This document shows, one piece after another, positions 1-64,000 of a DNA stretch of 64,000 bases. This stretch comes from Klebsormidium nitens. Its lineage: Eukaryota; Plantae; Klebsormidiophyceae. The translations under genes were made by a program, and so were the position numbers. The stretch lies in the NCBI GenBank assembly GCA_000708835.1, contig DF237404.1, positions 1 through 64,000 on the forward strand. Direction: 5' to 3'. The notes below the pieces were generated by a model. That model was not told the origin of the DNA. It did no database searches and worked only from the letters and a program-made list of their open reading frames with translations. Within the stretch, counting starts at the first letter, position 1; every line of letters begins with the position of its first letter.

Positions 1-1485
1 TCTCTCCGCCTCCCGACCGAATCTGGCTAAAGCGCCAAGCGCCTGTCCCGCTGCCTCCCCTGGAAGACTATCCCGAGCCGCGCGCAGCACCAACTGAAAC
101 GGCAAGCCTCCAGTCTCAACCCCATCCGAGACAGCCTCCGAAAGAAACTGCTCACCGGATCGGACGAACCGCCCCGCGGTCAAGCTCCCAACCAGCGCCG
201 GGTCTCAATCCGCCCGGCGCAAGCTTACCCGGCTATGCCGCTACAGCCTACAGCCTCCTCGCTTCTAGTTTGCAACATCATTGGGCACCATGCATGATGT
301 GTATACGAACTTAGTACTGAGTACGTACGCGTACGACAACTTCAATCTATGCATGCAGTGATTTGCCGGGCCAGTAAAATCCGGCCTGGCCGGGTACGTA
401 AGTTGCAGCTAGGTGCATCTAATGATTCTCAATCATGGCTGGCATGGTTTGTTTTGGTACGGTGCATATCAGTACAATTTAAGTTGGATCCGCAGATCTG
501 CATGAGAGAGGCACATGAGAGAGGCCGCGCGGCTGCATAGCTCGAGCTCCGAACTTCGGAAGCCAGATTCTAAGTATATCGCGGCTTATACAGCCTGTTC
601 AAGCGACCGTCACTGACTGTTTCATCTCGTGTGTGTACGTAGCTTAATTGATCAAATACGCAATGCCGTTGCTGCCATGTATACGTCCATGACTGAAACG
701 GTCTGGTCAAAATATAGCAGTATCCCTCATGTAATGCACGTATGTCGCTGCACCTACTACCTTCAGGCAAGAGACTTGCTGGATGATAACTACATATCGC
801 AAATTAGGTACATGCACGTCGCAGGTCTGATTCAAACTCTTCCACACTCATCGATCATGGGGAAAGAGATTCAACATCAACCCTTAAACTTACTCGACTC
901 CCCAACCGTTGAGCTTTCCATGAATTTCTGAAGATCTTACTGCACTGCAAAGGTGTGCTGGGCACTCATCTTAAAGGTGGTTCACTTCACGATCGGGTCT
1001 GCAATGGTACTACACTCTGGCTGTGTCTTCCAAGCATAAAACTCTGAGTGACGCAACGGGCAGTACTGTTACTCAGTAATCTATGACTAATCATATGGGG
1101 GGAATCAAACGTAAACTAAACGTAAGCGCAACGACTGTTCCTTACAGTTTAAACGGTGTGAATTTAAGCAAGTCAAACCAGTGCTGTTTTGATCTCAGCC
1201 CCTCCCGATCATTCCTGACCGGCGCAAAACCACTCCTCCTCGAATGCTCAACTGTGCAATGCAACCTTGAAAATATTTCTACAAAGCCCGCACTCGCTTG
1301 TGGGCGCGGGCTGCCCTTACTGCAACGCTCTTATTTAGTTTACACCTTCATCAAGTAAGGGACGCCGCCTTGATCGAAGCGCCCGCTTTCTACTGCTTTC
1401 AAGCTCTCCACTATATACCACAATCCGCCGCAAGCGCCACCTCTCATCAAAAGCTGTCGCTGTTAAACCGAGTCCCGTGGTAACG

Positions 1486-4400
1486 TCAAGGATCTTCTGT
1501 CGGGGGCCACAGTGCCGGCACCTGATAGGCCAACGGATTTGGCGGAAGGAACGCGGGGTTTAAACCCTGTTGCGGAAAAGCGACCGCGCCCGGTTGCAAG
1601 AGCGACGCCAGGTACTGTTGCTGGGCTGCGGGCGTCATGAGCCACAACGGGTGCTGCCCAGGGGGGCACCAAAGCTGCTGAAACGCAGCCCCTCCCTGCG
1701 CGAGCCGTCCAAAAAGCTCGCTCATCTCCGCTACCATGCTGTCGTTCACCTGCTTGTGCTGTCCCGTTTCCTGTAGCTGCGAAGCCCACCCCATAAGCAA
1801 GCTGTTCGCCCTGCCCGTTTCTAGCAGGGAGCTGTGGGACTGTCCGAGCTCTGACTTCGCCGGTGGGTTGACCTCCGGGTTAACCGGACCCAACACTGGA
1901 ACCGGCGGGCCATACCCGCAATCCATGCCCCCAAGTTGAGAAACCGCCGCAGCGGGGTAGGGGTACGGTTTACAGAGGAGAGGCTGTGGGTCCCCGGCGC
2001 CCCCGCCATTATCTCCACGAAAAGGAGCATCAAGCATAGCGCTGCGTTCTGGCGGAACGGGAAGAGAGAAAGGTCCAGAAGGCATCTGCGGCCACCCCGG
2101 TCCGATCGCTATCCCGCCCCCGAAACTCAGAGCCACCGGCACAGAGGCTGCTGCTTCCCGACCAGAGACTGCCTTCTCCGCTAAGGTTCCAAAAGCAGGT
2201 CCCCGTCCTAGCTGCAAGAAGGTCGGACTCTCTGGATCCGAGCCCCTCTCCCCTTGTACCTGCGCATGTGCTTGCGCCACCTGTCCAGTCCTGAGTAGAG
2301 ACAGACCCTGGCGAGACCCGCTTCTTGTCTGCTGGGGGGCTGTGTCCTCCCCCCCCGGACTGACGCTGCTGAAGCGGGGGGACCCGTCCGATGCTAACTC
2401 CCCTGCCGTTTCCGGAAACCCGACGCGGGCAATCTTGAGCGCCCTCTCGCCCTCGCACTCCGCAGACTCCTCCCTCAGATCCGGCCCCAGGTTTCCCGTA
2501 CTTCCCCCCCTTCTGTCCCCGCTGTCTCCGTCCCCCCGCCGCCGGTTCCGCTTACCCACGCTCCTCTCTTCCAGCCTACACGCAGCAAGGGCAACCTGTT
2601 CGACGTCCGACGATTCGGCCCTCCCCTCCTCGCTAACCCCCGTCCTGAACCCTTTCGTAACCCCAATGCTATCACCGCAGTTCTCAGTATCCTGCACGGA
2701 CCCCTCCCTTCCTCGCCTGTCGGAACAGTCTCTTGCCCCCCCTACGTTGGACGACTCTGGCCCACTCTCGTAGTTGTCAGCGGCTGGGGGCTCGTTAAGG
2801 TCGAGCAGAGCGTGGTTCCCTCTCGGGGGGGGGCCTTCAGACAGCTCCTGAGTGGTGGCGCTGTAAGGGTGGCCAGAATGGTCTGATGCGGCCGATCGTC
2901 GCGAACCGCGGGGGCTTACGGAGCGGCCGTCAGGGCCAGAGGAACGTCCGTCCAAGAGGCGCTGGGTGCGGCGCTCCTCCGTCTTACTGCATGCGGCGAG
3001 AACCACAAAGTCAGGGGGTCCGACAAGTATGAGTGGGAGATGCTGGTCTCATTTTCCCAACATTGGCTGCCCCTACGAGCTGCTCTTGAAAGGCGGCAAG
3101 ATCGAGATTGAGCTTTCCTGCACTTCCAGTCCCAGGAGAAGGATCAAATTCAATGGTCGAGAGACCACTCTCAGGACAATATTGCAAGCCCGTCAGCACT
3201 GTTCTGGTTATCAAAAGCCAAATCAATCCCCTGCAGTCTTTTCCTGACAACAGACCAATACGAGAGAGGAAACGAACCAGAAACGAATTACCAAAATAAC
3301 CTGAGCTACAAGATGCCAAACCCCCAACCTCAGAAGCTTCAGTCAAACAAACGAACAAACAAACAAACATCCCTGATGAGCAAGTTAAAGATTTGAGGGA
3401 AACTCAGACACGCTGAACTAATTTGATTGCTTACTGGGGATATCTTCCATTTGTGCAGGCAGCCTCACAGCACGTTGACAACGCCTGGATCGAACGAGGG
3501 GGACTACCAAAAGAGTTTGGGGCCCATGATGTGGACCAGAATGCCAAAGGCGACACGCCTACAAATAAACCTTTGCCCAACAAAATCAACAGGGAACAAG
3601 AGACGGAGCTTGCTCACGTGCGCCGCAGAATCGAGTTGAAGTGGTTCTTAACCGCGTTGTCCGTTCTTCCTGGCAGTAGCTTTGCAATGGTAGCCCACTT
3701 GTTTCCGTGAACCGTATGCGCCTGGAGGATGATGTCATCTTCCTCCGCTGTGAAGGGCCGCTTCTCGACATCAGGATTGAGCTGCAAAGCAGACAGCAAG
3801 TGAGCAACCCTGCATGCAAGTAGCCTCTACAACTTCACAGACCGCAGGATCAGTTGAAAGATGAAGCAGAAAAGGATGGGGGGAAGCATTTCCAAGTCGT
3901 AAACTTTCAGTGGGAAGCACAATGGAAGCTGCCAGAACTGGAGAGTCTGATATGCATAATGCGCACTATCAATGTGCTGTTTGGGCAATTGCTCAAAAGG
4001 GCGAAACAATACAAGGTAGCGACAGATGATGGGGATGCATGCGCCGACAATTTTTCGGTATGCTTTCCCTGAGCATTCTCAGTCCTTGATGTCTTTGGTC
4101 TGCTTTTACCTATTTTTCCTCTGCACCTATCTGTACACTGAACATGACGTTCATTCAAGGATTCCTCCAGCATGTTGAAGACACTGCTTTGACCTCACAA
4201 TCACTTAACAGAACCAAGCCACGCACTAACCCTGCCGATATCCATGCCCCTCCCTCTGACATTGAGCCAAAAAGAACGGCCTTGCCTTCTGGAAACAAGG
4301 AACAAGCCACCAGATGCAAACCGTCCACAACTGAGAGCCATGTTTTAGAAAAATGAACACCGCCGACAACCTACAAGCTGCTACGAAGGTACAGGCACAA

Positions 4401-5558
4401 TGCGTCACGCACCTGGTTGCACCATCGCAGCCTGCAGCTCTTGGCGCTGCGGCCGGCCATGACCGGCGATATGAAGTGCCAGTTCCGGGCCCCAAACTTC
4501 TTGACCAGTCGGCTCAGCAGATTGTCCTCCTCAGGGCTCCACCAGCCTTTCACCTGCTTGCAAACAAAACTTAAGTTCATTGGACAATGGGGAAGGCAAC
4601 AAGCAGGATGACCTGCTTAGGAGAGGGAGGATGCCTACCCTTTCAGGGCACTGCAAGCAGAAACAATGTGGAACGAAACCCTTGGGAAAGACACAGGATG
4701 TTTGGCAGCGGCATTGTCAATTGACCGGCTGAGCTTCACAGGGATTGGTATTGAGTTCTAAGGGTCCCGATGCATTGTATTACTCCATCTGGAATTGAAA
4801 AGGATGATTAGGCAATTGATGGAAGCTGAACACAAAAGGCAAGCTAAAATCGTTATGAACACGTCCTACTAAAATATACGCATCTGATACAGTTGTTCAT
4901 GCAATCACAAACAGTGAACCTCCCCAGAATCTTTGAAAGTTTCACAACAAAATGGCCTTGCTGTAGCTGACAGAGGAAAGTGCAGGTCAATCTGTTTCTG
5001 TCAAGGAAACTTGGCGATGTAACTAAGGAATCAACCACTTCAAACAAGTAAACCCATAAGCAGATTTCATCTCAACGATTTGTCCACCGGGGTATTCGAT
5101 CTAAGAGGCCTCTCCAATAAAAGCGCAGCCATAACGTGCGACAATGTGAGATAAGGTAACTTCTGCCAGATATTGAACACCCCTAAACCCAAGTCACTGA
5201 AACCCTTTCTACTCACAGCTCATCAATCACTTTCATCGTCTCCCAATATCCGTACCGCAACTCCGATAAGGTCAAGACAGCACATGCTGGATTGCCAGAC
5301 TCTCTCGTTTAAGCGATTGACTTTGTAGCAGCGGGTAGTCAAGCTCACCTCCACACCATCGGGACTTCCCATGTACTTCCTCCACTTGGCCACCGACTGT
5401 GCCAACCTCTGCAGTTCTTTCTCATCCTCATCTGTCCAGCCCTCTTGAGCAAGAACGGCCCACCTAATCTGGCTCTCAGTCCACCGTGCTCGCTGGTTCT
5501 CTGTCGGTACCTTGACCTGGCCGTCCCTAATATCTTCAGCAGCTGCAGATGAGGCCAT
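1486..5558 (-). CDS. R2R3-MYB transcription factor (MYB-1), S22/S23-like, 4 exons, ~671 aa
   Basis: Exons 5558-5349, 4553-4413, 3781-3618, 2986-1486 join in phase with GT-AG sites (2016 nt). R2 [25 protein letters not shown]...CRLRWCNQ; R3 [42 protein letters not shown]. Long low-complexity C-terminus with LLDLNEPP (DLNxxP EAR-like). First exon assigned by phase fit only. Confidence 0.9.
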
Positions 5559-6229
5559 GCTGTCCAGTACAGTGTAGCCCGGGCTTAATTAACATTTAAC
5601 AAACACCTATTCTAGAGTACCCTGTTGCCTAGATCTACCTGTTGGTTTTGCGCTCGGTTGCTCATGTCACTATCTGTTGGTAGCGCTCTTTGCGGAGCAT
5701 CATGTATTGGTTCACGCCTGGAGCGTGCACGAACAGGAGCCTCCGAATCAATCAAGCATCCAGTAAAATCAAACTTTTCAAATCAAACACAGTCCAAAAA
5801 ACCAGACCTCCCGCCAACACTTGGGCACACAACAATCCCCAATACATTTGCCCACCCCCCATTGCGCATCCTCACCCCCGGGGCCAGCCCATTGATCTTG
5901 TCGCCCAGGTCACCTTGCTGCACTAGCTCGAACCCAATTCCGAGCAAACCTGGCCCCCCTTTCAAACGCGAGTGCAGACCTGCCTTCCTCCGACTTTGAG
6001 AGACCCTTGCATTGACAAACAACCGTTTCCATGGAGCATCCATTCGATATGCCCCAGAGAAACTGGTGCCTATGCCTGTGAATCCGATGAACAGAGGCAC
6101 GCACGCCGGCCCGCGGAGGGTGCCATTCACGAGAGAAGCTGGAGCACAACCGTATCTGGAAACCGCCCCTCAGCTAGCGCCTCGGCCCTCGGGGCCTGCG
6201 ACGGTTTCAAACTTTCAAAGTTTCATGGG

Positions 6230-6960
6230 ATGGCGTACCTGTAGGGGCCGAACTGTATCGCCGGTGGGGCGTACGGTATGCACAGAGCACCTATGATACC
6301 TACTGCCCAAACTGTAGGCACCTGCCGTAAGTAGGTAAGGCAGATGAGTGTGAACAGGCACGACGTTGGATCGGATGATATCGAAAGAGGAAGCTAGACG
6401 TGCGGTTTACCGATTCTACGGTAGGTACCTAGAACCCACTGCCCAGGGGCCAGTACGTACTTCCGGTACCTGCCTACCTACATGTGCGAGTTGCAACGGT
6501 TGCAACCGTGCCAGTACCGTACGTGTGCCACCTCGCCACATGCTGGTGACGGCGCTCGCGGCTCCACCATTGGAATTTGGCACCAGCCGGCGGCCGCACG
6601 GGCATGAGGGTAGGTACCTGGTAGGTACCTACCTACCTTTTGGCGCCGGCTACCTTTTGCGGCTTGCCACTGGTTTTGGCTGATGTCAGCTGACAAGCGT
6701 TCAGGCTTTGCTACTGGCCAGATAACCGGTATGGTACCGTATTAGTAACCTGAAAGATACCGTGCCTGTAGGCTGTACCGTACCTGTAATCTGTACAGTG
6801 TAACCTGATTCCTGAAAGATACCTACCGTACCGTAGGTACCTGTGACCTGTAAGATAGGTACCTAGGTACATACCTAGTACAATGTACAGCAGGTACAGA
6901 GGTACCTACCTCTAACCTACCAAGTAAGTTGTAACCGGTCTACTGGTACCTGCTCCATAA
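6230..6960. repeat. GTAC/GGTACC-rich degenerate repeat block, probably a decayed TE
   Basis: Dense GTAC, GGTACC and TACC motifs, e.g. 14-bp palindrome GGTAGGTACCTACC at 6620-6633; no credible ORF. Confidence 0.55.
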
Positions 6961-7664
6961 TGATGAGTTGGAAAATCATCATACTTGGTAGGTAGTGACG
7001 TAAATCACTCCCGACTTCCGACTCCTCGACTCCCGAGTCCCAGGGCCACGGTGGACCGTGGCACAGTCAGTCGGATCATGGATGTCCACGGCCCAGAGTC
7101 CGATCACTGCAATCAGTGCTCACTGCTGACTCACGAGTCACGAGGTGCCGGACTGGATTTTGCGCAGTGGCGTATCGCAGATTCGGTAGAACGAGAGCCG
7201 TAGATCGGTGTAGAATTCCCAAGTAGTTTAGTTGGACCATTCAAAGTTGCCAGTGTGATCATCGATGTATGGTAGGTAGATCCCACCGTCCGTCCGTCGT
7301 CTGCTCCGGGATTTCGATCAGCGCTGAAGTCGCAGCAATGATGCATGACTTCTGTCGAGACTCGAATCATGGATACCTCATCCAGCGCCGCGTGGAGCTT
7401 GCTAGCTTCCGCTCACAGAAGTGTGTGCACTTTGTACTATGTAGGTACAGTGTACACAAAGGTTACCGTACGTACGGTACAAAAAAGCCGGCTGCTAGAG
7501 CAGTGTTAATACCACGATCGAGGTTTTGAGATGGCCGGCTGCCCAGAGGGGCACCCTCGAAACAGTCGGTTGGAACTTCAAGGAAAGGGTCTGGACTCTG
7601 TTGGTCGGTTTACCAGGGCGGACCACTTTATATTTGGTCGGTTCTCAGTGGGCCGGATGATACT

Positions 7665-7853
7665 TCTCGATTTCATGTTGACTAAGAGCATGTTGACTAA
7701 AGAAGTGCTCGGGGACACAAACAAACTAAAAACCTAAACCCACAGTTAACACGCTCCGCACCGGCGTAAACACCCTAACCCCCAATCCAACCCTACCCGT
7801 CCCCCGGGCGCCCTCCTTAGTCAACATGGTCCTTAGTCAACATGAAATCGAGA
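7665..7853. mobile_element. MITE-like foldback element A with telomere-like core
   Basis: Perfect 22-bp terminal inverted repeat (7665-7686 / 7832-7853). Each arm has 2 copies of CATGTTGACTAA. Core has CCCTAA-like motifs and is homologous to the element at 23863. No target-site duplication seen. Confidence 0.75.
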
Positions 7854-10800
7854 CAAGTGGCCGGTTGGGACTTAATTCGAGGCCGGTTCCGTGGGTCGAA
7901 CCTTGCCAGCTGCTTTGCAGAGGCACTGATCTGGCCAGTTTCTCGAGTGACACTGCACTGAGTAGGTATTGTATATCATACCGGCGTTGACCCAGTCACA
8001 GTATCAAGGATCCTAAATGTACAAGTAGTGCCAAGATTTGAAGGAAAGGTCTACCGACCACTTCCAGCCTAGCCGGTTGGGACCGACTTCTTAGAACGGG
8101 CCGGTTCAGCGAGCCGACCACCCTCATTGTGGTCGGCTCTCCAGCCGGCCTTCGGCCGGCTACTTCGCTCTGAGTCGGTCACTTGTGAAGGTGGTCGGCT
8201 GCAATACCCACTGCAAGTCGGTTTGTGGTAAAGGTAGGATAGGTACCGTGCCAGCCCCCCGAGCTGACATTTCTGAGATCTCTTGCTCAAACTTCATGCA
8301 GTACGTTCATCATGCAACTAGACGTGGGCTAGGAGGATACCCCCCGATCGAGGGCGGTATCCTCCTAGCACGGTTTATATAGCTTCGGAACAGCGCGTGG
8401 AGAACCCGGGCCGTATTGAGAGTGGTAGAAAAGCAGTTTGTGCCCGGTCGGCGGTGACCAACATCGATATACTCCCCGGGTACCGTCGAGCACTCGGTAC
8501 GTCCTGAATCTACACATGTGGTCGAGGCCGTCGATGCCTCGGCTCAAGTGGCATCGACAGTACTACTGAAGTACTGAGAGTCTGAGACCTTGAATCTACT
8601 TTGATTTAGGAATTCTTTAATCAATATATTCTGGCGTTCCGTCCGCTTATCATTACAATATAATGATTGATGAAAGCATCGCAACGGGGCGCCAGAGAAA
8701 CGTGCGCATTGAACGGTTATCAGAGGCTTTCAGTAAAACAACTGAGCGGTCGATGAAGCAGCTTGGACCGGCCGACGGTATGGATCAGCAAATAACTTGT
8801 CGTTTTGTGGCACGAGTCCGAAATTTCGTTAATTTGCAGCGTGGCACGTGAGAAGGTTTGTTGATTCTAGGTGTCTCCTAGCCAACTAGAATGGGCTAGG
8901 AGCCCTTCGGGCTGGTCCCCTCCTAGTATGGGCTCCGAGTCCGAGCCCGGGACCAACAGAAACCGGGTGTCAAAGGGTCGGAGGCGAGTCTGCCTGGCCG
9001 GGCGGATTGGACCGCGCCCAATCCGACTCGATTACAGCGGTCTAGTCGTCGACTCGTCTTTGGAAACTTACTTATACCGACCATTGCTGAAATGCCCGGT
9101 GGATGATTGCCGGCCGGTTGCGACTCTGGCCGGTATATTGGCTTGCCTTCCTAGGCAACCCTTAGGATTCCATCACGGATTTGCTCGATTTCGCCGTATG
9201 CGGGGCGGCGCGCGCCGGGCGGTTTCGGCGGGTTCGATTTCGAAAGTCTTAGATCTGGCTCCCCAAAATGGGCGGATAGGGCGCAAATCGAATGTCGACT
9301 GGGCCCCGGGAGCAAAGCGGCGTACCTGGTGATATATCGAAAATTTCCGGTTCGACAGTCCTGTGCCAATCTTTTCAATCTTCGGTTCAAGTACGTACAT
9401 ACGACACTGGACATTGTAGTGGAATGTTCGATAAGGTGCTACACTCCGGGCTCCGCAATTTTCGGCCGTACTCCGCGCTTTTCGGCAATATAAGGCAAGT
9501 CGGTCGGTATTGACGTGCTTCGATCGGTGATGACGTGCTTCGTCGAGCTTTCAAAAGGGGTTATGTTTCGGGTTTGTTTGATGGCTGTGATTCGAGCTTC
9601 TGCCTCTGGGTTGACGCAAAGAAAACCCAGAAAGTTCAGGGAGACATGTTTGCATATGCATGAGACCGGGTTCTTTTCCCGGTACGGTTGAAAAGTATGT
9701 ACCGTACGGTACTAGGTATCATCAATGGCAAGCCACGGTCCCCCGCAGGGGGACTGATCGGTTCACCGCTTGTTAGCTAGGTACTATTAGCCGCAAAACC
9801 GGCTTATTCATGCTACCTACCGTAATACCATTTCACCGTTCAAGTTTAACCGTGCCACGCTAATAGTCCGGATATCGCCTCGCCGTCGAAGTTGCCAAAG
9901 GGTTTTATGATAACAGATTTCATCATAACTGTCTTCCCGTCTGCGGTGGTGTAGGTATAGCCTATAGGGTATCAGCGACAGGTATCTGCCTGCCACGTGA
10001 TTCGACTTCGAAACACCTTTGATGGCTCCCAACTTCCAAGCAAACCGGCTGAGCAGAAAACCTGGGACGAGCGAAGGAGCCGCACCCTGGGAGCACCCGC
10101 GGGCCGCTCGTTCAACTTCATGGTTGTCAACTTGTCTGCATGAGAGCTGAAGGAAATATCGACCACCCTAGCTTTGACAGTGCGGGCCCTTTCTCCGTCG
10201 TGTCGAGCAAGAAAAGGTGCGATCAATGGTTTTGCAAAGGTTGGTGCATCGTATAAGAGAGACGTTGCAAAAGCCTCCCTGATTCTGCGGGTTGCGTCTG
10301 TTGGAAGTTTGTATTATACTGCTTGTCTCTACCGTATTTCGTGTTTTCGTTAGAAAGAATTCATTAGATCTTCAACTTGGTTCCAATCAATTGCTTAAGA
10401 TGGACTGGTGCAATCACTTTGTTGAACAGCAATTATTTTCATGCTCTTGTGGTGCATGGACAGTCGACATATGTTTTGCAACATTTCTCCAGAGACTCTG
10501 CTTTCACGCTTTACCAATCAGAGGCATATAATGGACATGTGGCAAGAAGCCAGTAGATGATATAAGCAATCACAACTGCTAAGAAACCCTAGCATCCAAC
10601 AATTGATACGATTGCGGAAACTCATTCATAGAAACCGTGCCTCTAGATTTTGGTGCTGTCCGCTCTTTACTTTTGCTTGAGGTTACCGAGGAAATATCTG
10701 CATTCAGCATTGTTAGCAAACACGGCCCCGCATGTTATGCAAGAAAGACATCGTTAATTGTCGTGGTGGCAAAAGAATATGTCATTTTAGGGTTCTGCCT

Positions 10801-11602
10801 CAGTTGGTAGCCTTTCTGATGTAGGTAGACAGATGAGTTGTTCTTCCTTCCGTAAGTGGTCTCAAATCGTCAAACATATAAGAGAGTTATGCAATTTTTG
10901 CGTGGCAAGGCAATTTGTCGGTTGCCTTTGTGCAAACACTGTGCTCTGAGGCCCGATCACTTTTGCCAAATCCCCTAGGACGAACAGTTTCCCCACATTG
11001 GGTGACTGCACAAGCTGTCGTACTGTGCGCAATGTTTCGTGCGCGCTTTCTCAATTACTGCAATCTTGGTGAATCCAGGTCCGTCCTTCAGTTCATTGAT
11101 TGGGGATTTGTTGGAGGATGGGAAGGATTTTTCACCAATTCACGGTGGGCTTGTGAGTGGGGACAAGTAGATGTGTCAGTGCCTCGCTGACTAGGGTTGA
11201 AATAAAAACTTTCTGCTTTGCGCATCTGCAGGTTCCAGCATTACGTCGAGTGGATTAGAGTTGGATACAAGCTGTCTATCAACAAGTGTTCAATTTGCGA
11301 CGGCAGAGACAGAAGTTTTGTGGGCAGAGTTTGAAGCAAGCAGGGGAACCCGTTCACTACTTGCTGCCAAGAAAGCGTCTCGTATTAGAGAGCAAGACGT
11401 TACCATTGCTGGGTACATTTGAATCCGGCGTTCGCTGGTGTCGCTGAGCGGGAAAAGACTTGTAGTCAAGTGTGAAGCATAGTTGTAAGTCTCAAGGCGC
11501 AGCTCTGGTCGGAGTTGGCTGCGCGCCCAGGTTGCAAACTGTGACGAGAGCTTTCGTGCAAGTATTAAGGTTGACTTGGGACTTTAACCTGGGAGGTTAG
11601 CC

Positions 11603-13099
11603 ATGTCTCGCCCAATGGCCTTGGGCCTGATTCTGCTGGTTTTGTTCCTAACTTCTCAGTCAGATTGGAAACCCCCCAAGGAGGCGCAGGACGAGAGCGA
11701 AGTAAAGGGGAGCAAGGCGGACTTGCATCGGGAAGAAATCAAAGAGAAGGTGGGAGTGAATATCTTACAATTTGCTCTCGATGCGGTGTCGAACGATTGA
11801 AGTCTTCAATCTTGCAACAAGCAATTGAGAGCGTATAGCTGTGCCGAGTCCTCTTCAGAAGCATCTCTGTTTGGGTTCGTTCTTTTTCGCACCCCCTCTC
11901 CAGTAACGTTACATGGCTGTGCTCTTCTCCAGGGGATGTCTTGCTCACAGATGCTAACAGCGTTCCGATTTCAGTATCTGGATCGATGGTGCATGTGCCC
12001 AGGCGGGGCTTTATCTTTCATCGCCTATGTCAAGGAGGCTTGTTGATAGGACTCTTCACTTGAGGCGATGGTATCATTGCTTCTACGTTGGTCTGATTAC
12101 TTGTACCTTATCCTGCTATGGTGAACTTTCAACGGAGTCTGGTCCTATTGCCGCAATTTGCTCCTGGCCTTGATGCAATCGTCCTTTCCATAGCTTGTCT
12201 TGCGAGAGACCTACGACTTCAGTTGTCAGCCGATGCCTATCGCCTATGTTGACTGACATTTCATTGTTCAAAGGCTCTCAACACCAAGCTTGCTTGCAGA
12301 CATCTCGGATGGTCGAGATCTTGCTGCAGAATTGAGGTCATGACAATTCAATAGCTTTCTGTTCGCATTGATGATACCTGCTAATAAGGCTGCTTGGAGG
12401 AACGTTAACAGAAATTCGCATCGGGCTTGTTGCTGGGCTTTGTCTCTTCGAAGAGAACGGAGAGTATCAAGCTCCCCGGGTCAAGATTGGGGGCCTCAGC
12501 TCTTAGACTCGGAGTCAATAAAGCTCGACTCCCCCCTCCTTTATTTGAAGATCTGTACAACGAAACTGGTTTGCGGGACAATAGTTGTAGACTACAGTGT
12601 CCTGATTGGTCGTATGATTGTATGCAACCTCACGCAAGGCAGTCTTGTGCTTTTCCAGATCATCGTCGATCTGACGGCCCACAACAAGCGGCTCGAATCC
12701 GCGAATCTGAAGCTTCGCACCATGGTGTCAAACGTCCAGGACTCCCTCAAAGATTGCGGGTGTGTCTCGCCGTATAACACCACCGCTTCGTTCCTCGAGC
12801 TTGAAGTTGGGTCCCAACAAGAGCCGAAGGCTGCTGACGTTTTAGAGAAGGAAGAAGTAGAGCTGCTCGGGGGGAGCGCGAGCTCGGGGAACGAGCAGTT
12901 GGGACAGAGCCGGTTAGAGAAAGTTAGGATGGGGCATGCTCTGGCAGGGGGGGTGCATCAGGGAGCCGAAGGTGAAGCGGATGCCCTGACGGTCTCCAAA
13001 AGAGAGCTAGGTATGGGTGGAGGGGAGCCATGGCGGCAGCTAGGGGCAGGGAGGGGGTATGACGAGGAGCAGACTCTGTTGGGAGAGGCTGGCTCATGA
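11603..13099 (+). CDS. Small plant-type protein of unknown function: N-terminal TM/signal anchor plus coiled coil, 2 exons
   Basis: Exon 11603-11749 (MSRPMALGLILLVLFLTSQSDWK...EEIKEK, GT donor) joins exon 12659-13099 (TTTTCCAG acceptor; IIVDLTAHNKRLESANLKL...) in phase 0. The start resembles a conserved land-plant MSRP...TSQ.EW family, recognised from memory only. Confidence 0.7.
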
Positions 13100-14056
13100 G
13101 AGGCAACTATGATCATTTGGAATGCTTGACGGATTTCGTAGGGGCAGCTTAGTATACCGGCTGAAGTCTTGCACTTTCGTGCGACGGTGTTCAAAATGTA
13201 CCATATTGTGAGTTGACAGATCAATAGTTGTGCATAAACCCGACCCTAGTAGATATTTCACACGGTGTGGCAGATTCTTGCACAGCTTGCATGCATTGTC
13301 AATTCCTGCCATACGTGACATGTACCAACGTGTGACTGCGCAGCGTGAAACCATCCATGTGTCATCGCTCTACATCCAAGGATCTACGTCATGCATATAT
13401 AGTGATCGGATTATGCGATGAGCATGCTAGTTTGGTACTAAGTCATGCATTGGTGCATCGTGTGATGCATTATACAATCACATATGTACTCGCAGAACGC
13501 CAGATCTCAAAATGGCATGCAACGCGCGTTTGATCCTAAGAGCTGTATCCCGCGCGGCATGTGTGGCTGAAGTTGACAGAGTGCTTCTAGTTGGCCCCAA
13601 TTATTATGTACATGCTCAACAACTATTGATCCGTACCGACTACTGTAATTCCCGGGGACTTTTGGCCATACCGCAACGGTTCTAAACATAGGGTGCTAAT
13701 ATGATCCGGTGGATCATGGATGGCAGAGGGGTACAGATCGATGTTTTTGCCATCGGGCGATTTGCGGTCAACTTAGGATCAATTTTGCTGCACCGACCAG
13801 TAAGGCAGCCTGCAGACGTCTATCATAGTATTATCGCGTTATTGCTGCAGAATATGAACTTCGAGAAGAGATTAACACCAGAAAAAACCTTCTGCTCCTC
13901 AGGAATTGACATAGATGGACTTGATCACTGTCAACTTGACGGCTGAGTCAGACCGACCGACTAGAGACAGACCACTTGGGATCTAAATGACCACCTGCGA
14001 GATCGCTATTGGAATGAGGCGACTCTGTGGCAACAGGACGGAGGGACACATCACAA

Positions 14057-17000
14057 TCACTGCTGCGAATGCTGAAGGAAGCTCCCTACCAACTGTTGCG
14101 TCAACGAAGGTGAGAGCTGCCCGCTAGGCCCGTTGTCCACTCTCTGCGTTGTGTCTGCTGCCTGCAACGATTGCGCCTGCACCGCTTTTGCGACCGCGTC
14201 CCTCATCAGGGCCATGAACGGGTTCGATTGCAGTTCCGAGGGTGTCACGGCCGTCGGAAGCTCGTCCCCGTCCCCAGCTCCGGTCGCTTGCAGCATCGGT
14301 CGCATCGCTTGCGCGACCGCCGTGCTGATCACGGAACTAAAGACGGCACTAGGGTCCCCCACTACATCACTGCCGGAAAGGGGCGCACCAGTTAAGGGTC
14401 CAGTCGCACTGCCGATTGGCAAGCCCGGAAGCTTCGGATCGTCTCCCTCCCCTTCTTCAAACATCTCCTGCGAGAGGAGAGGTCCTCGCACCCCCCGGCC
14501 CGGGTCGTCCACGCCGGATCGGCAACATCCCCGGCCGCAGTGGTTGGGGACGACTGAAACTGGTCGTGAGTGAGGGGACCGGCTGGTGGAGCTCGAAGGG
14601 TGGCTCAGCGACTGGGGGGGAAGGGTTAAGGACAGGAACGTCGCCTCGGAGGTCTCTGGTCGGCTGGAGGGGGGCTGGTGCAGGGAGGGGTGGTAGAACG
14701 GAGTGCTGGCCGAGGGCAAGGGTTGCTGGGCGGTGGTGTAGTGCCCCAGGTCTAGTCTGCGCAGTGAAAAAGGGATGTCCAAGCGTCAACAGGGTAAACC
14801 TTTTCGTCTTCACAATGCGTGAGGGGGAGACATCAATCGTTCTTGCCTTTCATCTATTATTCTGTCACGCCTCGCGACTTAAAGAAGTAGCGCCCTGCCT
14901 TTGACTATTCGCGTAACTCGTAAGTGGTCCGAAGGACCAGAAAGCCACCCACTTCAGGCTCCAGCTACCACCTTCTACCAATCAAAGCGACGCTAATTAT
15001 CATGGCAGCTCTCCAGACACAACAGTAGAGCTGGCCGGGAGCACGAGCAAGTTCGGTAAACCAACCACAACTTGACCCACACTCTAACCCTACTGGTCTC
15101 ACAGTCCTGCAGGACAAGTGTAAGCGCCGGTTACTCTACAAGACCCCAATTTCGTAGGCCTCACCTTGCCCGCTTCGCACTCTCCGCCAACAGCTCCTGT
15201 GCACTCGACTGGCTATGCTCGCTATCCCCAGCTTGCCCGTCCAGGTCCCCATCAACGCTGTACGACCGCTTGCGTCCGAAGATGTCCACAATCTGTCCGT
15301 CAATGTCCAGGAAGCGCCGGGACAGCGTGCTGTTCCAGTGGTTCTTGATGGCGTTGTCAGTCCTGCGCGTGGAGCAGTGAAAAGATAATGAATAGCAGAC
15401 TTTGTGGGCGGATCTGAGGGACCTCCGTACGGAGTGCTAGGCCAACTAGTCCCTTAAATATCGTCCTTGCTCGACAGAACCAGCATCCCAGTGACTTACG
15501 AGTAAAGGAAGTTTTGATGCTGGTCCTCTCTCCTAAAAAGTTCCGCACCTTCCCAAGTAGCTTCAATTGAAAGCGTGCCAGCGCAACCAAACGGACCGGT
15601 AACTAGAGTAAGGTCATCTGGATTAAATGCGGATGTTGCAACTGTTGAAGCTGCCTAGCCCTCAGCCAAGTGACAAGCTGTGCCCCCTTTGTCTGGAAGC
15701 AGGTCACTAACACCAATCGAGGCAACAGCATCAACCGTGTCGTCTGCAGCACTTGATCAAAACACGGTTCGTCGGCAGCCTGGTGACCCTCAAAGTAACA
15801 AGGGCGTCTCAACGTGAACCGAACGGACACCGATTGAGGAGGTCACTCACCGGCCCGGAAGCAGACGTGCGATGGTCGCCCACTTGTTGCCGTGCTCCGC
15901 ATGCGCTGCGATGATCTTGGCGTCCTCCTCATCCGTGAACGGTTTGCGCTTAACCTGCGGGTTCAGTTGGTTGCACCACCGCAGCCGACAGCTCTTGCCA
16001 CTGCGGCCCTGGATCCCCCGTGCTGCAGCAGACAAGAAGGGTTACTTAAACCCAATAGTGACCATGTAGTAACCAAGTGTTAGTGAGAGTGAAAGTAACC
16101 GTGTTGTAAACAAGTAATCTGGAAGCAACTAATCAGAAAGCAACTGATCATCCAAGTCTAACTACAATTACCAAGCAAGTCTGCATTGCCCATGGGCAGA
16201 TAAGATGATGTATGAACGTTATTAACCCCTTAAGAGCTCCCTCAGGTCTGTAGCAAAAGATTGAGGCAAATCCATATTCTAGCTGTGCGCTTGACGATCC
16301 AGTTTCCAAGAATTCCCCCCATTCAGGTTGGAACAGAATCGAACGTACGTAAGTGCAAATATGTGCACCTAATATCTTGAAGTCAGTCATGCAGTCAGGG
16401 CCACCTGCTCTGGATCGTACCAGCCACGCAAGTAAGGGGCCCCTTTTCAAAGTTGCAGCATTGCTTGCTTTTGCAACGCGTCGGAGCGTTCAGAATTTTC
16501 GAGGCAAGGTGGGCTATGAGAGCAAGGTCTTAGAGAGGACAACCAGATTGGTAAACACCTGAAACGCCAGAAGAGCCAGGACAGAGACTAACGTGAAGTA
16601 GGCAATGCAGGAAGGAGAATGACAGATGTGCAGAGATTCTGTTGACAAAAGCTACCTGTGGCCATGCCTGAAACCCTAGTTGCGCCAAGTCAATGAAGCT
16701 CGACCAGTCTGTAAGTACATCTACATATTTATACCACCATCATCCGGTGCAAAGGAGCAGGAAAACGAGCTATTTGGTAAACCACGGCACGCAGAATGCA
16801 AACAAAAGCATGGTGCATCATTGATGGCACACACAGATGCAGCCATGCTGTTGGTGTTTGACGAAAAACAGACTGCATTTTACGACGAGGCCATTTCGCA
16901 AGACAAACCTGCTTCACCTGATCCTTTGTCGGACAAGAGGGATTTATAGTTGCATTGCTCATCAAGACCAAACGAGGACCAAAGACGAAGCACAGCCAAA

Positions 17001-17664
17001 GAAGCAGCATTTCCAAAGCGAGCAAGCCGACTTTATTCCAGCCTCCTTGGAAACAAAAAGCTGGCTTAGATCTTTATCAAGGGAGTGATGACAAGCAGTG
17101 CAGAATAAGGTGCCAAATATGTCACCATCAGCTACTTGTCGCAGTAAATATCCAATTGCGCAGCAATGTAATTGGCCCGCATACTTGCAAGCAAGCAGCT
17201 AATGAAGGGTGGCAACAAGAAGAGCTAGACCAGGTACATCGTTTGAACAAGACTTGACAGCACACATTGTTTCCACATGGCAAAAATCAGGACAACGCAT
17301 TTTTTTTTTGCTAGCTCGGACACTGGATAAGCACTCGCAAAACGATATTCAAAAAGAGAGGCAACATCAAAGCTCAGAGTGATGCGGACATAGAGACGCT
17401 TCAAACCTGCCAGAAGCATCCGTCCTCACCTATCAGCGTCCAGTTTCTTGGTCCAAAATGCTCGACGAGTCGATGCAAGAGATCGTCTTCGGCTGCACTC
17501 CAGGGGCCTTTGATTGTTTCTTCCCTGCTGACGTTGTTTGGCGCAGGTCCCTGCCCTTCCCCTCCGCTCAAATGGCTCCCGGCGCCGCCGTCCCCTTCTC
17601 CTCTGCTTTGGAAACTTTCATGTCCTGTCTGGAGCTGTTGCTCCTGACCAATTTCAGAGCTCAT
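14057..17664 (-). CDS. R2R3-MYB transcription factor (MYB-2), S22/S23-like, 4 exons
   Basis: Exons 17664-17430, 16022-15851, 15362-15165, 14756-14057 with phases 1/2/2 consistent. [62 protein letters not shown]...[26 protein letters not shown]; C-terminal LSLTLP motif. Confidence 0.93.
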
Positions 17665-18574
17665 GCAGGCAATATAGTAGAGCCAGCAGATAAGGACTAA
17701 TTTCAAGCCTTGCAGAAAGCTGCTTCTTGAGATTTGCCCAGAAGGGCCAACGACCAGACTGAAACAACCATTGAAGCTACTGCATAATGCTGCAAAACAA
17801 TCCTGCAGGAAACCCCCAAGCTGTTGGACGTTAATATTCGAGAGGATTTTCCTGATAAGGTAGATCCACCTCCGTTTGCTGAAAGACAACTATAGCGAAA
17901 GACTACCAAAAGGGTTTTGTACGGCAGCATGCCTCCTTCTTAAACTGGCAGCAGACTCCTAACATGTCATCGGAAACGAAGGCGAAAGACTCAAGAGGGA
18001 TCTGGCCCCCGTCCTTTTGCCGTCTGCTATCTCTCTTGAATTTGAAAGAGGGGAAGGCTGGAGGAAGGCTGAGATTCACGAAGGGCATATCAACCTTTTG
18101 CATAGACTCAAAACTGACTCCTCAAACGCCACATGAAGCTTCAAGCAACCCGCTTCATAACCGAAATCTTCACAGAGGGAGCTATCCTGACCATCCATTC
18201 AAAGGCGGCAGCCCTTTGCATCCGTTCGATGATGGCTGCACTGATCTTGACCGTAAGATTTCCAACCGCCATGCAGTGACGTATTACCGTGTCGGACCGC
18301 AGATTGTCCGTTTCGCGGCCGCCCTCCGCGTTTTTTGTCGAACCCAACCCCTCGTAAACCCCTGATTCATGGTGGCGCGACTGGATGAAGGGGCGCGGCG
18401 GCCTCCTGTACGTCGCATAACAGGCGCTGAGGTTTCCCGCCAACTTGTCTGGCTCTGGGCTGAAGATTGAAACAGTGAAAGCATGCAACTACCTGGTCTC
18501 CGCACTGCAAATCAACGTTGCCCTTTGATTCTTGCGCCAATATATATCAGGTCCGTCAGGAGAACTTGCTGACT
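17665..18574. promoter_or_regulatory. Divergent (head-to-head) promoter/5'UTR region between MYB-2 and the Mpv17/PMP22 gene
   Basis: Inferred from gene orientation only; no specific cis element identified. Confidence 0.35.
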
Positions 18575-21500
18575 ATGGCTGCTCTAGCAGCCAGCAGGGT
18601 AATCCAGCAGACCTGCACGCCGTTTCTCACATCTCGAAGCAGAAATCCACGGAAGCAATGGGTGCATGCTTCGCCGGCGTGCGGCACATGCTCTTGGCAA
18701 TCACCAAAGCTTTTGACTCTCCAAAGCTCGAACATATTTCAGACTAACGATCTCCCTGTTGCATCCAGTCATCGTAAACTGTCTTCAAAGAGCAGGGATA
18801 AGCAGAGGTTGAGTGCCCTCGCTACAGAAACTGAGTTCGGAGGCAACGACGGTGGTGGAAAAAAGGGTACTGGGGTCGGCGATGGGGGGGGTGGCGGTGG
18901 GGGAGGGTCTGGAGGAGACCAAGGCGGGGGGCCAGGTGATTTTGGACCAGGATTTGGGGGAACAGGTGATGGCGGGAAAGGCCCGGAGCCACCATTGAGC
19001 CTCTGGCAACAGTAAGTGGGCATTGGGCTTGTGACGCGCCGCCGTACTTGCATTTGAAAGTTAGGGTTTCCATCGCTTGATGTTTCGTAGCCAAATGCCA
19101 TGAGCTTGATCTCCTTCTTACGCGCATGCAAGTTGTTGCAACAGCGGCAGCATTCGCGAGTGGTTTTCATCTTTGGTAGCGGAATTGGACTGTGTTCATT
19201 GAATTGCATCGGAACGGCAAATGCACGAAGGATTCTAGGTTCTCCAGCAATTGCTCAAACGCGATGCAAAGGTGCTATCTCAAGTTCTTCTTGATTCAGC
19301 CAAAATCTTTTGAGTCCTGCAGCCTGGGAGTTTTCTGCCCCTTTCTGATGCCATTGATTTTACATCCAGAGATCTTGAGAAGCATTGAGCTGGATTGTGA
19401 CAACCGCTCGAAGGGGCACTTGCTTTATAACGTGGATCGTAGAAGCAATCAGCAACTCTAGTAGCAACTCCTTCCATTCTGGGCTTCCTGTGGCAGGTCT
19501 TATTTGTGTGACTCTCGTTGTCTCTCTTTTAGGTACCTCGCTCTCTTAGAAAGCCACCCGGTGCTCACCAAGGCAATCACTTCTTCTTTTCTCAACTTTG
19601 CCGGAGACTTGCTGTGCCAGGTAAGATACTCCGAAGCACTCTCTGGAGATGAAGGAACGCTTTTCACAAAATCGTCAGCAGCTTTGCTTGCTCTATAGTA
19701 GAAGCCATATCGCTTTAGGTTGGTAAAGGACACCTGTCCACGAACACAGCTTTCCTATCTTGATTGCCACATCATACTCAGTTCTTAAGTGTTGCCAAGA
19801 TCCGCTGAATGATCGATCAAATGTGTATACGAGCTGAACTCAACTTCCTGCACTTCAAAGTCGTCTCAATCTGAAGCTGAGCTGGTTGGCAGGTCCGCTT
19901 AGAACTTACAAGGTATTCATTTTTCGCTCTCGTCCAGACTGTGATTGAGAAGAAGAAGGAACTGGACTTCAGACGAATGGGCGTCATCTCTCTCATTGGC
20001 CTCGTTTTGGTGGGGCCTACCCTGCATTTCTGGTGAGCAAGCTGAGCGCTTTTCCAGAAGCTGTTGCTCCCCAAAGCTACGAGCAGTGGAATCATAAAGG
20101 CTTTATTGAACATTGCAGCTTCAGCGCTTCCAAACAAGCCACTGGGTGTTGATCCGGTTATGAGATTGGAGATGGCATCAACGATCAGTGTGCTGGCCGG
20201 TCGCTTCTGGCCACTTGGCAGAAGTAAACCGGCTACTGAGTGTTCAAGATCCGTCCAGCCGACCTGGCTTCAACCTATCGAACTCGGTCAGGACAAACGG
20301 TCAGGTTCAAAGCAAGCCTCAAGTACTACAAAGCGTTCGCATTTCCAGCGTGCACCCTTTCTGATTTGCCTTGTAAATTGGGCGTCGGGGACTGGTTCCC
20401 CCCAGGGGACCACGTAGTGCCCCATGGTGCTGACTTGGTCGCCAAGCCAATTTTCAAGACAGGGAGTGTGTGGGCCTTCGGATGAGTTTCTCCCCTCATG
20501 ACTTGGATGCTCTGTTCCTTGGAATCTGGCACCCTTTTTAAGGGCCAAGTATGCACCATGAAAACCAAATCTGGGGAGAGGGAGTGCGAAGCGTTGCGGA
20601 AGGAAGACAAGATGGACCTTGAGTTGTTTTCCAGGTACGGCCTCCTCAATCGGACGGTGAAAATTCCTGGGGGAGCAGGCATCGTTTCTCGGCTGGTCCT
20701 TGATCAAGTGAGTACTGGCAGGCAAGGCCAACTGAAAACTGCTGCAGCCGAGTTTGACCGTGAGGAGAAGCGGCTGATCTGTCGACTCTGCTTGGGTCGG
20801 GCGTCAGTCAACCTCCTCCTGCTCAAGCAGAGGAGGTCGGGCGGAAGACTCTGCTTGAGCTTCCCTTACTTTGTTCAGTATATCGTTTGGCAATTGTCTG
20901 CCGACGCTTTGATGGTCCATTTCACCTCACCTGTTCGATAGTAACGTCGGGCGCCTTTTCTCCATGATATGTCGCTCTCGAATCTGATGCGTTCCTACCA
21001 TCGGTCTTCACCGTCCAGGCAGGTATATTAGACGCTGGCGACCGAATTCATCGTGGTCACAGCGAACTCTTCGAGACATTCACATTTCGCTTTCTTCGTC
21101 CGACTCTGCTGTGAAGAATTGAAGAAAGACCGTTGCTTCGCGTTCTGGTCACCAAAACAAATCTTGGAATCAATACAACCCCGCCTTCGTTCATAGTCGG
21201 GGGGCGTCGTCCACTTTTTGCCACTGCAGCGTCCACGCTAACCAATCAAGCACCTCAGAAAGTAAACCTTCCAAGAGCGTCAACTGACGGCTTATTCATC
21301 TCGTTCCCAGTTCCTCTTCTCGCCCGCCTTCATCGCCGCTTTCTTCAGCACGCTGCTCACCCTCGAAGGGCGGCCGAGCCTCATCCAAGCTACGTTGCAA
21401 AAGGAGTGGGTATCCACGTGCATAGCCAACTGGAAGATCTGGATCCCCTTCCAGTTCCTCAACTTCTGGCTCGTGCCTCCGCAATTGCAGGTATGTGCTC

Positions 21501-21956
21501 CCTGATCCGTGCAGTCTTTGGCTGTCCAGATCGAATCTCTCAATATCCGTATGCTGTTCTGGCTTCTGAGCAATACGCTGCGGTTCGCTTTCCCGGTCTC
21601 GAACGCTTCTGGTCTTTCTGCGCTTGTACTTTCTTGATCCCTGCACAAAATGGCTCGACCTCTGAGCAGACCATGTGCCTGCTTCCCACGTTTTGAAGGG
21701 CTGTTGAAGCTCCGACTTTGCCGCCTGAGCGTTTCCGATGCTTGCGGCTCCTAATGCCCATTGCAGTGCGTTTAGAACAATCTGTTCCGAACCGTCATTG
21801 TCAAGGTCGTCGAGTGCAGTGCTTGATTGAAAGGTCCTCGCAATACCAACAAGTGTTGGGCTTCCTCAAGTGCTGTCTGTTTGCCTATAGGTCGGCGCGG
21901 CAAACGTGATTGCTCTGCTATGGACAGTTTACCTATCCTTTGTCACTCACAAGTGA
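18575..21956 (+). CDS. Mpv17/PMP22 (PXMP2) family membrane protein with N-terminal transit-peptide-like extension, 6 exons
   Basis: Exons 18575-19011, 19533-19620, 19937-20032, 20635-20707, 21311-21490, 21891-21956. Family motifs LESHPVLTKAITSS, GPTLHFWY, LVLDQFLFSP, NWKIWIPFQFLNFWLVPP, NVIALLWTVYLS. Gly-rich linker after a Ser/Ala-rich N-terminus. Confidence 0.9.
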
Positions 21957-21999
21957 GAGAGACTCCATCAGGAGAGGGATGTCAATAATACGGACAGCT

Positions 22000-22700
22000 T
22001 CGCGTTAGCAGTCAAGTAAAGCTTAGGAAACGTGCTTCTGGATACATTGTACAGAGACATGCTGCCCAGTCCTCAGGCCGTTTGCGGCGTTCGAGTAGTG
22101 AGTTTGCAAGGTAGACTGCTTGACGGGGTCGTGCATTAGGGCCACCGGTTCAGCTGCAGAGTGCGCCGCACCATACAACTGTGCGGTCACAATGCCAAGT
22201 TTGTCACAAGAGATGTTTCTGTGTCTACGCGAATGCATGTGTGGCCTTCGAGGTTTGACCTCGGGGGCTTAATAGACCGTCCCGTGCCAGTTGGTACGTC
22301 GGGTTGTATGCAGCCTCATATGCATAGCAAGGACTTGCGAGGTGAAAGTGCCCCCATATGATTTTCGTTGTGGACTCAACTTCCATATGTGTGGATGTAC
22401 TTCTCGGCGGTTGACGTATATTCGTGGCTTCCCCGCAACTCTACTCGCTTCTAGACGTCCCCCCCGGGGACGCGTTGCAAGCTTGCAATCCGGGGCCCCG
22501 GAATTGGATCTTAGCGACTCATTGTCATATGCCATGATGGCCGCCTAGAGCTATACACTACTTACCGTGAGGCCATAGCAAGCGCGGCGCACTGTCGATG
22601 GATCGCGGTCCGCGGGCCATATATGCAACTGCGAGTTATTCTGCCCATAGGCATGAGCTCACCCGCGCGCATGCATGCGATTTAAGAGCTCATGTGATAC
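22000..22700. repeat. CATG/TGCA- and palindrome-rich intergenic island between convergent genes
   Basis: Many short palindromes (TTGCAAGCTTGCAA, TCCGGGGCCCCGGA, CGCATGCATGCG); no credible ORF. Confidence 0.4.
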
Positions 22701-23078
22701 CCGAATCGGTTGGGCACAATCGGCCGGGATACAACGTACGAGGGCGGCTTGGCGATGACGGTTTCTAAAGAAGCAGCATGATACGTGGGGCTTACTATTT
22801 CGACCAAGACGATTGAGGAACTCTTGATGATCATTCATCACATGCCACTGGATAAAAGCACCCCGGGCAGGCTCCTTCCGAATCCAAGACCGAAACACAG
22901 AAGCCTCGCTGTGAAACGGACCAGCTGCTCTCGAATCCAGCGTATTGGTCAACGTTCTTTACTGTGGAGCTTGGCGAAGTGCCTGAGTGGTTTAGCCTCA
23001 AGCTCACAAACTTTTTTCCTTTTTTAGCTGCCAGCAAATGTGGGCCAATGAATTTGCGTTTATATAAGCAACGACAAT

Positions 23079-26000
23079 TTACCAGAAGGACGGAAGCGGC
23101 TTCCACACTGAGGCCGCTAGGCCGAGAGCAATGGCGACACCATGGGCTATGTGCAGCCTCGTTGCGAAGTACTTAGCCATGAAAATGACCACCTTGTTCT
23201 GCAGAGAACCAACGGGAAAAAGGCCTTTGGTTGTGGATGTAGTTTTGAATGTGTTTGAATGTTAATTGCAACAAATACGGAGCGCTTCGGTACCAATCGC
23301 CACGTGCACGTCGAAAGACGAGATAGTTGATATTGACTCGTTTTTGCTCGACACAAGCAGGTCTTCATCTCGCATCTTGCATCAGGATTGTGTCGGAGCT
23401 CGCGCCCGCGGCAACTATTGGCCTGTAAGATCTGCCGGCTAGTAAAGCGCGCCAAAAGAACCAGACAAATAGAGGGCAAGCTCACCTCGTGGTTCTTTGA
23501 GATGAAGTTCTTCACCAGTTTGCCGAGGGGTATCGTTAGAGCTGACAGAATCTGCCAAAGACGAACTACAAAGGTCAGCCACGTACAGTAGGAGCTTCCA
23601 GTCATCGTGACTGGAAGACCGGCTCAGCCTGAATGGTGCTCGGGGTATAAAGTTGAGCCGGAACTTACTAGATTGAAGTGTCTGATAGTCGGGCATTATC
23701 GACTTTGATTAACCTCTCAAGCAGCTAATATTTGATCAAAACTGGACGGTATACCGACTGTCTCGAACGGTCAGTTATCGCAGACTCCACTTTCAGTTTG
23801 TTAAACTGCATAGTTGGCTGGTAACAACGCCACCACCCTTCCAGAGCGACAATGAGGAAGAATCTTCCATTTAGCAATAGTAAGCTTTAGCAATAGTAAG
23901 CTCACCAGCCTGGGACGGGTAGGGTTAGTCTGGGGGTTAGGGTGGGTTCGGGTGCGGAGCGAGTGTTTTTGTAGGTTAGGTTTTTAGTGTTAGTGCCGGA
24001 GCTTACTATTGCTAGGGCTTACTATTGCTAAATTGAAGAGACATACAATGAGGTCCACCCTGACGAACACGTCAATCACTCAGGAATCCAGTCTCGTAAA
24101 TGCGGTCCCCGCTTCAATTACTACCAGCAGCCAACGCTAGCCCGTGCTGAATCCAATCACGACTCCCAACGTGTGGCGCACCCCTGTGCACCGAACATGC
24201 ACCGAGTCGAGCATCAGTCGAGCACGTGGAAACGATTGGGTCAGATCGACAGTTATGACTGGGCTCCGAGACACGTGGCAACATAACGATGTGCGGCTCA
24301 CCCCGCACCACGTGGGCAGCAGCTTGGTCCCCACGAGCCCCCCGGTCACGAAGTAAAGCGCAGTCACGGCCGCGCTCGCCACTTGGGCGCCTCTCGCGGT
24401 CCCGAGCCGCACCTGGAAACAGGAGACAACGGGCTTTAGGCAAAGCGATATTTTCAGGCTTGATGATTGAGCCGGTAGTCAAGCAGCAGGAGTGCGTCGA
24501 ATCCAAACAGACGTTTCTAAGGGAGCGCGTTTTGTGCGCCTAGACAGCCGGTGGTAAATCTCGCAAGTTGGGTGACGCAGGGTTTATGATCAAACCCCGT
24601 TGTGATTTGTCGCCAAATCTATCCAAGTCAGAATAAGCGGCACGTCTCCTCACAGACATTCTGACGGCGCCCGGAAGGCGAGGGCGAGACACGAGAAGAA
24701 AATAGTCTGCCTTTGAGCTGTACAAGGTCGTTCTGAGCTGCCAATACAACAGTTCTCGCTTTACAAAACAAAGTCCAGCAAGCATGCCGGTTCTTGCACC
24801 TCTCAATCCGTGAGACTGCGCGCAGAGCCGCAGAAACACTGCCCCATCTCAATCCGTGACTGCGTTGGAGATCAGGGGAGCCTAGTGACAATTTCTACAG
24901 CCGACAACTGGGCACGCCGTTGACCTGGATGAGAAATTTACAGCTTGCGGCTGTATCGAGTCTACGGCAAAATGGAGAAGGTAACGCTTCCAATTACTTT
25001 AATACAAGTACGTCTCTGGACTGGTGTAACTTGGGGGCCGGGAGCCTTGCACCGACTTCCACTATCCTTACGCATATGCGTCAAAATAACGTCGCCAAAG
25101 CGGTAAACTCACCAGCGGCGACATCTTGCCGACCTTCGCGTCGTCCTCAATCTGCAGATCGAAATAGAAACCGCTTGTAAGTTTGCAAGTCTCGATTTTC
25201 ACGTCGCCAACCGGGCGTCAACCAAGGCACGCGTGACTGATAACCAAGGCAAAACCGCGGACTGACCCATCGGGGGTCAGGATGGGTTCAGATTACAAAA
25301 GGGGTGATGCGGGTGCTGTCGTTTCTCATCAGCTTGCTTCTGAGTTTGGTCTGCTCTTGACCCAATCTCGAGGTGCGCGGACTTCTACAGTCCCCACAAT
25401 CGAGAGGCGGATGAGACGATTCCAAAAACATCCTGGAGCGTCAAAACCTACCGCCCGATTCTGCAAGAACTTCTCGCACGAAACTTCGCGACATCAATGC
25501 AAGTGCGGAACGCCCTGGTGTAAGCGTAGTCGTTTCCGAGGCACCGAAAGCTCTCAACCCCATTTTTGTATCTGCTCAGGACGCACACAGCAAAGCTTTC
25601 TCTGGCGATCTGGGTTCCGGGCGGCAACCGAAAGGTTGACGAAGCACTCAATCTCTCGCAACCCTCTTCCACGGCTTTCCATTCGCCAAAGAAACGGACA
25701 GAGTCTTCAAAAAGATTCCTGGAGTACATGAAGCAGCATTCCGATGTGTTAACATTTGATGCAGTTCCCTTCAGCGACTAAGGGCCTGACGTATTGGAAG
25801 TCGGATTGAAGAAAAAAGCGCGAAACTCACTTGGTGAAAGTGCGAGCAGAAAAGGATGAGCGTGGTGGTGATGCCAACTAGAACGGACGCACCCAGGACC
25901 GTTGGAGTCACTTCCGGCAGCGCTTTGCAGCAACTGCACAGAGAGGATACGGTCATTCAAAAAGAGTCGTGGCGACTCTGGCGACCCATTAACGACTTTC

Positions 26001-28740
26001 GCTTCCAAAGGTAAAGGTCCAACGCGGCTTTCTAGGCGAAGAGCTGGGGACTAAAGGCAAACAATGGTTAGCAGTGTAATCTGGCTGGAACAGTGGTAAG
26101 TCTGTCCCTAGAGCAGTGTGGGATATAGTTTGATGGGCACGGGAAGTTTGTCGCCTCCTACGCCAAGAGGAACAACCTCTGCCTCCGTCTTAGGTAGGGT
26201 TAGAGATCAAAGTGTTACCCCCAAGAGTGTGAAAGGACTCCGTAATGAGTATCTGTCTTGTAATTCAATCGAGGGGCGTCAGCAAGAGCGGCGAATGAGG
26301 ACGCGGGTAGTCACTTGTGGTGGCGTTAGCAAAAGCGACACTAAGAGTTCGGGTGGCCCACCTCTTCTTGACTTGGCTCAGGTAGAAGGCGCTCGTGGCT
26401 AGCGGCCCAAAGGAGACGAAGCAAAGGGGCTCCCCAAGCCCCATGTAGCCTAGTCGGAAGGGCGGGCTCTGAAAAGTACAAGGGAAGCACGGTGGTTTAG
26501 GTGCCCTGAAACGTGGTTCCGGGTTTTGAAAGTCTTGTCAGGTTACAAGCGTACGTGATTGCCCTTGACGACTACGACTTTCTGAGCGATGCCAAAGCGG
26601 GGATGTCGGGTAAAGAGCTTGCCTTGACGTTGCCGAACATACGATTGGAGCAAGCTTGCCAAGCAGACAGCTGAGACACTCCTCCTTCATAGGCTCATCC
26701 TATTCTCCAGATCGAAGAACGTAGAGGCAACTCCGTCAAAAACGATGCGAGGAGCGCGTCAGTACAACCACGGCCATTGACCTTGTTCGCTGAAGTGAAG
26801 CGTGAAAGATCTTCTTTAGTCTCACCTGGTAAACATAGCCGCAGGCTACTGCTGCTCCAAGTAGCCACAGCATCCGTGGGTCGTTTACCGTTTTTGCCAA
26901 CCAGGCAAAGCCCCCGAACGCGATGATCAACAAAGCAATGGCGATGACCAATACGAGGTTTCGGCTGCAAGGTACCAAGAACACTTAACAGCTCAGAATG
27001 GAGATTCGTCTCGTGTCAAATCATAGGCTATCACAAGGAAGCAACTTTACGTCTGTTTGCAGGAAACCGGAGACGTTGCGGGTCCTCCGATGAAGACAAA
27101 AAGTAGGACATTAAGATCTTCCGTTCTAAGGGCTCCTTAGCAAAAGCAGCACAGTGACAGCGATCGGTCTGGAGCCGAAATCGGAAGAGAAGGCTGTGTT
27201 TAAGGGTAGTGGACAACGAACCTGCCAGTCATGTTCACAACCGACTCCTTCTTGTTCTTGTCAACCTCGGTATCTGAATCGAAAACATCGTTCCTGCAGA
27301 GTAATACGAAGGGTCAGAACGGACAATCTAAAACAGGACATCAGTATGAATAACAACACTTTTTCCGAGTATCATGTGCCCACAACCTACCACCACAAAG
27401 GATTGCACTCGGGGCAAGCTGGCCACTTGACAGATGGATCTCTTGTCATTTGATGGTCATAATCACTCATGGATCGAAGGAAGTCGTCAAAAAAACAACT
27501 CTCTCAAGCTTCCCAAGCACCAGCCACCTTCATGGCTGGTGCTTGGGAAGCTTGAGTCACAAAATTTAAATTAGAGCTGCTACACTTAGTCTGTTGTCCT
27601 ATCAAAACAACGCTGAGCCATGATCAACTATCAGTGAGTTGTATCTTGGTTTGTCCTAATTCTATGCTAAGATGAACATATTTTCGAACTTTCCCCTGGT
27701 TCTGGTTCCTCACAAACATAGCGGAGCAATCCTCAAGCGAACTAGGAGTATCAAGAAGAAACCTTGGTTTCAACTTACGTCAAGTTTAGCCATGCTATGA
27801 CCAGGCATGATGATCCCAACAAGGTCCAGAATCTGGAGTGATAGAAGACACCAGTCTTCTGATACGCGGCTGCGGCCCCAACCTGCAGAACAAGCCGGTT
27901 CGGCACTGCTTAGCGAACAACGCGTTGGCACTTATTGTCACATCATTCGCCCCCGCTGATGACTTCCTCTCGTTTATTGGCCACATCTACAATGAATCCA
28001 ACCACGACTTTGATTTACCCAAATTTGGGTCGTCAACGAGCATCTTGTCACTCTGTTGCGACCAAGTGCCTGCCTTTTCCACCCCAAATGTCTGTCATTT
28101 TTGCACCAGTAAAGTCAAAGTTTAGAAACGTAATCACAGCATGGTTTACCACTCAAAGTTGGTGCCACCACCCAACATTTATCTCCACAGTTTCCTAGGG
28201 TACTTTGGAGACCTCTTCTGTTGATCCACTCCAGGACCAATTGGCCTTGTTTCTACATGGTGCACTCACCAGGATGGGAATCAATGCCACGGTGTAAATT
28301 GGAAGCTTGACGGCCCTCCATATCAGTGTGGCCTGGCTCAATTCCTCTTCTACTGGTGGTGGTTCAGTTGCCTCCGCCAGCGGCTCCTCTATAGGCGGAA
28401 CAAAGTCCCCTGCTGTGCACGCAACTCTTTTTCCTGTTCTCTTGTGCCTTTCAAGTTGTAGTCCTCCTGCAAGGGGGACTCTGCTGCCGTTGCCTCCCGC
28501 ATCTGGTCTTAGCGTCGACCGTCCCCTCTGTAAACATGGCAGAGTGGCTTTCTCAATCGTGCTGAATGGAATGGGTAACGTCCCCATTGGACGTGAAGAG
28601 CGCCTGGCGTTTTGGTAGGCAGACCCTTGCACAGGCTGCTGTGTGGCAGGACATCCCGCTGCAGAGATTGTGCTGGCTTCTCTGTACATAGTCAGATTGC
28701 CAATGTGCTCCACTGTGCGGGCTGCCGAAAGGTGTGCCAT
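23079..28740 (-). CDS. menA: 1,4-dihydroxy-2-naphthoate phytyltransferase (MenA/ABC4, phylloquinone synthesis), 10 exons
   Basis: Exons 28740-28270, 27882-27779, 27293-27222, 26964-26826, 26468-26362, 25933-25831, 25151-25113, 24412-24302, 23551-23486, 23198-23079, all phases consistent. Motifs TLIWRAVKLPIYTVAL, NDVFDSDTEVDKNKKESVVN, SPPFRLGYMGLGEPLCF, SHFHQIEDDAKVGKMSPLVRLG, IFMAKY; plastid-type N-terminus. Confidence 0.95.
23863..24039. mobile_element. MITE-like foldback element B, in a menA intron, with telomere-like core
   Basis: Terminal inverted repeat 22/23 bp matched. Each arm has 2 copies of TAGCAATAGTAAGC. G-rich core GGGACGGGTAGGGTTAG...GGGGGTTAGGGTGGG is homologous to element A in the opposite orientation. 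Confidence 0.75.
27503..27556. repeat. Perfect 24-bp inverted repeat with 6-nt loop, in a menA intron
   Basis: CTCAAGCTTCCCAAGCACCAGCCA-CCTTCA-TGGCTGGTGCTTGGGAAGCTTGAG. Confidence 0.9.
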
Positions 28741-30169
28741 TGTGCAAGTTTTCCTGGCGACAGCAAGATAAAGCAATTCTGACAGGGTACCACCGCTTGA
28801 CACACCTTTTGAGACGTGATTCGCAGGGTGCGACCACTTGAAGCAGGTGATTCAGCACGATGCTGTGCTTACAGAGCGCGCACTGTGGTAAACCGCCTGC
28901 AAACGGTGTCCTGCGTCTACAAGTTTGAAATACTTAGCTTCTCTTACTCCTCCGTCAGCAAAAAGTGGTAGAACAATGCTGACACTGACAGCAATTTTTC
29001 TAGGGGAGATTTGGAAACACATGAGGACCATTGAGGCGTGCCTCACAAATGGACCTTTGAATCGATTGGAACGCGCAATGATGGCTTCTGTCGGTGTCGT
29101 TGTATCCGCAAATGGGAACTGGGAATGTGCGTTTGCAGCACACGGCAAGTACTGTGCAGGGCATTTGCCAATCATGTGGCACAACCCGATCTTAGGATCA
29201 ACTTCTACGCAATCCCAGCGGCTGAAAACGCCATGTCAGCTACCACATGTTCATCCGACGGTCCCGGTGTGGCGCAAAATCTTAGCTCTGGCTGGCAAAT
29301 TAATTCACGGCACATGCAAACAGGGTTGCGAGTATGTTTTGAAGGTTCTACCTAATCACATGGTAATACCCGTACTGGCGGCCACCCTGCAACAATGAAA
29401 AGATGACGGCCGGCACAGTTTAGGAATACTAAGCCGTAGGAACAGTAACCTCAAACCAACATGATGAAAAGCCCCAACGGCCATGAGGGCCAGTAGCTAT
29501 GTTACTGCAGCGCATCGTACATGGCAGACTCCAGCTAGCCACAGATTCTTACACCCTCGGATGGCCTCGTGGATTTTGAAAGGTCTCGTCGCATGTATAA
29601 CCCAAGATCGCATGGGCTTACCCATGCAGCAGTCAAATCTGGATAATACTATACAATCCATCATCTCATGGAGAATGCCCCGCTTGGACTTGTGGGCAAC
29701 TTGTTAAATACAGTTGGACTTCGATACGCACCAGTAAGTCGATCGATCATAGGCGCACAATCTGATCCTTCGGGAGTCCACCAGCGTGCCCATTGATGCC
29801 CTTACGGCGTCATAGTCCGCTCACCGTGGCACTGTTTCATCTGCTTGATTAGGTGGGATGCCGCGCGGCAGTGGCCGAGATCATTTAGTGATACATTCAT
29901 TGCTGCCGGGCCGTCACGGGGTGCACGCAACACCCACGTTGGATGACGAGCCTGAGTTACAAGGGTCAGCGTTGCTGCTTTCTTTTCATCGTTAATCGGG
30001 CACTCATGATATATTAGTCTTCTAAGCAGTAAAGGTCACATTCAGAACCCGGATTACAGTTTGCTTGCTACTCTGGTTACAGACGGTAAGAGATCAATGA
30101 CCCCGTTTCTTTCGTCGCATAAGGTTTCCGAACTACAGCGATAAGACCTGGCAGTAGTCCCTGCTTGTG

Positions 30170-33100
30170 TCACGAATGATCGGCATCGAAGCGGCTCATG
30201 TATCTCTTTGCCTCCTCTTCAGTCGAAGGGAGCACTCTTCGAACGACGGTCGCGTGGCTTTTCAAGTCGTCCGGGTGTACAGTAAAGGTGAAATAGAAGG
30301 TGTTCGATACCTGCAGCAAGAGTGGCGCTCAGGTCAGTAAAGTATGCAAGTCAGAGTCCGACTAGTATCCCCGCCGAGCTTCTACAAGTCTCTCACTCGA
30401 TGATTCTATCGCCGCTTCTTCCCTGGAACATGAGTACTTCGGTGCCACAATCCAATCAGTCGTAAGCAGCTGACCACACGTACGACAGGAACTTCAGCAG
30501 TCCATACGAAACAGACCCATCAAAGACCAACGGCCCAATGAAACGCGTCATGGACAGTCGGGATTGCAAACGGAGAGAAGCAATCGCTTCCTGCCTACGC
30601 TGCAATCTGTCCGCGCACACCCCTCATCAAGAATACCGATGGGTCACAACAAGACTTGTCAAGCGCATTCAGGACTAATGACAAGTCCGTCGACGCTCGG
30701 GGGAGCCGGATGTAAGCATATCTCCATCAATTATTTCGACGGATGGTTCCCGCTTTGCCTCCCCCTCAGCGACCAAGCGTCTGATTGAATGCGCTTTTCT
30801 CAACTGGCACACGTCTTGCCGGCCGATACTAAACGATACTGAGCCCGACGTTACCTGACTAGTGCGCAGCTCCGGCTTGGTGACGTAAGCCACGACTTCC
30901 ACGTGGATCAGGGGCCGCACCAGGTCGCTCTGCTCGGTGTAAAGCACGCATGACTTGAACCGCAGCAGATCGCCCACGTCCACCTATTGAAACAGTCGTT
31001 AGAACCGGTTGCTTTTTGAATGCTGCGGAAACGAAGATGAACGGTTCACTGACTCCAGGCGGAATCTTCGGAGTGGCTCGCCATCGTTGACGACGTCGTG
31101 CGACGATAACAACCGCCCTTTTTCTAAACGGAAAGGCTGTCAGGCCTTCGAATACATGAGCATCGCAAAGCTCAACGGACCGGCCGACGAATTGGGAATC
31201 GCTGAGTCGCCACCGACTGCGTACTAACATGCAAATTTGAACCTTTACACAAGAAGATCATCTTCTCGGATCGAAGGCCATAAAGTCAAAGTATCCCAAC
31301 ATTCGGGCAACGTAGACAGTGGTTATCCCGCTTTCGAGGGCAACGGAAGCAGCAGCGGACAAGCGCGGAGCAAGAACGAAGACCACTCGAAGCCGCAAAT
31401 CTGGAAATCATCGGGGGCGTCATATATGGCAATTTCAGGAGGTACCGATGCTCAGGAACTGAAGTTCGGTCCCTATGGAACCGAAAACCAATGTTCTCGA
31501 CCCCTAGACATTACTTCGCAATTTCTGAGGCACGGTCCGCCCCTCAGGGACGCTGGTTCGAAAGACGAAGTTTCTAAACAGTGGCTCTCACTCTCGGACA
31601 GCGTACACAACCGTAAATAGTTTTACGTTTCATGCAATCCGTCCCTCAAGTAATTATGACAGAACGCTTTCCCGAGGAGCAGCCGCTACCTTAATGAGCG
31701 ACGCCGCTCTTCCGAGATCTCAGATTTGACCGCCCTGTGAAAGGTGGTATCGTGCACTTCGCCGGAAGCAAACCCCTCTTTCCGAAGGCTCTACCACGAA
31801 GTTGTACAATTCGGGAATAGCGACCGTGCTAGACTTGAAGGCTGAACCAGCTTCTTCGAAGAGACACCCTCGACGACCAGTGAAAGAGTAGTGCGCTCAA
31901 TTTTGGACGAACCCATTTTCAGACAGGCAAACCCCGAAAATTAACTTTGCGCTCAGACAACCCGTTCTGCGGCTGCTCGTGCGCGGCGGTTTTTGACGTG
32001 GCGTTCGCAGTGCCATCAGGATACGAGCGGCGCACGAAACATGTTACACACACGCACGCACGGCCGTAGACTGTAACAAATTGTCCGGGTTTACATTCGC
32101 GTTTGCCCGTCAGAGAGTTAAAACCGTCCAACATTGGGGCACGCCAGTCTTCACATGCCAGCCAATGGACGGCGGCTTCTCACCGGGCGCTGGAAGGTGA
32201 TGTCGTGCATTTCGAGGAAGGCGGGCCGCGTGCCACAGAAGACGTAGCAGGTGGAGAAGGCGAGCTCGAAGGCGCGCCGCATGAGGAAGCCCCCGAAGAT
32301 GCGGCCGTGCATGTTGCGCTGCTGCGGCTGGCACAGGAACGCGTTCTCCAGCCGGGTGTCGCGGATCAGCATGCTGCGGGGAAACGGGGGTGGCGTAATG
32401 ATTCGTGGGATAATCAAGAACTGACCTTCGAAAGACTTAGGAAGAAAACTTAAGATGGATTTGAGAATAGGTGGAGAGGACTTGAGATGTCCGACGAGAA
32501 ATTGGAGACGCGAAGGGGCCCGACGTGACTTCGGAAGGGAATATAGAGAAGTTGATTTGGCCGAACATGGATGCCGTGAGTGTTCGAGAACCGACCAAAA
32601 AGTAATCAGCCGGCAGAATGGAACTCGAATCTGACCCTGACTCTTGCGCTTCTCTGTAAAGAGACGGAAAGAGCCTTAGAACAATCTGGCTAGGGTCTGA
32701 GGAAGTTGCATGACAACAGCTCTAAAATTTTCCAAGGCCGCCAGAAAGGTCGTTTGCGGAGTTGGAGACTTCCAACAACACTCGTACTTCACTGCTGGTT
32801 GTGGCCTGCTGTCAGAGAGTGACCGGAAAAGTTCGCGTTTCAAAGCACGAGGAAGCAACCAACTTCCGCTGCGGCTCTCAACAGCGGAATTTCCGCCTTC
32901 TACTTCGAAAGAAGGACCAGACGTCCTGATTGCCAAGGCTAAGCCATCGAACCAGCTCACGCTCATTGTCGAGTGGACCTGTTCAAGCGACGAACATTCG
33001 ATGAGACTTGAAGAACGACTCGTACCTGTTCCTGTCAGCCAGAGCTGGCAACTCCAGCATCGTCCTCCCCGCGGCAAGAAAGGCCTCCATCCGGTCCCGC

Positions 33101-35358
33101 TGCTCTTTGGTGAGGGCCTCGTCCTTCCCAGCACCGCTCTTTCGCCTCACTTTCCTGGCAGCGTCCCGCGCCTCCCCCTCCGCAAACAGGGCCTTCTCCT
33201 CAGCGGTGTCTGGAGCAAGGGGGTTAATGGCGGCCGCCTTGTTGGTGGTGATGTCACGCGCCACGAAGGTGAAGTTGGCAACTAGGGGAGGGCGGGAATC
33301 TGCGCAGTGGACATGGAGAGGCTCTGGGATTAGGCCATTTTTTTTGACACGTGCTGTGCAGGCTGAATTCCGGCCGCACAGTATGAGGGGCCGTTCTCGT
33401 GCGGACATCGCACCTCTGCGAAGATTGACTTTGCGAGTAGGAGAGCTTTTGAAGCATCAGGAAACGACTAGGCCAAATGTCGTTTACGTTGAAGGCGTCT
33501 TGTTTTGTGAAGTCAGGACGGACGTCTGTCAGAAATGTCGGGACAGCTTCGCAGAGTCGTTCACAAAGACAACGTTTAAGTGGAAGGGATCGAAGTAAAC
33601 ATAACAACTTCGACAATGCTCATATGCGCTTACGCGACTGCCCTGCAGAGCCGAAAGTGTTGACGCACAAGCTGAACTTCGATAACAACCCCAGAAAGGA
33701 GGCCGAGACCATTTCATCACAAGCTGGCAGGTGAGTCACAAGAAGAGAGACGAAAGCTCTGCTTGAGCGATAGGCGACACAGTGTTGTGGGTGAAGGTCA
33801 TAAACAGAAAAGCATCAAGTCAGTACTCCTCACCAGGCTGTTCCGCACTCGCATTGGGCTGGTCCAGTCTGATCTGAATCTCCATCGAGCTGCGCCCCAC
33901 CCACGTCACCTTCCCAGTCACAGCAAGATCGGCATCCATTCGGATGTGGCGAGCGAGCCGGATCCTGTCGACAGACGCGGTGACGAGCAGCAACGGACGC
34001 GTCTCAGGGTCGTTGTCACTGCAGTGCTGGAACGCCACACTGCCAGCAACTGTACGAAGAAACGATCCGTTTGGGAGCCCGGCTTTTGCAGGATAAACGA
34101 AACGTGGCACATGAGAGATTGAGAGGACAGAGGCTGGACCTCAGAGGAGTGGACCCCAAGAAAGTCTACATTTAGGAGAGTGCCAAGTAGCAGGGGCCGC
34201 GCATGAGAGGTGCGGGAAACATTTGTTCTTATCAATGACCTTCGACCAGAATTTCAATTGCTGAAGTGGGTGGCACGGGTCAAGGACGATTGCAGGTGAA
34301 GACAGAGTGAGCAAAACAGTCGAAGAAACGAGAAAGTTTCAAATTGGCAGAAGATTCTTAGTCATTTTGGAAAGCCACACTGTCCTGATCATGTCATCTC
34401 AAGCCAAAGCTCAAAAGAAGGGTGTAACTTTGAAGGATTCCTATCCTCATCAAATCTCGATCTCCCTCAGCGGGCAAGCATTTCCTACAAGTTTGGGACC
34501 TTCACCAGCTCACACAAAGGATCTCTCCTAGTAGTCTGCGCGGTGCAGTCTGCGCGGTGCTTGGACGGTTCAAAAAGCTAGAATCTACACACAAGGACCA
34601 TCTCGAATGGGCACACCCGACTCACTTGCATCCAGGTCCTCTAATAGCCTGCCTACTCGCATGGAGTCCCATGGATTACGGTACTTTTCTCTTAGCGCCA
34701 GGTCTTGTGAGAAGGGGTACTCCAAACTCAACATGCTATCCTCTGGCTTCTTCACAATCAGCTCCTTTTGAGGGGGCTTGGCATAGTCCACCGCAGGCGC
34801 CGGCGCCTCCATAGCGTTTCGGATTTTCCATAGCCTATCGATGACAGGCGAGTGGTGCTGCCCAGGGCGAGTGGCGGTGGCTGTGTCAGAGTTTTCAGCT
34901 GGAGCCAGGTGTGCAGTGTGAAACTTCCGCATGAAACTTCTGGAAGAAGGACCGGAAGACTCCGCGCTTTGTGAGCTGGTCGATGGACCCCAGCTTTGAT
35001 TGAGGGGGGGCTTGTTAGCATCCCAAAAAGAGGGCAACGAGGACAAGAGGAAAGCGGTTCTAAGAGCCTTGATGCCATCCATGTGTGGTGACATGTTACT
35101 GGTTAACGATGGTGCTGAGTTTGAGACGGAAGGCGTTTTCAGGTTGGTGTCCGCACTTGTGAGGCCAGTATTGAATTGCCCATTCTTCTTCTTTGGCGCT
35201 GCCAAGAGATCATTAAGCTGAATTTCTGTCTCTGCTGGCTCGACCACCACTGGATACAAGTCCCAAATGCAATTATGCGCACCTCGAAGGCTTCCCATCG
35301 CCCTGCTTTGCAACGCTCTCCAGACAGGAGAGCCTGTGTTCACAAGCAACCGAGCCAT
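30170..35358 (-). CDS. Double-hotdog acyl-CoA thioesterase (ACOT9-like), probably mitochondrial, 6 exons
   Basis: Exons 35358-34626, 34049-33834, 33299-33026, 32373-32184, 30983-30855, 30310-30170 in phase. Motifs YRNPWDSMRVGRLLEDLDA, RPLLLVTASVDRI, WVGRSSMEI, ANFTFVARD, RNMHGRIFGGFLMRRAFELA, PVDVGDLL, SNTFYFTF. Confidence 0.92.
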
Positions 35359-35884
35359 TGCGGGAGCTCCCTGCTCGCACTGCCAGCAGCTTCGAGAATG
35401 ATTCTGAGCGACTTCTCAATAATCGATTGAGCTTCACTGGCCAGCACAATCTGCCTCTCTTGCACGCGAGACCAAAACCTTAGGCTTTGCTGGCTTGTGC
35501 TTTGAAGCCCAGCAACGTTTAGTTTACTTTTGAGTTCCGATCGGGGTTAGATGTTCAACCTGGAAACCGGGCACTTCGATCTGGACACTTGCTGTACAGC
35601 CTCAGGTACAATAGTCGAACTGTACCTACCGGATGAAGTTAACCTTTCGAACCAAACCTCCTGATTAACATCCCGTTAGGGTCTAACCCCAATTGCCCCA
35701 GGAACACGCTGCACAGCTCACTGTCCGGTCTTGAAGTTGAACTTGAAGCTGCAAAGCGCTGTCACTGTCAGAAGTTGAACAAAGAAAGCAGAGCTTAGGC
35801 GGGCTCAGGAAGGGCGTTGTTGAAAGAGGGCGCATCAGGGAGATAAGCTTGAGGAGCAGCATTCTGCTGTGGTGGCAGCAAGTC

Positions 35885-38800
35885 ATGGCTTTGACTGCGG
35901 AGGCTGCCGTCAGTGGCAATTTGCAACCATTCACTGCACGCTCTTTCCATAAAGATGGCGCTCCGGCAGACCATGTTGAAACTTCGCGCTTGCATCCAGG
36001 AAGATTGCGTGCAAGAGCAGGATCTCCGCTTCTTTTTAGCATTCAAAAGGTTCCTGCTGCCCCTCAGATACACTGCTTGCAGAAAAGTGAGTCAGTCAGT
36101 GGTTTAGATGGATTCCCCAGCATTTTCTTGGAGCGTTCTCACAGCCGGTGGGCTAAACGAAAAGGTAGATGCAGAAGAGTGCGGCAACATGCTGTTGCTA
36201 AGTGTGAAAGTGGCGGGTCGCCAGCAAGGTTTGACGTCGCTCCAAAAATGTAAGCTTAGTTGCACTGCTCAAGTAATCCTGCAACACATAAGGTGTCACA
36301 GATGCTATCATGATGTTATACGCAGGGTAGCTTCGACCCAGCAGATCATGAAAATCTGATCCTACTCGAGCTATCTTCGACACTCCATGGCGCCTTGCTA
36401 AGAAGATCAACGAGAACAGCGAAATCTACAATCTTTTACAAGCAAAAGCACCCTTGAAATCCTGCACTGTGTAGGATCAGTCTCTACCCTTTTCAGAACA
36501 AGTGTACTTGGGCAGGTGCATGAGACGAAGTCGTCACTTTCTTTTACACAACTACCACCACCTGTCACCATTTCAACACCACATCTGACCTCCTTATCTG
36601 TTTGTTTCAGGTCCATGATGGACGTCTTTGAGGTGTTGGCGAATCGACTCATCACAAGCGCAGCCTCAATACCACCAGGCCAGAAGTAAGTGAAGATGCA
36701 AAATTGGTGACAATGTGTTTTAGGGGCAATTCCAGGATCCAGTGAGGGACTGATCAATGCAATGGCTTGCTGAGCTTTCGTTGTCCATTATGGTGATGGA
36801 AATTCAGAATCGAGTGTCTATTTCTGGTGATCTATGAAAACGAAACCAGCGCCACCATACATCCACGTCGTGCGGAATCCTTTAAGAGAGAGTGTAATCC
36901 GTTTCAACTTGCTTCTTTGGGCTCAAAAGACTCAAAGGTCCGCCAGGTCGAACTCGGAAGCGAGTGTCGCACTGCCAACCTGTAACCTCGTTGTAGTAGA
37001 ATCTAGCTGACTCAGGACTTCATGCAGGTACATGGTTGGGGTCGCTGGTTCTCCTGGCTCTGGTATGAATTGCTCCTTCTTGCGAGATCCCAATAGTACT
37101 TATGCATGCTACGATTCTTTTCTTCAAAGAAGGTTGGAACTTCTTGTGAAGCTGCAAACCTTGCTTGTTCAGATTGGTGACAACCATACTTGAAGGCCTT
37201 CGTGCCTGTCGTTTGTCATTCTATCAATAGACAAACGTATATCTTGTGATTTTGAATGGCTGAAATTCTCACACTGACGGTCAATCATTGCACAACCACC
37301 TCTGGTACGAGTTCGAACCTCTAGCTTGGTATCTATCGGATATTCTTTATCGTGTGCAGGGAAGACAACTCTAGCGCTTGGTATCTATCGGATATTCTTT
37401 ATCGTGTGCAGGGAAGACAACTCTAGCTCGAAGTGTGACCGCACTCATTAACTCGAAGCAGTCTGATCCCGACTTGGCTGTCAGCGTCCCCATGGATGGC
37501 TACCACCTGTACAGAAAGCAACTCGACCAGATGCCGGTGAGTGAACCTTCACCGGGCATCGTTCTTAGCTAGATACTGGCCGTTGTGGTCCGGATCATGC
37601 AATCTTCAAAAGTGCCTGGTTGATTGGTAGATGCTGTGCCGAACGAAGTGTACAGCGTCGGAGTCCCAATTGTCATTTAAAAAATCTGCTTCGAGTTCCG
37701 ACGAGCAGGAAACCGCTGATGTCGAGTCCCGTTTACTTCATTCATGCAGTATGATTGTTTCCTTGCCAAAGCTGGCTCTTCGAGCTTTACGACGAGCCAA
37801 GGGGAACGAGCTCAAAGATTGAACAAAAGACTTTGGGGCGCTCCATGCAGGATCCAAAAGAGGCGCATGCAAGGCGGGGCTCTCATTGGACTTTTGATCC
37901 AGTCGGGTTGCTATCGACATTGAAAACGATTCGAGAGAAGGTACGAACGACCTGTTTACTGTGGTGGGGACGGTCTGACGGTTACACTTAATTACGCAAG
38001 TTCGTATGAAGTTTCTTGTCCGCTTCTATCAACATTAAGCATGTGAAGCTGTTTGAACCGCGAAGTGGTGTATTCACGAACGCACGTGCAGCCGATTGCT
38101 GCACGTGAACAAATGCTTGATGGTCGATTGTCCGTTTGACATAGCCAGTTCGTTCGCAGACGCAGACAAAGACCTCCGGACCTTCCCGATTTGCTGGGTG
38201 CCTGTTGAAGTACGATTGAAGCATCTCCCGTCTTCCTCTCTTACATCCACGTGCGGCAAACAGTATGTTTACGTTCGCAGGGGCGAGCTGCGGTTCCCAG
38301 CTTCGACCACGGGGTAGGAGATCCAGTTGACGGGGATATCGAAGTAAAGCCAGAGTAAGCCAGGAGCTCAAGATAAGCTACTGAGTCAGTAGCTTATCAG
38401 TAGCTTATCTTGAGGTGCTTTGTCTTTGTCTGGTTTGCTCATCTGACGTCGTCAGTGCTTGTTCGAGAACGGTCTAAGGTTCTTTCGACTCCTGCAAAAT
38501 GTGCTATGACCATGTGTTCGTAATTTTCTGTCTCACGCCTGCTTTAGTTGTTTTGTTGCTGACAACATCCAATCACGCATCTGTGTACAGGAACCGCATA
38601 GTGATAGTCGAGGGCAACTACCTTCTTTTGGATGAGGACCATTGGAAGGACCTTCGAGACCTCTTCGACGAGACTTGGTGGGTTGTTCGGATCGCACACA
38701 TTACGCTCAGCAGAACAGAGGTCTCTCAGGTCAAGAGTCTCCGTGCGTTTAATACACGGACAACGAAGATGACGATTGCAAATCTGTTATGGGCGACGCA

Positions 38801-39755
38801 ATGCTGGCGAAAGCAGACTTGAGCTGTCTAGGTTGATTCGAAACGGTCGGAACGTGAGCTGCAATCTGTGTCCCTTCAAAGTCATTCGCCTCACGGTCGA
38901 AGCATTTATGAAGTGCTCAAAAGCTGAAGGCCCTCCGGGAAGTACTCGTCGTTCTTTTTTTGCATTTTGCTTCTGGCAAGATCTCCGGATGACGTCAAGC
39001 TGTCTTCAACAAATTTCGAGATTTGTCGTATGGCCGCTTTTTAGAATGCCTGAGTTGGTTTCATAGCTTAGATGAAACGCGAAAATAAGCCTCACGTCCC
39101 GACTACTGCTAAATGGACAATTATCTTGCTTCCAGGTTCCTCGAAGTTGACATTGACATCGCAATGAGGCGAGTTTTAAATAGGCACATCAAGACCGGAA
39201 AGCCGCCCGACGTGGCTGCATGGAGGGTGAGCCATAAACCTTGGTCTGATACAACCGGCTTGATCCACGACGTGTCTGCTCCTCCCTCTGGCATGCCTTT
39301 GTCTGATCAAGTTTGATCTTTGCCTGGTCAGGTTTCCATGAAGGGAGTCTGCTTTGGGACGGAAAGCTGCAAATGAGCCCAGGGTTTGCAAGCATTGGAA
39401 AGATCTGAATATGAAGTTTAAGAAACACAAAACTTACACACTATCGTTGTTGCAAGTGCTAACTAAGTTGTGGGTTGCTTGTTTGCTTGTTTGCCTCTTC
39501 ACCAAGCGTCCTCCACACGGTGAGTCCCTGAATTAAACGACGTATGATGGTAGCAGGCTTTGTAGTGATACCAAATCAGCTTCATTCGGGCCATCAAGAC
39601 GCCGAAAATGACCAGGTTGGAACGATCATGCAATTTTCTTTCGTATCATGCAGGTTAGCTACAACGATCGGCCCAATGGGTTGTTGATTGCTGAAACTGC
39701 GAGTCGAGCTGATCTGGTGATACCGTCTTTGGATATGGTGATCGGAGAAGGTTGA
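35885..39755 (+). CDS. P-loop kinase of the uridine kinase/phosphoribulokinase-like family (YFH7/YggC-like)
   Basis: Core exons 36611-36685, 37028-37062, 37412-37536, 37851-37940, 38281-38354, 38591-38677, 39136-39226, 39654-39755. Walker A GVAGSPGSGKTT, plus PMDGYH, RRGSHWTFD, PSFDHGVGDP, IVIVEGNYLLL, NDRPNG. N-terminal exons upstream of 36611 are unresolved, so the start coordinate is approximate. Confidence 0.85.
37324..37427 (+). repeat. Perfect 52-bp tandem duplication spanning a 3' splice site
   Basis: Units 37324-37375 and 37376-37427 are identical; each contains TTCTTTATCGTGTGCAG|GGAAGACAACTCTAGC. Confidence 0.9.
38367..38414. repeat. Intronic inverted repeat with internal tandem unit
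   Basis: CTCAAGATAAGCTACTGA pairs with TCAGTAGCTTATCTTGAG; right side has TCAGTAGCTTA twice. Confidence 0.8.
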
Positions 39756-40677
39756 GCCCCAATGTGTCAGATTTTATATGGCTGCCATTTTTCCACCAAC
39801 AGTCCGCTGATTGCGCACGCTTGAGTCGTCGTGTTCGCCCCGCGAGTTCGGTTCGGTGTCGTGGGGGTGTCGTACCCGAAGATGCATTGGTGTATGGCAC
39901 TAGAAGTCAAAACATCAATCTCAAATTCATGGAAGTGAGAAGCAAAGGAAACTGATCTGCGAAATTGGCGTATGGTTCCTTGCTCCAGCGAACTTTGATA
40001 CGACCGCATGTCTCGAGGGGAAGTATAAAAGCCTGTCGTGTATGATTGATCTTGTATATGACTTGGGATATAGTGGGACGCTTTCTTCGTTCTTTAAGAG
40101 GTGCGCCACCAAGGGCGCGGCCTGAGCTTCACTTTCGACAGGCATGTTTCGTTGAACCATGTTTGTGGTCAATCAATGGGAATGATCGTATGCAGAGTGC
40201 ATGAAAGGCTAATTATCTAGAGCAACGATTTGGCAGGAGATTGTGATCGACATGCTTGAAGCTCATCTGCATGAGATTCTGAGATCCGTCAGCAACTTCC
40301 CAATACCTATGCCGAATAGCATGCCCCGGTTATAAACAAACCCAAAATGCGTGAAATATTTTGCGTACAATCTCGGTGAATCACGTGCCGCCATCTGTAA
40401 TTGACGAAGCCTTCCCACTGCTAAGTCATCAAAATTTTGGGATTGCATGCAGCCTGAGCCGGCGGGCGCCATGGATGATGCAGGGAGTGCAAAAGCTGCT
40501 CAAACCAGGCTGAACAATTTTAATAATACTACTATGTAAGTGAAGGCGGTTTGGTTGCAGCAACATGCCCGCACAAGCGCTTCCACCCTTCTGCTGCTGG
40601 CTCTAGTTGACAGCTGATTCTGTCTCGCTTTGCGCTAAAGCGACTTCCCGGCCGTGGTTCGTTGTGCAGTTTGCAAG

Positions 40678-43418
40678 ATGGCGCAGTCTTTGGTGCTGAT
40701 GCAGGGTGTGCAATGCTGCCCGGCGCTGGCGCTTAGCAACCGGACTCAAAGACAGACACCTGCCATGAACCGGCTGATGCAAAACCACGGGGTTACTTGT
40801 CCTATGCATAGACATGGCAAACTTTCAAGAAAGATGATGTCTGCTGGTTTGAAGAAGTGGCGCAGTTGCTCTAAGGCCTCTGTGATAGCCGCACCACCAA
40901 TCAGAGCCAAGTCCAGTGAAAGCAAGGAAGAGTCAGCGTCTATGACCAGGAATGCTGGCAGCAGCAGATTATCACAAAGAATACTGAGTGCTACTTTGGC
41001 AGCTGCGCTAATTTTGTTGCCAGCAGATGGGGGCAACTCAACGAAGGCATATGCATCAAGCCCTGTGACCCTGGTAAGTAATTCTGGTCTCTCAATTTGT
41101 TTCATCACGCCGTTCCTAGGTCCTCAGCTGAAACTGGAAGAGAAGCTTTGCTGCCTATCTTTTGCTGCTCTTTTGTGTTGTATTCGAAACCTAGCAGGGT
41201 CACCTTTTCAAGCTACCGCCGTGGTGCTCTATAGGTGGCTCATTTGCATTCTATTGGCATTGTACAAATAGGATCAGCTATGTGGCTAAGTTTGGAGTCA
41301 TGAAGTCAAGTACGGGCACCTGAGCTGCTCTACAAGCTATGGGCTTCTCAAGTGGCTGAGCATTTGCAAGTTTAAGCTGGGGGCAATTCGTCCACTATTG
41401 GGAAATTTGAATGGTATCATGGTGATGATTAAATAAATGATGAGAGTTACTGACCTCGGCGTAACCAGAAAGCCACCATCTTCGATCGATGTAATGTTGC
41501 TCTTGACTTGTGGGACTGTTGCTCTTTCTCAGACGGTAAATAGGTAGGTGGCCCAATGTGAAACAACCGTTCATTGCTGTCGCAGGGCATAGTGGCTGTA
41601 ACTAGACGAGGAGCATTCAATGAAGATTTCTGGTAAAGGGAAAGGGTGTTCCTCCAGAACGGTCTTCCCTTGCATCACTCAGTACACCAGTCGGACTGAT
41701 TCTTGTTACTACAAGGGTGGAAAGCAAGTGGAGCACCAGACGCAATATTGGAAAAGTGTGTCTATCTGGCCAATCTCGAAAATTTGAAGGATGAGCATAA
41801 TCAACGGGGGACCCCATCAGGCAGTCGCAGCAGTGATCAGCGGAGGGCCCCTCAACTGATGAACTCCTGCCAGTTGTGATCAACGTTTCAAAGAACGGCT
41901 CTCTCTTGCAGCCCCTGGCTGCTGCCGTGACGGAGACGGTCAGCGCAGACTCGGCGGCAGACCTCTTTGCCCAGCTGAAGGGCTACGATAGCGCAGAACA
42001 TGAAGCCAAAGCGTCAGGAAAGGTCGCGCCTCCTCTTAAAGCTAGGTAAGTCTGAAGTTTTCTTTCAATTCGATTGAAAGAAAACTTTCGATCCAAGCAA
42101 GTACAGGAAAGAGAAGGGAAGTGAAATCGGCCTGAGCTGAGTATGCAGTGCACGCGCGGACCAATTTTTTACGCTGAAACACATTTGTGACGTGTTGGCA
42201 GCTGGGCGCCTCTACTTCAAGAAAAATAACGAGTCTTGAAAGCAAGAACGACATCGTGTGCTACTTGTGTGACATTTCGAGACCGGAGTTTTTGTGGTGG
42301 TATTGCATTGTCGAAGTGAGGCATCGAACTTCTAAACTTTGATCTTTTCGACTTGTTCGACATTTATACCCTGAGCCTACAGGCTGGGACGCCTGCTCGA
42401 CCAAGTCGATTGACCCTGAAACGCTTGACTGCTGATATCGAGTCTCCAGAATCCAGTCGTACACTCATTGCTTATGTTAACATGTGCGTGTGCTTCGCTG
42501 ACAGTCGTTTCCAGTCGTCCAGAAACAATATGTGGGGACATCAAGCGACCATCCAGATACTCAATTTTCAACTTTTCTCATATTCGCCCAACCTTCCTTA
42601 GCTTGTGGTTACGGATCCAACCTTCTCGGACTCATTGCAGCGGTCAAGACCCCATAACGGCGGCCGTCGAGTCTGTCAAAGTCGCTGAAGAATTGGACGT
42701 CACTAAACTGCCCGAGGTAAACGGCCCCGCCAAAGTGAATACGGCAAAGGGAACACAAAATACTGAGACCCCCGCAAGTACATCAAAGCCGGAAGTTGCA
42801 GATGGCGCGCAATCCAGCGAGGGGCAAACGAGAGTGGGGGGGCTTTTGGAGCGCTTGAAAAAGGGGGCAGATGCAGGACGGTCAGGGATCGCGGGATCGT
42901 TGGCGGAGTCAAAGCAATTGCTTGGAGCGGGAAGATCTAAAGTCGGGGAGATCGTTGGGCGCGTAAAAGAGGGCGTTTCGGATAAGATAGGAGGAGGTAA
43001 ACTTGCTCCAGAGAGTTTGCCGGTGGAATCCAAGGCAGCGCCGGCGGAAGCAAGCGGGTCACCAGGCGGGTTAAAGGACTGGTTTGGCAGCTGGACTGGC
43101 GGCAAACCCAGTGAGAGCAATACGGAATCCAGGGGTTTGTTTTCGGGGGGGTCGCAAACAGCGCAGCCCCCCGCGAAACAGGCGAGAGGATTCTTCCAGG
43201 CTAAGCCCCCCCCAAAGGAAGAGAAGACGGGGCTAGCGGGGACGTGGCAATCGCTCACAAACCTGGATTTCCTTCCGGACAACGTGAAGGGGGGGGCTTT
43301 GACGGTGAAGAGTGCGGTCAGCTTCGTACTGACGGTACTGAGTTTGGTACTATCGGTGTTTGCCAAGGCGCTCGGAGTGGCGGCGGATCTGATCGGGATC
43401 ATTGCACGGGGACTGTAG
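40678..43418 (+). CDS. Hypothetical organelle (probably plastid) membrane protein, 3 exons
   Basis: Exons 40678-41073, 41912-42045, 42641-43418 join in phase (0, 2). Transit-like N-terminus, hydrophobic stretch ILSATLAAALILL..AYA, low-complexity middle, C-terminal hydrophobic helix. No family recognised. Confidence 0.65.
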
Positions 43419-43539
43419 AGACTGCGGTCAAAGAGAACGGTGTAAGATACAAAGAGATTCAATAAGGCGCACCTTTTGAGGGTAGACCTCGAAGTCAAAC
43501 AACGAGTGCTAGCAAAATGCTGGGCTCCTGAACGCATAA

Positions 43540-44470
43540 GTGACCAGAATATAATGTGCGAACCTCGTAATTAAATAGTCTATGCCCGCGTCCAAGCCAG
43601 TCGTCCAGGGTCATTGTATCATACTTAGGCGCAAACAGGGCTACTGTACGGCTTGCGTTGTCATCCAAGCTGGGCCAAGGCTACCATTTATACGATTATG
43701 ACCAGCTCCCTTTCATTTTTGATTGAGTGAGACCAACAAGGTATAGAGGCCGTCGTACTTTGCGATGAGATGCAGGTGGGATTGCACTTTACGCTAGCCG
43801 CCGGTTATAAGGGCCAATGATCATGTCGGAGGCAGTATATACTGGCCTGCACATGTAGGTGAAGTCTGAGGTCTCGCCAGGATTCAGCAATTGTCGGCCG
43901 CCAGTTTCTAAGGTACTATATAACAGTGTTGTATGCAGGTTGATAAAGACTGCACGGATGCGCGCTCATGACTCTATCGCTGTACCTTTACGGGGCCCTT
44001 TCAAAAATATGCTATCGCACTGATCGAGGATCCCATGGGCCAGTCGGATAGTGACATTCATGCACACATGTGCAGCGCATGATACAACAGCTACTCGCTA
44101 TAGTATCTGACCATCATGTGCAGGATTCGGGTTGTGGCAGCAATTATATACTACATGTGCACAATGATGCACTATACTACTCAAATCAGCTTAATTCAAT
44201 GACAGTGATAAGTTTGCATGCATGCACGGTCATGGGCCATCAACATGCAAGCGCTCATGCATTGCGCCACTGAAAACCATGCTTCTGTACGAGATATGAT
44301 CGTCTGTAAGAGTAGGTCAATGCACGGCCGAAGCGTTCAAAATGCAATGTCAGAGCCAAACGTGACGTGCGATGAAGCACTTGTAGCAGCTAGGGTATAA
44401 ATTTCCGCGGTATATCAAGAGGCGAGTCCAAACAGGGCACTCATGTATGTACCGAACTCGAACATTCGCT
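43540..44470. repeat. CATG/TGCA-rich intergenic island between convergent genes
   Basis: Dense CATG, TGCA and TATA motifs (e.g. TTGCATGCATGCA near 44215); no credible ORF. Confidence 0.4.
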
Positions 44471-45959
44471 TTTAAAGCATTTCATCCTCATTTACTTAAG
44501 CCTGATCTACTTAGGTTTAAGCAATTATTCTCTAGCTCATATTGTACAGTTGGCTTTCGAATCTGAGACAGATTCTGAGATCCTGACAGTAACAGCTCTT
44601 TTGACATCAGAGTTCCTCAACGGTAAAACATTGCACCACTTGCCATATCAATGCGACCTTTTAAAGTCAGCTACAACTCATGAACCAGCGCAACGAACTG
44701 CACGGGGTTTGGCACTACTCTATCCGGCCATGTATTGCTTGGATTCTGACGCTGCCGAGGCGCCATCGGATGCTCCACTCGCGCGCGACACTTGTGCTGA
44801 CGTCGGAAAGGAGCTCGCTGTACCCGTTGCACTGCGATGCACAGAAGAAAACAGAGGTTCTGCGACAATCCTGGGCGGTACCAGTTGCAATCAAACAGGC
44901 CATTTCCGCCCCGTTCCAAGATCTCCTCCTCTGCATGCGTAAAATGCTGATTGAACCTTTTGCACTAGATGGACCAGCTCCTTGTTCGGCCAAAACATTG
45001 AAAATCAAATGAATGTGACTAATGCCCATGCAGAGGCTTCCGCTTAGCAAGCGTATAGTCTTGGTCGTCTTTCCAGACGGTTCCCAGACTTGCGTGTTTG
45101 AAGCGTGTTTTGGAAGAGGAAAACCCCAAGCCGTCAAGGAATTCTTTGGTTTACAACCTCCTGGCACCTGCAAGAGCCTTCCGCTCCATCGCACGTGCCT
45201 CACACGTCCGAGCAGCGTCTTTGAGTCGTCACGGAAAGTGCATAGAAGGCGCTCCCGACAGCCCGCTATAGCTCAACAAATACGACAAAACAGAGACCAA
45301 CGACACATTGTGCGAACCCCGCTGCCGCACCCCAAGGACAAAGGAGCTACTACTGCTGCCGTATCCCAAATATGTTCTGCCCGTTCGATATGCTCGAACC
45401 CCAATAAAACCACACAAGAGCCGGAAGCAAAGAGCGGGATCCGGAGCAAAGCACTAATTCCGCTGCACAATTCCTCAAGAAGGGCCGCTCGCAACACCAT
45501 ACCCAGTCCGCCCCACCGACTCGGACCTACTGATCACACGAAAGAAAGAGATGAAGAAGCAGCAAAGCACCGGCTTTTCCTCACCTTTACCGATAAAAAC
45601 CGCCCCCACGCGCTTCTGGCCCGCCCTTCGACTTCACCTACTGAAGCCGCTCCTACCGGCCCCCCGCAGAACACAAACCGAAGCACTGATTCTATCTCAC
45701 CATCCCCAAGAAGAGTCGCTGCCTCCGCCGTTCCCCCGCCCTTCTGGCCCTTCCTTGATATCCTGGGACAAGCTTTTACGAAGTCAAACTGATCCAAAAG
45801 CAGATATCATAAGTAAAGCATCAATATCACCTCCCCCGAGAAGAGCCACTTCCTCCGCCATTCCCCCCACTCGTCCTGCCGGCCCCGCACTCAGGCATCT
45901 CAAGAACAGAAATAAAGGAAGCAAGGGAGAACAAAGCAGAGCAAAGCACCCGCTTTCTC

Positions 45960-48679
45960 TCACCTTCCCCGAGAAGAGCCGCTTCCTCCGCCGTTCCCCC
46001 CGCCCGTTCTGCCGGCCCCCGGCTTCTCCATGTTGGTCACCGTGATGTCGACCCCGAGCGTCGTCTGCAGCGCGTCTAAGTCGCTCGCCAGCCGCGCGGT
46101 GCTGATGTCCGGCGGAATCGCCACAATTCCGTCCATCATGAACAGCGTGGTCCCGCCAAACGGTGCCTAGGTAGAAGCAGCCGAGAACGAACGACATAAG
46201 CTACACGGGTTGGGCGAGGGGGTTGACGACAGGGGGCTGTCAACGACGATGCTGTCTGTTAAGAAAAGCGTCGAGCTGCCGAAGAACGCTAGAAAGGACG
46301 AATAAACAACAACGTAAGCGGGAATCGATGACGTCAGCTGTTGAACTTGGCAAAGGAAATGACGCCTGCGAGTGCCGATGCCAAGAAGTGTGCCACGACG
46401 CTATGCATCAATAAGGGTACCGTGCTGCCGGAACATGCTTCGAAGAGGCGAACAGATTCAGACAATGACATTAATCAAAGAGAGCGAACTCGGTATCGCC
46501 CTTGGCCGAACGGACTTGACTTGGCGTCAGGTAGCGCAGCCTTGAGGATGTTATACTTGAGACTTGAGGCTGTGAAAGATCAGCAACCAAAAACAGACGC
46601 CATGAGTCTTGGCCATATTTGAAGGGCAACCCTTGCGACTGTGTTGTCTTGCCGCCCGCACGCTAGCTGTGGCACTCCTGGGACTAAAAGCTTGCGGGGA
46701 CTGTTATTCGGAGGCAAGCCGTTACGGACATTTTGACTTCACATTAACTGTGGGACGGTTTGGTCGCCTCCCACGAACACGACTGCAGAAAGGAGAAGCA
46801 TACCTCTTCTGTCCCCGTCTCGAGGCTCTCAATGTTGACGTGCAAAGACGCCAGGTACTCAGTCACGTTATACACCAAGCCTGCCAACAAAACAGCAATC
46901 TTGTGAGTAAGATCGCTTTCGAGCGGCTTTGAGTTGTTTCAAACAGTCGCTGCGGCAGTACCCGGTCCTGGCTGGATATTCGTGTCAAGGACGAACGGGC
47001 TTGAAGTAGCAGTCCAATCATCAACATCGTAAGCACCATCTGCGACCGCACTTCTAGCAGCAGAAATTTCATGAATCTGATCCGGGCACAACACGTCCAG
47101 GCCGAATCGCATCGGCTCGACTTTTGCGGATTTGCGCACGAGCGGACTTCGAACCGACCTCCCGTCTCGAGCCAGAAACCAAGGGTTGATCTGACAAATC
47201 TTACAGATCGTTAGCTTTCTAATGTGCAAAACGCCTGCGTTTCGTTGTATAGACACCATCCCCATTCAGTCGGCCCCCGAGGACTCACCAGGGTTGTCGG
47301 CCCCCCGCAAGGAAATACGGCGGAAGCGTTTCTGCAATTTCTTCAGATACGAGGGGTCCTCGCTCGTCCACCGGGTGAAGACGTGCAAGCCCTCGATGTC
47401 GCTCAAGCTCGACCGGATCTCCTCTGCTCGGCTTGGGACCCTGCAAGAATCAAAAGAGATTCGTATTCAAACAACCTGGAAGATCTGGAAAATGGAAACA
47501 ACGATTCGTTTAGGTTGAGCAATTTAAACAACCAACGACTGGAAGATTTCAAGACGTGCAGCCGCAAACGAGTGCCCAATCGAACTTGAAAAGGAAGCCG
47601 TCCGGTTCAAGCGCCAGGAAACGATGTTTGCCGAAAGCGTCCCATGATTGCAGCACACAGCCTACGGCGGAACCACCTGTAGGACATTGAATCCCGAACC
47701 CTCTTTCTGCCTAAAGCGGAAGGCATTACGGGCCACGCATCCCGGTTGTCAACATCCACACAACTTCGCATCCTTGTTCAGAATCCATCTAATGGTGCGT
47801 CCCTTAGAACGCATCGTAGCACAAGATCGCTCTATATTGGCCAGCTAAACACGTTTTCCGCACGGCCAACTATTACCATCCAAATTGGCCAAGTTGCACC
47901 TGTCGTAATGAAGCCAACAAAGTAACCCGGCGAGGCTTGCTGCTTTCGATACTCAACAAACAAATGCAAAGAATCAAGCTGCTCACGTAGCGTCCACAGT
48001 AACTAGCATGAGGATGCTGAAGTCGCCCGCGAGGCGTGCCATTCTGCTCTCCTCCACATTCCCCCCCAGCTCCAGCAAGCGCTTGCTCAGCCGCGACACG
48101 ATGCCCGGCCGGTCGGGGCCCGACGCTGTCATCACCAGCTGACGGACTGCGATACAGACAACGGAAACGGGTTTGCGTTCCACATAACCAGGTGACATCT
48201 TATATCTCCTCCTAACAGGACAAGAGTGGACTCTTGGGGGCCTACACGGACCTTGCTTGGCCACAGCCCTCTTAAGGTCGAAGATAAAAGTTGCCAGCTT
48301 GAGATCAACTGGAGCCGCTGATGGGGGAGGTGGTAGCAGGGCTGGTTCCTTTTGATTCGCTTTACGTCCAATGTTCTCCCTCAAACGGTTCTGACAATCG
48401 AAAGGCGGGGGCAGTAAAGACTGCACAGCCAACTGGAAACTGCATGTGCACGCTGAAGACAAACCTCAGCGTATGAGTCGAGACAAAGGGGACTGAGTCA
48501 TCACTGCAGACATATATGCGCACCTTTGTAGTGGTCCTGGAAGTCAGGTGAGGAGACGCTGCCAGTGGTGTGGAAGGGAGCATACGGCGTGAGCTGGCTG
48601 AAGGCGGGGAGCGACGGAGCGTAGTGGGATGCTGAGCTGGGCCATCGGCTCAGGTCATCCTCTGAGTAGCCAAACAGAC
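45960..48679 (-). CDS. GcvR-like tandem ACT-domain protein (glycine cleavage regulator family); 5' end unresolved
   Basis: Exons 48679-48524, 48146-47987, 47440-47289, 46880-46804, 46166-45960 in phase. ACT1 LVMTASGPDRPGIVSRLSKRLLELGGNVEESRMARLAGDFSILML; ACT2 ISLRGADNPGLVYNVTEYLASLHVNIESLETGTEEAPFGGTTLFMMDG. Confidence 0.82.
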
Positions 48680-50287
48680 CTGTAGGAAATGAACGCCGTT
48701 GACGAGTGAGCACATCAAAGAATGCGGGCTACTTGCCAGATAAGCAGTTGGGAGACCGTTTGATTGATGACATGAAGACCATATATTCGGCCATGGTCAG
48801 AGTCAGATTTCTGGGTGACCACGAGCGCAATGGGCAGATCCTGAACAAACTGCATGAAAGAAACGGTCACTATGACATTTAAAACATGGTTCAACTCAGC
48901 GTCCATTTATATTGGGCCAATGTCATCGCTGCAGCAAATACATGGTATGTCCATCAACAAATGCATCCAATCTGGACCTCATTCAATGCTCTGCTTTCAA
49001 CGTACTAGAAACAGTCTGCCAGCATCTGATGCAGGGGTGATGGGTCTGTTCGACCCCTCAGTTGTGAGCTGCCAGTATTCTCATCGCACACAAGGTGATC
49101 ATAGGGCCCGAAACAACGGGCAGTGCGGTGCGGCCAGGATGCTGCTTGCACTGCTTGACGTCAAGTAGGACTTGACAATGAAGCCACTCTACTCCAAGTA
49201 GTCAAGTTTGTGGTTTGTCAACTTGAAGAGCCTCAATCATGACAATTGTAGATGCAAACCCTAAACACCTCCTGCTCAGCAAACTTCAGAAGGAGCGCGG
49301 CCTGCTTACAGCAGTGATTCACACATGGCCAGCAATGCAACCTCAAGTCCGTGAAGCGACCTTATCAGCATGTGCAGTTGTCAAGGTTTGGGTTGTGGCT
49401 TCATTCTCCTTGTTGACTTTCATAAAGCACTTTCTTTGAAAGCCACTTGCATTTGTGAACTTTACGTGGCAGAACTAGGATTCATGCTATCCAAACAATG
49501 ACATAGAGGTTAGAATGAGGACCTATGACGTGTATATATTGAGCAGACACCCATATTTGAATAAGTACCTATCTGCAAACATGCATGAAGCTCCACATGC
49601 CGAGAGCCTGATGATACAATAAGGAGAGAAGCAATCGATATCCACAGCCAGACCATATTCAAAGTACAGACGTATCAAAATGCAAATGATTATAACCAGG
49701 TTGGAAGGGGCACATACCCGATTGCAACCACCTACAGCATTGCAGGAGTCTCGTTCCCTGGCAACCAAGAGCCTCTCTCCTCACAAGTTCTGGCCTTCCC
49801 AACAGCCGGGCAAGATGCCAAGCTCTCAACCCCAGCATAGCTGTTGAAGTCTCTCGTTAACTCCTTCCTCCGTTGTATCCTTTCCCGCGCAAAAGAAAGA
49901 GATGCTCGAGAAAAGCAGAACTCTTTCTCCTGGACCTCCGGCTCCAGCTATAATCCTGAACAAATGGTAATCATAAACTCTTCTGGAAAGGGAGGCAGAC
50001 CGCCCATGAAACAGAAGCTGCAGAACAACTTGAAGTTGACGAGGAAGATGACTTTTATGCAGCGCCTTTAGCCTATAAAGTTTAACTTTAGGCGAGCGTC
50101 CTCTTCCGGATTAGATCACTAGGTATAAGCTTCGTGATCTATTTGAAGAGGTCAAGAGTGGTCTTTCGTCAGAGGAAAGTGCCAAAAGATCTTGCATGAG
50201 AAAAGGGCTTTTAGGGCTGTGAAGTTTAAACGAAATGGTTGGTACATAGATTGTGATGTGCGACACCATTGCATCCGAGTTGACCAA

Positions 50288-50396
50288 GGGGGGTTAGCTC
50301 AGTTGGTTAGAGTATTTGTCTTACAACTGCCGACGACAGCATGTCGTGAAGCAGGAGGAGCACAAAATGTCCAGGGTTCGAGACCCTGATCCCCCA
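50288..50396 (+). tRNA. trnV-UAC: tRNA-Val(UAC) with a 35-nt intron at the canonical 37/38 position
   Basis: Acceptor stem GGGGGGT/ATCCCCC+A73; D arm GCTC-AGTTGGTTA-GAGT; anticodon stem TTTGT/ACAAA, loop CT-TAC-A; intron 50326-50360 with C32:G (50358) anticodon-intron pair; T arm CAGGG-TTCGAGA-CCCTG; TTTT at 50411-50414. Confidence 0.88.
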
Positions 50397-51420
50397 CATC
50401 ACACGTTGCCTTTTGCTATCACTCACCCTTTTGCTGGGCAGCTTGTTACGTATCTAGTACAGCTGCCTTCAATGCGCGAGTGCACCATTGGTTTGCAATG
50501 CAGAGATGATTTAACGGTTTGCACACATCAACTTCTTCACAGCTTCCTTCAATGACCGAGCCCAATGAGAATGCAACTTAAACGGCCCTCCATATACCAC
50601 TGCCATTCTGCCATGCTATGTGATCGAATTAAGCACATGGCCGCAGCACAGAAACACGGAGGTTCGCATAAGTTTTCCTCCATATGCAATTAGTAAGTAT
50701 GCCTTCGGTTCCTATATATAGTTCAATCATTCCTCAGACCTACGACGCTAAGTTTGGGACCAACCTTACTGACGGGAACTGCCGAACACCGATGCTACTA
50801 AGATTGGACAAGTTGATCTTGAATCTTGCTAATTCCTATGTTCAATTCGTTTGGGTTCACATAAATTCTCAATCTGCAACATGACAGTGAAGCATGAGAT
50901 TTGTTGATAGAGCTAGCGCGTCTTCACATTCGAATGTTGGTCATCAAGAGCTTCCTAAAAGGAAACCTCCAACGTCCAATCAACGACATCTAGATATCCC
51001 TCGTGAAGCACCACCTTGTATCTCTATGATTAGAATTCACCCTTGACGAAAATCTCAATAACATACCACCCCATGCATACCATTCAAGACGAGACGAGCA
51101 GACATGAAGAGGTGTTGTACATCCGAACGGCATGAAGTTGATTGACCTTGTCAGCATACTAGGATCGTATACCCCCCCTAAGCGCCACTACTTTCACACT
51201 CTAAAAAGCTCCAAATCAAGCACCGGGATAGAATGCGCCACAAATTCCTCAAGTACCATGTTCAAGTAGCTGGCATGAGTCCCTTGTTGGGGGAAGGAGG
51301 TACAAACAGATTCCTCCCGACAGCAACAATTGCAACTCTCTATTGCAATTGCAGTTAGCTCGTCTTTACAATCTTGAGTTCTACCGTACTCCTTGAAATC
51401 AGTGCCTTACATGGGTGAAA

Positions 51421-51532
51421 GACACAAGTCTTCTTCTGGAGGAGAGCGAGCAACCGGCAGACATCAAAAGTAAGCTCTTCTTGCTCATAATGTCCACCGG
51501 TTGCCAGTCCCCCTCCACAAGAGACTTGTGCC
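51421..51532 (-). ncRNA. Candidate pre-miRNA hairpin 1
   Basis: About 44-bp stem on the minus strand with several G-U wobbles and few mismatches; 5' arm contains UGGAGGGGGACUGGCAACCGGUG (51517-51495). Confidence 0.6.
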
Positions 51533-51645
51533 ACTAGCAATTTGCGATTCCAGCAACATCTATGCAATAGCCCTATGCTTACATGATACTAGACAAACCT
51601 CCAGCTCTTTTGAAGTACCCCCCCAACACCTTCAACCCACTACCC

Positions 51646-51740
51646 CCTGGATGGAAACAAGCAACCGGCAAGCACCACGTGCAACAACTAGTTGGACGCA
51701 ATGCTCACCGGTTGCCAGTCCCCCTCCAAGAGAAGTGCCT
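51646..51740 (-). ncRNA. Candidate pre-miRNA hairpin 2
   Basis: Same 23-nt arm (51728-51706) paired to a divergent opposite arm; loop unrelated to hairpin 1. Confidence 0.58.
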
Positions 51741-54700
51741 CGCAAGAAGCTGACTCTCTGCAGAGAAAAAAATCTGTAAGATCTTCGGCAACCTTAGAGA
51801 CTTGCTACAAGCTTCCTTAATAGATGGCAACAACCCAATAAGACCATACAAGCAACACAAATGCAAGATCAAGATACACCGACCTTGGGCAAGCTTCGCT
51901 TGTAGGCAGGGGCACAATGCAGAATGAGCCGTATCTGAACTTGGTTAAATTTAAAAGAGCAAACAGCTCAGCTGCTAATAGCAAGACACTAACAAGCAGA
52001 ATTGGGGCATATGAGGGGCACACTCCAAGAAGTGAGCAATCTGTATGCTGGCCCAGCAATGAAATGCAAACAAAGATTTGAAATAACACCCGAACACCAA
52101 GAAGTCAAGTGCGTGACACAAAACAGGTGCACAAGAAACAGGACATTGAAGTAATTGAAGCTTCAACAGAAGCGATTCATCTGACCCCAACAAGCTGAAT
52201 TTGTTAGATAGCCTGGGAACAACCAGGTCTACATGACGGGGTGTAAGCTCACAAGTCCGCGGAAAACTCATATGTAAGCAGGCGCTCTAGAGGAAACATC
52301 AAATGTAAAAGGCAATCACCCGCAACCCCTAGTGTAAAAGCTTTCATGACAAACTTCAATGTGGAGCATTTGTTGATCAATGAAATGCCTCCAAATAATA
52401 GATTGAACAACATGCAAAAAAACACCAGCAGAGCTTCTGTAATATTAAACCAGCCAATATGTCTTGAAAATGTGGAGTAAGCACATTGCAGGGCAGATGA
52501 AGAAGATAAAGAACGAAACGCACTTGGATTACAATCTTTCAGATTTTTCAATCTTTTTGAACACGACGCTAACTGAGACTCACACACCAATTGATTGAGT
52601 ACACAGGCCCCTGGTACAGGCTGGCAGCCCTAGCAAGGTGGGGTTACTGTCTGATCGCCCACAATAATCAATGCAGTAGAAGCTTTGATTGTACTTGGCA
52701 CATCTTACATCTCCTGCAAGCTCTGTTACAGCAGTCCCCTATGACAAGCAATCTGTCAGACAACTAATGAGAGAGTCTCTGACCAGAGACTCTGAAGACA
52801 TTTCGTGACAAACCAAACAAAGACCAGTGAGCTTGTGCAGCAGGTGCAGATTGCACTGATCGCTGAATGGTGCGCTGGACGGATAAAACATCGAAGTTGT
52901 CTAACCAGAACGGCCCGCAAATTAAGCTTAAAACCCTTGATCGATCCAAATCCTGTTTTCAATCACCATTTTGAATTGAAATGCCACCCATGAAGGCATC
53001 ACTCTGTGCGAACCTGAAAGAAGAAGAACTTGGTAGACCACCGTCTGTGAGCCTCCTGATATCTCCCTGAAACTGCACATGCATCTCATTCCTATAGCGT
53101 TAACTTCCCGACAAATAGGCAACACATACCTCAAGTGGTGACCATAGCTTACCTTATATTTTCGCAGGCTGCTGGGCTGTAAAATGGCGAACCCCAGAGG
53201 ACGCAATTCTGCTAACATCAAATACCATTCTGAGGACGTGATCCTTCGCCTGGAGGACCTGGCGGTTGTCCAAGAAAGCTTCACTTGAACAAGGCCAGTC
53301 CATTTTGCGAGCTGGCAGGGTCAACCAATAACCTGAACAAGAGAGTTTTCAATGATCAGAACCTGAGTGAGGGGAGCGGCCAAGAAGCATCCAGGACTTC
53401 AGGGAAACCTATGCAAGCATTTAAAGCCACACTTGTTAAACCCAGTCGTTATCACACTAACACGTTAGAAATCAAGCAAGACAGCAAATCAAGAACAAAA
53501 CAGAGGTGACAAGCATTTAAATTGCTCCCATGTCTAAGAGGAGCTAGCAGCTTGCAGCCGGCTTAGGTGCAAACTGGGGTACCTAATCGAGAAGCAATGC
53601 CCTGAACAAAAGAAGCTTAGAAATCATTCAAGTTGCAGGCTTACCTGACAAAGGTTTCACTAGTACAGGCATCCATCTGTTGGGTGCAGTCAGTGCCAAA
53701 GAAAGATCCGGAAACCATGGTAAGGACAGTCCTCTAAGTTCACGCCATTTTAAGAGCTCCGACAACCCGCTATGGCAACTCATACATTGATTATGGCAGT
53801 AGAGAAATGCGACACCTGGAACAAGCGATGGCCCTCAATGGGTGAGAGCACCATTGCTTATAAACCCGCCTCGCACACCCGCTGTTCTTGGATTTATTAG
53901 CACCAGGCGGAAATTCAGGGGCATGAACCAGCTGGTCCAGCTCGTGGGTCGTCTTTGAAGTTTGATCTTCTTCCAAGCTTCATGCAGGCGCCATGATTCC
54001 GAACTTGCGCGCTAGCTGGACCGTTGAACCACTTCTTACATTTACCGTGGTACGGTAGGCTTTTACTTTTGTTGTACAGGTCGGGCCAGGACTTTCGTTC
54101 CGAAAGAACGACAGTTACTGTCGTTGACGCTGAAAAGTTCCTTGACGACTGCAGAAAGGGCCAGGTCCAGTCAGACATTGCTTGCGGTGTCAGTGTCGAG
54201 GGCAGACTTCTCAATCGTCGTCGAACTCACGAAACCGTCCACTGCAACTTCCCGGTGACTTTCTGAAATATCTAACGCGATCGGATCCTGTCACCCGGTG
54301 CCTACACTGCCAGAGAAAGCGTTACGTACTCCGGTTCTGACAATGACATCTTAGATATTGTCAATCATGATCATCATAGCGTACCGGCACTTTTGTTGGC
54401 GGGCCTTGGGAGTGCTAATAGTGGGCGTTGGCGAGGTGTATGGTCGCTTGAAATTGGAGGAAAATGCAAGAAATATCTAATCTGAATTCGAACTGTGTTT
54501 GTCATCGAAAACGCAGCAACACTGGATGGTAGCCTTTAAGACCCCAGTACGTACCTCAGTGGCATTTATGGAACCATCATAACAACCCGCCTGACAAAAA
54601 GTTTTCAAAAGAGGAGGGAAGTTGACGTGGCGGCTCGGGAAGTACACTTGAGGAACACTTCGAATGCCACGAATATCTACGAGTCCCACGCGTGAAGCCT

Positions 54701-55476
54701 CCACCAATAAGAACACCTCAAAGTTCCAGGTGGGACGCCGAAGTTTGCGGGACGGTTGGTGTCAGATTCAAGTCTCCTTCCATTCCTCCGCAAGGTCCCA
54801 CGTGACGGTCAAAGGCACGGCGCAACGGTAAGATGGCCGCAAGGAGCAGATTCGTTGAGCTTGCATGATGGAATGATGGAAGAGTACGTGTGCTAGCTCG
54901 CAAGAATAATCATTCCACAACGCTTCAATGCAGACTCAGAAAGCTTGTTTTAGAGGTTGCCAACGGCGGTGTGCGTCAGGAGAGAAAATCACAAAACTTG
55001 CGATAGATGACCCGTAGCATTAGTAGCACTATGTGCAAGTTGCTTTTAAAAGGCAGTCATGCATCGCCTCAAACCCTTCAATCTTTCAACGGTGGTCTGC
55101 ACATCAATATATGTAAAGTAGAAATTCTGCTTGAAGACCTCGCTGCAATGCTGTGGCGAGTTGCACGGAGTTGCTGCATCCGATATCGAAGTGGCCAAGC
55201 TACCTAGTTACGTCTAATTAATTGCAGCAACATCAAGTCAAGTCATGGCTTTCTCCTTCTAGGGCCTCAAACAGGCATTGGAGAACATCCTGTGGAATCA
55301 CTCGAGTTACAAGTCCTACAATGGTACACGCTCTACTATGCGACTCCAATGAAAAGTAGAAGAGCATGCCCAAAGTGAATTGCACTCACTCGAATATGCT
55401 GAAACTCCCCATCAGTCCAACGATTTTGTCGATCAGTCCAAACTTTGCTTGCTCCCAACAGAGCCGATTTGCTACT

Positions 55477-58400
55477 TCAGCACACTTTGCAGCTTTTTCG
55501 GCAGCTTCCAGCATATTGTGGAGAACCCACCATGTAGTCCGGGTTCTTCTCACATTCCCCTTGAGCTGCCCATTGATCGCAATGCTCGTTGACGTCTTCA
55601 CATCCATTTGGATCCACCTGTCATGGTTGTGTAGATGTCAGCCATCAATTCCACGCAGAAGTCGCTATTTAAGCCAACAAATCAAATGGGCTAAGTCCAC
55701 GCGCTCGACAAAATACATAGGTGCTCAGGAGTCCAGCGCCACTGTGTCCTATGGTGCGAAAACCCCATACACCAACCGCAACATTCAGGGAAAACGTTTT
55801 CAGGATTTGCTTTGAACTTCGGACACAATTTGCCAGAATCAATTTAAAACAAGGGCCCATCTGACAACAAAGTAAATCAGAAGTAAAAAGCGGAATACCA
55901 AAAAGTGCTCCAGGCCTCTGAACACAAAAGACACACAATCAGGGCCGGACGCAAATATGTTACAGCAGCAATGTCCACAAGCTCGTGCAAAGGAGTCATA
56001 GCCGTCCCAAGATAGCTGTGAACTCGTCTGCTGCAGACAAGCGCAGTCGACGAACTTAGTGATGGTTGAAGGTGGGCAGCAATTGCACTCTGACCCGGTT
56101 GATCCAAGCGCCCCGTCCCTAGGTTGCGCCTTTTCGTCGATCCAAACAGTCGCTTGAGCAAGCTTCGCCAGTGCAGAAACCGTGTCAGACAGACCGCAGT
56201 TGAAGTGGCGAGAGCAGCATACCTTCGGCCTATCGAAGGACGCCACGTGCATCCATTTGGTGGCGCTCCACTTCTCGCCCTGCTCGACTGGGCAGCCCCC
56301 GTGCAGGCTGTTGTCGTCGGTGGAGGCGTCGGGGTGCAGGCTGAAGAACAGGAGCGCGTCTCCTTTCTTCGGCTTGACTGTAAGAAAGCAACCGAACGGT
56401 AAGCTTGCGTCACAGGTCAGATGATAGACTGGAGTGGATGAGGTGCCCCTTTTTCTGGTGGCACCAAACAGGTTCCGCTCTGGGTCCCCCTTTGTTAAAA
56501 ATCGGTTAGTCCTTTCTCAGGTTCTTGATGCCAAGCCTGAACGTTTTGTGAACCAAAGTTTCACTCGTGAGATCGTTCGAGTGCTGATCGCGACTGCAGC
56601 CTCAATTTTGCTTTGGTCGAGAAAGCTATCAGGAAGCTCTTCTCTTTTACACGGCCCACCACTTTGACCAAGTGCAATGCTGTGGCGCACCCTCAAAAGC
56701 GGTCATCCTCACGGATCGCAGCTGCCCTGGTGTTTCTTATTGCGGTCCAGAAGGGGAAAATGAAAGCGAGTAAGTCGACTGACGGCTCGCACAGCGACCG
56801 TTGTCTTCGAGTCCGCCGACAATTTGAAGAGTAGTCGGACTAGAAGAAAGGATTTTACGGAACTGCGTCTGCTAAAACGAAGAAAAGGGGACCAGTTGCA
56901 GATTACACAGACGAAGGGAATGTGCGCCACTCCAACAGGAAATGGAGGAGAGTCTCGTCCTTGCATAGTACAACGGCGGGTCGTAGTGACCCTCTTTCCA
57001 GAACCGGTAGTCACTCAACCCGTCTACCCAAGTCGATTGAGCTGCTCCAAAAAGCCGATGATGTTTCGTCACGTCTCCGGGCTGCTTAATGTGGGCGTCT
57101 AACCACGTGGTTCCGCACCAATACCTGCGCAAAGCGTCTTGCTCTGGCCTCACTGAGTAATTCGTCTCTGGTTACTCCATTGAGAGACTCGAAATATTGG
57201 CATACGGACCAATTGACCACCGCATGGTTACGGGCGCCACGCTGACCTCTTTGATACAGTATGATCCGCTTACCTGCAACCCCCTTTTTGGCGCACTCGG
57301 ACCAGGTGTCGTCCTTCAAGCGGGTGTCGGGCTCGGACTTGGGGAAGACCGTCTCCCCGCCCTTGCCTACGTGGCTCAGGTACATGAGAACGGTGGCAAT
57401 GCGGTGGCCCCCCAGCTGGATGTTGTACTTGTCGTGGAAGAAGTCGAAGTGCGGGTCTGCGAAATAAGAGACCCGGCATCGTGTTAAGTGTTGGTAAAGG
57501 TCTGGAAAGCTGGGCAAAAGAAGAGGGAGCGAAGACGCTCTAGACGATTAGGGACGATGTTGATACTTGTCGTGGAAGAAGACAAAACGAGGATTTGCGA
57601 ATAAAAGACCCGGAGCGAAACGAAGCCATTGTTTTCATCAAAGGGGTCGCAAAACAAGGCGAAAGAAGAGGAGTGAAGAAGCTCTGGTCGAAACAGACTA
57701 ACGTGTACTCAACGAGAAAAATGTCAGAGTGGGGATTTGCGGAAAGGAAAGTTTCTGTGAAAATGAAGGCGATTGGCTTTGGCGTCATTCAAGCGGTTGG
57801 AACGCGGGGCGAGGAAGCACTAGACGTATACGGACTGTTGTTGGACTTGTCGATGTGGGATTCTGCGAAAATCTCATTGTGGATGGAGGCAATTGGTGTC
57901 GGCAATCTCTCAAGGTCTTAAAAAGCGGGGCGAAAGAAGAGATAGCGAACAAGCATGAGCGAATTCGCGAAGTCTGCACGGAATGTTGTTGGCTCTCGTC
58001 AAAGATAAATGGTCCGCTCGGTCGCTCTATCCGCCATCATGTCAAATAAGAGACTCAGGCAGAGACACGGGGAAGGCACGTAGGAGCGAAGTCGTTGTCG
58101 ATTCAGTCCGCGAAGATAAATGTCCTCACAGCGGGGACGTGAGCTTCAAAAAGGGACACGTAACATGGATATGCACACATGAGCTTGAGGCGCTGAAGGG
58201 CGGGCATTTGAAAGCGGAAGTTCCTATACTGGGAAGCAGGTCGTTTGGACGATGAGAGACGAAGCAGAGGAAACGGCTCTAGTCGACTAAACAACGAGTT
58301 TTCCAGAATCCTATTGAGGCGCCATTCTATTTCCAGTTCGTCTGCTGATGGATCCGAGTTCGATCCGAAGACGACACCTAGAGAATAGTGCTGACTGACG

Positions 58401-61346
58401 GCCGTCCCGGATCAAGACCACAGCTATGCATCTGACCAGCTTATTACGGACACGATGTGGGTACAAGCGTTGAGCGTACTGACCGTATTTCTGGCCGTGC
58501 TCGTAGCGCAGCACCTGGATTGACTCGCCGTTTTCTGTAACAAAAGCAGAGTCAGAGTCAGAACTCAGATAGCAGCTCGTGAATGACGCGTTAGATCGGA
58601 GACTAAACAGGCCTCAGATATCAAACATTTTATCCAGCTTCAACGTTCAGTCGGAATTAAAGTGCCGTTTTAACCCTGTGTACACACACAGCTTACTGCC
58701 TAGGCGGTGCAGGCAATCAAGGAGGTCAAAACGTCGGTTTTTCAGCTCTCCTGCTCAATTGAACGAACAGAACTTAGATTTTACTCCAAGGGGGATCCTG
58801 ATTGTGGAATCAGGACTGAGATTGAGAAAATTCATTGCTAGAATGATTGGCGTTACTGCTGGATAATGTTTTCAACTTACCAACAGGAATGAAGGTCCAT
58901 GCAGCGATCTTGGCTTCTATTCGTGCAACAATCTCGTCCTGCAAAGGTAAAGATTGGATGCATCCCTTGAGTCTACTGAGTCAAGGAAATCAATGTACCG
59001 AACTCGCAGGTAAAGAAGAGCTAAACGTGTGTCTGCTTTGATATGCTCTCGTCCTCCTTCTGGTAAAGTTTCTGAGATCGCACCCTGTCCTGAAAGTCCA
59101 TCTGTTGCCCGTGAGTGATGCTTGATAAGTAATTGTTTCATCATTATTTTTTCATCTCTCTCTCTCTAACAAGCATCGTTTATGACTCAATCAAGCTGAA
59201 AGCTATCTTGAGGCCAAGCCATCAGCGCCCAGTCCCTCAATGCCCATTTCGAAAGCGCGGCACAATCATGAAGAAGACAAATACAAGCACTGGCCAGACC
59301 TTGGCGCAGCGGCCCTGACGATTGCTACTTATCATGCCCTCAACTCGTGTGACGACTGTCGCTATGAAACTTTACAAGATGGTAGATTTGAATTCTGCAG
59401 GTACTAGCAACCTAATGTCTCCAATTGAGTGGCGGCTTTAGCAGTAGCACGTTCTGAAGATGGTGACTTCGACTTCCTTTGTGCATGACGGATAATCAGT
59501 TCGTAGGCTCAAACCAAGTCTGCTCAGTTGCGACCAATCCCTCTGCAACACCCCTTGTTGCACTACCCCAACCCGCCCCCCCTCACCTGGCCCTTTTGCA
59601 GGAACATGCCAGAGCTGGTGCGCACTTCGCTCGGGACGCTCTCCCCCGAGGTGCTATCAGCCACGGTCGACTTCTGGAGCTTGTCGCGGGCCTGTAAGCG
59701 GTCAGACTAGACAGTTTGCTTCTGGAGGGGTGAGAATTGGGTGCCGCACCTGAGCTTTACGCAGGAACATGCCGGAGCTGGTGCGCCCCTCATTCACAAT
59801 GCCACCCCCCGTCTTGTCATCTACCACCACGCTCTGCTCGAGATTGCCCCGCGCCTGTACAAAGTGCACCCAATGACAGGCGTTGAAAACTATACTAAAT
59901 GACAAGGTTCTCAACTGAGACCTGCCCAGAGGTGCACTATCCTAAATTCGAAAGTGTTGCCCCCAGACGTGTGCACAAAGGGCAGTCACACAAGCAGGGC
60001 ATGAAAGGAGCTACAAGTCAGATATGCCCTTTCCATGCAAGACGCACATCCAGTCCACGCAATGCACCAAAGAGCCTTCTTTGAAATTCTGTGGATGCTG
60101 ACGGGGACATGAAGCAAGCTCTCCAACAAGATAGAGTCTACTCGAAGCGGACTCTGGTATGATTGACAAGAATATCTGCCAGCGCCCTGCAAGTGCAAGC
60201 AACATATCTCCTGAATCTTGTTGGGCCACAAGAGCATGAACATGTGATGTCCTTGGCTGGTGTATCTTGCCCTTAATGACAGCAGAAAGTTGCAGTTACT
60301 TACCAGCTCCACTAGATGGTCGCACTCCTCGTCAGTCAGGAAGCCATGGTACACCCAAGCCCTGAAGGCAAAAAGAGGAAGGGGTCTGAGGAAGTTTTCG
60401 CCCTCGCTTCACACCAACATTGTCATGAGCACACAAATCCTTTTATCGACTTCTCAAAAGATCCAGATGGACTAGGAGGTACAAGGTCCCCTGTTAGTAA
60501 CCAGCAGGGTAGGCAGCCTGGTCAAGTGAAATTCACCTCTGCTGTGCAGATGTTTGCTTCACACCACTTGACAGGCCCTTGACGGATCGATAACAACGAT
60601 ACAGCTTGTTCCTGTGAATGAGTGCTGGTTGAGTCTAAGGAAGTGCAAAGTTGAAAGGAGTCCCACTTACCTGGGTTTCCAGGACAAGTGCTCCACTTTT
60701 GTTGGATCGACGTGCCAGCTGGATTTGGAGACCACCTGCTGAATTGTGTCTGCCTGCAGCTGTTTGCTGGTCTGATGACTGCAAGAAGGGGCAATGAGGT
60801 CTTCAGGCCTTGATCGAGTAAAGTCATGACTGGAGCAGTAGCAGGCAGGTTGGGCATTCCCCTTATTGAATTGACGGCAATAGACACGAAGGAGTATCAG
60901 TCTGGCTGTCAAAGCTTTTCAGTTCAGACTCTAGAAGCAGGTCAGACCGAGGCTTCATTGAAAGTGTCGGAGAGCAGTCAGAGGCTCGTGAAAACTGCGG
61001 ACATCTGGTCGAAGTATGCAAGCATCTGGATATGATGGAGGTTCCCACATTTTGGAAGAACCATCATCAGATTGAGGCAGCTGTGAGCAATCAGATTGCA
61101 CTCTTAGCTCCTTCAGCTGCTGAGAAGCCTTCTCTACAATGGTTGAGCTACATGCTTGCAAACTCACATGAACACATTACACAACCCTAATCCTTGTATC
61201 GTCCTTCGGAGCATGAGAGTGCACAGATTGTATGCCCACCTTTCGCCCAGCCACCCAGGCAGATCATCTGCTTGGCCAAGCCCCCTCACGGGTCCAATCG
61301 CTGAAAGACCGATCAGAAATCCAGTAAGAAGCAGCACGTGCCCCAT
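55477..61346 (-). CDS. P4H: Prolyl 4-hydroxylase (plant type, C-terminal ShKT domain) with duplicated internal exon 4a/4b
   Basis: Exons 61346-61240, 60778-60671, 60361-60304, [59854-59750 or 59691-59587], 58938-58881, 58534-58484, 57456-57274, 56377-56223, 55617-55477. Motifs VDPTKVEHLSWKPR, RTSSGMFL, IQVLRYEHGQKYDPHFD (HxD), GGETVFP, LHGGCPVEQGEKWSATKW; ShKT CEDVNEHCDQWAAQGECEKNPDYM...CRKSCKVC. An extra exon near 61.0-61.1 kb cannot be excluded. Confidence 0.95.
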
Positions 61347-62002
61347 TTTGGCCCCTTTTCCAAATAACTTGTCCCAGAGGCAGAAGAAGCAGGCAAACGG
61401 TTGTGGAGCTTGTGGTCCTCACGCCTAAAAGCTGAGAGTCATGTCCTGGGCAGTGCCTGCAGGGCTACTTCATGCGTCCTTGCGCAAGCTCTCATTTGGT
61501 CCTCCTCCACATTGATTCTGACTGGCTACAGTTCAGTGTACCTATTTTTGAAGTCTTTTGAAGACAGGCACGGTTTTAAGAAAGAAAGTTGATTCTCAAA
61601 AGGGCATCCCCTTGACACACAGAGCAGAGCAAGGCTCCGAAGCGACGCAGAGATCTACCACCTATGCAACCGATTCTCAAGAAATGTGCACACAAACCGA
61701 TTGGTATAGAATCAGCTCCTCCTATAGCAGACTGTGATGTCCTTGACTTGCTGACCACTTTTGCTTCTCTTGTCATTGACTCGTCTGTCATTGCTGAGGC
61801 CCAGGGAGACGCTCAGCTTCCCAGCTGAGCAGCTCCAGCTTCCCTAGCTCCGCATCTGAACATATTGGAGCAGCTTTACAGCCTCCTGCTCCGTTCAATT
61901 TCAGTACTCTTGGCTTCTGCGATTGCAGCACAAGTTGGACGTGTTGATTCTTGCAGAAAGTGCACTCAACACCAACAAGGTTCTTTCTATGCGAGCAATG
62001 GC

Positions 62003-64000
62003 ATGGCTCTAGCCGCTAGCTGTCACATTGCACTTCGAAACTTCTCCAAGCTTCCTTCTCGGAACCACAAGACCACATTCTGGGCCTTGCATTCATCAAC
62101 TGCACAATCGCCTGTTGCACCACTGCAATCGCTGCGCTCAACTTTTCTCCAGCCAATAGTGAGATCCAGAGGCATCCGGCCCCTCACATTTGTCCATACA
62201 ACGCCTGTTTTCAAAAGGGAATTGCACCAGACTTCTGCTGCAATGGCGGAGGCCGAAGCAGGGCCCTCTCGTGGGGCATTCATCGTTTTGGAGGGCTTGG
62301 ACCGAAGCGGGAAGAGTACCCAGGTGCAAAAATTGGTAGAGGTGGGTGTCTACTAAATATTCAGAGTGATTGGACTGAGCTTCCAAAGTTGTATACTCAG
62401 TGATGTCTGCAGCTGTGACAGCTATACTGTCAGATATGACAATGTTTTAGCTTGGATTCAAAGCATTTGAAGAGACGTCACTGCAAGTGGGCTTTGAGAT
62501 AGTGGAATCCATTTAGTGCTCTCAAGATTCCATTCAGTGCTCTCAACGGCTGACAGATCACTTGAACCTGAAAACATCAAGTGAGCCTATTGAACATCCG
62601 CCCCTTCTGATTGATCTCGCTCTCCCCCTCTGTTGTCAGTATCTGAAAAGTAGAGGCGTCGAAGCGGAGGCCTGGAGGTTCCCTGACCGGACGACTGCGA
62701 TGGGCAAGATGATTGCGTCATACTTGGACAGCAAGAGCGAGCTCGACGATTGCGCGGTGCACCTGCTCTTCTCTGCCAACAGATGGGAGAAACGGTGTGC
62801 CCCAAACCCAAACTGAGCTCTGTTTCTGATTACTTCGATGATCTGCGGAGCTGGCGATTGAGTTGGCAAAAGAGTGTCCTTTGGACGCAACCAGGATGGT
62901 TTACACAGAACGAATGCTCAAGGAAGGAGCTCAATATCGAGCTTATGATCTAGGTGTTTGAGTCTTATCTGTTTCTGAAATCGATGAACTCTTCACTTCT
63001 CACCAAGTCTTTGATTTGTCAGCTTTCTGCCCTCTTCAGAGTTGTGTTGAGTTCAGAGTTGGATCTTGTGTTCACCTACTCGTCATCTATTGAGGTCAAA
63101 GCAAATCCGAAGCCCAACTCAGGCGATTGGTTGCCTAATCTCGTTCTCCCTTGTCCTGCTCCAGCAGATACCAAAGACTATCTTCATATCTTCGTAACGA
63201 AGAGTCTAGAACTCTCCTCTAGCTGGACAGCTGGTAGCCTGGTCAATATCTGTAGTAAGTTTGATGAGATGCTTGAAGTTGATGCCGGGCATAGCCCGGA
63301 TGGCACCTGGGAACTTTGTTGAAAGAAAAGAAAGAAACCCATCGTCTGTCAGTCCGTCAGGGCCGTGAAGCAAGTTGTTCCTCAAACAGGTCCTTAATGG
63401 AGGCAAAGCTTCGAGAAGGCACCACGCTCATCGTGGACCGATACTCCTACTCTGGTGTTGCTTTCACGGCTGCCAAGGGCCTGCCCTTCGACTGGTGTAA
63501 AGTGAGTCGACCGGCACTGATTGAGAGGTCCAAGGCAAGCTTCTTTGTTCTTCCGCATGTAGCTGAGTCGACTGGTTGCTGAGGTACCTGATCTGGAGAT
63601 GGAGAAAATCAGAAGCTATTTATCATCTACTCTTTGGTACATGACTTGGAAGAAGTTGGCAAGTTGGCAACAAACCGAACATTTAGGTTATTGCTCTGAA
63701 CATCGATCGTATGCTATCTCGAGAAAAGGTTTGCAATCTGCCCATTTGCCGATTCTAGACAAGGACTCTAGGCCTTGTGTGCTGCGAAAACTCCAAGTCG
63801 TTGTCCAGAACGCCTCGTCTTTCGTGCAAGGGATCCGCGCACTCCTCACTTTTTCGATGCATCTGGGACGGATACTCTCTTTCGTCCGTTTGGATCCTTT
63901 TGCAGCAAGGTAAAAACAGATTGTCACACTCATTGTGTGGGTACACATACCTCCCTGCTGTTCGACTTTGCAGGCTCCTGAGGTCGGCCTCCCGGCGCCG
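62003..64000 (+). CDS. tmk: Thymidylate (dTMP) kinase, partial (continues beyond the window)
   Basis: Exons 62003-62341, 62640-62794, 63390-63501, 63974 onward. Motifs RGAFIVLEGLDRSGKST, RFPDRTT, HLLFSANRWEK, TLIVDRYSYSGVAF, APEVGLPAP. Confidence 0.93.

Follow-up and report, generated by a model that had tools for sequence, protein, structure and literature searches.

Rice miR166k-166h has been described as a homologous polycistronic MIRNA gene (PMC5869255), and in Physcomitrium polycistronic miRNAs make up about 25% of the total (PMC9291395). Short land-plant precursors that are processed from loop to base have a structured terminal region of ~42 nt and a small loop (PMC3787264), and loop-to-base precursors are more conserved above the guide/star duplex than below it (bioRxiv 10.1101/129684). 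In Chlamydomonas, introns or UTRs of coding genes are the source of most miRNAs, via a PAZ-less DCL3 (PMC4817775). Homologues of DCL1, AGO1/5/10, SE and DRB2/3/5 have been reported for the Klebsormidium lineage, whereas HYL1/DRB1 has not (PMC7994812), and algal AGO1-clade proteins are reported to be without the DDH triad (bioRxiv 10.1101/2022.01.18.476847).

Here we present a locus of Klebsormidium nitens in which two long hairpins with an identical 23-nt 5' arm are carried by one spliced transcript. This twin-hairpin RNA is very probably a new microRNA gene of K. nitens, the small RNA itself being predicted. Homologous polycistronic plant MIRNA genes are a known kind, to which the locus would add a family that appears to be new. 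The case gains interest from its host, a streptophyte alga, which belongs to a group close to the land plants and is not one itself. Neither a K. nitens miRNA catalogue nor the predicted guide sequence was found in the literature searched, a body of text that leaves most subscription journals outside its coverage.

The analysis covered a 64-kb stretch of K. nitens DNA (the window). The original prediction, made from the letters of the window, had placed an identical 23-mer 211 bp apart on the arms of two hairpins, and we found both the copies (51495-51517 and 51706-51728, spacing 211 nt) and the folds. The 23-mer sits within an ungapped 87-nt direct repeat of the same spacing, and no third copy occurs at up to 3 mismatches in the 64-kb window (chance expectation 0.00). 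The hairpins, HP2 and HP1 in the order of transcription, are composed as follows.

51638-51737, minus strand: HP2, first hairpin along the transcript; stem extendable to ~51623-51753
51706-51728, minus strand: HP2 copy of the 23-nt 5' arm; predicted 21-nt guide at 51708-51728, with a 5' U and putative ends
51667-51707, minus strand: HP2 terminal region, 41 nt long, with an upper stem of ~17 bp and a 5-nt loop
51646-51666, minus strand: HP2 predicted star, placed from 2-nt 3' overhang geometry
51421-51532, minus strand: HP1, second hairpin along the transcript, with a 15-nt lower stem
51495-51517, minus strand: HP1 copy of the 23-nt 5' arm; predicted 21-nt guide at 51497-51517
51456-51496, minus strand: HP1 terminal region, 41 nt long, with an upper stem of ~17 bp and a 5-nt loop
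51435-51455, minus strand: HP1 predicted star

Folding of both strands agreed with the earlier claim that pairing is better on the minus strand: the whole hairpin region reached -179 kcal/mol (z -11.2) on the minus strand and -116.6 kcal/mol (z -6.4) on the plus strand. Folded alone, HP1 gave -72.8 kcal/mol (z -10.3) on the minus strand vs -55 on the plus strand, and HP2 gave -67.3 kcal/mol (z -8.05) vs -40.3; the 105-nt spacer separating them folded no better than its shuffles. In a window-wide hairpin scan HP1 and HP2 ranked third and fourth by MFEI (1.07 and 0.99), below only two short near-perfect inverted repeats, and had the most base pairs of all (37 and 36). The hairpins measure ~100-112 nt and their stems are long and near-perfect (37-50 bp). 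We set the 5' end of the guide at the first invariant base, a U, and assumed a guide length of 21 nt. With these settings each predicted guide/star duplex has two symmetric mismatches and zero bulges, and both the guide-to-star distance (41 nt) and the loop (5 nt) are the same in HP1 and HP2. The tandem UG/UG wobble previously noticed on the minus strand was located, as U-G/G-U, at guide positions 22-23 of both hairpins.

Other structured elements of the window are recorded in their own right. Its strongest short hairpin (z ~-11 to -12) lies at 27503-27556, where a perfect inverted repeat of 24 bp encloses a 6-nt loop; it is strand-symmetric and therefore a candidate for a young foldback or a hairpin RNA. 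A 23-nt inverted repeat (91%) at 38362-38419, in the region of a phosphoribulokinase/uridine-kinase-family gene, forms a stem of ~33 bp (z -6.6). Two short elements at 7665-7853 and 23863-24039 have terminal inverted repeats of 22 and 41 nt, and their interiors (7748-7803 vs 23912-23967), with telomere-like AACCCT runs, resemble one another as well as a stretch in a locus of a relative (L075:7459-7502); a small family of non-autonomous transposons is possible.

Evidence at the RNA level came from contigs assembled from four runs of four studies (X3, X9, X10 and X12) and placed on window positions 48900-54850. The 'RNA' labels of these runs are guesses, and X10 was labelled 'DNA?'; the precise GT-AG skips in the contigs, however, indicate that the runs, X10 included, hold spliced RNA. 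The contigs describe a minus-strand transcript of three exons, the last of which carries HP1 and HP2.

53851-53890, minus strand: possible core promoter, a 40-nt block with GC-box-like and TATA-like elements
53645-53873, minus strand: exon 1; contig 5' ends vary (53840 in X12, 53873 in X3, 54010 in X9)
53333-53644, minus strand: intron 1, 312 nt, GT-AG; from contigs and splice sites
53153-53332, minus strand: exon 2, 180 nt; from contigs and splice sites
51758-53152, minus strand: intron 2, 1395 nt, GT-AG; spliced and retained forms, from intron-spanning contigs
51105-51757, minus strand: exon 3 (last), with both hairpins; 3' end at ~51105-51136, from contigs X3, X9 and X12

Contig joints 51757-53153 and 53330-53643 were present in 4/4 runs, and the intron ends read CT..AC on the plus strand, that is GT-AG on the minus strand. 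The transcribed strand is the strand that folds better. Transcription starts at ~53840-54010, varying by run, and RNA coverage between ~54010 and ~54850 is absent or very low, so the hairpin transcript is a separate unit; an extended 3' UTR of the upstream prolyl hydroxylase was rejected on account of this gap. A 29-nt similarity (83%) was seen between 53831-53859, at the 5' end of the hairpin transcript, and 50465-50493, upstream of the ACT gene, and may be chance or a common promoter-region motif.

The cores of the two hairpins align without gaps. The guide arm is identical at 23/23 positions, the star arm at 19/25 and the terminal region at 17/35, and the flanks (18/60 and 8/60) show random-level similarity. 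The earlier description of an identical mature arm with a drifting star and loop is borne out by these values, and we obtained the same counts for the arms opposite the 23-mer, which differ at 5/24 positions, two of them G-C/G-U exchanges that preserve pairing. The loops, by contrast, are not unrelated as had been claimed: the loop regions align gap-free at equal length and include four compensatory double changes. A common structure for both copies has 93% of its cells paired, as against 39-54% when the copies are slid out of register. Four pairs, all in the upper stem, are altered on both sides between HP1 and HP2 and five on one side; the covariation shuffle control, which is weak with only two rows, gave 27/500 shuffles. 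The lower stems of the two hairpins are unrelated to each other. The most likely reading is that the pair arose through an old tandem duplication, as part of a miRNA-gene explanation that we hold to be probable as a whole.

A structured lncRNA, in which both helices act intact and undiced as sites for dsRNA-binding proteins or as stability elements, has to be weighed against that explanation. Such an RNA would share the stable, abundant and spliced transcript, the contigs that pass through both hairpins and the selection on hairpin structure. Here, however, one arm is invariant and its partner drifts via wobbles and mismatches, and the invariance begins exactly at a 5' U; this asymmetry fits a guide that pairs with its target in trans and not a protein-bound helix. 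Since a conserved multi-branch or loop motif is also missing from the hairpins, we regard an intact structured RNA as improbable.

An equally low probability is given to a hairpin-siRNA locus or an imprecisely diced proto-miRNA, from which heterogeneous small RNAs would arise with no dominant product. Heterogeneous dicing would keep neither a fixed window nor a fixed terminal length of 41 nt, and only a single 23-nt window is invariant in the two copies, whose geometry is equal. These constraints stand against the points in its favor, namely the long near-perfect stems of 37-50 bp, the reported lack in K. nitens of HYL1/DRB1, which is the precision factor in land plants, and the many algal 'miRNA' loci that turned out to be siRNA loci (PMC4817775).

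Conservation in relatives, which the original prediction had named as a check, could be followed in run X10 (coded organism B). This run holds two or more haplotypes, probably three: one matches the window at ~99% identity, and in the others 14-16% of positions in intron 2 and exon 2 are substituted. X10 is a hybrid or else stems from a mixed culture or an environmental sample. The haplotypes were reconstructed from summary tables (40/265 differences listed) and contig ends. Listed substitutions of a diverged haplotype near HP1 fall at 51417, 51419, 51421, 51425, 51429, 51459, 51467, 51468 and 51471, and among the 40/265 differences listed none lies within 51430-51458, which includes the predicted HP1 star. 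Diverged and near-identical contigs of X10 both end at 51501, and the next pair start at 51507. Given these common contig ends and assembly words of 31 letters, we infer that the haplotypes are identical over 51472-51536, the whole HP1 guide arm included, so that a haplotype ~85% identical elsewhere would keep this block unchanged. At the background rate the probability of 65 identical bases is ~1-6e-5. Positions 51730-51759 are also common to both X10 haplotypes; the HP2 arm is covered by diverged contigs, its haplotype letters lying outside the listed differences.

In the diverged haplotype two substitutions turn upper-stem G-U pairs into G-C and another two disrupt pairs of the lower stem, and both hairpin and duplex persist; the retained upper and the two broken lower pairs would fit the footprint reported for loop-to-base precursors. 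Intron 1 is spliced out in this haplotype. At 80%, no alignment was obtained for its distal 3' exon or, in a further contig, for the inter-hairpin spacer, and the 53851-53890 block is alignable in the diverged haplotypes whereas the adjoining sequence is not.

Genomic contigs of relatives were reached through a long ORF 8 kb from the hairpins, which is 99% identical to K. nitens KFL_004550080. In a synteny walk from this gene the relative SRR23617307 was syntenic only to window position 43630, its contig ending 3 kb beyond, and two more distant JGI relatives have RDR genes where the synteny of SRR23617307 with the window stops; synteny with the relatives' genomic contigs breaks 8 kb from the hairpins, and the walk thus stopped short of the orthologous hairpin locus. 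As a separate observation, in distant Klebsormidium-like metagenome contigs an RDR cluster (L075:11247-18000; L076:1-985 and 12290-17304; L079:2594-8462) flanks the genes syntenic with window 36-43 kb and is absent there in K. nitens. Copies of the hairpin unit number two in the window and zero across ~80 kb of loci from relatives, and a covariance model built from both cores recovered no further copy in either. Exact matches to the predicted guide 21-mer numbered 0 in JGI metagenome contigs and viral contigs, a null that is uninformative because the neighboring ACT exon, used as a query, also retrieved no Klebsormidium locus from the same JGI metagenome collection.

These data also bear on a neutral origin, in which a decayed foldback or MITE-like pair, or a gene-converted duplicate hairpin, would lie by chance in a non-coding transcript. 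Further short perfect inverted repeats do occur in the window, but we consider such a relic very improbable: no target-site duplication, the sign of a MITE or foldback, longer than 3 nt was found within 4 nt of any hairpin boundary, identity peaks inside the stem and not at its ends, the pairing depends on wobbles specific to the transcribed strand, and the ~85% identical relative retains the block. Moreover, the RNA contigs are unbroken across both hairpins, and therefore those runs contain no other expressed locus with a common 31-mer. An H/ACA snoRNA was rejected, as the hairpins have no large internal loops, are separated by a 105-nt spacer and are followed by a tail without ACA.

The locus had been said to lie in a region with no protein gene. 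The NCBI scaffold DF237404.1 of GCA_000708835.1 matches window 30942-53418 at 100%, and its annotation is empty from 49839 to 53418, with no gene over the hairpins. The longest open frame of the transcript is the following.

53154-53783, minus strand: longest ATG ORF, 105 codons, spanning exons 1-2; probably not a conserved protein

Its length corresponds to the 95th percentile of shuffles, and its exons, searched one by one, matched no Pfam family. Against 1.84 billion representative proteins the exon-2 frame gave three matches, all of them tandem-repeat artefacts, and the diverged haplotype has a net +17 nt frameshift within the ORF. Open frames crossing the hairpins, used as bait for orthologous contigs, gave no match. 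The ORF is not credible, and we read the host transcript as non-coding.

An ACT-domain gene (annotated end 49838) is a neighbor of the transcript, and so is a prolyl 4-hydroxylase gene, which lies upstream on the minus strand. Some details of this neighborhood were noted in passing. RNA contigs join 49712 to ~48682, which makes 48683-49711 (minus strand) intron 1 of the ACT-domain gene and 49712-50044 its first exon; near this gene's 3' end, at 45697-46019, a 60-nt repeat occurs three times at a spacing of ~130 nt. A tRNA-Val(UAC)-like gene at 50288-50396 (plus strand), which has an intron of ~36 nt and whose acceptor stem contains a U-U mismatch, scores 54.7 bits with the Rfam tRNA model and was missed by ARAGORN in bacterial mode.

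The absence of a recognised land-plant miRNA family, stated in the original prediction, agrees with the covariance models of Rfam 15, which gave no match for the hairpins; the best score was a chance 17.6 bits vs a threshold of 80.5. Nor was the guide found in the text supplements of the Mesostigma viride miRNA study (PMC6947507). Two apparent resemblances were rejected. The first, to the 5' end of miR528, extends to only ~12/21 identical positions and has no Rfam match; the second, an 11-nt miR156-like stretch in one star arm (plus strand), does not occur in the other hairpin and has no Rfam match either.

Taken together, minus-strand splicing, the lack of a credible ORF, the bulge-free duplex, the conservation of the arm, the missing target-site duplication and the missing Rfam match favor a miRNA precursor. 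The original prediction of a candidate polycistronic precursor on the minus strand is thus supported by indirect tests, the miRNA and its ends being predicted.

The plant MIRNA criteria of Axtell and Meyers (2018) reportedly call for a single-stranded transcript, a hairpin of at most ~300 nt, a duplex that is free of side stems and has no more than 5 mismatches and no more than 3 nt in asymmetric bulges, a 20-24-nt guide and star with 2-nt 3' overhangs and at least 75% precision in replicated libraries, and are said to include DCL-dependent production and AGO loading. The present locus has a spliced single-strand RNA, hairpins of ~100-112 nt and a duplex with 2 mismatches and 0 bulges; in addition, the guide is constant while star, loop and flanks drift, and the host RNA is non-coding at the hairpins. 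By structure and conservation, then, the locus would rank as a strong candidate MIRNA gene and not as a validated member.

We consider it probable that the locus is a homologous bicistronic MIRNA gene that gives a 5'-U guide of ~21 nt. According to this proposal, minus-strand transcription of an independent, intron-containing non-coding gene would yield a pri-miRNA with two pre-miRNA hairpins in its last exon, and a Dicer-like enzyme of the DCL1 clade would cut each hairpin twice. Both hairpins would release the same 5'-arm guide, 5'-UGGAGGGGGACUGGCAACCGG-3', ~21 nt and possibly 22-23 nt long with a 5' U, together with star strands that differ between them, and the two copies would double the guide output per transcript. 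The guide would then load into an Argonaute of the AGO1/5/10 clade and repress one or more complementary mRNAs; within the window a G:U-aware scan found no target, nothing scoring better than 6.5. If the locus is a miRNA gene, processing from loop to base is somewhat favored, but the direction is uncertain because HP1 also has a 15-nt lower stem, a base-to-loop signal, from which the lower stem of HP2 differs. Moreover, with an algal AGO1-clade protein that lacks the DDH triad, repression might not involve slicing, and this feature, along with the reported absence of HYL1/DRB1, means that land-plant rules may not carry over.

A further and more tentative reading, which we consider possible though somewhat short of even, is that of a conserved Klebsormidiophyceae miRNA family with short loop-to-base geometry, diced by a DCL1 without a HYL1 partner and served by an AGO1-clade protein without the DDH triad. 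If that reading is true, MIRNA genes of the land-plant style (independent, spliced, polycistronic and loop-measured) are older than land plants, and slicing may not be needed for the guide to act. As an expressed and conserved substrate whose cut sites are predicted, the locus gives a concrete handle on the miRNA pathway before land plants. Three questions become testable with it: whether an algal DCL1 can dice precisely in the absence of HYL1, whether loop-to-base processing is older than land plants, and whether an algal AGO1-clade protein without the DDH triad slices or represses otherwise.

In comparison with known systems, the locus resembles homologous polycistronic plant MIRNA genes in having two hairpins with the same or a related mature arm on one non-coding transcript. 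It differs from rice miR166k-166h and the moss clusters in its unrelated sequence, in its Klebsormidiophyceae host, and in that the K. nitens miRNA is predicted from sequence and transcript. Like several Marchantia MIR genes it is an independent gene with U2-type introns, but most intron-containing Marchantia MIR genes have the hairpin in exon 1, whereas the K. nitens hairpins lie in the last exon. With MIR156, MIR160 and MIR171b/c it has in common a uniform structured terminal region (41 nt in K. nitens vs ~42 nt) and a small loop, and, as in short loop-to-base precursors, the guide-to-star distance is constant; the upper stem may also be more constrained than the lower, the haplotype events being few. 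It is unlike MIR156, MIR160 and MIR171b/c in that no sequence relation exists, HP1 adds a 15-nt lower stem and the lineage is reportedly without HYL1. Finally, it shares lineage specificity and near-perfect stems with the miRNAs of Chlamydomonas reinhardtii (PMC4817775) and with 116 pre-miRNAs of Mesostigma viride (PMC6947507); unlike the situation in Chlamydomonas, however, the K. nitens locus is non-coding and stands alone as a gene, and its lineage has a DCL1-clade enzyme.
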